Below, piece by piece: positions 1 through 64,000 of a stretch of 64,000 nucleotides of DNA (positions within the stretch are counted from its first letter, which is position 1; every line of letters starts with the position of its first letter). The stretch lies in the NCBI GenBank assembly GCA_951406725.2, contig OX597826.1, positions 26,288,001 through 26,352,000 of the forward strand. The letters are read 5' to 3'. Position numbers and translations under genes: made by a program. The notes under the pieces were generated by a model. That model was not told the DNA's origin, ran no database searches, and saw nothing but the letters and a program-made list of their open reading frames with translations. The DNA comes from Octopus vulgaris. Taxonomy: Eukaryota.

Positions 1-235
1 TTCCTACTTTGGCCAATATTGCTCAACTTCTTTCATTGAGCTTTTATGAAGGTTGGGAGTGGTGAAAAAACCCTCCATTAGTCACATGGGTGTGTTGTCC
101 ACCCAGATTTTTTTCAAATGCTCGTAATTTATAGTTGGCAACTTTTTTTTCCTTCGCTCCATTACTCTACCCTTCTGACTCAGCAATTTCAACTTATGGA
201 AACATTTTGTGTCTAGTTTTGAGAAAAAGAAAATA

Positions 236-868
236 TTGGGTGGTCCTGAAAGTTCGTGCCGATTTTTAAAGGAAAGAAAAAGGTCAATAAATACTTGCCA
301 TTACAATTTTAAGCAACCAAATACGGACCATTTTGTTGCACAATGCGTCTCCATCTTTCCTTTAACTTGAAAACACTCTCTTCCCAGAATTGAGGTGGTT
401 TCATGGCCAAGAATTCATCAAGGTATCTTTTTACGTCATCTAAGGAATTGTAATTTTTACCATTAAGATATTCTGCAGAGACCTGAATAAGTAGAAATCC
501 GAAGGAGCAATACCTGGTAAATATGGAGGGTGGGGTAACACATCCCAGCCGAGCCGCAGCAATTTTTGTGTGGTATCCAAAGCATCAAGTGCCAAAGATG
601 AACTTTCTTATCTTCCATTTTAAAGGGCTACAGAATTAACGCAGGTTATAAGAACATAAACCTTCTTCCACGAAAAGATAGCTTAAACTGTGCTCTAAAT
701 GGAGGTGTAGTCAAATCCTATTTTATGGACACGAACTTTCCGGACAACCTAATAGTTCAGTTGATAAACGTCAGTAGTGAAATCCTATTTTATGGACTAA
801 ACCATGTTCTAAAATAAGTCGAAAGGTAAGCTGTCATAAATCGGCACAAACTTTCCGGACAACCCATT
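236..868 (-). mobile_element. Internally deleted mariner (DD34D) element with terminal inverted repeats
   Basis: Left end ttgggtggtcctgaaagttcgtgccgattt matches right end aaatcggcacaaactttccggacaacccat as an inverted repeat; a partial extra TIR copy lies at ~727-753. The minus strand encodes a mariner C-terminus (GWDVLPHPPYLPGIAPSDFYLFRSLQN...KLKERWRRIVQQNGPY). Confidence 0.8.
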
Positions 869-1278
869 ATATAAATAAATGAAAAAAGTACAAAACAAAA
901 GAAAAACAAAAACATTTCTGTTATTGAATCGATGTATTTCACCTACAGTATACTCCGTCTGGTTATGTAACAATTTTATAGTCATTTTCGGGTAAAACCA
1001 CCAAGAGAAGAGTACAAGGCCAGCATTTTCGGTGGGAGGAGCCTGGTCGATTACAATCGATCCGGGTTGTCAAATTTTGCTTAGTTTATTAAAACCGAAA
1101 TGTTGTATGGCATAATTTAAATTGGAGCGTAAAGGCAGACGACCTGCTGCTAAGCATTTTGTGCGGCTAATGATTATGCCAGATGGCTGCCTTTCTATGC
1201 ACATGCATAAAATCCTACGTACACAAGCACATTCACAAAGACAAACTGTCACCAGACCACACACCTTCACATGCACAG

Positions 1279-1325
<47 letters not shown>

Positions 1326-2306
1326 TCAACATAGGCACTAACAAACTAACACATCCGCGCATATATATATACATTACATGTATTTCTGCGCGTATCCGTA
1401 TATATATGTAGATATATATTTATACACTTGTCTATAAATCCTTGAAAATGTTTCAGCCCGAAAGCTGCGGCCATGCTGGGGCACCACCGTTGATATATAT
1501 TTACATACACTCTCTCACGCACACACGCATACACATATGCACGTATGCACGTATGCACACACACGCATAAACATCCACCCACGCTCATATACACACACAT
1601 AAAAGATTGTAAAAATTTTAATGTACGACGCTCATCTTCAAATATAGAAACGTCATTCTAGAGTCACCTCCCTTACATTAGAAATTACGTTGTCGTGATT
1701 CGGTCTTGAATATATTTCTCAATCACTAGAAAATGTTTACTTAAAATTGATAATGCTCTCGTTTTCAAGTACGTAAACCCTAAGCAAACTAACTACATAT
1801 AAATCCATATATGAGAGACTAACGACATTCTTCTCGAATGAATTACTGTTAAAGGACGGAGTATGTATGTATGTATGTATGTATGTATGTATGTATGTTT
1901 ATTTTGATTTCTCGTATTGTATTTTCTTTTTATTTCTCGTTTTGTATTTTCTTGTACATGTATTTTTATCTTGTATTTTATTGTGCAGTTTTATTGATAC
2001 GTCCTGTTTGTGTTACATTTTTTCTTGCTTGTTTTTTACCCCTCTGCGAGGTAATTTTATTTTGATTCTCTCGCAGGAAGGCCTCGTTTTGACGAGTCGT
2101 GCCCTGTCTTGCCTTCGAAACACGCTTGAGTCTAACTAGCGACAGCTGATGATTGGGGATTTTTCCTTGTGTAGTATGTCCTGTACTTTGTTTTTCTATT
2201 GTAAAAAAATGTTTTTCCCGTTTTCGTTTCTCGTCCAGTTCCACGTCTCCGTTTTCGTTTCTCGTTGAGTTCTACGTCTAGTTGTAGTATCCTGCACTCA
2301 CATATA

Positions 2307-3585
2307 CGAGGGGCGTTCAATAAGTAATGCACCTGACCCACTTCCCATAGCAGTAGGAAACTTGGCACAGTTATTAGTCTTTTTTTACATAGGAACCACC
2401 CAGAGTTACGCATTTCTCCCATCGTTTCATGCGGCTCTGGAGACCGTTTTTGTAGAAGAACCCAGCTTGGTCCGCCAACCTCAACGTGATTTCAGAAATC
2501 AAGGCTGCATCATCTGGGAAACGCTTTCCTTTCAAAAACAACTTCATGATTGGGAAGAGATGAAAATCAGAGGGTGCAAGGTCAGGAAAGTAGGGGGGAT
2601 GGGGAGGGGTTCATAGCCATACGCCTCTGCTTCTGATCTGGCGACAAGCGAGTTGTGGACCGGAGCGTTGTCCTGCAGGAGGAGGATGCCTTTGCTGATC
2701 TTGCCCCGCCTCTTGATTTTGATAACTTCTCTTAATTTCCTCAAAAGTGAAGTATAATAGGCTCCTGCAATTGTGGTACCCTTTGCCAGGAAATCTGTCA
2801 TCACTACTCCGTCCTGGTCCCAGAAGACTGTGAGCATGACCTTGCCAGCGGAGGGCTGCACCCTTGCCTTCTTTGGAGGGGATGAGTCACGGTGCTTCCA
2901 GTGCATTGACTGGGCTTTGGTCTCTGGATCATCGTGATGGACCCAGATTTCATCCTGTGTAATCAATCTTTTGAAAAATTTTGACTCATCTTCTTGGCAC
3001 ATCTCCAAATTCACCCTCGAGCACTCGACGCGTTCTTGCTTCTGGAAAGGCGTGAGCAACCTGGGAATCCATCTGGCAGACACCTTTTGCATATGCAAAT
3101 GGTCATGAATGATAGTTTCCACAGACCCGGTACTAATCTTGACCTCATGGACTATTTGGCGAATAATTATGCGTCGATCTTCCAAAATGGCAGCCTCAAC
3201 TTGACGGACAGATGCCTCATCAATGGCAGAAGGGGGCGACCAGATCTGGGAACTGTTTCCACAGAGTTCCGTCCATGTTTGAATTCACGATGCCGGAGTT
3301 TTACAAGGTAATATGATGGGGCATCATCATCATAAGTTACTTTCATTTCATCAAAAGTCTCCCGTGGTGTGCGTCCTTTCAAATACAAAAACCGGATCAC
3401 TGCTCGACACTCAACAGGCTCCATTTCACACTTGACTCGGTTTAAACACCTGTAAATCAGAAACCACAATTAATTCAGAGCTGTAATTTGCCACTTACTC
3501 TATATAAATAATTGCACATGCAAAATTTCAGCTAGATCAAACAAATGCAAGTGGGTCAGAGGCATTACTTATTGAACGTCCCTCG
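2307..3585 (-). mobile_element. Full-length (~1.28 kb) mariner transposon, probably irritans-type
   Basis: TIRs cgaggggcgttcaataagtaatgc(a)cctgacccactt / aagtgggtcagaggcattacttattgaacgtccctcg, flanked by TA. Confidence 0.92.
2374..3424 (-). pseudogene. Mariner transposase, frameshifted
   Basis: MEPVECRAVIRFLYLKGRT N-terminus, WIPRLL (WVPHEL-like) linker, ITQDEIWV, LQDNAPVH and C-terminal KRWEKCV; split across ORFs 3167-3469 and 2544-3185 with at least two frameshifts. Confidence 0.9.
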
Positions 3586-3672
3586 TATATATTTATATAT
3601 GCATGTATATATACATGTAGATGTAGGTGCGTACATATATGTTTGTATATATGCATATATTTTATTTATTAC

Positions 3673-3834
<162 letters not shown>

Positions 3835-4064
3835 GACGTGCTACATTCAGTTTTCGCCTACCAAATCTATTCAGAAGACTTTGGTCGGTCCGGGGTTATA
3901 GTAGAAGACACTTGCCCAAGGTAGGGTTGAAACCGGAACGCGAAACTTTGAAGCCAGTGTCAATAATATTCTAGTTCAAGAAAACTAAATTCGTACTCTA
4001 AAATACCATAGAGGAACCCATCAGATTAATATAGAATTGTTTTTCTTATGATGGAGTATAAAAA

Positions 4065-4340
4065 GGCGGCGGGCTAGCAGAATCGTTAGCACGCCGGGCG
4101 AAATATTTAGTGGTATTTCGTTTGCCGCTACGTTCTGAGTTCAAATTCCGCCGAGGTCGACTTTGCCTTTCATCCTTCCGGGGTCGATTAAATAGAGTAC
4201 CAGTTACGGTCCTTGTTTGCCCTCTCTGTTTTTAGCCCTTTGTGGGTAGTAAAGAAATAGGTATTTCGCCTGTCGCGACGCTCGAAGTTAAAATTCCGCG
4301 GTGAAATACTGGGGTGATGTAATCGACTACTCACCACCCG
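4065..4340 (+). mobile_element. tRNA-derived SINE, family A (Meta/MESC-like central domain)
   Basis: Head ggcggcgggctagcagaatcgttagc...gagttcaaattcc (A/B-box-like), then gccttt catcctt cggggtcgat aaa agtaccag. Further copies at ~1020-1190(-), 4567-4790(-), 22001-22210, 22320-22600(-), 23300-23520, 27672-28250, 29587-30370 and 43913-44100. Confidence 0.8.
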
Positions 4341-4464
4341 AATATATATATATATATGTATATATATATATGTATATATATATTGATAGAGAAAGCGGAG
4401 AAAGTAAAGAAAGGGGAAAAAGAAGAAAAACGTGCTGATGAAGAGAGGTTTTACTTGATGCATA

Positions 4465-5190
<726 letters not shown>

Positions 5191-5439
5191 AGCTGCTTAT
5201 ATAAAATAACATAGTCGGTCAAGATACATAACTCTAGAAGTATATTCTTGAGTTACTTCCCTTGAAAAATTTTATCGTTTATTAATTCTTCATTTCCGTA
5301 TCATTCTTCATTGCAAGAAATTTGCATATCCATTCATACCTCTTTCTAATAAATGTCTTTTATCTTTTATTTGTTACAGTCATTACTACAGCGACCATAT
5401 ATATATATATGTATATATATAGAGAGAGAGCAATTAGAA

Positions 5440-5790
5440 AATGGAGGTGGTTCATCTACATTTAGACATAATATTGTCAACTTATTTAATTATTAAAATG
5501 ACAATTACAAGAATATACATACATGTATAACATATTATGCTTTACATATAAAAATATATTAATATATAAAGAAACCAGTAATTATTTAAATATAATATTC
5601 CTTTATATTCCTGTATGTTATATTTTAATACTTACTTGTATCTTTATATATTAATATATTTTATATGTAAAGCATACTATGTTATACATGTATGTATATT
5701 CTTGCAATTGTCATTTTAGTAAATAAATAGACAATTTGACATAATATAATGGCTAAAAGTTGATGAAGCACCTATTGATTCCCTCCATTT
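5440..5790. repeat. Imperfect inverted repeat in an (AT)n-flanked non-coding element (PLE-type fold-back)
   Basis: aaaatgacaattacaagaatatacatacatgtataacata...atatataaaga at ~5495-5572 is the reverse complement of ~5641-5718. Confidence 0.7.
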
Positions 5791-5972
5791 TCTTATGGCT
5801 TTATAAATTAATGTTAAAATATTTCTTTGCCTTCACCCATTTAATACACTAGGTATTGTAATTGCAATGCAATAAAAAACACTTGTCTATTAATAATTGG
5901 GTGTTCTACTAGCAGTATATTGGATAGATATTATCCCTTACTTGGTTGGATTCACAACCTCTAACTTTCTTG

Positions 5973-6036
<64 letters not shown>

Positions 6037-6137
6037 ACATGTATATATGTATATATGTATATATATGTATATAAGTATATATATGTATATATATATATAT
6101 ATCTATAAAATAATATGTTACATTTACTCAATAGTCA

Positions 6138-6200
6138 AGATAAAACTCTGAGTTTCAGATGCCGAAGTGGAAATCCACAACACCATCTCTTCGGTTATCT
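6138..6200 (-). ncRNA. Type I hammerhead ribozyme motif, C4 variant
   Basis: Minus strand: agataa|CCGAAGA|gatg..catc|t|GAAA|ctcagag|UU|ttatct, giving a perfect 6-bp stem I and a near-palindromic stem III. Confidence 0.65.
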
Positions 6201-7029
6201 GGCCATCTGAAAAACGCTATGAAAAAATACCGTTATATAAAGGGAAATTACTGTGTTATAATTCTGCTCGCGACCCACGTGCGTACTTATACGTCACTAT
6301 GAAAACGTACACATCTTCACTCGCATTTTTCGCCAAATATATACGCATATATATACAAACTCATACACACGCACATGCGTACCGTAATAGTTCATACATA
6401 CGTCTATATAAGCACAAGTAGAAGCACAAGAAAAACCATGGTTAAAGGTAACAGAAAAAACATAAGGAAGTATACAAAGCATAAAAACCACGTTCAAATA
6501 TGGATATGCCCCTATGCACTCATACACACACACACGCCCATATGTAGATACCCGCACATATTTATATACGCATACATATACACGCATATACGAAAAATGA
6601 ATATACATATGTCCCCCCCCCAAAAAAAAATGGAAAAATACTAAGTAAAAACGTCTATATATATATATGTGCATTCTTATGCCCGCACACACGCACACAT
6701 CTAAAACTGCCCACTCATACATATTCACACACGTGTACAAATGAATCTATATACACATCTATATAGGCACAGGAAAAAATGCAGGATAGAAAAGTACAGA
6801 AAAATATATATGAAATAATGAAAGATATAATGAGATAAAAAACTTTTTGGGACATAATATAGAAAGCAAGTTCTATCTGTTTTCTTTAGGGGACCAAAAA
6901 CGTAACAAAAATTTAGAGTTTTATCTTGACTATTGAGTAAATGTAACATACTATTTTATAGATAAATTTCCTCTATTTACATAATATTGAGGTCTCTTTC
7001 TTTCTTTTGTTATCTTACCGTTTTTGCCA

Positions 7030-7061
<32 letters not shown>

Positions 7062-7789
7062 ATATAAGTATATATATGTATATACACTACCGTCAGAAAT
7101 TAATTAGCACCCTTGATTTGCTCTTCACTCAAGGTATGTGCTGTCACCTAGTGGCCATATCTCGAACTATTGCTTTGTTGCGAGTTCACTGTTGCGCAGA
7201 ACGATGACGTAACTTTGTTTTCAGAGCAGTTTGAGAGTCTACAGCCTTATGATGTTGACATAGCAGTGCAACAACAACTTGGAGTGCGGATGCAGACAAA
7301 TCTTCCTTTGTATATATATATATGCAATATATACTGATATATATATATATATATCAGAAATATATTATGCTCTCTAATTACGCGGTTGCACAAAAGCAAC
7401 TCACAGTAGAGATATTTGCAATTTATAAGATTTCCTCACGAGACAACTACGATTTCAGTCGGGATGTATACTTCCAGATACAACAGCGTATCACCAGAAG
7501 GTACCATCGAGTCACTTGAACAACATCTGGAAAGATAGCAAGAATATAATGATTATTATCTTTTATGGCCGGTAACAATTTGGCACGGCTGACTGCACAT
7601 TCAGCCTGTTTTGGAGATAGCACCTTTTGGCACTGGAAGCAAACACACTCACGAGCGCAAACCATATACACGTACAGAAACAATGAAAGAGAGAGTGAAA
7701 AAGCGGTAGATAGATGGATAGATAGATAGATAAATAGAGAGAGGGGGGAATAAAGAGGCATTACGCATACTTAAATGCATACTTAATCT

Positions 7790-7975
7790 GGCACTTAGCC
7801 GGTTACGGCGACGAAGGTTCTGGTCAATCCGATCGACGGAGTAAGTTGCTCGTAAAGTTAGTGGTTGAGTAATCTACAGGCATGCGCACTCATAACGTTG
7901 TTCTCAGGGAGATTCAGCGTGATACAGAATGTGATAAGGTTGGCTCTTTTGAATACAGATACTACTCATTTTTGC
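7790..7975 (-). mobile_element. Fragment of SINE family C (related to 44837-45212)
   Basis: Reverse complement matches tcacgctgaatctcccc gagaac...cacgagcaggctgttccgttgat.ggatcaactggaaccctcgtcg. Confidence 0.6.
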
Positions 7976-8082
7976 CAAAGACACAACACATCGAATACCC
8001 TAACCGTTAAGCCACGCACCATGACATACACACATCTATAACTAGATTGTAACACATATAAGCAGAAAGAAAGTGAGTGAGT

Positions 8083-8151
<69 letters not shown>

Positions 8152-9003
8152 CGGAGGAGACAACGAGAGCAACGTTAAAACGTCTGATGTTAAATAAGTC
8201 AAAGTCGAAACAGCGATGGCAAAAGTCGGCGCCTAAATGGCTGTGCCACCTCGTCTCGTAATCCTGAAACTTATAACATGTTTCTGTCAACAAACTCTGT
8301 TGTGACTAGTAAATTTTAAATCTTAATTTCAATTTCATTTCTATTCTGTAATATATGGAGATAAATTATTTAGCAGCCACCTTTTTCTTAAGAAAGTTTT
8401 TTTCCCTCTCTTGGACTAGCATTGCCAAATATGGTATACTTTCCAGTAATTAATGAGTGAGGTCAACATTTCATCTCATTTAAGACCATTCCTTACATCC
8501 TCCGCAACCGTGAAGGTAAAATGAAATCATACCTCTGTTGAATAATTGCTTGCTAATCAACAGATATGAAGTCATTCGTACCGGGTTGTTCGCTTAAATT
8601 GGAAAAGTGAACAATAGACATGCCTGCCTGACTGCCTGACTGCATGTATGTATGTATGTATGTATGTATGTATGTATGTATGTATGTATGTATGTATGTA
8701 TGTATGTATGTATGTATGCATGTATGTATGTATGTATGTATGCATGCATGTATGTATGTATGTATGTATGTATGTATGTATGCATGTATGTATGTATGTA
8801 TGTATGTATGTATGTATGTATGTATGCATGCATGTATGTATGTATGTATGCATGTATGTATGTATGTATGTATGCATGCATGTATGTATGTATGTGTGTA
8901 TGTATGTATGTATGTATGTATGCATGCATGTATGTATGTATGTATGTATGTATGCATGCATGTATGCACGTGCGCACGTCACACACACACATGTATATAT
9001 AGG

Positions 9004-9052
<49 letters not shown>

Positions 9053-9106
9053 TTACAAAGAAAGGGAGAAAGTGGGATTGAGAGAGAGAATGGTTACATG
9101 AATGTA

Positions 9107-9188
<82 letters not shown>

Positions 9189-9226
9189 TATATATATATG
9201 TGTGTGTGTATATATATACATATATG

Positions 9227-9281
<55 letters not shown>

Positions 9282-9730
9282 TCACACACACACACACACA
9301 TATATATATATACATGCGTACATACATACATATTTATATTCTCTCTTCCTATATATATATATATGCACATGGAGAGAAAGGGGGAGAGAAAAGAGAGAAG
9401 GGGGTAGAAGAGAAGGAGAGAGAGAAAGAATCTTGAAAGCAGAGTGGGTGTAATTAGATGAGGAAGTCGAAGTATGAAGAATGTGGAAGAGGAGAGGGTA
9501 GCTGAAGATAGGAACTGGAAGAGGAGGCCAATCTGACTGATTAAATTAAGGCTTTCATCTCAGTGAAACTATCCCCTTCTAGCCAACTATTTAGATTAAG
9601 GGCCGGAGGGTTTTATTTGCATCTTCTGTCTTCAATTCTATCTACTTAATACTTTCTTTCTTATTGTTCTCTTTCTTTGCACCACCACCTCTCACTTTGT
9701 CTCTCTGTCTCTTCACACCATCACACACGC

Positions 9731-9829
<99 letters not shown>

Positions 9830-10033
9830 CACTCTCACTCTCTCTCTCTCTCTCTATTTATCTATCTTTCTGTCTCTCCCTCTGTCGGCCTGCCTGGATG
9901 TCTATCTATGTATCTATTTATGTATGTATGCATGTATGTATGTATGTATGTATGTATGTATGTATGTATGTATGTATGTATGCATGCATGTATTATGTAT
10001 GTATGTATTATCTATCTGTCTATCTATCCATCC

Positions 10034-10123
<90 letters not shown>

Positions 10124-10869
10124 TTACATATATACGTACATGCATGCATACAAACATACATAAATACGCACATACATACATACATACATACATACATACA
10201 TACATACATACATACATACATACATACATACATACACAGATATTTCTGTATGCACGTTTCTGCCGTTCTGCATGCATTTCTCTAGTTCTTTCTATCCTCT
10301 TCAACACACTGTCTCTTTTCCCTTCTCTATCCTTGTCTCTGACTGTTTATCCATGTCTATCTGTCTTCTCTGATCTCTCTCTGTGCCTCTCTCTCTCTCT
10401 CTCTTTCTTTCTCTTCTGCAGGTCTTTCTCATTTTCATTTTAACATCACACTTTTTCTGCTCGCTCCTCTACTTTCTACACCAATTGCCTCATTCGCCAT
10501 ATGCCTTACTCAACTATTAATCTCTCTATCGGTCCATCTCCCTCTGTCTCTCTCTCTGTCTCTGTCTTTGTCTCTCTGTTTCTCGGATATCTGTAAATAT
10601 CGCTTTACCACTAACACCGCTCATCTGGCTTCCCTCTCTTCAGCTCTCTTACTGTCTCTCTACCTCCTTCAACTGTTTCTCCTATTCAATCCAACAGCCT
10701 CTCTCTTTCTTTCTCTGTATCTCTCATCTTTATTCACATTTCCCCACCATATTTCTCTCTTCCTACTTATATGAAACCATATCTCTCTTTATATCCTCAT
10801 ATCTCTTTGCCTTTCTCTTCCACTCTCTTTCGCACTCTCTCTCTCTTACACAACGTCTCTCTCTCACTC

Positions 10870-10901
<32 letters not shown>

Positions 10902-11014
10902 TTTTTCTTTCTCTTTCTGTCTGTCTCTGCTATTCCGTCTTTGTCTTTCCCATCAATCCGTCATTATGTCTCACCTTCATACTGTTATCTAACCCCTCTC
11001 TCCGTCTGAAATAC

Positions 11015-11700
11015 CCTACCACTATCACTGCCATCACCACCAGCACCAGCATCAGCAGCATCAGCAGCAGTAGCATCAGCAGCATCAGCAGCAGCAGTAG
11101 CATCAGCAGTAGCAGTAGCAACAGCAGCAGCAGTAGCAGCAGCACCACCAACCACCACCACCGCCACAACCAGCACTACCAATACTACCATCAATACCAA
11201 CACCAGCACCAGCACCACCAGCACCACCAGCACCAGCACCAGCACCACCAACACCACCAGCACCACCTGCACACTACCACCACGACTGCTGGCACCAGCA
11301 GCAGCAGCAGCACCGCCACTACCATCACCATCAGTCTTAAGCAAATGTTCCAAAAGCTTCCTCCTGAGTATTGTTCCGTTAAACAAAAGACATTCAACCC
11401 AAGATTGTAACTGACAACACCTGACATAGCTTTCAGCTGTAGTGAACATCACCGCCACCATCACCATCATCGCCGTCACTACCATGATTAGAGACACAGC
11501 TACCATCGCATACCGCCGCCAATACCACCATCACTGCCACTGTCACAACCCTCTCCCCCACCAATACCACCGTTGCTCTATCATCACCACTACGACCATC
11601 ACCACTGTAATGTTTACCGACGCAACTACCACTAGATAATATCACTATCAATACCGTCACCATAACCACTACCATCACCACTATTGACACAGCCATTACT
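11015..11700. repeat. Cryptic (ACC/AGC)n trinucleotide low-complexity tract
   Basis: Degenerate acc/agc/atc repeats with no coherent reading frame or splice context. Confidence 0.8.
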
Positions 11701-11760
11701 TTTACAACTGTTAAAAAAAGAGAGAATAGAGATGATAAAGAGAAAATAGGTACAAAGTTG

Positions 11761-11797
<37 letters not shown>

Positions 11798-11848
11798 AAC
11801 CTTATACCTATTTTCTCCATGATAGATGTCTCTGTTTATTTCTGTGTT

Positions 11849-11885
11849 CCTTTCTGTCGAAGAGCGTAGGTTCGAAACGTAAAGA
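11849..11885 (+). ncRNA. Minimal hammerhead-like motif, U6 variant (family also at 17217 and 52107)
   Basis: ccttt|CTGTCGA|a|gagc gtag gttc|GAAA|cg|TA|aag; lies in a ~160-230-bp (AT)n-flanked element repeated three times in the window. Confidence 0.5.
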
Positions 11886-11972
11886 ACTTTCTCACTTCCC
11901 GAACGTTAAACTAATGAATCTGCTTATTGTTTACACACCCGTCTTCGTCTTTTGTCTGTTTGTTAATTCTCA

Positions 11973-12049
<77 letters not shown>

Positions 12050-12188
12050 ATTTTCTGCCTAAAAGAATTAGATCTGCAAATGCAATATACCTACATACCT
12101 CACATCTATTTTCTTTTATTTTCTCCACCTCACTCTCTATTTTATATCTTATCTAAATTAACTATTTCTTAACCATCCTCTCACACCC

Positions 12189-12234
12189 TCTCCGATGAAG
12201 GGATATAATAAATATCCTGGAAACAGCTGTAAGA
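12189..12234 (+). ncRNA. Hammerhead-like motif, C4 variant, weak stem I
   Basis: tct|CCGATGA|ag ggatat aataa atatcc tg|GAAA|cagctg|TA|aga; palindromic stem III acagctgt. Confidence 0.5.
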
Positions 12235-12304
12235 CCTTCTATCTATAAATGTTCTAAAATCTACACAGCCTTGGTTTTTTTTTTATCTCATTACAAAAAA
12301 ATGT

Positions 12305-12358
<54 letters not shown>

Positions 12359-13703
12359 TGTGTGTGTATGTGTGTGTGTGTGTGTGTATGTGTGTGTGCG
12401 TGTGTGTGTTTGTGTTTGCGCTTATGTGTTTGCACGCTTGCTGATGGAACATTTATTCACTACATTTCTGCGTTGGCATTGTCTATCCAAAGAGCAATGA
12501 TCTCGTTATCTACAATTACATAGGCTATGATTTAGACCAGCTAATGAAAAAAACACTTATTATTTTTTATCAATGTCATCGCAGTAGAATGCAGGATTCG
12601 TAGTGTAAGTATTATAATTTAGACGTCTCTCACACTCTTATATCTATTTCTTTTATATTTTCCCTAATCATTTTCTTCTTTCTCCTCTATCAATACTTTT
12701 TTGTTGTCTCTCTGATCGTCAAGATTTGCTTAGAAGCTACCCCAGACATGCCTATCCAAGTTGATTTATAACAGCCTATACTATGATACGTAGCTTTAAT
12801 AATGTTTTGCTTCATCGAACAGACCACTGTCTGAATATACAGATGAATTAACGAATGAACTTCTAAAATGATCTTATGAAATCATGTGCTAAAACAGTCG
12901 TTTTATCTTTACCATTTCTATTATTTGCATGGCCAGCAGAAACTTCTTATAAAAAACACGAACACATCCTACGAAATCGTCTGTATCAATACATAAGTCA
13001 ATTCATCAAAATTATTCTCGTATTAATTTATTCATCAAGGTTATAGGAAAATGACTATAGGTCTTCGTTTTATTAACAATATTTTATAATCATTGTTACA
13101 AAACCGTTATTCATATTGTCTTCCAGGCTGTTAAATGATTTATAGGTCACGCGTTGTTGAAACAGCTGTAACGTTGCTTGTTATTTTTATACCCAGCGCG
13201 GAAATGGAACTTCATAGAATTTCAGGATGTATTAAACAAATTCGTCTACAGAAGTATTGTCCCTTTCTGTACATTCTGTTAGCCAGTATTCACGGAGTAT
13301 ACAGAGAGATAATCACCTGAATTATTGGAGTCCCTTTCATTTGCTACATACACATAATCGTAGACTTTTAAAAGCTATCTCTACAGATTCTCAACTAGAG
13401 CCAGCTCTAAAAAATTATGACCTTTCATATACGAAACGTTGTAACTTTCGGTGCCGGCTCTAATTTCTATAGAAAAACTGTAAAGGTAACTTTAAAAAGT
13501 GTTTGGATCACACTGCTAAAATGGTAGGTCGAATTATTGACTTATAAAACCTTTAATATGCTTGGTAGTATATTCTGGTACATAACGAAATACGGTGAAC
13601 CCATTAGCAGTTAACACATTCATACATACAGATATCTGAATGATGATTATCTGTCTATCTATCTATCTATCTGTCTGTCTGTCTGTCTGTCTGTCTCACT
13701 CTT

Positions 13704-13738
<35 letters not shown>

Positions 13739-13805
13739 GTCTGTCTCTCTCTCTCTTTATCTATCTATCTATATATCTATCTCTCTATCTCTCTATAAAT
13801 ACATA

Positions 13806-13966
13806 TGGCTGTGTGGTAAGTAGCTTGCTAACCAACCACATGGTTCCGGGTTCTGTCCCACTGTGTGGCATCTTGGGCAAGTGTCTTCTGCTATAGCTCC
13901 GGGCCGACCAATGCCTTGTGGGTGGATTTGGTAGACGGAAACTGAAAGAAGCCTGTCGTATATATG

Positions 13967-13997
<31 letters not shown>

Positions 13998-14210
13998 TTG
14001 TGTGTCTGTGTTTGACCCCTAGCATTGCTTGACAACCGATGATGGTGTATTTATGTCCCCGTTACTTAGCGGTTCGGCAAAAGAGACCGATAGAATAAGT
14101 ACTGGGCTTACAAAAGAATAAGTCCCGGGGTCGAGTTGCTCGATTAAAGGCGGTGCTCCAGCATGGCCGCAGTCAAATGACTGAAACAAATAAAAGAATA
14201 AAAGAAAGAA
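13806..14210 (+). mobile_element. SINE family B, near full length
   Basis: Same head, CORE-like segment and tail as 4465-5190. Other copies at ~26385-27100, 28470-28821(-), 30400-30540(-), 33700-34057(-), 35888-36630, 41225-41445(-) and 49082-49420(-). Confidence 0.8.
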
Positions 14211-14944
14211 AGAATATATGCATGTATGTATGTATGTATGTACATAAGTATGCATGTATATAAACAGAAAACGTCATCAAAATTACAACTAATCAAAACT
14301 TGATCCTTTACCGTAAAAACATATATATACTAACAGATTTGAACCTGTAACATTTCGAACTCTAACAACATTAGAAGGTGAAGGGACCCGTGCACTTCGA
14401 CTGAAATTGAGAAAAGAACTAAACATACAACGACAGAAATTGTAAAAAAAGAAATTTCTTTCTCTCTATCTTTTTCTCTTTCTACCCACATTTTTTCATA
14501 AAATCTCAGTATGACTGAACTATCAATAATGTACATTTGTTATGATTTTCATCGAATACTTACACTTATAATACTATCTGTCCCTGTGGAACTTCCTGAA
14601 ATTTCTGTGAATATTTGTAAAGATGATCGTTTAAACATGTTTTTCCGAATTTCACTTTGTAATTTTAAGCTTTCTAAAAGCCTTAATTTATTTATTGATT
14701 TTCACCATTGATAAGCAAAATCTTGTCGAAACGGATTGGTATTTGAACAAATCTATGACAAAATTTATAAAACGACTACATGCCTTGAGATTTAGGTGCA
14801 TTTTCGAACCCCAAAGCAAATTCTCCTATATATATTTAGGAAAGAAAAATATGTAAAAACGCACAGGAGGTTTGTGTAGTAAAATGTATGCTAATATTAA
14901 GATCATAATGAAACAAGGAATTGTATTTATTACATTAGATAATA

Positions 14945-14990
14945 AACTGGGAAACCGGTTTCGCGTCTTACGCTTATCAAACTTCCAAGG
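14945..14990 (-). ncRNA. Hammerhead-like motif with U3-A8 core swap, stem I degraded
   Basis: Minus strand: ggaagt|TTGATAA|gcgt aag acgc|GAAA|ccgg|TT|tccc; perfect stem II, palindromic stem III accggt. Confidence 0.45.
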
Positions 14991-15035
14991 CTTTAGATTT
15001 CAACCATTTTTGGCTGAAATCTAAGACTTTATGTC

Positions 15036-15066
<31 letters not shown>

Positions 15067-15076
15067 CATAATATGT

Positions 15077-15121
<45 letters not shown>

Positions 15122-15242
15122 CCGTGACTGTGACCGACCAGGCTATCGCTGGTCATAATGCGCTTCTCATTGTTTTAGCCTTCAAATGACGCCACCCGCT
15201 GGGTAAGCGAGCAGGCCATATATATATATATATATATATAAA

Positions 15243-17110
15243 ACTTAGAATAGCTTAGAAAGGTTTTGGCCAGTATTGGCCCAGGCCATGTCTAACTTAA
15301 TAGCACCACCTGGTGAAGTATTTCAATTCGGGATTTGGGTAACAAGGCCCATTGGAGCAGAGAGTTATTGTTTGCGGAGACATATCCGAGTGTGGGTGGT
15401 TTGTCCGGGACTGTTTGAAGGAATTTGTCCAAAATCTTCTTGAATTTTGTGTGGTCAGTTTCTGTTTTGACGTGTCTTGGTGTAATGTTGAAGAAGGCGG
15501 GTCCAATTGAGGTGAAATAATTGTGCCGCAATGTTGTTATGAGATGCGATTGAGATTTTTGTTGTGGACGGATGGCACGGGGTCTAAGTCTTGGATGTAT
15601 TTTGAAGGTGATATCAATATCATTTGGACAGTGCTGATGGAATATTTTCCACATCATACAGATAATGTAGCGTTCACGACGTCGTTGGAGTGAATACAGT
15701 TTCAGCTTTTCTAGTCGATCCCAGTAGTCGAGGTCTGACATGCCATCTATCTTTTTCGTGATTGACCTTTGGGGAGCTTCAACTTTCATAATATTCCATT
15801 TCGTGTAGGGAGACCACAGTGGACAGCAGTATTCAAGGTGAGGTCGGGAAAAAGTGGAGAAGAGAAGGATAATGGTGCGGGAATCTCTCGACTGGAAGGT
15901 TCTGAGAATCCAGGAACACATTCTGCGGGCCATGTCAACTTTGCTGCTTATATGTGTAGCCCAGCTTATGTTGTTGTCCACAGTTACTCCCAAGTCTCTG
16001 ATGTTGTTAGACGTCATGAGAGTTTCACCAGAAGGAAGGAAGTATGGGTGTTTCAGAGCGTCCTCCCTTCCAAAGTGGATCAATTCGAATTTGTCTTCGT
16101 TTAGCAACATGTTGTTCTTTTCCGCCCGTTGGACAACAGCCAGTAGGTCTGACTGAAGGTTTATCCGGCCATCCACGCCATTGATGACCTTCTGGAGCTT
16201 GGAATCATCAACGAAGATTCTGATGTTACTGTGTTTGATGATGTCAGTGATGTCATTAATGTAGATGATGAAGAGAAGTGGGCCCAACACAGTGCCTTGT
16301 GGGACACCACTACTGACTTTGGCTGGGTTGGATTTGACTCCTTCGACTACAACATGTTGTGTTCTGTTAGACAGGAAGCACTTGATCCACTGCAGTAGCT
16401 TTCCAGTGACACCAATATTGGACAACTTTCTCAAAAGGATCTTATGATCAACCCTTTCGAAGGCCTTGCTGAAATCAAGGTAGATAACATCAGTGTTGGA
16501 ACCCTCTCCCAAGGCTCTCAAAATGTCATCGAAGTGATGCAGTAGCTGTGTCAGGCAATCCCTTCCATTACGGAATCCATGCTGGTTGGAGTTCAGCATA
16601 TTATGACTCTCAAGGAAGTGAGTCATACGCGATCTCACCACTCTCTCAAATACCTTAATGATATGAGAGGTGAGTGAGATTGGACGGTAATTCAAGGCAA
16701 GGGATTTGTTTCCTTTTCTGAAAACTGGGACAACAGACTGGGATAGTAGGTTTTCTGGTATATATCCAGCATCCAGTGAGTTCCGCTACAAATTGGCTTT
16801 AGGGGGTGCAAGTTGGTGTTGACACATCTTCAAGACACAAGCAGGGAACCCATCGGGACCTACTGCTGAATTATGCTTCATTTCTTTTAATGCTGCTCAG
16901 ACATCAGGAGCGCCAAAGGTTATGTCCGATAAAGTTTATTGGGGAGTAACATCAGTGATACAGCCCAGATCAGCCACATCAGGATTGCTGAAAACAGAGC
17001 AGTATTGTTTCTGCAACATCTCTCCCATGGTTTTGGCATTGTCTTGAAGAGTACCATTTTCATCAATCAGAGGGCCAACAGTAGAGCCAGTAACTTTGTG
17101 TTGTTTTGCA
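15243..17110 (-). mobile_element. 5'-truncated CR1-group LINE (RT and C-terminal part of ORF2)
   Basis: Uninterrupted 467-codon stretch with NYRPISLTS, QHGFR, YLDFSKAF, SGVPQGTVLGPLLF, FVDD, DLGV, RPHLEYC and LYSLQRRRER; disrupted upstream part VGPLIDENG...QYCSVFS; 3' end with short ttctaag repeats inserted in (AT)n. Confidence 0.92.
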
Positions 17111-17216
17111 AATGAGAAGATATAAAGGGAAAGTTGACGAAAATAAACAAAAGACGAAGGCAGGTGGTGTACAAACAAACAGATGTATTAGTATAGCGCT
17201 CAGGAATGGAAAAAGT

Positions 17217-17252
17217 CTTTTACGTTTCGAGCCTACGCTCTTCTACAGAAAG
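17217..17252 (-). ncRNA. Minimal hammerhead-like motif, U6 variant
   Basis: Minus strand: cttt|CTGTAGA|a|gagc gtag gctc|GAAA|cg|TA|aaag; stems I and II fully paired. Confidence 0.55.
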
Positions 17253-17339
17253 GTACACAGAAAAAACAAGGAGAGAAACAAAGAGAGAAAAAATGTGTGT
17301 AGTAGCTAACGATCTATCATGGCGTCCCATGATAGAAAG

Positions 17340-17389
<50 letters not shown>

Positions 17390-17689
17390 TACTTACCAGT
17401 AAATACAGGGCTGAAACAGAATTATATACATTATGTTGGACTTTTGTGGAAGAAAAGTATTGCCAATCAGCCAATGAGGCCGCTTAATTTGACTTCTTTC
17501 TTCCAAGTGGCCTCAACATTAATTGGTTAGACCCAAAATCACAAATACTCATTTACGTAACCAGCATTTTGTACCACACACCGAGGTTTATTGTCTAAGC
17601 AAGTGTCATTGCGGTACGTCAATGCACGCCACACCATTGAAACCATTCAGAAATTGTGTCTCAAGTTGCTGGAACACACTATGTTGAGT

Positions 17690-17866
17690 TCAAATCTCGA
17701 CCATTCCGACTAACACCTCTTTGGACGCTCAAAGGTACCTTACGTGATCATCCATTTGCTGTGGCCAAAGAAGCACAGGAAACCGTGCATCAATGGCTGT
17801 ACGACGTGCCGAAAAACTTCGCTGATGGAATAAGCTAGCTTGAGGACCGCTGGAAGACATGCATCT
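17690..17866 (+). pseudogene. Mariner transposase C-terminal fragment
   Basis: LKGTLRDHPF..KEAQETVHQWLYDVPKNFADGIS*LEDRWKTCI matches the mariner C-terminal pattern. Confidence 0.6.
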
Positions 17867-17869
17867 CCT

Positions 17870-18592
17870 GAAGGATGTCTTGGATCCCTAGCTAGATGAC
17901 ATACCACTGTCACTTCTAAGGAATCTCGTTTTCATACATGACAAAGTTCCCTCCCACACTGCTAGGCCCACCCAAACATTCTTAGGGTCTTACGGCATAA
18001 AAGGTGAAAGGTTGATGGTGTGGCTGCCAGCATCTCCGGATCTTAACCCTATCGAAAATCTTTGGTCCATCATTAAACAAGATGCTTATGCCGACGGACG
18101 CTAATTCACGACGAAAGATGTCTTATGAGTTGAAGGATGTCTTATGCGTCAAAGCTGCAGCAGAGGCAGTCCAACCGGCTACTATTGAGAAACTGACTGA
18201 TTCTATGACTTATAGAGTTTTTGAAGTTTTCCGTCGAAATGGCGCTCATGTGACTAAATAATTCATTATGTCAATAAACGTTATAATATTATTATGGTTT
18301 TCTGTTAAATATATACTCAATGTATGCTTAATATGTATCATTAGCCTTCATTTTCTGAAAAAAAATGTCTAGATGGGCTATTTTCATTCAAAAGCTATTA
18401 GCGTGGTTCATCCCCAAACTGAAGAATTTGAAATAAAAATGGACGTTACACATAATAATGAAAATATAACAATGGTGCTGCCATAGTGTGCAAACCAGCT
18501 GGTAAACGTTTTAAATCAGTTCACAGAAAATCAGTTCACAGAAAACCGAGAAATCCTAAATTTCACTCCTAAGCTATTAGAGCGGTTCTGGG
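17870..18592 (+). mobile_element. Tc1-like (DD34E) transposon 3' fragment
   Basis: Translates to FIHDKVPSHTA...WLPASPDLNPIENLWSIIK; ends in a TIR-like sequence next to TA repeats. Confidence 0.8.
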
Positions 18593-18866
18593 TATATATA
18601 TATATACACAAATACTTTTTTCGGTAACCTTATATTGTAACATACCGAACTGCTTGGTAAAATTATCAATAATTAATTAATTAATTAATTTACCCTTTAT
18701 TATTATTGAAAATATATGTATAAAATTATAATTAGGGTATCTAAAAGATACCACATACTGGTCCTGTGCATACGTGCATATATATGTATGTATACATGCG
18801 TATATGTAAGTATTCGTATGTTGTATATATGTATATATATTTGTATTTATGTAGTATTTTGTGTAT

Positions 18867-18924
18867 ATTCCACTGATGAGGCCAAGCATTTCTTAAGCAT
18901 ATCCAGAAATCCGGGATCTGGAAT
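18867..18924 (+). ncRNA. Type I hammerhead ribozyme motif with canonical core
   Basis: attcca|CTGATGA|gg...cca|GAAA|tccggga|TC|tggaat; 6-bp stem I, near-palindromic stem III, poor stem II. Confidence 0.6.
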
Positions 18925-19202
18925 TAATTAGTAATTTTTTGCTAGTTTATTTTGTCGCTTTGTCTTCTTTCCTGGTGCTGTATGAATATTTGATGTGGTT
19001 TTAGAGTCAAGTTTTGACTGCTATATCAAGCATGATGGTATCTTTTAGATACTCTAATTATAATTTTAATAATAATAATTACCTATGCGATTTTTATTCC
19101 CATGCAAGCCACTTGATATGATCGGTATTTTAAATAACGACCTTATCCTTATGTATATAAATGTATACATACATACATACATACATACATACATACATAC
19201 AT

Positions 19203-19293
<91 letters not shown>

Positions 19294-19390
19294 ATTGAAA
19301 AAATTTTAGGGTAGCAAAAATATTTATCGAAAAATTCTTTGTTACCAGTGGTCTAGCGAGAAGGAAAAATTTAGTCAATAGACTATACAT

Positions 19391-19651
19391 TATTCAGAGA
19401 AGAATACAGTGTACATTCAAACACATAACAGATAACCAAAGAATAGGATATCTGACTCACTAGAAAGAGCAGTTAAACTCCAAGCCACTAATTGTTGTAA
19501 TTCTGAAAGTGAATGAAAAATAAAAATATTTACCCTATAGGACAGAATTACAACAATTAGTGGCTTGGAGTTTAAGTGCTCTTTCTAGTGAGTCAAATAT
19601 CCTATTCTTTGGTTGTTTCTTATGTGTTTGAATGTACACTGTATTCTTCTC

Positions 19652-19657
<6 letters not shown>
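19391..19657. repeat. Inverted repeat (~115-bp arms) in an (AT)n-flanked element with a one-sided extension (PLE-type fold-back)
   Basis: tattcagagaagaatacagtgtac...gttgtaattctg at 19391-19505 is the reverse complement of 19543-19657. Confidence 0.8.
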
Positions 19658-19705
<48 letters not shown>

Positions 19706-19959
19706 GTAGGTGGCATACGAGTGGGACTTTAAAGCCAACGATTCTAGTCAACGCACAAGACAGTCATTATGCTCCCACACACAAAACACCGCCTTGGACT
19801 CTGTTGAGACTAGTAAGAAACAATTTTGAACTTTTTTATTACACTTAACTTTCAAAAATATATATTTTTGATAAGGTTCGTTTTTTTCAATAAGAGCTGA
19901 AACATGTAAAATCTCTCAGAAAACTAAAATTTATCTTATATAGTGGCGTTTTCAAACTT

Positions 19960-20011
<52 letters not shown>

Positions 20012-20389
20012 CGTACGGGTACTCCCAAATTACATTTCCGTACAATTCCATTGATCTCAAACATTTCTTACCGCTTCTTCTCTTCCATTTTTTCCAGTAC
20101 AATTTCTTGCTAGAATTCTTTACGTATTGCAGTGAACTCTATCACGAAGGTTGTTTGTTAAACGAAGAGGGAAAAAAAGGGAGACTCGAAGTATTAATTT
20201 TTGTAATGCAACCGAAATTAAACGGCCAAGGAAAAATAGCGAACAGATGTGTACTAAGTTTGGTCAATGTCAAGTTTGAGAAAGGAAAGAATTTGGCAGA
20301 GATACAAACAGTGACCCGTACACTCACGTTCAACAAAACGTCTCGATCAACAATCGAATCTCCATCACCTCTGCCTATATAACCGCCCA

Positions 20390-21369
20390 TCACCGCCCGT
20401 CGTCGCCGCCACCATCGCTATAAGAACCAACGAAATAACCACCACTATTACGAACACCAGCGCCAGCACCACCACAACCAACACCACCACCACCACCACC
20501 ACCACCACAACCACCACTGCTGTTACCACCATTGCCACCACCACTGCCACCACCATCACCATCACCATTGCCATCACCACTGTTACAAGTGCTACAATCG
20601 CCAGCACCCTCACCACTGCCACCACCACTCTAACCACCAAATGCTCACCACTACCACAACCGCCAACAGCACCACCACTACCATCACCACCACCACCACT
20701 ATCAGCAGGACCAGCAAAACACCACCACAATTACCATCAAGTCCATCATCGATCGATATCTTAACCATATCCATCACCATGACCACCACTACAGTTAGAA
20801 CCACCACCACCACCACCACCACCACCAACAACACCACCTAAACCACCACCACTACCATGACCAATACCACCACCACCATGACCACCACTACTATGACCAT
20901 TACTACTACTACTACTACTAGTCAAATCACCGACCGAACCTCGACCACCACCATCGCTGCCGTCATGCTCAGATTTATGACGTTAATCTTTGGACTGCTT
21001 CCAGCAGACCTCCAAAACACGTCGCCATCCTCCGAGCAGCATTATCTTGTTTATGTTGTTGACATTGCAAGCAGAGCATCAACACCACTCAGTCCTAGCA
21101 GTTTTGCAGACCATCACCAAGACCACAACCACTACCACCACCACCACCACCACCACTACCACCACCACCACCACTAAAACCGCCATCACAACCACCACCA
21201 CACCCATAACTAACACCACCACAACCACCATCACGATCACTACCACAGCCATCACCACCACCACTACTATCACCACCACCATACCCATAACCACCACCAC
21301 CACCACCACCACCACCACTAACAAAAACAGCATCAAGAAAACCACCTCCAGCATTCCCACTATCAATAT

Positions 21370-21419
<50 letters not shown>

Positions 21420-22000
21420 ACTGCAATAACAATAAACACAACAGCAAGCATCCAAAAACTTAACCCAAAGACGAGTAACATCAACAACGACAACACGAAT
21501 AACAGAACAGCAATGCAAACTACACAGCAGAAATCACCAACTCCAATCCCAAATCCAACACTAATACCAACACCATCACCACCACCACCAACAACGACAA
21601 CTTCATCACCAATACAAGCAACATCATCAACGCCAGACCACATCAACAGCTTTAACAACAATAGCGAAACCACCAAACATGCCTCCGCCAACGCCAGAAC
21701 CAAAATTACACCAGCAGCAGCAGCAGCAACAACACCAACAAATCTATGACGACGACGACCACCACCACCACCAACACCAACAACAAAAACAACAACACTC
21801 ACACGATGACGACAACGGCGACGATGACCACCGCCGCCACCCACACGGTGACGACCATCACAACCGTCGCTGCCGCTGCAGATGCCATCAAAGGTCACTG
21901 CCACAATGAACATCACCATCAACAACAAAAGTAACACCAACAGCAGCACCTACACAACCACCACAATCACCACCTCTACCATCAACAACAGCAACTATAA
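20390..22000. repeat. Long cryptic (ACC/ACT/AAC)n low-complexity region
   Basis: Degenerate trinucleotide repeats giving Thr/Val/His-rich pseudo-ORFs in all frames, with stops. Confidence 0.8.
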
Positions 22001-23140
22001 GGCGGCGAGCTGGCCGAAACGTTAGCACGCCGGGTGAAATGCTTTGCATTATTTCGTCTCTCTTTATGTTCCGAGTTCAAATTCCGCCGAGGTCGACTTT
22101 GCCTTTCATCCTTTCGAAGATCGATAAATTAAGTACCAGTTGCGTACTGGGTCGATCTAATCGACTGGCTCCCTGCCCCAAAATTTCGGGCCTTGTACCT
22201 AGAGTAGAATTTAACAACTATAAAACAACAGCACTAGCAACAAAACAATCACCACGACCACCGCCGCCACGACCACCACCATCAACACCACCACCACCAC
22301 TATCACTAATATTATTCTTTTCTACTCTAGGCACGAGGCCCGATATTTTGGGGGAGGGAACAGTCGATTTTCATCGAGCCCAGTACGCAACTGCTAACGT
22401 TTCTGCCAGCTCGCCGCCTTACTATCACTGCCATTATTTATTTCTTTACTGCCCACATGGGGGTAAACATAGAGGGGACAAAGAAATTAAGTCGATTAAA
22501 TCGACCCCGAAAGGTCGCAACTCGGAACGTAACGGCAGGCGAAATGCCGCTAAGCATTTCGCCCGGCTTGCTAACGATTCTGCCAGCTCGCCGCCTTACT
22601 ATCACTACTATTATTGCCAATGCCAACGATTCCAAACCAACATCATGCAGCATATACCATTCCGATTTCTTGGCGAGAAATATGAAGGGAAAAAGAAAAA
22701 AACTGCGGCAGAAACGAAGCTTAAAAGGGTCAAAGTAATACAAAGCACAATCTGCAATGTAAAAATAAAAGCAAGGAACGAAAGTTTTAAATGGTGGAGG
22801 CGACGGCGGCTGCAGTGGTGGTGGTGGCGTGTCGAAAAGGAAAGGAATTGTGGTTGAAAATAAAATGTTATACGATGAAAGAATTTGCGTGAGAAGACAG
22901 ATTAACAGAAATGTGCGAAGTCCTGCAAAACAGATTATCTTATCTCCCCTTTGATCCCGTCCAGTTTATGTCTTGACATACGGAAAGAAACTTGTTTTCC
23001 TGGAAAATTTTTCTGGCAGACGCTTGGCATAACGTTTTAAATTCACATACATACATCCATACATGCATACATATGCATACTCGCACGAACGCGCGCACAC
23101 ACACACACGCACGCACATACACACACACATGCACATAGAC

Positions 23141-23195
<55 letters not shown>

Positions 23196-23532
23196 TACTA
23201 TATCTATACCTTGGCTTTCGGTTGTCATTCTGTTTATACTGTTGTGATTAATTTACTATTTGATTTATTAATAATATTCTGCTCGTTATTACTAGTAGTA
23301 TTAAGTTGGCTAGCTGGTAAAATTGTCAGCACACCACGCAAAATGCTAGCGGCATTTCATCTGCCTTTATGCTCTGAGTTCAAATTCCGCCAAGGCCTAG
23401 TTCGCCCTTTTTCGTTTGGGAGTCGATAAAATAAGTACCAGTTAAGTATTGGGATTGATGTAATCGACTTAGTTCCTCCCCTCAAAAATACTGGCTGTGA
23501 ACCAAAATTTGAAATTACTATTATTATCAATG

Positions 23533-23775
23533 TGGAGACGCATGGCTTAGTGGTTAGGGTGTCAATCGTAAGATTGTGGCTTCGATTCCTGGTCGAGGCG
23601 ACGCGTTGTGTTCTTGAGCAAAACACTGCATTTCACGTTGCTCCAGTCCACTCAACTGGCAAAAATGAATGACGCTGCGATGGACTGGCGTTCCATCCGG
23701 CTGGGGAGCACATACGCCATAGAAACCGGGAAACTGGGTCCATGAGCCTGGCTAGGCTTTAAAAGGGCGCATTTA
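23533..23775 (+). mobile_element. tRNA-derived SINE, family D (CORE/V-like)
   Basis: ggagacgcatggcttagtggttagg (A box), ttcgattcc (B box), gtgttcttgagcaaaacact, gctgcgatggactggcgt.ccatcc. Confidence 0.65.
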
Positions 23776-23887
23776 TTAACTATTATTATTATCATTAAGG
23801 CGGGGAGCTGGCAGAATCGCTGTAATCGACTAACTCCCCTCCAATATCTCAAGCCTTGTACCTATAATAGAAAGGACTATTATTATT

Positions 23888-24383
23888 GAGGGAGAGAGCA
23901 GTGCATGTCATCAAAGTGACACTGGGGTAAAATATTCGAAGCCCCTTATACCCACCATGACTACCCGTCTGATAAGAGTACTCGAGGTACACGCTCCACA
24001 GCCATATATGTGTGACATCATGATCTTATGTCAAGATAAACAGTGCATGGCCTTGCAGATGGGTCCAGTTAGAATTTTCTTCGGGTCGAGTAGCCCATCC
24101 CGCTCAAAAGGTCCTTGAATAAGGTTTGTTTAAGGTTGTTGAATAAAACACCTATATTTCTAGAGGTGAATTATCCAAACTCCAAAGAATTCCTCTTAAC
24201 ACATGGGTATGAAGCTCTCCCACTACTTCTGCTCGTGATCAGAGATGCGCATATCGTCAGCCTCTGAGGGTCATGTTCAGCTGGTTAAGGTTAACCAACT
24301 GACCAGCAAATCTGTGGTATTGAGCAGAATATTTTCTGTAACCCATCTTTTATACCAAGACAAAACATGATAACACTTCCAAT
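23888..24383 (-). mobile_element. ~550-bp (AAT)n-targeted non-coding element (family T), 5'-truncated
   Basis: Same sequence as 31458-32010; 3' end abuts (ATT)n. Confidence 0.85.
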
Positions 24384-24397
24384 AATATATATATATA

Positions 24398-24830
24398 TAG
24401 CAATTAGCCCCTTTCGCTAGCATTTCTAAGGTACCTATGACAACAGGTATTGTTTTAGTCTTGAGGTTCCACATTTTGCGAATTTCTATTTCAAGATATT
24501 TATACTTGCTCAGTATTTGGTAGGTATTGACAGATACGTTTATATCGATTGGGACAGTCATATCAATGAGGAGGCATGATTTTTGTCTGGCTTATTCACA
24601 TTTATCTTTCTGTCGGTTTGAATGGTGAAGTTCCACAGGAGTGAGATGTCGTCATTTTCAAGCACTGGAGGTGGTTTGTGTTCCCATCAGTTTTTATCAT
24701 GTCGCAGGTCCAGGATTTTGCTAATTAACCAGTGAATGTATTGTGCTACTCTATCATGCGTGTTGAGTGAGATACTCTGTAGGCGCAGAAGATTGCACAG
24801 GAAACATGATCAATGGTTTCGTTTTTTCAT
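24398..24830 (-). mobile_element. R4/Dong-type LINE fragment (zinc knuckle and RLE domain)
   Basis: HVSCAI...RHDRVAQYIHW...LLWNFTIQTDRK...IDMTVPID...KYKYLEIEIRKMWNLKTKTIPVVIG. Confidence 0.8.
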
Positions 24831-24854
24831 TTTGTTTACATTTATTATTATTAT

Positions 24855-25401
24855 CGAGTGCGAGAGCAGTGCATGCCATCAAAGTGACACTGGGGTAAAA
24901 TATACGAAGCCCAATATACCCATCATGACTACCCGTCTGATAAGGGTACACCAGGCACATGCATCACAACCATATGTGCGCGATATGGTGATCTCATATC
25001 AAGATAAACAGCACATGATCTTGCAGGTGGGGCCCAGTTAGAATTTTCTTCAGGTTGAGCAGCCCATCCCGCTCAAAAGGTCCCTGAATAAGGATTGTTT
25101 AAGGATGTTGAAAGAACCACCCATGTTGGTGAATTATTCAAACCCCAACGAATCCCTCTCAACACATGGCTATGATGCTCCCCCACTACTTCTGCTCGTG
25201 ATCAGAGATGCACATATCGTCAGCCACAAAGGGACATGCTCAACTGGTTAAAGTCAAACAACTGACAAGCAAATCTGTGGTATTGAGCAGAATATTTGCT
25301 GTAGCCCATCTTTTATACCAGACAAAACAATGTACATGATAACACTTCCAATCAGTTAAGATCAGAAGCCATGAGAGCCACTGCTTGGTACTGCATCAGG
25401 G

Positions 25402-25403
<2 letters not shown>
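24855..25403 (-). mobile_element. Family T element, full length
   Basis: On the minus strand it starts gccctgatgcagtacca and ends gcactgctctcgcactcg; (ATT)n on both sides. Confidence 0.88.
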
Positions 25404-25447
<44 letters not shown>

Positions 25448-25894
25448 GTTGTTGGTATTATTACTATATATATATATATAATATATATATATAATATATA
25501 TATATATATATTTTTATATTATATTGAGGGTACTACTATTCGTAGATACCAACACGCTAAGAGGGACCAATGCGGTCAAAACTACTAAAAATAAACAAAA
25601 TTTTACCGAATGCAAAACTTCAAAACACATCATTTTAAAAAGAATTCAGTTACATATCACATGTGATTTCGCATTTAATGCAGAATATGCATTTCATGTT
25701 CATCAGTGCAACAAACTCAAGAAATATAAGAGAAAACATAACATTACAAGCTCGATAGCCAACCGTAGAATTCGTCGTAGCATGTACGAATGTTTATCTT
25801 TACATATCTATGAAAATGGCGGGCTTATTCGCAATGCATTTCGGTAACAAATTGTCTAGTCGGAATAAAAATTCAGTATTGAACTATTCCGGTG

Positions 25895-25947
<53 letters not shown>

Positions 25948-26516
25948 TATCTAGCAATTTCAGCAATAAATCTCAACGTAACCGACTGTCAACTGAATTC
26001 ACGATGCACTTTCTACGAGATGGAACGGACATGGAAGGAAAGTTGTCTGTAGGAAGTCATTCTTTCCGTTTTCTTTCGCTTCTTAGTAATGAATGAGGTG
26101 AGCGCTTAAATCAATAATATTTTGTTTCGAGATTGGTTTGAAGCTGATGATAGTTTAGTATTTACTCTGATGTATAGAAAAAAATCCAGTATCAAATGCG
26201 AAAACTGGAGCAGCATATTAACTAATATGGTGTTTTCTACTTGAAACATTATATATATTTATTAGGCATACATTAGGTACATCCATGAATGCATATGCTC
26301 ACAAACACAGACAAAGCTCATACATATACGAGAGGGCGCTGAAAAGACTCTGGCTTTGAGTAAAAGAAAATAAAGGGAGAATCATGCTTACCAACCACAT
26401 GGTTTCGGGTTCAGTCCCACTGCATGGCACCTTGGGCAAGTGTCTTCTAATATAGCCTCGGGCCGACCAAAGCCTTGTGAGTGGATTTGGTAGACGGAAA
26501 CTGAAAGAAGCTTGTC

Positions 26517-26564
<48 letters not shown>

Positions 26565-26566
<2 letters not shown>

Positions 26567-26890
26567 CAATTGCAGCGTGGAAGGTGTTTGTAAGCCATTT
26601 AAGAAACACACAAAAGCCGTTCGATTCACTTCAACATTTAAGTTTAATTTGTCAAAATATTTTCGTCGCTATAAGACCGCGACCTGTTCACTGACAAGGA
26701 TTTTTGTCAGTGAACAGGTCGCGGTCTTATAGCGACGAAAATATTTTGACAAATTAAACTTAAATGTTGAAGTGAATCGAACGGCTTTTGTGTGTTTCTT
26801 AAATGGCTTACAAACACTTTCCACACTGCAATTGTTTTCGTTCCAGCACACGATCTCAGATCAAATCACTTGCTATGCAAGTGCATCTCC
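26565..26890 (+). mobile_element. Fold-back non-autonomous PLE-like element with two G3-C8 hammerheads and a ~55-bp tail, inserted in the (AT)n of a family B SINE
   Basis: Near-perfect palindrome 26565-26835 centred ~26699; tail 26835-26890; second family member at 56643-56955. Confidence 0.8.
26703..26753 (+). ncRNA. Type I hammerhead motif with G3-C8 swapped core (mirror copy on minus strand 26648-26697)
   Basis: tttgtca|GTGAACA|g|gtcgc ggtcttata gcgac|GAAA|atat|TT|tgacaaa; 7-bp stem I, 5-bp stem II, palindromic stem III aatatt. Confidence 0.7.
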
Positions 26891-27302
26891 TATATATATA
26901 TATGTTCGTGTGTCTGTGTTTGTCCTCTCACCATCGCTTGACAACCGTTGTTGATGTGTTTATGTGCCCGTAAATCAGCGGTTCGGCAAAAGAGGCCGAT
27001 AGAATAAGTACAAAGTATAAGTCCTGGGGTCGATTTTCTGGACTAAAGGCGGTGCTTCAGCATGGCCACAGTCAAATGACTGAAACAAGAAAAAGAGTAT
27101 AAATGTAACTCTTACTCTCAATTTATCAACGATCCAACACGGCTGTCGATTTTTCTCAATCAAATCGGCTACAAACTTTTATTTCTTGCGATGTCTGCTT
27201 CCAGTCGCCATCTTTGAATCTATTCATTTCTTTGTTACTTGAAGACTACATTAAATTCCACAAATGTATTTTCATGTTTTTTTTTTGTGTTGAATATCAT
27301 AA

Positions 27303-27510
27303 AGAGTGTTCAAAAAGTCTCTCAGTAAGTATTTTACTGCAAAATAATATTTATAATATATTAGACTTTACAAGACTTTAAAAAACTTTATTAGAGGTGC
27401 TGAATGTGTCGTCCTACATTTTCAATTCTTTTGCTGCTGTGTGAGTACTTCCTAGGCTGATTTCTGCAGGATGAAAGGAATTTACAGCGGGGAGACTTTT
27501 AGAACTCCCA
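27303..27510. mobile_element. Degenerate mariner-derived MITE
   Basis: Ends gagtgttcaaaaagtctctc and ggggagacttttagaactccc are imperfect inverted repeats. Confidence 0.4.
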
Positions 27511-27671
27511 TGTGTTTGATTTCTCTAACCTTTTATTGTGCCGTTCTTTATAAAAGGGATAACTCTTTGGCTACAATTAGGAATTATATTTTTAGTATTG
27601 CTATGTAATAGTTTTACAGGCTTTGGCTGTTACTGAGTAAGTAATACGTTATTCAATTTATGTTAAAGATA

Positions 27672-28250
27672 CGGCGGCGAGCTGGCAGACACGTTAGCAC
27701 GTCAGGCGAAATGCTTAGCAGTATTTCGTCTGCCGCTACGTGCTGAGTTCAAATTCCGTCGACTTTGCCTTTCATCCTTTCGAGATCAATTAAATAAATA
27801 CCAGTTACGTACTGTGGTCGATATAATCGACTTAATCCGTGTGTCTGTCCTTGTTTGACCTCTCTGTGTTTAGCCACTTTTGGGTAGTAAAGAAATAGGT
27901 ATTTCGTCTGCCGCTATGTTCTGAGTTCAAATTCCGCCGAGGTCGACTTTGCCTTTCATGCTTTCGGGGTCGATAAATTAAGTACCAGTTACGCACTGGT
28001 GTCGATGTAATCGACTTAATCCGTGTGTTTGTCCTTGATTGTCCCTTCTGTGTTTAGCCCCTTGTGGGTAGTAAAGAAATAGGTATTTCGCATAACTTTA
28101 CGTTCGGGGTTCAAATTCAGCCGAGGCCGACTTTGCTTTTCATCCTTTCTGGGCCGATAAACTAAGCACCAGTTGCGTACTGGGATCGATTTAATCGACT
28201 GGCCCCCTCCCCAAAAGCGTTTCGGACTTTGTGCCTAGAGTAGAAGAGAA
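27672..28250 (+). mobile_element. SINE family A with three tandem internal units
   Basis: The ~180-190-bp unit ggtatttcg...gagttcaaattc...agtaccagtt...gtagtaaagaaata is repeated three times. Confidence 0.8.
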
Positions 28251-28958
28251 TATATGTTAAAGGTGTCTCATAGTATAAGATCGCCCAGGAAATTTCTTGT
28301 TGTTGTTCATTGTTGTTTAAGCTAAAGAATTGTAATTAGTATATAATTATGCGTCTTATCCTTTCGGGGATCCGATAAGCAGTTGTAATCCAGGGTGGTA
28401 AACTGGCAGAACTGTAAGAAATTGGATAGGATATCTAGTGGTATTTATTCCAACTGTTCATTCTATTATTCTTTTACTTGTTTCATCCACTGCCTTGAAG
28501 GGGTTTTAGTCGTACAACTCGACCCCAAGACTTATTTTTAAACCTAGTACTTATTCTATCGGTCTTTCTTTGCCGAACCGATACGTTACGGTGGCGTAAA
28601 CATACCAACCCCAGTTGTCAAGCGGTGATGGGGTGGGTACAAACACACACACATATATGTATACGACGGGCTTCGTTCAGTTTCCGTCTACGAAATCCAC
28701 TCACAAGGATTTAGTTGGCCCGAGGCTACAGTAGAAGACACTTACGCAAGATGCCACGCAATGGGACTGAACCGGGAACCATGTAATTCGGAAGCAAGCT
28801 TCTTACCACACAGCCACGCCTGACCAAATTTGGATTAATAGTGAGGTAGATTGTATACGTTGCCTGATTTAACACCGCCATCTGATATCTTAGGTACATT
28901 CAACTGAGTGTAAGGCTTCGTTCGTTCGTTCGTTCGTACCTTCTTTTCTTCCTTCCAG

Positions 28959-29015
28959 TAATATTGGATGTACTCTAACAAGTCGTGAGGAACTATCTTT
29001 CCTCCTGACTGAAAG
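28959..29015 (+). other. Candidate 57-nt host exon
   Basis: Pyrimidine tract cttcttttcttccttccAG and donor AAG|GTAAGA in non-repetitive DNA. Confidence 0.35.
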
Positions 29016-29516
29016 GTAAGAAAATAAAAAAAAAGAGCAAAAAAGAAAACAGATCGATCGACCGATACAAGTTTCCATCATGAGGTAAACTAGTCGAATT
29101 ATTGATTGGTATCAATAACGGTAATACTGGTGCAGTAATAAATTTAAACTAAAAGATACTTACAGCCAAAGCCCACATACAAACCCCTGAACACACATAA
29201 ACACGCATGCACACCGGCACACACACACACACGGGCAGAAACACACACATTCACGCGTTTTAAATTCTTGATTTTTGCATTGTTATGCATATGTTATATT
29301 TTTAATGAACGTAGGCGTTGTTTTATGTTTTGTTGTTGAATTATTACTGTATTGTTTAAAAAATTTTGTTAAAGGCGGCAGGGATGGTGGTGATCATATT
29401 AGCCCGTTCATGATGTCATCATGGTGGCTATTGTTGTTGATCATTACTCACGTGCAATTAGGAAGGTGTGCTTATATACACATTTAGCTGTGATTTCTAG
29501 ACGAGTGAGTGACGAT

Positions 29517-29535
29517 ATGGAGACTCCAGCCACAG
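29517..29535 (+). CDS. Candidate initial coding micro-exon (METPAT-, phase 1)
   Basis: tttctAG acceptor at 29499-29500; ATG GAG ACT CCA GCC ACA G|gtaaaa. Confidence 0.25.
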
Positions 29536-29988
29536 GTAAAATAATTGAAACGATTCAATTAATGAATATATGTTAATAATGAAGAAGGCGGCGAGCTGGC
29601 AGAAACGTTAACACGCCGGGCGAAATGCGTAGCCGTATTTCGTCTGCCGTTACGCTCTGAGTTCAAATTCCGCCGAGGTCGACTTTGCCCCTCATCCTTT
29701 CTGGGTTGATTAAATAAGTACCAGTTACGCACTGAGGTCGATGTAATCGACTTACTCCCTTTGTCTGTCCTTGTTTGTCCTCTCTGTGTTTAGCCCCTTG
29801 TGGGTAGTAAAGAAAAAGAAATAGGTATTTCGTCTGCTGTTACATTCTGAGTTCAAATTCAACCGAGGTCGACTTTGCCTTTCATCCTTTCTGGGTCGAT
29901 TAAATGAGTACCAGTTACACACCGGAGTCGATGTAATTGACGTAATCCCTTCCCCCGAATTTGAGGCCTCGTGTATCCAGTAAAAAGG

Positions 29989-30050
<62 letters not shown>

Positions 30051-31261
30051 CATCATTATTCAGGCGGCGAATAGGCAGAACCGTTAGCACGCCAGGTTCT
30101 TCCCGGTTTTACGCTCTGTGTTCTAATCCCACCGAGATCAACTTTAATTTTCATCCTCCCAGTGTCGATAAAATAATGTGCCAGTCAAGTTTTTGTGTCG
30201 ATGAAACCGAGTAAACATGTCCCCTGGATTTGTGATCCTTGTTTCGAAATTTGAAACCGTTCTTGCATCCTGAGTTCAAATTCCGCCGAGGTCGACTTTG
30301 ACATTTTTACCCCTTTCGGAGTCGATAAAGCAAACACTTATTAAGTACTAGAGTCAAAGTAATCAATTATAACCTCAACGTGATATATGTATATACGATG
30401 GGATTCTATACAGTTTCCATTTGCCAAATTCACTCTGAAGTCGGTGGTAGTGAGAAGACACTTGCGGGAGTTGCTGCGTAGTGGACTGAACCTGAATTCT
30501 TGTAATTGCAAAGTGAGCTCGTTAACCCCACAGCCACGCATGCGCCTCCACATAGCTGTTAACATAATATACGAAGAACAATGAAGTTACGTCACACGCT
30601 CTAAATTTGTGTATTTTCCATTTTATTCAATTTCATCGTCTTAGTTTTTTTTTACTTTATATTTCATACTCTTATATTTTTTGAAATATTTAATTTATTT
30701 TAATTATATTCCAGAATAAATGAATTCAATTTATTCCAATGTTATTCAAATAATATTATATTCGGGTCCATGTTCTGTTCTATTATATTTTTTATTCTAA
30801 TTCTATAATGTTTATTCCATACAAATTTTGCAATTTTCCCTTTTTACTAATTCTATTCTAATCCATTGTAATCTGGTTTAAATCTATCGTATGCTATAGA
30901 ATGCTATTGTAATTTATATTGGATATTTATTAATTTGAGTCGACACTATGTTCAATTCACAAGAAGCTATGATGATCTGGCTTGATTAGACATTGTACTT
31001 CATTTCTTGGAGGTCCATAAAACACATAAAGTACGGCGATCAATTGTATGAATCGAATATAAAAAATGAATTGTCATGATTAAAAACAAAATCACAAACG
31101 GGGGCATACTTCTATTTTTGCCTTCCGAAAAGGAAGCAAAGGTTTCAGTAGAATTTCTGTGGTTTAGATTTTAGTATTGGTTTTACAGTTTCAAATTCAT
31201 TTAATACGAAATTCTAATAATAATAATAATAATAATGATAATAATAATAATAATAATAATA

Positions 31262-31305
<44 letters not shown>

Positions 31306-31339
31306 AATAATGAAAATAATAATAATGGTAATGATGATG

Positions 31340-31370
<31 letters not shown>

Positions 31371-31457
31371 TGATAATAATAATAATAATGATGATAATAA
31401 TAATAATAATGATGATAATAATAATAATAATAATAATAATGATGATGATGATGAATA

Positions 31458-32005
31458 GCCCTGATGCAGTACCAAGTAGTGGCGGTCATGGCTTCTGATC
31501 TTAACTGATTGGAAGTGTTATCATCTACATTGTTTTGTCTTGGTATAAAAGACGGGCTACAGCAAATATTCTGCTCAATTCGACAGATTTTCTTGTCAGT
31601 TCTTTGACCTTAACCAGTTGAGCATGTCCCTTAGTGGCTGACGATATGTGCATCTCTGATCACGAGCAGAAGTAGTGGGGGAGAATCATACACATGTGTT
31701 GAGATGGATTCTTTGGGGTTTGAATAATTCACCTCTAGAAACATGGGTGGTTCTTTCAACATCCTTAAACAACCCTTATTCTGGGACCTTTTGAGCGGGA
31801 TGGGCTACTCGACCAGAAGAAAATTCTGACTGGGTCCCACCTGCAAGATCAGGCGCTGTTTATCTTGATATGAAATCACCATGTCGCGCACATATGGTTG
31901 TGATGCATGTGCATGGTGTACCCTTATCAGACAGGTAGTCATGATGGGTATACTGGGCTTCGTATATTTTACCCCAGTGTCACTTTGAGGGCATGAACTG
32001 CTCTC

Positions 32006-32010
<5 letters not shown>
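31458..32010 (+). mobile_element. Family T element, full length
   Basis: Starts gccctgatgcagtacca after (AAT/GAT)n; ends ctgctctctcaatc then (AATC)n(AAT)n. Confidence 0.88.
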
Positions 32011-32080
<70 letters not shown>

Positions 32081-32097
32081 TAATAATAATAATGATG

Positions 32098-32133
<36 letters not shown>

Positions 32134-32620
32134 GTACATTGTTTTGTCTTGGTATAAAAGATGGGCTACAGCAAATATTCTGCTCAATACCACAGAGTTG
32201 CTTGTCAGTTGTTTGGCCTTAACCAGTTGAGCATGTCCCTTAGTGGCTGACGATATGTGCATCTCTGATAACGAGCAGAAGTAGTGGGGGAGCATCATGG
32301 CCATGTGTTGAGAGGGATTCTTTGGGGTTTGAATAATTCACCTCTGGAGTCATAGGTGTTTCGTTCAACATCCTAAAGCAACCCTTAATCAGGGACCTTT
32401 TGAGCAGGATGGGCTACTCAACCTGAAGAAAATTCTAACTGGGCCCCACCTGCAATGTCATGTGCTGTTTATCTTGATATGAGATCACCATGTCGCGCAC
32501 ATATGGTTGTGATGCATGTGCCTGGTGTACCTTTATCAGACGGGTAGTCATGATGGGTATATTGGGCTTCCTATATTTTACCCCAGTGTTACTTTGATGG
32601 CATGAACTGCTCTCTCACTC
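32134..32620 (+). mobile_element. Family T element, 5'-truncated
   Basis: Tandem with the previous copy, separated by (AAT)n. Confidence 0.88.
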
Positions 32621-32652
<32 letters not shown>

Positions 32653-32654
<2 letters not shown>

Positions 32655-33075
32655 TGACCATGAGATAGAGAATAGGAAATCAGACATAGTCTTAATTGAG
32701 AAAGAAAACAAACTATGCTGGATCATAGATATAGCATGCCCAGCAGACAACAAGGTATGCGATAAGGAAGAAAGAAAAGTCGAGAGATATGACAGGTTAG
32801 CTTGAGAAGTTAAGCAGTTGTGGCCGATGGAAAAGGTAGCAGGAGTACCAATAATTGTCGGATCCCTGAGAACAGTGAACAAAAATCTCGAGAAGTACGT
32901 GGAACGAATAGGGGCTGCAATAGTGGTGGAGCAGTTCAGAAAACAGCACTGCTTGGAACCGCTCGAATACTCCGGAAGGGGCTCGAAAAATAAGAGGTGT
33001 TACCTTAGTTCACTAGTAGTGAAGAACAGACACTGTAGTACATCTCCAGTGATAGAAGCTGCGCAAAGGCAATGA
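32653..33075 (+). mobile_element. R4/Dong-type LINE 3' fragment (RLE domain and 3' UTR)
   Basis: DHEIENRKSDIVLIEKENKLCWIIDIACPAD...EERKVERYDRLA*EVKQLW...VPIIVGSL; (AAT)n on both sides. Confidence 0.85.
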
Positions 33076-33097
33076 TATAATAATAATAATAACAATA

Positions 33098-33135
<38 letters not shown>

Positions 33136-33160
33136 GACGACGAAGATGACGACGACGACG

Positions 33161-33192
<32 letters not shown>

Positions 33193-33193
33193 A

Positions 33194-33435
33194 GCCCTGA
33201 TGCAGTACCAGTCAGTGGCTCTCGCTGCTTCTGATCTTAACTGATTGGAACTGTTATCTGCATTGTTTTGTCTTGGTGTAAAAGATGGGCTACAGCAAAT
33301 ATTTTGCTCAATACCACATGTTTCATTGTTAGTTGTTTGACCTTAACCAGCTGAGCATGTCCCTTTGTGGCTGACGATATGTGCATCTCTGATCACGATC
33401 AGAAGTAGTGGGGGAGCATCATAGCCGTGTATTAT
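33194..33435 (+). mobile_element. Family T element, 5' half
   Basis: Starts gccctgatgcagtacca after (AAC/AAT)n. Confidence 0.8.
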
Positions 33436-33584
33436 TCGAGAGAATTCGGTGGCTTTTTCTGAAGGTCAAGAAACATGAAATTTGGCTGCTACGTTTAGCA
33501 AATCCATTAAGATTCCAAGCTTCTTATAGAGGATACTCCAAGGTCAGAGTTATCATTATTAGTGTATGTATGTATGTATGTATG

Positions 33585-33616
<32 letters not shown>

Positions 33617-33865
33617 CATACATATATATATGTGTGTGTATAAATAAATATACGTATATATATGTATACAAATGTATATATATATATATATATATATATT
33701 TACTTTTTTACATGTTTCAGTAATTTGACTGCGGCCATGCTGAAGCATCGCCTTTAGTCGGAAAAATCTACTTCAGGACTTATTCTTTGTAAGCCTGGTA
33801 CTTATTCCATCGGTTTCTTTTGCGAACCGTTGAGTTATGGGGACATAAACACACCAACATCGTTT

Positions 33866-34088
33866 CTGAAGTGATGTTGGTGGAGACAAACACAGACACT
33901 CAAACATGTGCACACGCGCACACAGACACACATATTTATATGACAGGATTCCTTTCAGTTTCCATCTAACAAATCTACACTGAAGGAACCAGGCAGTGGG
34001 ACTGAACCCGGAACCATGTGGTTGGTAAGCGAGCTTCTTACCACAGAGCCACTCCTGAGTGTGTGTGTGTGTGTGTGTGTGGTGTGTA

Positions 34089-34180
<92 letters not shown>

Positions 34181-34366
34181 AGTGGCTCTGTGGTAAGAAG
34201 CGCGCTTACCAACCACATGGTTCCAGGTTCAGTCCCACTGCCTGGTACCTTCAGTGTAGATTTGGTAGATGGAAACTGAAAGAAGCCTGTCATATAAATA
34301 TGTGTGTGTGTGTGCGCGTGCGCACATGTTTGAGTGTCTGTGTTTGTCTCCACCAACATCATTTCA
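33866..34366. repeat. Fold-back duplication of a family B SINE head around (GT)n(AT)n(AC)n
   Basis: 33866-34056 and 34178-34366 are reverse complements and share the same internal deletion. Confidence 0.8.
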
Positions 34367-35029
34367 TATATACATATGATCTCTACGGCGTGTCTGTTTC
34401 GAACTCAAAATCTTTATCGACAACACTTTCTTAGAATTTCTTATGTCAGCACTTTTCTGTTTGAATTCTTAAATCATTAGCTTTTATTTTCAGTCGGAAA
34501 GCCAAGCAAATAATATATTTCATAATAGGTCGACACAAAGAGCAGAAATTGCAAATAGAGGCTTCGGGCATTTTATTCCTCTTTACATCATGCACACTCG
34601 GATTTAGCTTTTGGATGCAATTAACGTACTGCAGCTGGTGCATTTAAAGTAATGGGATGTGGCAAAACCAAGCTGGATGAAAAACTGGAGCCGTAGTGGT
34701 ATTACTATGATGGTTATATTTTTTACCACTAGCTCACGCGCACGCACAAACACACATGTACAGTCATACAAACACACTGACAGGCATGGAGAGACACACT
34801 GTTGGTATGGTGACTCATTGAAGTAAGTGACATGAACCACAGTTGTATGTCAAATAACAAGAGTTTAGCGACGACAGTTAGTTAAACAGCTGAGTCTTGT
34901 TGTCATCGTAGTATATCTGCGCAAGGGTATTTAAAGATAAAATAAATAACACACACCTATAGTCATCCTTACATGGACATGCAAATACACACACCGCATA
35001 TACGCATATGTGCATGGACACCGACACAC

Positions 35030-35072
<43 letters not shown>

Positions 35073-35120
35073 TATACACATATATATATATGCGTATTCA
35101 CACGTATACTATACATACAA

Positions 35121-35165
<45 letters not shown>

Positions 35166-36135
35166 CATATATACATATTTATATATATATATATATATTG
35201 GTAGATATATATCCATATATATATATATGTGTGTGTGTTTGTGTGTATATATATTCTATATTTACACATACATATATATCTGTTTATATATATCTTTATC
35301 GCTGTCTATCTATATTTATATCTATATACATGTAAATAAATATACATATGTATTATTTATATATTTATATATGCGCGTGTATACACATACACACACACAC
35401 ACGCATATATATATATATATGTATACACACACACATGCATGTATGCGTGGATACTCACATATATGCATACAAAGATGTCTAGTTTTGTTGTCCACACCCA
35501 CTTAACCGTATGTATATATATATTTTTATGTAATTATATATGCATACTATGTTACTAATATTTATTTTGTTGTCTCCATGAAATACTTTTTGTTGCATCT
35601 AAATATTAGTTTCACTAGAAATGTAGTTTCCTATGTACGTATCGGTTACTTTCCTATGCAGTAGAATTCGACATCAAATGTGGATATCTTAAATTTTTGC
35701 TTCCACTTGTTAGGTATGACATATGTTCATATACGCATGTTCCTGAAATCTCATTCCGCCATTTCTCACATATGAATTAGAGATCTGGTAATGATGACTC
35801 TTGTATGTATTTTCCATTCGCTGTGGTATATTTGACGAGAATAATCTAATCGTTTTTGTATTTTCTCATCAGGGAACATCTCTCGTAGGGGTGGCTGTGT
35901 GGTAAGTAGCATGCTTCCCAACTACATGATTCCGGGTTCAGTCCCACTGCGTGGCACCTTGAGTAAGTGTCTTCTACTATAGCCTCGGGCCGACCAAAGC
36001 TTTGTGAGTGGATTTGGAAGATGGAAACTGAAAGAAGCCTGTCGTATATATATATATATGTATGTACTATGGACTCCGTGTGGGCAGTCATCTAAGAGTT
36101 TTTGTTCATCTTGATGCTGACATAATTTCCTTGTT

Positions 36136-36188
36136 TTTCCTGATGAGAAGGCGGCATAATGCACCCCTTATTCCTTCGAAATTAGGAA
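36136..36188 (+). ncRNA. Hammerhead-like motif with canonical core and almost no stem III
   Basis: tttc|CTGATGA|gaagg...ccttc|GAAA|t|TA|ggaa, inside a ~350-bp insert in the (AT)n of a family B SINE. Confidence 0.5.
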
Positions 36189-37639
36189 TATGCAGCCTTT
36201 GAAACATATGTCGAGAATAAAGGAATTTTGTTAAATCGTCGTTCAACTCCATTCTTTCATTTATTTGTATTAAAAAAAAACACACAAATTTCCACACGAA
36301 AGCACGTGATCTCTGCCCTTGGCATGTAGCTTCAACCGTGTTTCCCTGACGTGAATTTGCTACCCAGGTATCGGTTAACCGAATTATCCATACTAAGATA
36401 ATTCATTCAACTACTTAAATATATATATGTATGTATATGTGTGTGTGTGCATGTATATGTTTGTGTGTTTACGTCCCCGTCACTTAGCGGTTCGGCAAGA
36501 GAGACCGATAGAATAAGTACTAAGATTACAACGAATAAGTCCTGGGGTCGATTTGCCCGACTAGAGGTGGTGCTCCAGCATGGCCACAGTCAAATGACTG
36601 TAATGACGGAAACAAATAAAAGAAAAAAAAATGAAAAAAGAAAAATGAGTATTTATTATGAACACAATTCAATGAGGAAAGGGAACTTTAAAACCCTGCG
36701 ATGTTTCAAACCCTATTGTGTGCCTTCATGGAAACCAGTACATCACCAATTAATCTAAAAAAAATACAGGCAATTGCTTATAGAAATCAGCAAACAAATT
36801 ATTTGATGATACATGTTGTGGTCTGCGAAAACAATACTAATATTAAAGGTGCAGACTGCAGTCTTATAAATTCTCCTTACACTAGTTAATCTTGTATGTC
36901 ATGAGGAGATGTTCTGTGATGATGAAAAGCAACAGCGATCAGATATATATGTTGAAACCGGCCTGTACCTATTAAGAATGGATATGTTATTGTTTTCATA
37001 TCTACTGTTCTGTGTGCGCCTGATGAATTTAGTTTTGTTATTTTCCTCGATATGCAAGTTGCATATCTGAAACTGGTAAAATTATGTAGGGGGTGTAAAT
37101 TTTGATCTTGCACCACCTGGAAATTCCAAGGGGTGCAAGGGGTGCAGGTGCACCCGCTGCACCCCCTGTTCCTGGGCCCTTGTATGCAACACATATAAAC
37201 AAACCTAAGTTGGGGCTCAACAATAACAACAGCTTCAACAACAGCAACATGAACAAGGATATACAAGAAATTACTAATATCTCTATTGCTTTCTCATCTC
37301 AGAATCAAAGCTAGAAATTTCAAATAGTTACCAGTTTTCAGTGAGCAATAATTGAACATAAAATTGTTTCTCATTCTCCTTGTTTTCTTTAGAAATTCAG
37401 CGGTATTTGTAATTTAATGACTTACCCTATAATTTTCAACTGATGAATTAATATTTCACGTTGGGTTAATGCTGTCTTGTCGAATTGGAATTTGATTCCA
37501 TTTTGCTCTTCACTGCGTTAAGTATTTGGATTAAAGCTTAACGTGTCATGGTTTAAGCAACGTGTCGAGCTATTTACAGAAACCACAGGACAGCGATATT
37601 GGTGGGTACAATATTTCATAACACAAAATACATAGAGAT

Positions 37640-37915
37640 TAATGCCGGAATGTTTAACATTTATGATGTATATCGAAAGGTGGAACGGTAATAGCTGTGA
37701 TAATTTTTCTTAGAGAAACATCTCAAAGAATAATGTATGTTGAAACCACAATGCTTTTCAAAGAGCGCCGCTGGATTGTCATATACGGTGTTTTGACGTG
37801 AAACCTCCTTGTATTTAACACACAAGTCTCCTTCGGATGTTTCTCTGAGACGAAATATTACAGTTAATACCGTTCCACATTTGTATGCACATTATAAATG
37901 TACATGCCAGCATTT
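37640..37915. repeat. Old imperfect palindrome
   Basis: aatgccggaatg..catttatgatgt..gtggaacggtaatagctgtgata..ttagagaaacatc pairs with gatgtttctctgag..tattacagttaataccgttccac..acattataaatg..catgccagcatt. Confidence 0.65.
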
Positions 37916-39264
37916 TAGGCTGTTTCAGGTACACATATATCAATTAATTCTACCCTCATTAAATTTCACGCAAAACAACAGATGATTTATTTATGATTTC
38001 GGTTTAGTCCAAAACGTCCGGGTTCTCATAACTGAAGAGACTAACTCAGATCAAAACAACCTGTCTGGTAAACAACTGGTGGTTTGAAGTGTGGTTTCAA
38101 TACACAAAACTCTTAGATAAACTATTACAGTTAATCGGTATGAAGTTGCTATACAAACAATAATTGTTATATTGAATAGGATTTTAACCTAACTTTGTTC
38201 CAAGTTCATATGTTAACTTGAATGAAATTAATACTGATTATGCAAACATATATAAGAAAATAATATAGTTTGTATACTAAAGATTATAATAATGATTAGA
38301 AAAAATCTTAACAAGACTTATGCAAAGTGATAGTATGTCGTCAATTTGATAGTCAACGTGATAGTCCCATGAAAGGGAAGAACGTTACTGTTATTTAGCC
38401 CTAGGAAACACCGTTTCCTGTTGGGCTTGACACATTTCCTGTGTCCTTATGTTTTCAAATTGGAGACAAACACCTCCAACCAGCAAAGCCAGCATCCAGT
38501 GACTGCTCATCATCAGTCTGGAGTAGCATGGCTTACTAGCTGTCGATGCCTACCCGCCTTCAAAATGTCTTCAGTTATTCATCATGTGTAGTGTAGTGTA
38601 TATTCCCAAAGATACACATAAAGGTACTTAACAAAATTATTTCTTTCAAATATGGACTTCTTGCAGTAAAATTAGTTAATTAATTCTATAAAATAATTTT
38701 AAATATACTTAGCATAAAAATCTAGACTTATGTGCCCCGCCCTAAACAATCTCTTTCATAGAGAAATATTATGCTGCGCTGGAAAAAAACGGTTATTGAA
38801 TTAATTTACTTCAGGCTGATATAAAAATAGAAAATGAAGGGTAAAACAGATAAATTTTCAACGCATAGATTAACGCATTTCATTTGTCAAATGTAACCCA
38901 CGGAGTGCCGGCAGAATGAATGTCGCTTTTGCATAAGTAAATTTACATCTCAGCGCTGTTGCATGTATTGTGATGTTACGATATTTCGTACATTTGACAC
39001 AATCTAATAGACAGAAATGAATAATAAATAAATAATATGTGATGGATGATGTAATACAAGTAATGTAATCCACGACAGGAAATATAAGAAATAATGCATA
39101 TATATTTGCTTAATCACTATTTGAGCGGAGAGGCGCATTGGAATCGTGTTGAGCTTCTAACCTAGATGTCCAATGATCAAAACTAAGCTCCGCTAACAAA
39201 TGCATGCTACCTTTGATATTTAAACAGACCAACTGTGTTTATAATTATACAAATCATAAACATG

Positions 39265-39306
<42 letters not shown>

Positions 39307-40084
39307 ATGGTATATAAACTTATAAAGAGTCACGGAGTCACAAACTAACCAAGGTACACGAAAACCCAAGTAGCAGGTTGTGGTGGGAGACAACAACTAC
39401 ATGGCTTTTCACTTAGAATATAAAAATTCACGTACGTGGATACATAGGAAACATTTCTTTGATACGCTGGTAGCTAAGATAAAAAATTAAAGTAAATATA
39501 TTGAAGTATATATTTGAATATATATCATAGAGAAATATCTTCACTCATAGAAGGGCACAAACCAAGATATGTTCTTTGACTTATTCGTAATCAAAATACT
39601 ATTAACATATATATTAAAATCTTGATCAGATAACCCTTGTTTCTTGGCTCAACAACTGGGGTGGATTACATCAGTTATATGTTTACTCCAAATTTATGAC
39701 CTCTTGCCTACATTAGAAATAAATATGATACGAACCTGAAGAACAGCGCTGATCCGAATCTGCCCAATTGCGGATGATTAGTTACGTCTTTTTACGTTCT
39801 GTGTTTGAACTGTTCCTGGTTCGATTTCAATTTCAACCTTCTACAACTTGTTAAAATGTATATAGTCGAGTTTTACCTTGCTTCGCCTTCGTCGCTCAAA
39901 GTTCTGTTTTGACGAACCATATCCTCCAGTCCTGATCACATCCGATTTAAGTTATACATACACACATACATACATACATACATACATACATACATACATA
40001 CATACATACATACATACATACATACATACATGCATACATGCATGCATACATACATACATACATACATACATACATACATAGTCA

Positions 40085-41205
40085 TAATATATGTTTCTAT
40101 ATGGTTGTGAAAAGAGGGAAAACTAAACCAGACTAGCAACATCTCCAACAACGACTTAACTGTTTCCCGTATATCTGATGAGGAATGTTACAGGTATCTA
40201 GGGTGGATGAAAACATATCTTACAATGACACTTGTAACAAAGCATGTGTCACTAAAGAATAGTATAGCCAAATAAAATAAATTTGGACTTAAATAAAATA
40301 GTGGCCCACAATGTGTTTGTTTACAGTGCCAGTACGCATGCCAACATTTGGGCTGCTTGATTGGACTCTTGATGAAATCCGAGCCATTGGTGGGAGAACC
40401 CGGAAAATACTAACAAGCACACAATTTCCACATCAACAGTGACGTAGATCGTCCCTACCTAAAACAAAAAACAAGGTGGCAGAGGCCTAACATCGATCCA
40501 AACTGTCTTTGAATATTGTATCTCATCTTTTCGGCAATATCTTTTAACCACCAAGAGTCAAAGTGTATCCTTTAACCAAGTTTGCATGAATGAGGCTGAT
40601 AACATCATAAGACTTGGAAGGCAGCTCCTTGGCAACATTCCTTGTCTGACAACCTTAAATACTCACCTAAAGAAATCGCATGAATCTACAGCAATATATC
40701 ATCAGATGAAAGAATGAGCATATATAAGCAGAAGACTATGCATGGATATCCTAGTAGAACTCTCTAGTAGAAGGGTATGCATTTGCAATCCAAGAACAGG
40801 AAATATGAACCAAATGCCTGATGCAGAAAAGGGCTAGAGATGCAGGAAAAACAGTAAAATGTGACATCCGATGAAGATTTTGTGGAGTTAACCCCGAAGA
40901 TATCACCCACATCATAAGTAGTTGTCCGAAAATGTCATCATTGTATTATCTACCGTTGAGACACAGTGTTGTAGCTGGGATACTGTATAAAGAGAACCGT
41001 CGATAGGATAACCCCGAGGACAGCCATAGCCACACGTAATAAAAAGAAATACTGGTGGACTGTCCCAGTGAAAACCTCAATAAAATGTAAACATAATAGA
41101 GCTGATGTAAGGAAAGTGAAGCCGCGTACATTTGTGGAAATCAGCTGCCCAGCTGAGGTTGATATAAAGCTGAAGATTATTGAAAAGGGAATACCTACAC
41201 TGACT
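40085..41205 (+). mobile_element. Degenerate R4/Dong-type LINE fragment (RT C-terminus, zinc knuckle, RLE)
   Basis: YRYLG, NSDVDRPYL..QGGRGLTSI, MHGY, FAIQEQEI, CGVNPEDITHIISSCPKMS..YYLPLRH and FVEISCPA motifs with many stops and frameshifts. Confidence 0.75.
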
Positions 41206-41443
41206 ATACATATCTTGTCTTTTATCTATTACTGGCTTCTATCATTAGATTACGGTCACGCTGGAGCACCGCTTTACTACTTTGAAAGATTTTAGTGGAA
41301 GAATTAGACATAAGTACTTATTTTATTTTTTAAAGCCTGGTATCTATGGTATCAGTTTCTTTTTGCCGAATCACTATATTACAGGGGTCTAAGCACACCA
41401 AATTCAGTTGTCAAACGGTGGTGGAGGACAGAAAAAAGACTCG

Positions 41444-41515
<72 letters not shown>

Positions 41516-41688
41516 CATACACACATACATATATCAAATACAAACTTGAAAGAGCTGCCAATAGTTTTATGCTGTTATGATACTTGAACAGGCATATTTA
41601 TGTATCTTAAAACCATCTTTCAGGCTCAGTTTATAGGTTATATATAATTTGTTTCTATATATGTGCCTGTGTACGTATGTGTGTACAT

Positions 41689-41759
<71 letters not shown>

Positions 41760-42337
41760 AATATATATATATATATATGCGGGAAAGAATAAATTCAAGT
41801 AGAACAATTCAAAACTTTTTGGGGAGTCCAAAAAGAAATATTTCTAATAAATATTCATCATATCAAAATGATAGCCTGCTAAAACAACCAATTCAAATAT
41901 GAAAATATCAAGTAATAAGTTTGTTATAGGCATGTATAAGATAAAATCTTATATAAAACACTACTAACAATTATTAAAATGGATAAGAGATGTTAAAAGT
42001 TCAAATTTGAAATTTTCGTAATTCTAGGTGTACGAATTCGACTTTGACTTCGACTCCAGGTATAACTCAATTTATATCACGTGCGGAAGTGGGTTAGATT
42101 CAATAACTTATTAAATATTCTTTTATCGAAATTCTTCCTCGTATCTGATCAGAAATTAGCAATACTGTGAAATATTGTTGAATATTTAAAGTCCAGCATG
42201 AACGGAATACAACATCCGATCTCGATTCGCTTGATTTCTACACCGGTAAAAATTTCGATAAATGCATAACTGTCACATAATCGCATAATCTCATTTCTTC
42301 GACTAAGTGTAAAGCAGGTACTTTTGAAAGGAGGAAC

Positions 42338-42433
<96 letters not shown>

Positions 42434-42459
42434 TAATAATTATTATTATTATTATCATT

Positions 42460-42692
42460 ATTCAGGGACCTTTTGAACGAGATGGGTTACTCGACCAGAA
42501 AAAATTCTAACTGGGCCCCACCTGCAAAGTCATGCGCTGTTTATCTTGATATGAGATCACCATGTCGCGCACATATGGTTGTGATGCATGTGCCTGGTGC
42601 ACCCTTATCAGACGTGTAGTCATGATGGGTATACTAGGTTTCGTATATCTTACCCCAGTGTCACTTTGATAGCATGCACTGCTCTCTCACTC
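42460..42692 (+). mobile_element. Family T element, 3' half
   Basis: ttcagggacctttt...gcactgctctctcactc(aat)n. Confidence 0.85.
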
Positions 42693-42736
<44 letters not shown>

Positions 42737-43745
42737 TAATAATATTAATAATAATAATAAAATTATAATCATAATAATGATCGATTTTCGAAGCATCCTC
42801 GCATCGTACAGCTTTCTAAAGCTTTCGATGAAAGCATGGTTGTCACATAATCTAATTTCGACTTCTTTACCTCAGTATAAAATAAAATGAGTGCTTTTGA
42901 ATGTAAGAAAAATAATAATCAATATTCGAAGCATTGTCGCATCACACGCCATTCATTGTAGCATCACAACCATTGTAGAATCAAACCTTTGTAGAGTCTT
43001 GTCATAGCACTATTATTCCAACGTACCGTTGTATTATCTAGATGTTCCTCACCGAAAACATTTTGTTGCGTTTGTTTGCTTGGTTGTTTGTCTTTTTTTG
43101 TTTTAAATTTTTAGATTTTTATTTATTTATATATTTTTGTATTTTTGATATGTTGTTCAGGTTTTTGAATTGACTTAGTCATTACTGCCATCTCTTACGC
43201 ACTGCAGTAGTCTGGAACCAACGAAACAAAATTTATATCTCACACTTGTATGGTTTTCAACAATGGAATAACCACACATCAATAACCGTCTCACTCACTC
43301 ACTCATTCACTCACCCACCCACACACGCACTCATTCATTCAGTCAGTCACTCACTCACTATTTTATCTCCCTCCCCCTTCTCCCTCGCATCTTTCTCCTC
43401 CAACTCTCTCTACCTCTGTCCCATTTGAGGTCTCTTGTTATATTTCAGGTCATATAAATAGTTTCCTCTTCTAGACTCACCGTGTTTTTACTGTCCACAA
43501 CTTTTCTGTTTTTGTTTTGCATTTTTATTTTTGAATTTTCTTTCTCTTTTGTTTTATTTATTTATTTGAAATTTAATGTTCATTGCTTTTTTTTATATTT
43601 CTCTAGCCACTCTTGTCTCGCAAGAATATTTCTCTTTTTTTCTTTTTGTTAATATTTCTACAACAATGCTTGTCTCGCAACAATTGATCTTATTTCCAAC
43701 TGGGTCTCTTAAAGTAGACCATACTTCATATATATATATATATAT

Positions 43746-43849
43746 TCCCTAAATTTACTGAAACGTTTTGAAACCCTGAGCCAACATATATATATATATA
43801 TATATTTGTTGGCTCAGGGTTTCAAAACGTTTCAGTAAATTTAGGGAAT
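43746..43849. repeat. Perfect ~43-bp-arm palindrome around an (AT)n loop
   Basis: ttccctaaatttactgaaacgttttgaaaccctgagccaaca ... tgttggctcagggtttcaaaacgtttcagtaaatttagggaa. Confidence 0.85.
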
Positions 43850-44836
43850 GATTTCTGTCTAAGTATTTCACGACCAAGTTGGTTCGATTCCAGTATGAAG
43901 AAATGTATGTAGGGCAGTGAGCTGGCAAATTTGTCAGCACACCGGGTAAAACCCTTAGCGGCATTTCGTCCGTCTTTACATACTGTATTCAAATACTTCC
44001 GGTCAAAACTTTGCTTTCATTCTTTCTAGATCGACAAAATAACTACCAGTTGAGCACTGAGGTTGATATAATCGATTTAACCGCTCCTAAAAATTTGAAA
44101 CCAATATAAAGAAATGTATCAGTATTTCCATACATTCTTTTAAACAAGTTGATCTTCACAGAAAACTCATGCACAACTGAGCGACCAAATCAGCGATTCA
44201 ATTTCAATTCAAACTTGTAACTATTTAACCAATCACCTATTCAACCTATATAATGTTCAGCATCATTGCATGAACACCACCAAATCTCATTTAAACAGTT
44301 ATGAAGAATAAGAACACGATCAAGGTAGCACTTTTTGCGATTTTGATTCAGTTTAAAACTGCTAATAATGACATAAACGCCTTGCTTACTGAACACATTT
44401 TGCGCCATATCTTCTTTTGTACTCCCAATCTAATTTTGTTATACATTTACTCCCAATCTAATTTTGTTCTGCATTTAAAAACTTTCAAAGCGTATAATAT
44501 ATTTATATATCAATGGGACAAGAACGCAATAGAGGGCATTAAAACGTTCGGACAGATAGACGACACAAAGGCGGATGAAAGAAACCACAATTAGGAGGGC
44601 AGGCAAAAAAATACGGGTCATTCTTGGCTTTCTTTCATCAGTCAAGTACCAGAAGTCACGACCATTTCAGACAGTTACTCGTGAGATTGTTCGATCTGGT
44701 TGTCTCCCAAAATGTCTAACCTAAGAGCATTATACCCCTTTGTAAGAAAGCTAGCGAATTTTTACGGCAACAGAGATGAAAAAAAAAAAGCAAACAAACA
44801 AAAAAAAGAACATGCTACACAATTACGAATACAGTG

Positions 44837-45212
44837 TAGGCGGAATGGCCCAGTGGTTAGGGCAGCGGACTTGCAGTCGTGGGATCGCGTTTAGATTTCC
44901 AGACCGGGCGTTGTGAGTGTTTATTGAGCGAAAACACCTGAAGCTCCATGAGGCTCTAGCAGGGGGTGGTGGCGAACCCAGCTGCACTCTTTCACCACAA
45001 CTTTCTCTCACTCTTTCTTCTTGTTTCTATTGTACCTGTATTTGAAAGGGCCAGCGTTGTCATACACTGTGTCACGCTGAATCTCCCCGAGAACCACATT
45101 TGGGGCACACGTACTTGTGGAGTGCTCAACCACTTGCACGTTAATTTCACGAGCAGGCTGTTCCGTTGATAGGATCAACTGGAACCCTCGTCGACGCAAC
45201 CGACGGAGTGCC
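44837..45212 (+). mobile_element. tRNA-derived SINE, family C
   Basis: tRNA-like head ggcggaatggcccagtggttagggcagcggacttgcagtc; related fragment at 7790-7975. Confidence 0.7.
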
Positions 45213-45404
45213 GAAACGATATGTGTATATATATATATGTAATATTTTGGACTAATGGATATATGTCGATTAGATTGTTAATGTGTTGAGTAAAGCACTT
45301 GCACGGTTTGGGTTACCTGATGTCACCCGTAGTTAGGGCATATTTCTGCTGGATCTACTCCAAGAATTCCGCAGTATTAGTTGAGATAATAATAATTAAG
45401 TAAC

Positions 45405-45810
45405 CAGAAATTGGATGTGGTGCTAGTCTTTATTTTGTACGGTGATTGTTTTGACCCATCCTGCTGCTGTCCCTTATGCGTAGGACTCCGTGCATTCGTG
45501 TTTTATTGCATCTATTTTCGGTTTTGGTTACATCAGGTACATTCATACATAAAGTGGTGACTCAATAAAAATCTTGATTTTGGGCGGTCATTTTATTTGC
45601 TTGACAAGAAAATAAAAACATGACCACTCGAACTCAAGATCTTTAGCGAGACACGACTTTTGTAAGGATGTACCTGATGTGACCCAGACTGCAAAACGGA
45701 TACAACACAATATGATGCACAGAATCTCACCCATAAGAATCTGTAGTAGGATGGATCGAAATGAACGTACTACAAAATAAAGACTAATACCAAGTCCATT
45801 TTTTGGCTAA
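45405..45810. repeat. Diverged ~200-bp-arm palindrome immediately upstream of the PLE RT
   Basis: tagtctttattttgta / tacaaaataaagacta, ggttacatcaggtacatt / gatgtacctgatgtgacc, ggtcat / atgacc; centre cttgacaag at ~45603. Confidence 0.7.
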
Positions 45811-45853
45811 TATATATATATGAACAAAATAAGAATAAACAAAAACAAATTAC

Positions 45854-47040
45854 ATGACAGGATGTATGGTGGGTAGCATGGATGTGGTATCCCTATACCC
45901 ATCGATTGACGTAGATTTTGCGGTGGAGAAGTGCATGGAGATGATCAATGAGAGCCAGGTGGAGTTCCGTAATGTCAACACAGGGGAACTGGGCCTCCTA
46001 CTTAGACTGACATGTAACAATGAATACCTAGATAAACATAATCGTAGTAGTTTCTGCCTCAGTAGATGTTTAAGAGGTAGAGCGCCCACAATTACTTTTA
46101 TGGCTAGGAAGACATATATAGAAAGATCGCGCGGATGGACCAGAGACATACGGAGCCCGCAAATGTCCATCAGGTAAAGAAAATGATCGCACATGCACTA
46201 GGAGCTAGTATAAGAGTTACCCTAAAAGGCCACACGTTTAAGTTTAACAATAAAATATATGCTCAGGACGAGGGGGCAGCCATCGGCGTTAGTATTGCTG
46301 GTGATGTAGCCAACCTTTTCATGGTATGGTGGGACAGAAGGCTTAAAGAACGCCTAACACAGAACTCCATACTCGTAAACATGTACTCTCGCTATGTTGA
46401 TGATATCAACATAGTGGTAAAGGCACCCCCACAAGAGAGTACTGTTGATATAGTAATAGAAACTAATACTATAGAGAGCATCCAGCATATAGCTAACTGC
46501 ATCCACCAGAGTATTAAGGTCATAATAGACTACCCCACTAAACACCCCAACCATAGACTACCAGTACTAGACACTGAACTCTGGCTAGAAATTGTGAATA
46601 ATAAAACCCAAATTCTTTATTCATACTATGCCAAACCTATGGCCTCAAAATACTTGATCCACCGGAACTCAGCTATTGCGGACGATGAAAAATTCAATAT
46701 TTTGATGGCAGACCTCGTCAGAATAATGAGAAATGTGTCACGCATGTGTGAGCCTACAGAGTTAAAGAGACACATACAATATTTCATTCACCGCATGCAG
46801 TTCTCAGGTTACAGCCATAAAGAAAGGATCAGAGTATACAAAGGAGCCATGAAAAAATTTGATGATATATTATGTAATGATAGGAATGGGATTTGCCCAC
46901 TCTATAGGAACAAGTCATTGAACACTATAGAAAGGACAAAAAAGAAAATAGGGAAGGCCAACTCTTGGTATGATAGCCATAAATACCAGAGTGTCATGTT
47001 CGTTGACACCACCCCTGCATGTGGCCTATGTAAGCTCATT
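45854..47040 (+). pseudogene. Penelope-like element reverse transcriptase (probably Naiad-type), frameshifted and truncated
   Basis: SMDVVSLYPSI, IYAQDEGAAIGVSIAGDVANLFMVWWD, SRYVDDINI, LPVLD, YYAKPMAS, MQFSGYS and SVMFVDTTP. Confidence 0.88.
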
Positions 47041-47469
47041 CAGCGCACGAGGAACGGAGAGGTGGTATGCCTTCCCACAGATAAGTCCGGCAGGATGTCA
47101 ATAGACAGCTTACCGAACTACATCCAGGCAATGCAACCTCATATCGCCATACAGTCCATAAAGTGCCGGGAAGCAAGCTTCTTGCCACATAGCCACTACA
47201 AAAACTATCAAACCGATTCATACCATATTACCAGTGACACCCACCTAAAATCTGTCTAAGTTTGGTCCTAGTGAACTGTGCTTCCATATGGTCATTAGTA
47301 TGTCTTGGGATGTAGACTCTTTTGTTGAAGGGTAATGTTGTTGGATAAATCCGGCTTATGCAGTAAGATTTGTCACATACGTTGAAGAATTGAGTGTCAA
47401 AGGGGTGGGTATACATGTTAATGGCCTTTCTAGGGTTATCTTCATTATCGTTACTACTATTTCTGTCGT

Positions 47470-47705
47470 TACTGTAATTTGTCTGATTGTTGCATCTGTT
47501 CTATGTGTGGACAATATTTTAATTTCTATGTTGTTGATTGATCCTCCGTGTTCCTGTTCGGCGTGTTGGTACAGAATCGATGAGCTTTTACCTTCCTTGA
47601 GTTGTCTCCAATATATTCATTTACCCGCTCTCCTATGCTTCTTGCCGTTTCCTCTACGTATGTCGTTGTCTTGTTACTGCATCGTCCCTCTATACATCTT
47701 ATACT
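47470..47705 (-). pseudogene. PLE GIY-YIG endonuclease fragment, inverted relative to the RT
   Basis: IRCIEGRCS..TYVEETARSIGERVNE, then after a frameshift SSILYQHAEQEHGG..IKILSTHRTDATIRQIT. Confidence 0.75.
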
Positions 47706-47799
47706 ACAAAGATGTTTAAGAGGTAGACCGCCCACAATTACTTCTATGGCTAGGAAGACACATATAGAAAGATGGCGTGGATGGACCAGTTTTTAAAAT

Positions 47800-48250
47800 T
47801 ATATATATATAATTGCGGTTAGTGTTTTTCGCGTTGTTGTTGTTGTTGTTGTTCGTATTGTTGTTGTTGTCGCAAGTGTTGTCATTGTATCTATTTAAAT
47901 TCCAACGTATTTTTGTGAACGACTTTTCAATCTCGGAGAGGCATTTGATGGTATTCACCTTACTATACATTGCATACTTTGGTGGTAGTTGAAGTATCGA
48001 TATTTCGTCTGGGTCCGATGTTACTCCCCCATAGATGTTCGCTTCATTGTCTTTATTGAACTCTTCTGGTAGTAGGACATCTTCCATAATAATTCCATTT
48101 ATTGTATCTGGATACTTCTGCTTTTCTTCCTTTGCGAGCTCATATTGATGTTTCTATTTCAACCACGATAACTTCCTCTTAAAATGGATATTGCACTGGT
48201 GTATTAATTGTCTGTTTTCTTCATATATTATATCCATTAGTATGGTTTTC
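47800..48250 (-). pseudogene. PLE N-terminal region fragment
   Basis: IYGGVTSDPDEISILQLPPKYAMYSKV...EIEKSFTKIRWN resembles the L.LGPKF motif upstream of the PLE RT. Confidence 0.6.
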
Positions 48251-48593
48251 TCCTTTCGTTTCACCTTTGTTTCACTTTATTTTTAAAAAGATTTTCAAAA
48301 GTAAAATGTAAGGCTTTGTGTAGCCTTTGTGGTGTTAAAACAATGATTAATGTAGATGTATAAAAATACAGTGATAGAGTCTTTGACAGTGATAAGAAAA
48401 TGTTTAGAAGGGCATTTGTTTAAACAGCTTACATAAAAGCGCTCAAAGTAGGTAGTAAAATAGATTCATAATTGTTTATAAGTTCATAAAGAATCATGAT
48501 TGTATATAAGCATATATACAGAAAGAATTTGTAGATAGTATTTGATAGAAGAAGCGTGTATTGCTTTGTCAAAACTTCAACATATATGTATAT

Positions 48594-48659
<66 letters not shown>

Positions 48660-48867
48660 GTGAAATAGAAAGATGAATAATCTTGTAGTAGATTAATCAA
48701 AAGTTTAACCGATACCTTAGTAGCAAAAATCACAGCAGTAAACAGCACGGTTGGAGGTACAACCATATGGTGTTGCAACCGTGCGTTGGTGCGGATAATT
48801 GAAATTAAAACATTATTGGTGAATTGAAGAAATGGAGCTGAACGCAGATTGAACAGAAATCGTTTTA

Positions 48868-48956
48868 TTTCATTCTACACGTGTTTCGAAAGGCACAAAT
48901 TACCAAAATCCGATTGAATAATGGGACCATATTGTGTCTTTCTCTTCAGGAAGAAA
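48868..48956 (-). ncRNA. Type I hammerhead ribozyme with canonical core
   Basis: Minus strand: tttc ttc|CTGAAGA|gaaagacacaa...ttgtgcctttc|GAAA|cacgtg|TA|gaa t gaaa; long stem II, palindromic stem III acacgtgt. Confidence 0.72.
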
Positions 48957-49000
48957 ATAGGAAATCCGTTGGAAAAACAAAAACAGAACAGAGGCGGAGC

Positions 49001-49078
49001 AAAAACAAATCGAACTATGCTCCTAAGAGCCCAAGGCGAAACTCCATGGGCTCTTAGGAGCATAGTTCGATTTGTTTT
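49001..49078. repeat. Short fold-back at the 5' end of the HHR-bearing element at 48658-49078
   Basis: aaaacaaatcgaactatgctcctaagagccca ... tgggctcttaggagcatagttcgatttgtttt. Confidence 0.85.
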
Positions 49079-49849
49079 TACTAGTTTCAGTCACTTGACT
49101 GCGGCCATGCTGGAGCACCGACTTTAGTCGAACAAATATGACCCCAGGACTTATTCTTTGTAAGGCTAGTACTTATTCTATTGGTCGCATTTGCCGAACT
49201 GCTAAGTTAAGCGGACATAAACACACCAACAGCGGTTGTCAAGTGATGGTTTGGGGACAAACACAGACACATAGATACACACACACACACACACATACGA
49301 CAGTTTGTTTTGAAGTTACACCTTCCAAACCGACTGAAAGCTTTGGTCGGCTCGAGGCTACAGTGTAGAAGACACTTGCCCAAAGTGCCGGGAAGCAAGC
49401 TTCTTGCCACATAGCCACTACATAAACTATCAAACCCATTCATATCATATTACCAGTGACACCCACGATACTGAACGAATATTATACGCATTCTGTACTG
49501 CAATGGTCACCAGAGATATTTGTTAAAAAGTGTTGAATTGTTTATTGTACCGCCATTTTTTATTCACTGATAATTTTTTTCCCACAGACTATGTTTCAAA
49601 TTATATTCTATAAGCCTTAAAGGATTCCTTTTCTTAAAAGTTATTTTATGGGGAGCAGCACTCCAGTAATGAGGATGACTGCGATTTGCACTCTTACCAG
49701 ATTTAACCGCAGGTTCTACTGATATAAATTGAAAATCGTCTAAGAAATACAGAGAGACGCCGTGTACTATGCAATTCTTAAAGTTCTAATAATGTAGTTT
49801 AAACCACAGTGATTTAAGGCTCCATAAAAGAGAAAAGAAAGCGTCAACA

Positions 49850-49874
49850 ATGGCAGCCAATGGTGACTCTCATG
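49850..49874 (+). CDS. Candidate initial coding exon (MAANGDSH-, phase 1)
   Basis: Good Kozak context caacaATGG, consensus donor G|GTAAGT, and an upstream acceptor ttttttcccacAG at ~49588, all in non-repetitive DNA. Confidence 0.4.
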
Positions 49875-50617
49875 GTAAGTAAGGTGTTGCTTATATGGGC
49901 ACTACTTTTGAAATTCACTAAAATATGACATTTTTAAAATATGGCGACAGTAGCGAGATAAAGGGAAATAATCTAACGCTAGCAAGCAATAAATGATTAG
50001 AGTACATTTGATGTAGGCCATTTTTATGTGTCTTAAATTGGAAACGCTTGAATGTTACAGGCCCAGATATTATATGTGGCAGTTAGAATATAGGTGTTTC
50101 TGTCAAAAAAAAAAAAAAAATATATATATATATAAACGTAAAAAACAAAACAAGCATCTATCTTAAATTATAAAGATCTCTGCTCGGAGTCAGTAATTAG
50201 TGAATATGTTTCAGTTCCCAGGTGAGACTGATTCAGTTTACATAAATCGATATGAAACTGAGGGAAAAAATTGAATGTCTGAGCATTTCCATTTCATGTT
50301 ATCGATAAATATAAGATCGTTCTGTTTAGATACGTGGACCATACATATGTGTGTGTGTGTGTGTGTGTGCGTGTGCGTGTGTGTGAATTCGTATATGTAT
50401 ATATACATATATATTTATGTACATATGTGTATATATAGACCACACACATATATGCATGTGTGTGTATATATTTAAATACACATATATATGTTTTATATAT
50501 ATATGTATATATACATATGTATATATAAATATATAAATATATATATATGTATATAAAATGGCGGTGCCCCAGCATGGCCACAGCTCGTGAGCTGAAACTA
50601 GAATCAATCATATATAT

Positions 50618-51872
50618 ATCATGTTATTTAGAATGAAATGTCCGATTTTCCTATGCACCAAGTTTGACAGAGGTTAACTCTAATGTTTTATCCTGACAAT
50701 TCTTTGTTTTAGAACGTTGAAGAGTTATATCATCGCTCTTCAAAATGCAATTCATGGTGTCTGGTTATCTTGTGAGTTTCCTCTTGTAAATCAATTTTTG
50801 TGAACTCGCGGATAGATCAAAAGTTCCTGTTGTTTATTAATATCAGTTCCATAGTGGGACCAATGCATCCTAAGCAGTTTGAAACATCAACGAGGTGTTT
50901 GGTGAAGATGTGGCGAATGAGCGCTCTGTACGTCGATGGTTTGGGAAGCTCAAGTCTGGTGACTTTACTTTTGAAAATCAGTCCTGTGGTAGACCTGAGA
51001 TCAATGTGCATAATGATGAACGGGAAACCGTAGTGGAAACGGACACATATCAATCTATGCGTGAGATAGCAGCAAAGTTTGGTGTTTCGATTCCATCTGC
51101 ATTGGACCATCTGAAACAAATTGGTAAGGTAAAGAAGCTGGACAAGAGGGTACCACACGAACTGAACGAGCATCAAATGAAACGTCGTCGTCTTGAAACA
51201 TGTTGTTCATTGCTTTTACGGCATAAAAGCGAGCCATTTTTGCATCGTATTGTTACGTGTGATAAAAAATGGATTCTTTTCAACAATAGTAACCGTTCTG
51301 CACGGTGGTTGGATAGAAACGAAGTGCCAAAACAAAATCCTAAAAATAATATTCACCAAAGAAGCTAATGGTGTCTGTTCGGTGGTCCAGCACCAGTGTC
51401 ATCCACTACAGCTTCATGAGACCAGGTATGCCAATTACAGCGGTTGTATATATCAACCAACTGGATAAGATGATGAGTGAACTTGCAATTAAACAATCAA
51501 GATTGGTCAACAGAGACAGGCCAATTCTATTGCAAGACAATTCTTGAGCACTAGTCGCACAAACAACGCTACTCAAATTACAGGAACTGAAATTGGAAGT
51601 ACTCTATAATCCACCATATCCACCAGATCTTGTACCAACTAACTATCACGTTTTTCAGATACTTTTGCAAGGACAAGTTGCAAAAACAGTCTTTCGAGAT
51701 TTCATCACTTCTTGATCTCCTGAATTTTTCGCTACCGGTATAAACAAGCTACCAATAAAATGGCAAAATTGTGATGATAATTTAGAAGCATACTTTGATT
51801 AACTGCATTGCTTTTTCTTGATAACATAAACTTTCAGTTAAATATCAGACGTTTCATTCTCAAGGATCTGAT
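50618..51872 (+). mobile_element. Near full-length mariner with degraded transposase
   Basis: FGEDVANERSVRRWF..GRP, RVPHEL, IVTCDKKW, LQDN, PPYPPDLVPTNYH and KWQNC motifs; imperfect TIRs tcatgttatttagaatgaaatgtccgattt / atatcagacgtttcattctcaaggatctga. Confidence 0.85.
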
Positions 51873-51959
51873 ATATATATATATAGATAGATACATACAT
51901 ACAAACACACACACACACGCACACGCACACACACATATACACATACATACACACATATA

Positions 51960-52021
<62 letters not shown>

Positions 52022-52106
52022 AAATTTACAGAAAAACAAAAGTCGAAGACAAGTGTATGAACAACAAAGAGGTGTATTGGTTTAACACTCGGGAAAATGA
52101 GAAAGT

Positions 52107-52142
52107 CTTTTACGTTTTGCGCTAACACTCTTCAACAGAAAG
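52107..52142 (-). ncRNA. Degenerate copy of the U6 hammerhead-like motif
   Basis: Minus strand: cttt|CTGTTGA|a|gagt gtta gcgc|AAAA|cg|TA|aaag. Confidence 0.35.
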
Positions 52143-52206
52143 GAATAAGCGAAAATAAGCAGAGAGAGAATAAAAAAAAATGTGGATTTACCGATCAGAC
52201 ATGGCG

Positions 52207-52255
<49 letters not shown>

Positions 52256-53949
52256 TATAAACGTTGGCATATATTTGTTATACAAAATTAAGGATAAACC
52301 CACTTTAATGATTTTATCAAGTGACCAACGTGAAATGAAAACCCATACAGGTTAACAATTTATACTAATTTATAATTATATAATATAATTATATTAAAGG
52401 GTGCGGATAAACCCCACCAACACGCTAAAAATAGACGTCAAATGCCTTTAAAAACCACATCAACACCCTCTTAGCACCGGTTATAAGCGGACAGATGGAA
52501 AATGAATGGTTACTTTTTTAAAATTAGTTCGCACAACCATATAAATACACTTGCATGTATACACTATTTAAATCTAATTTCCCCCTCTCAACCACGTGGT
52601 TTTACTATCAATATATAATTATGTAATACGCACATACAGACGCATATTTATATTAGATCCTTTTCAACTGATTATCGACTGAATCATACATTCAACGCTG
52701 GAAGAAGAGACATACTCTTCATAAAACGTAAAGAATGAGTCTACATGTTCACTAGACTTGATAAAAGTAGTAACTACATCTCCCCATACTAAAAAGATAT
52801 CAGAAGTGATCAAAGATCTTACTCGAGCCATAATCTCATATGACCAATTTCCAGGATTCTGTGGCGTATATATTCCCATTCTAGATGGAAATCCGTTCCG
52901 TTACAGGATTATTCATTCTTGCCAGCTGAATGCAGTGAAGCTAGATAAAATGATGTATTTTGCTCAAGAACACAATTCGTCACACAGTCTATGAATTGAA
53001 ACCACAATATTACTATCCACTAGACCAATAACCACTATGCCAGACGTCTCCACACTAAATAGAGTAGAGGCCAAATGAAATAATATAATCCAAAGTATAT
53101 TATTCCTTGTAGCTCCTTCCGAAAATAACAAAAAATATCCCCAAACCAAAGAAAAACTGACTGGCACTTAACGCAGGAATGCTTTTCATGATAGGTATTC
53201 CAATCTAGGCCGCCATGTTTGCTAAACCACAACAGAAACATCAGCATCCATTTATACTTACTCTTTATACAGTCTTTCCATAATGTATCGCATATTTTCC
53301 ATACAACATTGGCTTAACTGGAAAACCTTACAATTTAAAGCTCAAATACTGCTTCAATCTTGCCATGAAAAGCTGACAAACGGATCAAAAGACCACATGT
53401 GTCTGGTTGAAGGCAGAATAAAGAGAAAATATAGGTGTTGAGAGACAGACAGAGATAGAAAGAAAGAAGAAAATGTGGTAACAATCAAAGATGGATGGAC
53501 AAGAAGGAATATGTTATAGAAATATCAAATTGTTTGCATATATGTGTGTTTGAGTATGTGTGTGTGAGACACAAAGCATATACACACAAACAAATGTACA
53601 CACACACAAACACATGCCCTAACACACACAAAAACATACTCAGGCACGCACACACCCAGACACATATACACACAAAAATTCGCAGAATTTTCTGTTCTGG
53701 ATCAATTATAAGAATATGGTATGTCCCCCGTAACTTAGCAGTTCGGCAAAAGCGATAGATACGATAAGCACATGAGTCAAAACATAAGTACTAGATTCCG
53801 ATTCGTTAGACTAAAGTTCTTGAAGAAGATGCCCCAGCATTGCCGCGGTCTAAATGACTGAAATAAATAAAAGATAAAGGAATATATATATATATTTATA
53901 TATATATTCCTTAAAGGAATATATATATATATATTTATATATATATATA

Positions 53950-54895
53950 CCAATTAAGGACTGCACACGAAAAGTGGACAGTCAACATGCTAGATATAGA
54001 CGTCAAATCGCCATTCTCCACAAAAAGTTTATGTTCTCAGATCAAACTCAACAAAACCAAAGCAATAAACAAGTGAAAAATATACGAAATAAATATTTAC
54101 CCATGTACTAAATTTAGTTTCAGCTGTTATTTTCCGCAAGGAAAAGTGCAGCATCATCAGCATGGTCCCATATAAAATGTAATTTGCTGGACTAAATGCC
54201 AACACGACACCAAAATATCGCGTGCATGGAGTCCGGCCTATTACATTTGAAATATATATTTCAAATGCCTCTACTTTTGGCGCGATGAGACTCGAGAAAA
54301 CTAGCCTGCAGCTAATAGTTAGCAGCAGTTAATTTATCGGTTAGAGAACAAATATTTATAAAATTAAATTTAGGGTAAAAATTGATATTTATCAATTAGA
54401 ACCAGTGGTCCAGCATATTAAAGAAAGAATCCGAAGATTAAAATATTTATATATACCATCGCGCCAAAAGTAGAGGCATTTGAAATATATATTTCAAATG
54501 TAATAGGCCGAACTCCATGCACGCGATATTTTGGTGTCGTGTTGGCATTTAGTCCAGCAAATTACATTTTATATGGGACCATGCTGATGATGCTGCACTT
54601 TTCCTTGCGGAAAATAACAGCTGAAACTAAATTTAGTACATGGGTAAATATTTATTTCGTATATTTTTCACTTGTTTATTGCTTTGGTTTTGTTGAGTTT
54701 GATCTGAGAACATACACTTTTTGTGGAGAATGGCGATTTGACGTCTATATCTAGCATGTTGACTGTCCACTTTTCGTGTGCAGTCCTTAATTGGTATATA
54801 TAAATATTTTAATCTTCGGATTCTTTCTTTAATATGCTAGACTACTGGTTCTAATTGATAAATATCAATTTTTACCCTAAATTTAATTTTATAAA
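53950..54895. mobile_element. Inverted, circularly permuted ~500-bp HHR-bearing unit (mini-PLE or retrozyme-like)
   Basis: Order B(53950-54285), spacer, C(54355-54454), B'(54459-54794), C'(54795-54893); hammerhead within B/B'. Confidence 0.75.
54579..54643 (+). ncRNA. Type I hammerhead ribozyme with canonical core (mirror copy on minus strand 54101-54165)
   Basis: ccatg|CTGATGA|t gctg...cagc t|GAAA|ctaaatttag|TA|catgg; perfect stem I, palindromic stem III actaaatttagt. Confidence 0.75.
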
Positions 54896-55222
54896 AATTA
54901 TATTTATATATATATATATTCCTTTATCTTTTATTTATTTCAGTTATTTAGACTGCGGCAATGCTGGGGCATCTCCTTCAAGAACTTTAGTCTAACGAAT
55001 CGGAATCTAGTACTTATGTTTTGACTCATGTGCTTATCGTATCTATCGCTTTTGCCGAACTGCTAAGTTACGGGGGACATGAAATTACCAACACTTTTGT
55101 GAAGCGCTGAGGGTTAGAAAAAACCAGGCACTCCCCACGCACACATGCACACACGTATACACACCCACTCACACATATATACATAGATGTATACACACAC
55201 AAACACAGTCGCATATATGTAA

Positions 55223-55427
55223 CGGGGTGCTGAAATGATCATGGCTATGGGTAAAAGAAAATACTGGAGGATCAGTTAATTATTCAACATATTCCTCTCT
55301 CAGATTCCCACACTTATTGCTGCGGTCCTTCAATGTTTCCAAACTCTGTAAAAGATCTCGGAATGTTGGGCCACCAACCAGGCCTTTCGCAACACCCTTA
55401 ACGAAAGGAAGTTTTCAGCACTCCCTC

Positions 55428-55429
<2 letters not shown>
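55223..55429. mobile_element. Mariner-derived MITE
   Basis: Ends ggggtgctgaaa and ttttcagcactccctcgta; a related TIR fragment is at ~26328-26385. Confidence 0.55.
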
Positions 55430-55481
<52 letters not shown>

Positions 55482-56642
55482 GACAGGTTTTTTTCAGTTT
55501 GTCTTCATAACCACTTCTTACCATACACACACACACACACACACACACACATGGGGAGTGAAACGCAAACATCAATATCGGACTCTCATCAGATGGAGTA
55601 CCCTTCTTGTTTAGCTTTTTAAGCAGATGAATTTACTATATATATATATATATTGACATATACAGACACACACGCATTCACATACACCGGAGAAATGTCT
55701 ATTTTAGTCATACAAATAGTTTACAGACGATTAATAGAAGACCCCTGGGAGTGAGACACCTCTTAGCATTTGTTAAAGCATGTCTCTAGGATAAGGTCAC
55801 TCTGATATAAAACCAGAAATGTAGGGAATAGCTTTGAACATATTCGGGATATTTTGCTTAAACGTGAGATCATGGCGTTCCCGCATTCCTGAGCCGGCAA
55901 TCCATATGTTTCCCTGGTTTGTCTCTAGATTATGTCAATACGGCGGAGGGGGTCTGTGATGTGCTGTGCAAGCTTTATTGAACGTAAAACATTCGGTTGT
56001 GCGATTAACGGTGAGGCGACTTTCCGAAGCCATGGTGAGTAGGAGTTCTCCACTGCGAGTATGGAAGCCGCAGGTGCAAACTCGAACGAAGGCTGAGACA
56101 TCGGTCCTATCGAGAAAGTTTCTCCAACGCACTTTACATATTAGTGATGAGAAGCTGGAGACTGATGTGGATGCCAGCAGAGGCTGGTACTCTAATGTAC
56201 CGACTCCAGCATTTGATTTGTACTTGGAAATATAAAAGTACTTGGAAAAGTACAGGACAAGCTTATTTATACTTAAAATATTGCAGTTATAGTTAAAATT
56301 CAAAAATATATTTAGATTTAAAAACTAAGAATAATAGCTACTCTATAATTAAAAAAATAACTCAAAAAATAATTTGAAGGCTGACTGTTCACAAAAAATA
56401 AAAAATTCAATAGTACAATTAAAAATGTTTTTTTTCAATTGCAAATTTTTAATAACTACTAAAATTCTTAAGTAGTTTTCAATTAAAAATAAATCTTCTT
56501 GGCGGTAGGCTACATAGCCCATATGCTACGAAATGTCGCGTACGGATATGGGAGTATTTAAAAACTCGTAACTGAGGAAACATTTTTAATAAGGCTATTG
56601 TAAAATTTCAAAATTTTTGCTAACAGCTTTAAATTTATTTAC

Positions 56643-56955
56643 GGAGATGTACTCGCATAGCAAGTAATTTGATCTGAGATCGTGTGCTGAAACGAAAACA
56701 ATTGCAGCGTGGAAGGTGTTTATAGGCCATTTAAGAAACACACAAAAGCCGTTCGATTCACTTCAACATTTAAGTTTAATTTGTCAAAATATTTTCGTCG
56801 CTAAAATCCGCGACCTGTTCACTGACAAAAATCCGTGCTGCGGATTTTAGCGACGAAAATATTTTGACAAATTAAACTTAAATGTTGAAGTGAATCGAAC
56901 GGCTTTTGTGTGTTTCTTAAATGGCCTATAAACACCTTCCACGCTGCAATTGTTT
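56643..56955 (-). mobile_element. Second copy of the G3-C8 HHR fold-back family, opposite orientation; HHR on minus strand 56780-56829
   Basis: Same arms and tail as 26565-26890; minus strand reads tttgtca|GTGAACA|g|gtcgc ggatttta gcgac|GAAA|atat|TT|tgacaaa. Confidence 0.8.
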
Positions 56956-57579
56956 AAATTTATTATTTGAGTTAAAATTTTAATTGTAGAGTAGCTAATA
57001 TAATGGTTTTTAAATATAAATATATTTATAAATTTTAACACTAGCTGCAATTTTCTAAGTATTCCAGGTGTAATAACTTAAGATTATTAACCCCCATGTG
57101 TCACATTTTTCATTGTGATCCACTTTTTTCTAGGCAATCCAATTAAATGAATAAATAGTGACAATTAATAATTTGTAATTTTACCTGATTAAAAATTATC
57201 TATTTCATTTAAGACTTTTGTTAAATAATTTTTTGATTATTGTTCATGTTTGATGATTAAATTAAAATAAGATTAAGTATAAATATAAATAAACAAAAGA
57301 AATCAAATGTAAGAGCACTTTAATTACACTGGTTCATTACAAAATCGAAAATTCAGAGAAAAAGAGAAAAATAGAAGAAACCTCACTGTGACACAAGGGA
57401 GCTAACCGTGTATATTTTATATGTTATAGTAGATTATATATAGTTTGATAATTTGGGAATGATATATAGTTGTTTTGAGCAATTGGAGTGTTTATTCACT
57501 CTACCTTTCAATTTATTTCTCCCTTCGCCTCGGTGTCACCTGAGCACTTCCAGCTGCAGTCCTCTTCGGTTTAACGACG

Positions 57580-57629
<50 letters not shown>

Positions 57630-58686
57630 CTTAGATAAATTAGATATGTTTCGACCAAAGATTGGTCCAGTCCATGTCTAACTTAATAGCACCACCTGAT
57701 AGGATTATTCGAATCCTGTTTAAGTCAAGTTTTGTTCAAGTAGTGAGTTCTTGTTGGGTGAGTTGTATCCAATTATGGGTGGCTTATCTGGTATTCTTTG
57801 AAGGAATCTATCCAGACTCCGTTTAAAGTTGATGGGATCCTTTTCCTCTTTGATCTCCCTCGGGACAATGTTAAATAGGGCAGGGCCTGTTGAGCAAAAG
57901 AAATTATGTTGCAGTGTACATGTATATTGTGATCTTGAATTGGGCAGGGGACGTATGGCCCGTGGTCCCAGTCTTGGATGAACCTTGAAGCTAATTTTAA
58001 GGTCGTTTGGGCAATGTTGGCGGTATATTCTCCACATCGTACAAATGATGTACCGCTCACGGCGACGCTGGAGGGAGTAGAGTTTCAAGGCTTTAAGGCG
58101 ATCCCAATAATCGAGAGCAGCCATGCCTTCAATTCGTTTAGTGAGTGCCCTCTGGGGTGACTCAATTCTGGAGATGTTTTGTCTTGTATGGGAAGACCAC
58201 AGTGGGCAGCAGTATTCAAGGTGTGGCCGAACAAGGGAGGAGAAAAGTGGTATGATGACACCTTGTTTTCTGGACCGGAACTCATCCTACGAGCTATATC
58301 GACCTTCTTGTGGATGTGTGCACTCCAACTGAGATCGTCATCAACAATTAAACCCAGGTCTCTGATATTGTTAGAGGCTGTGAGCGGTTCCCCTGAAGGA
58401 AGAGAGTATGGTTGTTTTAGTGAGGAATTTCTTCCAAAATGCATCAGCTCAAATTTTCCCTCATTCAGTTGCGTTTTGTTTCTGTCTGCCCATTGACACA
58501 CAGCATATAGATCAGACTGGAGTTGAGTTCGGTCTGCTTCTTCATTGACGATTTGCTGGAGCTTAGTGTTATCAGCAAATATTTTCACTTTGCAGTAATG
58601 TACGACACTGGAAAGGTCGTTTATGTAAATTATGAAGAGTAGCGGACCCAAAACAGTCCCCTGGGGAACACCGCTGGTGACTTTTG

Positions 58687-58690
<4 letters not shown>
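57630..58690 (-). mobile_element. 5'-truncated CR1-group LINE, related subfamily to 15243-17110
   Basis: SGVPQGTVLGPLLFIIYIND, FADNTKL, DLG and LYSLQRRRERY with frameshifts; shares the 3' motif caggtggtgctattaagttagacatgg; inserted in (AT)n. Confidence 0.9.
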
Positions 58691-58725
<35 letters not shown>

Positions 58726-58727
<2 letters not shown>

Positions 58728-58829
58728 AACGAATCGCCTTTCGGTTTAACGGCGTTATATATAAATATATATATATGTATATATATTTAAAATCTTAGGG
58801 TAGCAAGAATATTCATCGTAAAATTCTTA

Positions 58830-58888
<59 letters not shown>

Positions 58889-59037
58889 ACGAATTGCCTT
58901 TCGGTTTAACGACGTTATATATATATATATATATATATATGTATTTAAAATCTTATGGTAGCAAGAATATTCATCGAAAATTCTTAGTATATATATATAT
59001 ATATATATATAACGAATTGCCTTTCGGTTTAACGACG

Positions 59038-59040
<3 letters not shown>
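58726..59040. repeat. Alternating X-Y-X-Y-X short units separated by (AT)n
   Basis: X = taacgaat(c/t)gcctttcggtttaacg(g/a)cgtta (3 copies); Y = tttaaaatctta.ggtagcaagaatattcatcg.aaaattcttag (2 copies). Confidence 0.85.
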
Positions 59041-59073
<33 letters not shown>

Positions 59074-59076
<3 letters not shown>

Positions 59077-59954
59077 ATTTACAAAATAAGGGCAAAAGAA
59101 AAATTCTAATGCCAAATATGCCGAAAAAAAGACAAAAATTGTCAATAACCATTATAATTTATGCGTCCCGAAACAAACCAATAGAAATTTCTAAAAAATC
59201 CGTTATTACCGTATTGGTCCCAATTTCGGGGTTAATTCATAAGAATTTTCCCCTCTTCAGCGATAAATACGTGGGATATAAGTGAAATACTTACTCATAC
59301 CCATGGAAAAAGCAAGTACTAAGTCATGAGCAGACCTAAGTACCCCAAATATATCCAGAGTAGAAAAAACTTCGGCACATCTCGAGACACGTGTGATTCG
59401 AACTAGAAACTTTCACAGAGTGAGAGAATCCGGAAGTGAATACTATTCAATTGATAACTAATGTAGGATAAAATTTTCGGGTACTTAGGTCTGCTCATGA
59501 CTTAGTACTTGCTTTTTCCATGGGTATGAGTAAGTATTTCACTTATGTCCCACGTATTTATCGCTGAAGAGGGGAAAATTCTTATGAATTAACCCCGAAA
59601 TTGGGACCAATACGGTAATAAAGGATTTTTTAGAAATTTCTATCGGTTTGTTTCGGGACGCATAAATTATAATGGTTATTGACAATTTTTGTCTTTTTTT
59701 CGGCATATTTGGCATTAGAATTTTTCTTTTGCCCTTATTTTGTAAATTATTTATGAATTTAACCTTTAAAGGTATTTTTTGATATGCTGGCCATTGATAA
59801 ATTTTGTTTCCTGAAAAAAATTTTATCCTACATTAGTTATAAATTGAATAGTGTTCACTTCCGGATTCTCTCACTCTGTGAAAGTTTCTAGTTCGAATCA
59901 CACGTGTCTCGAGATGTGCCGAAGTTTTTTTCTATTCTGGATATATTTGGGGTA
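59074..59954. mobile_element. Inverted, circularly permuted ~475-bp HHR-bearing unit (mini-PLE or retrozyme-like)
   Basis: Order D(59074-59345), E(59341-59477), D'(59479-59749), spacer, E'(59817-59954); hammerhead within D/D'. Confidence 0.78.
59559..59617 (+). ncRNA. Type I hammerhead ribozyme with canonical core (mirror copy on minus strand 59207-59265)
   Basis: tatcg|CTGAAGA|gggg...cccc|GAAA|ttgggaccaa|TA|cggta. Confidence 0.78.
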
Positions 59955-59968
59955 GATTATTATTATTA

Positions 59969-60524
59969 TCGAGTGAGACAGCAGCGCATGCCATCAAAGT
60001 GACACTGGGGTAAAATTTACGAAGCCCAGTATACCCATCATAACTACCTGTCTGATAAGGGTACACCATGCACATGCATCACAACCGTATGTGCACGACA
60101 TGGTGATCTCATAGCAAGATAAACAGCACATGACCTTGCAGGTGGCGCCCAGTTAGAATTTTCTTCTGGTCGAGTAGCCAATCCTGCTCAAAAGGTCCCC
60201 GAATAAGGGTTGTTTAAGGATGTTGAACGAACCACCCATGTTTCCAAAGGTGAATTATCCAAACCTCCAAGAATTCCTTTTAACACACGGCTGTGATGCT
60301 CCCACACTATTTCTGCTCGTGATCAGAGATGCACATAACGTCAGCCTCTAAGGGACATGCTCAACTGGTTAAGGTCAAAGAACTGACAAGCAAATCTGTG
60401 GAATTGAGCAGAATATTTGCTGTAGCACATCTTTTATACCAAGACAAAACAATGTAGATGATAACACTTCCAATCAGTTAAGATCAGAAGCCACGAGAGC
60501 CACTGCCTGGTATTGCATCAGGGC
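59969..60524 (-). mobile_element. Family T element, full length
   Basis: Same sequence as 31458-32010; (ATT)n on both sides. Confidence 0.88.
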
Positions 60525-60549
60525 ATTTATTATCATCATTATTATTATA

Positions 60550-60626
<77 letters not shown>

Positions 60627-60659
60627 CATTATTATGTTTTATTATTATTATTATTTGAT

Positions 60660-61300
60660 TAAACCCCCTCAGCTTGTTTACTAATCTTGTTTTAAGTACC
60701 CTGTTGATAACTCTTGCAATGATGACCTTTGTAGGCTTTCTATCCTTACATTGGCACTATTCTGTTTGAGCCATGTAGGTAGTTGAGTGCTAATTCTTCC
60801 AAGCGCGCCAATTAATACTGGTATCCCGTCCACTCTCTTCATTACCTGCAACCTGCGTATTTTCCACTTTAAATCGTCATAGTTGTTCTGCGTTTCTTCT
60901 TTCTCGTTCAGCCTGTTGTCACCGGAACATGCTATGTCGACAACCAAGCAACATTTTTCTTCTTATTTCACCACAACAATGTTGGGTTACCGATGTCTGA
61001 TTTGATGGTCACACCGAATCATTGCATCCCACAGAATTTTGTAGTCTACATTATTGGTAACTCCTTCTAGATTTTTGTCATACCATGTCTTTGTGCTTTG
61101 TAAGCCGTGATGTCCACAGAACTCCTAATGGATCATTCTTGCCTCGTTGTCATATCGTTTTTTTAATAGCATTGCGTCAGTTTGGGGCATTGCTAGCAAT
61201 GTGCCACCTCACCACGCATCCTGCTTTTGTCGCTGTGAGTTGCGCTGTCATTCTGCCCTTCATATAGTTCGTCCTTAATGTTTGCTCTTGTACCGCGCAT
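60660..61300 (-). mobile_element. R4/Dong-type LINE 3' fragment
   Basis: KILWDAMIRCDHQIRHR*PNIVV..LVVDIACSGD..YDDLKWKIRRL..IPVLIGALG. Confidence 0.8.
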
Positions 61301-61325
61301 ATGTGATTCATTGTTGTTATTATTA

Positions 61326-61411
<86 letters not shown>

Positions 61412-61427
61412 GTTATTGTTGTTGTTG

Positions 61428-61471
<44 letters not shown>

Positions 61472-61498
61472 TTGTTACTGTTTTTATTATTATTATTA

Positions 61499-61724
61499 TT
61501 CAGTAGTTTTATTTTTATAGCGTGCTTTCACTTCACTACCGAGCGCAGCTCTGTGTGCCTTGGGTATGTGCTGTGATTTGTTGTGATGCTCTGATGGTTA
61601 TTGTATGGAAAGTGTTCTGCGTAGGATGTGTGCAGCAGTGCCTAGTAGTGCAATTTTCTGTATGTTATATGTGTTTGTAAGTCCTGGTGTTTTTGTTATG
61701 TATTTGTCTGAATATTTTAAAATC

Positions 61725-61725
<1 letters not shown>
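61499..61725 (-). mobile_element. R4/Dong-type LINE extreme 3' end (same family as 63256-63930)
   Basis: IQKIALLGT(A)AHILRRTLSIQ* plus a 3' UTR nearly identical to 63256-63470. Confidence 0.85.
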
Positions 61726-61808
<83 letters not shown>

Positions 61809-62280
61809 GAGTGAGAGAGCAGTTCATGCCATCAAAGTGACACTGGGGTAAAATATACGAAGCCCAATATACCCATCATGACTACCCGTCTGATAAGGGT
61901 ACACCAGGCACATGCATCACAACCATATGTGCGCGACATGGTGATCTCATATCAAGATAAACAGCACATGACCTTGCAGGTGGGATCCAGTTAGAATTTT
62001 CTTCAGGTTGAGTAGCCCATCCCGCTCAAAAGGTCCCTGAATAAGGGTTGTTTAAGGATGTTGAAAGAACTACCCATGTTTCCAGAGGTGAATTATTCAA
62101 ACCCCAAAGAATCCCTCTCAACACATGGCTATGATGCTCCCCCACTACTTCTGCTCGTGATCAGAGATGCACATATCGTCAGCCACTAAGGGACATGCTC
62201 AACTGGTTAAAGTCAAACAACTGACCAAGCAAATCTGTGGTATTGAGCAGAATATTTGCTGTAGCCCATTTTTTATACCA
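61809..62280 (-). mobile_element. Family T element, 5'-truncated
   Basis: Near-consensus copy between (ATT)n tracts. Confidence 0.88.
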
Positions 62281-62363
<83 letters not shown>

Positions 62364-62487
62364 GTGGTAGAATCTTTTGGGCCTTGAACACTTTACGTTC
62401 CAAGTTCAGAGACCATCGGGGACATATTTACTTTTCATCTGCGCAAGATCTATAAAATAGAGTACCCCTAAAGTGCTGAGATCTACA

Positions 62488-62780
62488 TTTTTGGAGCACC
62501 TTCCCGAGTATTCGAGCGGTTTCAAGAAGTGCTGTTTCTGCAAGTGCTCCATCCTTATTGCAGCCCCTATTTGTTCCACGTACCTCTGGAGATTTTTGCT
62601 CACTGTTCCCAGGGCTCCGACAATTATTGGCACTACTGTCACCTTTTCCATCGACCACAACTGCTTAACTCCCCAAGCTAACCTGTCATATCTCTCAACT
62701 TTTCTTTCTTCCTTATCGCATACCTTCTTGTCAGCTGGGCATGCTATATCTGTGATCCAGCATAGTTTACTTTCTCAATT
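62488..62780 (-). mobile_element. R4/Dong-type RLE fragment (same family as 32653-33075)
   Basis: LCWITDIACPAD..VKQLWSMEKVTVVPIIVGALGTVSKNL. Confidence 0.8.
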
Positions 62781-62804
62781 AAGAGTATTGTCGGCTTCCA
62801 ATTC

Positions 62805-62906
<102 letters not shown>

Positions 62907-63065
62907 GTGATCGAATCTTTGGGCCTTGAACATTTTACGTTCCAAGTTCAAAGTCTATAGAATAAAGTGCCCCTAAAGTACTGAGATCGACATAACCGCC
63001 TTTCCCACTTGCCCAAAAGTGCTGGCCTAGTACAAAATTTGAAACCATCATCATCATCATTATTA

Positions 63066-63930
<865 letters not shown>

Positions 63931-63961
63931 TATTATTATAATTATTATTATTATTATTATT

Positions 63962-63997
<36 letters not shown>

Positions 63998-64000
63998 ATT

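Follow-up and report, generated by a model that had tools for sequence, protein, structure and literature searches.

The window analysed here, a stretch of 64,000 nucleotides of Octopus vulgaris DNA, contains two fold-back insertions, A and B, each composed of two head-to-head copies of one unit of about 200 nt that are read outwards from the centre (Table 1). In both insertions the short arm ends at the same point, aacaattg, corresponding to codon 11 of a frame that belongs to a Penelope-like element (PLE), and the long arm reaches codon 29-30, that is 54 nt further in A and 54-57 nt further in B. The arms of A do not overlap and join at 26697/26698; those of B overlap by 2 nt at their inner ends, the short arm starting inside stem II of a hammerhead motif. 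Two internal differences were counted over the 133 positions shared by the arms of A (98.5% alike) and none across 116 nt in B (100% identical), while the long arms of A and B agree at 182 of 192 aligned bases, with one gap. The original prediction, made from the letters alone, of the same arm-plus-tail architecture occurring twice, with a common short-arm end, a continuation of about 55 nt on the long arm and different fold-back points, is borne out, all the described features being present in A and in B. Neither insertion has an internal ORF: each consists of two inverted ends only. Both arms of A carry a rare T at 26730 (5-9% of depth among family copies) and both arms of B carry the loop peculiar to B. 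Because the arms thus share insertion-specific letters, each pair must derive from one template or have been homogenised later. An AT-rich or (TA)n target with a short duplication is a mark of PLE pseudo-LTRs (pLTRs): A lies in a (TA)n tract, so that its duplication is unreadable, and B is bordered by a 12-bp direct repeat that is probably a target-site duplication of 9-12 bp. The optional tail on one of two inverted pLTR arms, another such mark, is present in both insertions. The repeat flanking A, which we take to be SINE-like, has 10 further matches within the window for its left part and 7 for its right part.

Table 1. Positions of the two insertions, their component parts and a related decayed element in the window.
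Feature	Position	Strand	Remarks
Left flank of A	26380..26564		interspersed repeat ending in (TA)n tract; insertion target
Insertion A, short arm	26565..26697	-	pLTR, hammerhead through codon 11 of PLE frame
G3-C8 hammerhead, A short arm	26648..26697	-	G3 26691; stem I 6 bp; predicted cut 26655/26654
Insertion A, long arm	26698..26890	+	pLTR with tail
G3-C8 minimal type I hammerhead, A long arm	26703..26753	+	stem I 26703-26709/26747-26753; G3 26710; C8 26715; bulged G 26717; stem II 26718-26722/26732-26736; G12 26737; palindrome 26740-26745; U17 26746; predicted cut 26746/26747
5' UTR, hammerhead to start codon	26754..26802	+	49 nt, between motif and ATG
First 29 codons of PLE frame, A	26803..26890	+	ATG at 26803; 90% identical to P0043 residues 1-29
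One-sided tail of A	26837..26890	+	codons 12-29, 54 nt
Right flank of A	26891..27095		remainder of (TA)n tract and of left-flank repeat
Decayed, rearranged PLE	45842..48240		same protein clade, different family
Left copy of probable target-site duplication, B	56628..56639	+	12-bp direct repeat
Insertion B, long arm	56640..56841	-	pLTR with tail (tail about 56640-56696)
First 30 codons of PLE frame, B (P0001)	56641..56730	-	ATG at 56730
G3-C8 minimal hammerhead, B	56780..56829	-	G3 56822; 8-nt loop II
Insertion B, short arm	56840..56955	+	starts inside stem II; no first core box
Right copy of probable target-site duplication, B	56953..56964	+	12-bp direct repeat; bases 1-3 are equally compatible with the element

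Hammerheads were sought on both strands of the 64 kb with a descriptor that accepted any Watson-Crick pair between residues 3 and 8. Exactly three sites were returned, against 0 in 60 second-order Markov copies of the window, and all three are complete minimal type I hammerheads located in three of the four arms. Only one complete core, not two, is present in B, whose short arm starts inside stem II and has no first core box. The motif runs from stem I (7, 6 and 7 bp for the cores with G3 at 26710, 26691 and 56822, respectively) through the first core box GUGAACA, an extra G between A9 and G10.1, stem II (5 bp) and GAA to the AAUAUU palindrome, U17 and the strand that closes stem I. The residues U4, G5, A6, A9, G12, A13, A14, A15.1, U16.1 and H17 are present in these cores and fixed in the three sets of public contigs described below, and the hallmarks of min-HHR are found, namely stems I and II, the bulge at 9/10.1, the G10.1-C11.1 pair and a palindromic helix III region. 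In place of the canonical C3-G8, all three complete cores have G3-C8, with which Watson-Crick pairing between residues 3 and 8 remains possible as G-C. Loop II reads GGUCUUAUA in both arms of A and GGAUUUUA in both arms of B. Rfam gave no match of any kind at gathering score in the window, and no hammerhead at E up to 10 around A; this is weak negative evidence, because it also missed a canonical minimal motif behind another PLE (L013). The GUGAACA core with its stems in both insertions, the difference in stem II loop and the place of the predicted cut at 26746/26747 had all been correctly anticipated, as had a compensatory core that searches built on CUGANGA would miss: it is family-wide, absent from the 56 published representatives considered below and missed by Rfam.

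The frame opened by the ATG of each insertion runs to the end of the tail. It contains the motif [FY][SND]TR..I, which matches residues 9-14 of three complete PLE proteins recovered with the reverse transcriptase (RT) of the window; matches of this kind were obtained in 1 of 5000 shuffles, in 2 of 1500 for the best-three-of-all statistic and in 0 of 816 other ATG peptides. Both candidates returned by a direct search with the frame are gene models, P0043 of O. sinensis and P0044 of O. bimaculoides, which begin with the frame of the unit at 88-90% identity and continue for 140-190 more residues. Residues 1-11 of P0043 also align to the short arm of A (26598-26566, tblastn). Beyond the unit, the frame of P0043 continues into the PLE N-terminal domain, and its N-terminal 220 residues are homologous to complete proteins with RT and endonuclease. 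A pLTR that ends inside the start of the element's own ORF is typical of endonuclease-bearing PLEs, and this is the arrangement found here. With codons 1 to 29-30 of a PLE ORF at the end of the unit, its Penelope origin is established and not just inferred, so that the signature first read from the inverted pLTRs and the one-sided tail is upheld by arm ends lying inside a PLE frame, as in Pen2a (PMC3846280). Judged from its sequence, the unit is a PLE pLTR end made up of the hammerhead, a 49-nt UTR and the start of the frame. The PLE relatives have a C-terminal endonuclease and TDKSG, in place of the N-terminal GIY-YIG and DKA that go with the lack of a canonical hammerhead in Naiads; since the endonuclease is C-terminal, they are not Naiads. 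Searches aimed at the rest of the element returned little: phmmer with the 31-residue frame gave 0 hits among 1.84 billion representatives, P0043 residues 1-222 gave no full-length protein among 563 candidates and nothing useful in Atlas, and no full-length element with the octopus pLTR was recovered. Pfam gave no name for P0003, P0009, P0014 or P0016, and PDB weak RT matches only. The 20-nt core pattern had four matches in metagenomes, all due to chance and without the rest of the motif, and 0 in viral contigs, where PLE proteins were likewise absent from the candidate stretches (0 of 23 and 0 of 28).

P0043 (XP_029654200.2) is annotated as 223 residues of PLE N-terminus fused to a host SAM-dependent methyltransferase, which is either a mis-annotation or a chimeric transcript driven by the pLTR. 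A pyrimidine tract followed by CAG at 26836-26846, just past the short-arm end, resembles a splice acceptor in the tail; no spliced joint is listed there. The window also contains a decayed PLE whose pieces are scrambled in order, RT lying on the plus strand and the N-terminal and endonuclease parts on the minus strand; the RT (46.1-47.3 kb) is broken and shows 92% identity to a record from Octopus vulgaris. This element was rejected as the parent of A and B, as it has no DNA match to the unit and 30% identity to P0043 residues 137-223. Two more fold-backs, at 53882-54899 (arms of 351 nt, 99%) and 59063-59954 (arms of 287 nt, 97%), each have a third, partial spacer copy beside them and (TA)n at the outer end. 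They look like PLE-type inverted insertions of other families, and no hammerhead was matched in them by the descriptors. Translations at 2544-3469, 50817-51368 and 309-584 presumably represent remnants of Mariner/Tc1-like transposases, and we take 15292-16785 and 57720-58786 to be LINE reverse-transcriptase frames on the minus strand, the first of them open over 497 codons.

The family to which A and B belong is widespread: at least half of the sampled long-arm words were found in 19 of 24 public runs, under four organism labels, and X20, X22 and X24 contained small shares of them. Contigs were aligned to 26672-26915 at 80% likeness in three contig sets (labels B, C and A, with 7386, 10902 and 1299 contigs), and summed depths gave crude bounds, which are not copy numbers, of 6,452-200,000 in X3, 2,041-63,265 in X4 and 323-10,000 in X12, a set whose RNA label is a guess. 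A raw-read run, X23, contributed 0 reads and does not count as a test. In the three contig sets, no variant reaching 3% was seen at G3 (26710), C8 (26715), U17 (26746) or any of 18 core and helix III positions. Common variants are located in loop II (26728, 26730), at a base immediately flanking stem I (26701), and in the UTR and frame, and the one common stem change, 26749 A>G in stem I (10-17%), keeps a G.U pair. Subfamily variants fall at 1 of 42 structured sites and at 10 of 150 other sites (p=0.26, or p=0.08 if the change that keeps the wobble is counted as tolerated), which makes selection on the fold no more than a trend. CpG decay also strikes stem II, at 2-7%, and none of the 12 stem pairs is changed on both sides among the four near-identical arms. 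The expectation that stems would be preserved better than loops therefore survives as this trend, with no covariation. That of a young family fits the two copies, given the likeness within each arm pair, but does not extend to the family, which is not new since it occurs in two or more named Octopus species and under three organism labels. Loose contig ends define two family-wide 3' ends, near 26832 (16 contigs) and 26890 (104 and 122 contigs in two runs), which match the short-arm and long-arm ends. At the opposite side, loose ends accumulate at 26698/26702 (71+76, 84+109 and 12+8 contigs in the three sets); the junction contigs share just 13-16 nt upstream of 26698 and then pass into unrelated AT-rich DNA (agreement about 0.5), which points to a fixed RNA 5' end. 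Other copies display opposite-strand joints from 26698/26702 to 26733-26796, with the second arm variably shortened. Two further irregularities were noticed, a joint from 26823 to 26700 at depth 1587 in X4, which may represent a tandem array, and a 40-nt step back in the tail (26840-26879) in X3 and X4; together they suggest tandem or duplicated subfamilies.

Folding of the motif was assessed by prediction. Within a single arm, stems I and II have formation probabilities of 0.68-1.0. In the fold of lowest energy, G3 is paired with U17, which lengthens stem I (-13.8 vs -12.4 kcal/mol); this predicted pair resembles the inactive 3-17 trap of hammerheads discussed in PMC3884650. The six pairs of helix III are all A-U, and the gain of a swapped dimer over two monomers is only 0.6 kcal/mol. 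An RNA crossing both arms of A is predicted to form a 133-bp hairpin whose stability exceeds that of the hammerhead fold by about 72 kcal/mol (by 39 at B), which makes cleavage at 26.7 kb unlikely. The claim of a ribozyme encoded on both strands there is right for the DNA, but read-through RNA of either strand is predicted to be a hairpin, and the two-strand ribozyme is probably silent at this site. Because the genomic copies extend upstream of the cut site, their templates were uncut. Work on related ribozymes bears on whether the octopus core can cleave at all: the engineered C3G/G8C double mutant partly restores cleavage (PMC8495972), also in the hammerhead of the PLE PAc (PMC11167929), minimal PLE hammerheads are slow even as dimers (PMC6765202), and the PAc ribozyme requires the protein for cleavage, although insertion of PAc did not need cleavage and no RNA ends were seen at its cut site (PMC11167929). 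The two octopus changes are confined to one tertiary pair and are complementary, which we estimate to be unlikely in a decaying motif, at about 1 in 200 or less. We lean towards weak but real cleavage by the octopus hammerhead.

A second G3-C8 motif was found outside the octopus family. The bacterial genome bin G001 holds at least six animal-type PLE contigs, which are host contamination, and the 3' UTRs of six PLEs of G001 were scanned for hammerhead motifs. On the minus strand of L012 (G001:C31; positions about 325 to 283), an unrelated PLE frame is followed, 16 nt beyond its stop, by a G3-C8 hammerhead-like motif with an A bulge, a 7-bp stem II, the palindrome ACGU, C17 and a stem I of only 3 bp; this motif had no equal in 4000 shuffles, and its minimum-energy fold keeps stem II and not stem I. 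The notion that G3-C8 requires a base other than C at 17 was ruled out, L012 having C17. The 3' region of a third PLE, L013, contains a canonical C3-G8 minimal hammerhead at UTR position 350. Rfam gave nothing relevant on L007, L012 or L013, and missed the canonical L013 motif. Another animal-DNA contig of the bin, L005, retained as a clade relative from 76 candidates (1 of 76), has a hammerhead-like motif at 2535-2577 (plus strand), 228 nt after the stop of a PLE of the octopus family's clade, with C3-G8, A5, U15.1-A16.1, the palindrome UGAUCA and A17. It was matched by 0 of 3000 in two controls, using a descriptor relaxed after this motif had been seen. Since G5 and A15.1 interact, the L005 core has possibly co-varied. 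The 3' UTRs of L009, L010 and L011, three of the six, gave no hammerhead-like match; L009 and L010, two copies of one PLE family, share a conserved long-range inverted repeat of about 17 nt in the UTR.

The octopus motif has much in common with the metazoan PLE min-HHR (PMC4209133): its location in the pLTR, the single base between A9 and G10.1, the G10.1-C11.1 pair, the 5-bp stem II, a palindrome in the 15-16 region that, like that of Drosophila Penelope, has a 2-nt insert, U17, which is common in Fig. S3 of that paper, and dispersal in thousands of copies, some of them close together in opposite orientation. It differs by its G3-C8 core, the 56 representatives of Fig. S3 comprising 53 CUGA, 3 UUGA and 0 GUGA, by a stem I of 7 bp instead of the usual 4-5 bp, and by a bulged G where the published consensus is not G, with one exception (PMC4209133). 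The natural covariation reported at the 3-8 pair is U3-A8 (PMC4209133, PMC3088659). The octopus core is like those variants (Perreault et al. 2011) in being a natural covariation at this pair, but combines a purine at 3 with a pyrimidine at 8, a transversion swap that the accessible text of PMC3088659 does not report. In the literature covered, G3-C8 appears only as an engineered mutant and no octopus PLE hammerhead is described, a provisional statement as large surveys of PLE hammerheads may list such a core; the available portions of the supplements of PMC4209133 and PMC8557442 contain no such G3-C8 sequence.

Among individual elements, Poseidon of Anolis, PAc (Frangieh et al. 2024, PMC11167929), resembles the octopus family in having a hammerhead at the pLTR-ORF junction, AT-rich targets and two 3' ends inside the frame start that define the tail, and the C3G/G8C double mutant engineered in PAc is the natural state in octopus. 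The two differ in the position of the ATG (56 nt after the predicted cut site in octopus, inside stem II in PAc), in the location of the ends (about +33 and +90 of the frame in octopus) and in the tail (54-57 nt vs 30-40 nt; PMC11167929, PMC8557442), as well as in protein clade (CX4CxxC linker). In Pen2a of Adineta vaga (Arkhipova et al. 2013, PMC3846280), the pLTR contains the initial 12 codons, the tail extends to codon 22, and an inverted pLTR and a 9-bp target-site duplication are described. The octopus unit likewise is a pLTR of about 200 bp with the first dozen codons, an optional tail on one inverted pLTR and head-to-head junctions, the duplications being 8-10 bp in this type of element, but the octopus insertions are without any internal ORF. 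The same pLTR-plus-tail structure, again minus the internal ORF, corresponds to that described in PMC8557442. Set beside the Nematis/Neptune-type PLEs with C-terminal endonuclease (Craig et al. 2021, PMC8557442), the octopus relatives show an extended segment separating RT motif A from motif B (about 125 residues in P0014), and their placement in a clade is provisional.

We regard it as probable that A and B, both head-to-head pairs of PLE pLTR ends, each arose in one event with two reverse transcriptions of one uncut RNA, and that the hammerhead cleaves weakly, as a dimer or with the element's protein. AT-rich DNA is cut and extended on both strands by the PAc protein, which begins reverse transcription at two internal sites in the frame start; the stretch between these sites is the tail (PMC11167929). 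By analogy, the octopus PLE protein would nick both strands of an AT-rich target and start reverse transcription near codons 11 and 30, one site per strand; one start would yield the short arm and the other the long arm with its tail, the two arms meeting at their 5' ends. The transcription start would then be the 5' end that the copies share, about 13-16 nt upstream of 26698, and the abundant units of about 200 nt would be run-off copies from the initiation site nearest the mRNA 5' end and not a separate element. In the RNA, the G3-C8 swap would leave residues 3 and 8 in a Watson-Crick pair, by which the 2'-OH of residue 8 is kept in position. Two copies may pair via the AAUAUU palindrome to form helix III, and cleavage after U17, 56 nt ahead of the ATG, would take off a capped leader of about 65 nt. 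Against this scheme, the homogeneity of the arms could also stem from gene conversion, and self-priming on an antisense template has been proposed as another route to head-to-head junctions (PMC3846280).

The same PLE pLTR might instead carry a hammerhead that is dead or of negligible activity, G3-C8 being a founder trait and the fold at most a protein-binding or translation element. The stems show no significant excess conservation and no covariation, the G3.U17 trap and a very weak helix III would hamper cleavage, all the observed copies come from uncut RNA, PAc inserts without cleavage and Naiads thrive without canonical hammerheads (PMC8557442). We nevertheless consider such inactivity unlikely, if still a serious possibility, in view of the remaining core bases and both stems, intact family-wide, and of a swap that is exactly the known rescue pair and recurs in the unrelated PLE of L012. 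It seems quite improbable that G3 originated as the final base of a splice acceptor, with C8 changing later so that the pair was regained. In favour of this origin, the sequence before the core, a U-rich tract and then CAG at 26708-26710, reads like an acceptor, and a precedent exists in Drosophila virilis Penelope, where the intron end overlaps helix I (PMC4209133). Most copies begin only about 25 nt upstream of G3, which is too short for an intron; no spliced joint is listed in X12, and the G3-C8 core of L012 is without AG at the corresponding place.

Sharp shared 5' and 3' ends and very high copy number would also be expected if the unit had a transcript of its own and were a non-autonomous derivative, SINE-like or retrozyme-like, that a PLE protein mobilises in trans. 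The X4 joint, if it is a tandem array, and the finding that longer copies are broken or chimeric agree with this, and retrozymes have been argued to derive from pLTRs (bioRxiv 10.64898/2026.07.22.740005). However, the unit ends where a pLTR and its tail are expected to end within the frame, longer family copies continuing through the frame exist in two species, and 4 of the 7 frame variants that are neither CpG nor private are synonymous third-position changes. Moreover, both window copies are inverted pairs and not the tandem head-to-tail units of retrozymes, and we find a derivative of this sort doubtful. An origin of the fold-backs as ends of DNA transposons (MITE or foldback elements) or as assembly artefacts, with a chance look-alike for hammerhead, is hardly credible and largely refuted by the unequal arms with their different junctions and one-sided tail, by arm ends inside a PLE frame, by opposite-strand joints in an independent run and by a descriptor without a match in 60 control windows, even though long near-perfect inverted repeats also mark MITEs, palindromes can be mis-assembled and Rfam finds no hammerhead.

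The element itself and its fold-back-plus-tail form belong to known biology; what appears to be new is a natural G3-C8 core fixed in a high-copy family, plus a second, independent case in L012. On the preferred reading of one event with two reverse transcriptions, A and B offer a clean in vivo picture of the priming at two sites on two strands that was proposed from PAc. Support for the tertiary 3-8 pair of the active hammerhead came from an engineered rescue mutant, by now a textbook case, that has this G3-C8 pair, and the natural fixation of G3-C8 together with its recurrence would complete a natural covariation series at this pair. Searches with descriptors fixed on CUGANGA would thereby be shown to undercount the most abundant genomic ribozymes. 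Tentatively, and with somewhat less than even confidence, we propose that swapped or co-varied cores form a regular, overlooked class of active PLE hammerheads, that G3-C8 copies number thousands to tens of thousands in octopus genomes, that the swap arose more than once, in octopus and in L012, that the L005 core in a clade relative is a further deviant, that PLEs listed without a hammerhead were perhaps searched with CUGANGA, and that such variants tune cleavage down and thus spare uncut template RNA. What PLE hammerheads are for can be approached through a family like this one, which prospers despite a core that is presumably slowed and all of whose copies derive from uncut RNA.

Follow-up and report, generated by a model that had tools for sequence, protein, structure and literature searches.

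A head-to-head pair of permuted hammerhead units in the Octopus vulgaris genome, probably inserted by PLE proteins

Studying a 64,000-nucleotide stretch of Octopus vulgaris DNA (contig OX597826.1, positions 26,288,001 to 26,352,000, here called the window) reveals at 59070-59954 two opposed copies of one small hammerhead-bearing unit. These copies are probably the product of a non-autonomous passenger of PLE proteins, the head-to-head pair being formed by two-strand target priming. One arm overshoots a full turn of the unit by a few bases, the other falls 62 nt short of it, and a second locus of the window repeats this pattern in an unrelated sequence with a gap of 63 nt. Which template was copied into the two arms is weighed below.

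In plus-strand order, (TA)n is followed by rc(A) rc(B), then by A C B and G(ATT)4, and finally by an older repeat. Segment A spans 59484-59754 (+) and segment B 59817-59954 (+). The 62 nt of segment C (59755-59816, +) are present in a single copy directly downstream of 59754, a recurrent 3′ end, and may represent a candidate protein-binding site. The full-turn arm A-C-B (59479..59954, +) has 476 nt, which is one period of 471 nt plus a terminal redundancy of 5 nt, as the GGGTA at 59479 comes again at 59950. The short arm B-A (59477 down to 59070, -) has 409 nt and corresponds to positions 333-742 of the doubled unit, i.e. one turn minus 62 nt, with only segment C missing. It crosses the closing junction at 59341/59340, where B runs directly into A. 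A sequence-only reading of this DNA had described an inverted pair of permuted full units of about 475 nt beginning at 59074. The inverted and permuted arrangement could be retained, as could the passage of the minus arm across a junction that is not a microsatellite; the size had to be changed to 471 nt and the edge to 59070, and only the plus arm makes a full turn (plus 5 nt), the minus arm of 409 nt lacking C.

The 5′ ends of the arms meet at a central head-to-head joint (59474..59483) with a possible T-rich microhomology of about 3-4 nt, and a single C at 59478 belongs to neither arm. The 3′ ends face outward onto microsatellites: the minus arm ends on a (TA)n tract (59039..59069) and the plus arm on G(ATT)4 (59955..59967), the edge of an older dispersed repeat. 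Both are likely targets. On the 471-nt unit the two 3′ ends are 200 nt apart. No target-site duplication is discernible in these (TA)n and G(ATT)4 flanks, and the inverted duplication of flanks found at 53950-54899 is not present at 59070-59954. Across 409 aligned unit positions the arms show 7 mismatches and one gap, which leaves 401 identical (about 98%), and these eight differences support a young event, as had been proposed. Besides the two arms the 64-kb window holds no further copies of the 471-nt unit. A direct tandem of hammerhead-bearing units is absent at the locus. With a single hammerhead on each strand, the locus would be unable to set a monomer free and probably represents a dead end.

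To describe the ribozyme a type I descriptor was used (core CUGANGA/GAAA/UH, three helices). It gave three strict hits over the window, one in each arm and a looser one at 36140, and matched 0 of 5000 dinucleotide shuffles of the unit. The plus-arm hammerhead (59558..59618, +) has its core from 59564, helix II at 59571-74/59593-96, helix III at 59600-03/59608-11 and a predicted cut at 59612/59613. Its minus-arm counterpart (59206..59266, -) has the core from 59260 and a predicted cut at 59212/59211. In both, helix I has 6 bp, helix II 4 bp and helix III 4 bp (A15.1-U16.1 scored in addition), and the two motifs lie on opposite strands 304 bases apart. Helix sizes of 6 and 4 bp are those of the canonical metazoan or retrozyme type as opposed to the minimal PLE type (PMC4209133). 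The label canonical given earlier agrees with the descriptor. The Rfam hammerhead models give no match at gathering score in the window or at E<=10 in both loci. Self-cleavage of the arm hammerheads is predicted; the active fold has -13.8 kcal/mol against -20.1 kcal/mol for the local MFE, i.e. it lies about 6 above, and helix III is missing from the MFE structure. The looser hit (36140-36212, +) has helices of 5/6/2.

The 471-nt unit is non-coding. Its GC content is 0.32, the longest ATG ORFs comprise 36 aa (+) and 58 aa (-), and a search of 54 PLE proteins against the doubled unit found no PLE coding remnant (best tblastn E 0.38). An ORF with RT and GIY-YIG domains is absent at the locus, the nearest PLE coding remnant ending at 48234, about 11 kb away. 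The sequence-only reading had named a long PLE ORF attached to copies that form no closed unit as part of what would speak against it; this unit is closed and free of PLE coding sequence. A tRNA-derived SINE or Pol III reading was discarded, as no tRNA was found and the unit contains 11 runs of at least four T. A B-box-like Pol III 9-mer in segment B (59891-59899), which lies 74 nt into the short arm counted from its 5′ end, may be due to chance. Folded as a circle the unit reaches -115.3 kcal/mol with 65% of bases paired (z -4.8, 40 shuffles), and among 22 background windows a single one is lower, itself an inverted repeat. Linear permutations (-114.9 to -121.3 kcal/mol) match or surpass the circle in folding energy.

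In order to see the unit beyond this locus, we compared it with contigs of four out of 24 sequencing runs, two of DNA and two of putative RNA, at a likeness of at least 85%. The two DNA runs contain 5632 and 4349 matching contigs; the summed contig depth of 10^5-10^6 is not a copy number. Both DNA runs have the closing joint 59951->59482 among their joints, and both putative RNA runs show variant joints leading back to the unit start. Because the closing joint or its variants recur in DNA and putative RNA runs, head-to-tail closure of the 471-nt unit is a family trait, in line with the small closed unit claimed before. What the joint demonstrates is that copies pass over the junction, which is less than a direct tandem of hammerhead-bearing units. 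In 19 contigs of run X2 the sequence leaves the unit at 59754 into (AT)n, like the minus arm, and in three contigs of run X9 it leaves at 59841 into (TA)n. Strand switches were seen in four of the 15 joints listed (59479/59661, 59557/59623, 59695/59888 and 59817/59871), all differing in place from the central joint studied here. The central joint itself, 59817/59479, is absent among the 15 joints listed (of 19), and therefore the exact insertion stands without independent read support.

Variation within the family, given here for 40 of 69 variant rows, appears to fit the hammerhead fold and supports a ribozyme under constraint. At N7, the free position of the core, A59568C reaches 21% of depth in run X1, one helix II pair varies on both sides at similar frequency (G59573A 29%, C59594T 37%), and A59622C (98%) brings back a pair in the distal part of helix I. 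Ahead of GAAA, the conserved C is replaced by T in about one third of the depth, which weakens its pairing. Both arms have C59542, C59550 and G59656, states that are absent from most of the family depth. As the arms share such rare states, either a single source lineage gave rise to both or homogenisation followed afterwards. In the putative RNA run X17 a single contig with a depth of 895.5 spans a variant closing junction and the depth of the hammerhead region is about 35, a contrast that is neutral as to an RNA circle. Exact-pattern scans of metagenome and viral contigs gave 0 matches each, as expected for an animal repeat.

The same head-to-head topology is found at 53950..54899 (locus 1), built from a 506-nt unit. 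The full-turn arm (54458-53950, -) has 509 nt and the short arm (54457-54899, +) 443 nt, a turn minus 63 nt; the 3′ ends are 107 nt apart on the unit. The hammerhead variant of locus 1 (cores at 54584, +, and 54160, -) has a palindromic helix III, and its helix II has a U.U mismatch at the base. The variant is seen in the MFE fold and lies outside the type I descriptor. Sequence likeness between the two loci is not significant (alignment score 102, shuffles 88 +/- 12 with a maximum of 155), and a 3′ motif common to both was rejected (nhmmer E 8.7; local score 25, under the background of 27-39). So the earlier statement that an unrelated sequence has the same topology holds, and a shared mechanism behind the two loci is supported. 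For the locus at 59070-59954, the fold-back integration suggested in the same reading loses ground, because after B a simple fold-back would go on into the right flank and not into A; two-strand target priming describes it better.

Locus 1 is flanked by a common dispersed repeat, which occurs on both sides as an inverted duplicate (53721-53949 and 54900-55080) of about 150-180 nt with 98% identity (3 mismatches in about 150 nt). This suggests that target DNA was copied during the insertion, for which RNA priming alone is insufficient. The left (TA)n tract of this flank holds a small extra hairpin. Pieces resembling the 3′ end of the locus 1 short arm and ending on (TA)n occur at 19291-19362, 58787-58828 and 58946-58988 (all -), the latter two as part of a unit of about 160 bp repeated just left of 59070. 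A third family has copies at 26565-26890, which lies between (TA)n tracts, and 56630-56955, with head-to-head arms of 135 and 116 nt and a one-sided tail of about 55 nt. No hammerhead was found in these arms. The family has a MITE-like look, yet it fits a PLE-type product.

PLE insertions often consist of a main copy whose 5′ end is joined to an inverted 5′-truncated one, with a tail of 30-40 bp and a bias for microsatellites (Craig et al. 2021, PMC8557442), and units with an inverted truncated copy have been shown (Arkhipova et al. 2013, PMC3846280). In work with a purified PLE protein, the two target strands were both cut and extended, ATT was preferred and synthesis started inside the RNA (Frangieh et al. 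2024, PMC11167929). Our locus has both the inverted 5′-truncated copy, in this position, and an AT-rich, microsatellite target. The insertion could have proceeded as follows. A source elsewhere in the genome, holding two or more tandem units, would be transcribed, and a PLE endonuclease/RT would cut both strands at the (TA)n/(ATT)n boundary. The left end would prime at the recurrent start 59754 and copy 409 nt, the right end would prime at 59954 and copy 476 nt, and the two cDNA ends would be joined through a few T/A bases. One cDNA per cut strand with joined ends would yield the observed layout.

That candidate helpers exist in this genome is shown by a decayed and rearranged PLE at 45842..48965, with the RT core on the plus strand and N-terminal pieces on the minus strand; this does not make that element the helper. 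Its RT remnant (46108-47034) shares 93% identity with a predicted Octopus vulgaris protein, a close relative with the CX4CxxC linker, and relatives of the remnant possess a C-terminal GIY-YIG domain. The decayed element contains a minimal, PLE-type hammerhead motif at 48949 (-), and an 85-nt hairpin lies beside it at 48998-49082. Between the unit and PLEs no sequence link was found within the window, terminal repeats included, or with the 54 PLE proteins. A PLE as helper is therefore suggested by architecture. The PLE reading has to face some misfits: no target-site duplication is visible, and the published PLE tail of 30-40 nt, an optional extension of one of two arms that otherwise share their end point, does not match 3′ ends that are 200 nt apart here and 107 nt at locus 1. 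Microsatellite flanks are not specific for PLEs, because LINE-type RT fragments also adjoin (TA)n in the window (15218-16785, 57604-58689).

Several known systems come close to the locus. Animal retrozymes have been described, their circles were shown in coral, mussel and axolotl, and PLEs were named as likely helpers (Cervera and de la Pena 2020, PMC7229834). A later study linked retrozymes to PLE terminal repeats, counted solo monomers and argued that animal retrozymes are non-autonomous PLE derivatives; of nine dimers tested there, one cleaved (Li, Clavereau, Pollet 2026, bioRxiv 10.64898/2026.07.22.740005). Target-site duplications of retrozymes, when present, exceed 4 bp. Like animal non-LTR retrozymes, the octopus unit is small, non-coding, closed and low in GC (32%), has a canonical type I hammerhead, is self-paired and high in copy number, and resides in a mollusc genome that also contains PLEs. 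Solo monomers are described for retrozymes as well (bioRxiv 10.64898/2026.07.22.740005). Its 471 nt are just over the retrozyme range of 150-450 bp given in one source (PMC7229834) and within the 51-972 bp given in another (bioRxiv 10.64898/2026.07.22.740005). Unlike retrozymes, the locus has two opposed arms of about one turn at most in place of a direct tandem; a 471-nt RNA circle is putative here and cleavage is predicted.

With the units of EN+ PLEs (Penelope/Poseidon, Neptune) the locus has in common an inverted 5′-truncated copy joined at the 5′ end in permuted order (PMC8557442, PMC3846280) and 3′ ends facing outward on AT-rich microsatellites (PMC8557442, PMC11167929). Opposite-strand hammerhead pairs 100-700 bp apart have been reported (Cervera and de la Pena 2014, PMC4209133), and the 304 bases between ours resemble the spacing of a few hundred bases in PLE units. 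In contrast to EN+ PLE units, there is no ORF or remnant of one, the hammerhead is canonical and not minimal, the 3′ ends are 200 nt apart and the arms are capped near one period. Chlamys MRC1 is likewise a non-coding PLE passenger, and MRC1-type elements form pseudo-LTRs and head-to-tail copies; these resemble their autonomous partner at the 3′ end and, in the accessible text of that source, belong to a clade mostly without hammerheads (PMC8557442). Accordingly the locus is classed neither as an active retrozyme (no direct tandem) nor as a PLE (no ORF, no standard tail), and seems to work like a retrozyme carried by PLE machinery. The sequence-only reading had seen in it an undescribed cephalopod system. 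In the literature searched we found no cephalopod retrozyme family and no one-turn rule, Repbase or Dfam may already list the family, and the kind of system is known.

The lengths of the arms are the main evidence on the template. All four arms of the two unrelated loci measure 0.87-1.01 of a period at different start phases. The full-turn arm has one period plus 3-11 nt at both loci, and the short-arm gaps of 62 nt here and 63 nt at locus 1 follow immediately after the point at which the short arm has its 3′ end. This one-turn rule is based on two loci, both chosen beforehand for this feature. A linear monomer cut by its ribozyme was rejected as template, as no arm ends at the cut site and all four arms cross it; the 5′ ends of the arms lie 85 and 218 nt upstream of the core, and 127 and 298 nt at locus 1. 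Clipping of the plus arm by its (ATT)n neighbour was set aside too. The right-hand repeat likely predates the insertion, because it is about 90% identical to its kin and the arms are 98% alike.

The reading to which we give the most weight, close to an even chance and still short of it, is an uncut linear RNA of more than one unit, a mini-PLE A-C-B-A with hammerhead-bearing terminal repeats around 195 nt. One cDNA would start at the 3′ end 59754 and be 5′-truncated; the other would start internally and run to the 5′ end 59479, as in twin priming. Twin priming is a term and model from LINE-1 work. Indeed the 3′ end 59754 recurs in the family, the 5′ end 59479 may do so as well, and the rare variants common to the arms fit a single RNA molecule. 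A partial tandem with an inverted truncated copy is a normal PLE product (PMC8557442, PMC3846280), and uncut RNA was the main PLE substrate in vitro, ribozyme cleavage being unnecessary (PMC11167929). The price is a series of coincidences, namely an internal start exactly on the unit junction here, a stop exactly on the junction at locus 1 and gaps of different cause being 62 and 63 nt; moreover, segment B (138 nt) is copied twice. The other template would be a re-ligated 471-nt RNA circle, on which a PLE RT starts at more than one site and can not exceed one turn, a reading we hold as a tentative one. Tandem source transcripts would be cut by the hammerhead and ligated into 471-nt circles, and an RT starting just upstream of a protein-bound segment C would stop about 62 nt short. 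If the RT halts at its own start or its own bound site, the lengths are explained: four of four arms near one period despite different phases, the overshoot of 3-11 nt at both loci, the nearly equal gaps and the read-through of the cut site in all arms. By a rough estimate, chance would give each of the two loci an exact turn in one of its arms in less than 1% of cases, but the loci were preselected. In vitro, PLE reverse transcription begins at +111-118 and depends on RNA as far as +172; the stretch of about 55-60 nt required beyond the start is near the gap of 62-63 nt (PMC11167929). The circle is further favoured by the canonical retrozyme-type helices mentioned above (PMC4209133), by the reuse of 59817 in one of the four strand switches among the 15 joints listed, and by the right-hand repeat being likely older, so that it did not clip the plus arm. 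On the other hand, there are two loci only, both preselected for their look, and another copy switches strand at 59479, the first base of the compared stretch, so that the junction may be a preferred end. Linear permutations fold equally well or better, the putative circle is deduced from arm lengths, and the published retrozyme model, in the accessible text of its source, involves rolling-circle multimers and no one-turn cap (PMC7229834).

A DNA-level origin appears improbable. One monomer arm, possibly captured as a cut DNA circle or a cut tandem unit, would have been inserted, and the second copied by template switches during repair of a fragile (TA)n site. In its favour are the inverted flank copy of locus 1, of the same apparent age as the arms, the rare variants common to both arms, and other inverted duplications centred on (TA)n in the window (33867-34366, 91%, and 43744-43849, 98% identity). 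Three switches would be needed, one of them across the 5-nt overlap and rebuilding the family's own junction; the stop would coincide with the recurrent end 59754, and the flanks at 59070-59954 are not duplicated. We regard an assembly artefact (a fold-back read) or a MITE/foldback-type DNA transposon as very improbable. The central joint is missing among the joints listed and long inverted arms are MITE-like, but 8 differences separate the arms, whose order is permuted and not mirrored, the termini do not form inverted repeats of one another, and the junction and 3′ end recur in independent contigs. The full proposal that octopus ribozyme RNA circles are copied by PLE proteins from both cut strands for at most one turn, with the gap of 62-63 nt as the footprint of the RT binding site, we consider rather doubtful.

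The window as a whole is microsatellite-rich animal DNA with further repeats of note. A unique motif of about 15 nt precedes (TA)n four times (57565, 58740, 58900 and 59023) around the LINE RT fragment 57604-58689, and we read 57565-59023 as a nested insertion hot spot. A dispersed repeat is always found within (ATT)n (59956-60590, 61794-62281, 24842-25467, 31329-32653, 62406-62910); an ORF piece on the minus strand at 62406-62774 resembles the C-terminus of an R4/Dong-type LINE. A putative mariner-like element (2302-3590) has terminal inverted repeats of 42 nt and a transposase-like ORF (2544-3284, -), so labelled from the look of its translation. Older palindromic elements with 67-87% arm identity are located at 5445-5773, 19384-19665, 37641-37914 and 45401-45809, and two of them adjoin (TA)n.

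Head-to-head pairs at (TA)n/(ATT)n are already known as a published PLE signature. What we did not find in print is the length rule, by which one arm exceeds a turn by a few bases and the other lacks 62 or 63 nt of it. The rule bears on how retrozymes return into genomes and on what role the hammerhead plays in PLEs. There is a tension in the field, as circular templates were proposed in 2014 and 2020, not demonstrated in the accessible text of these sources (PMC4209133, PMC7229834), and uncut linear RNA was the main substrate in the one in vitro study (PMC11167929). A high-copy family with a closed unit, a two-arm scar and measurable arm lengths makes the question countable from one assembly: a ceiling of one turn would point to circles, longer arms to linear multimers. 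Should the ceiling fail, the unit would be another PLE passenger family, useful mainly for the annotation of octopus repeats. If the circle reading were true, thousands of dated copies would form a fossil record of PLE RT acting on circular RNA.
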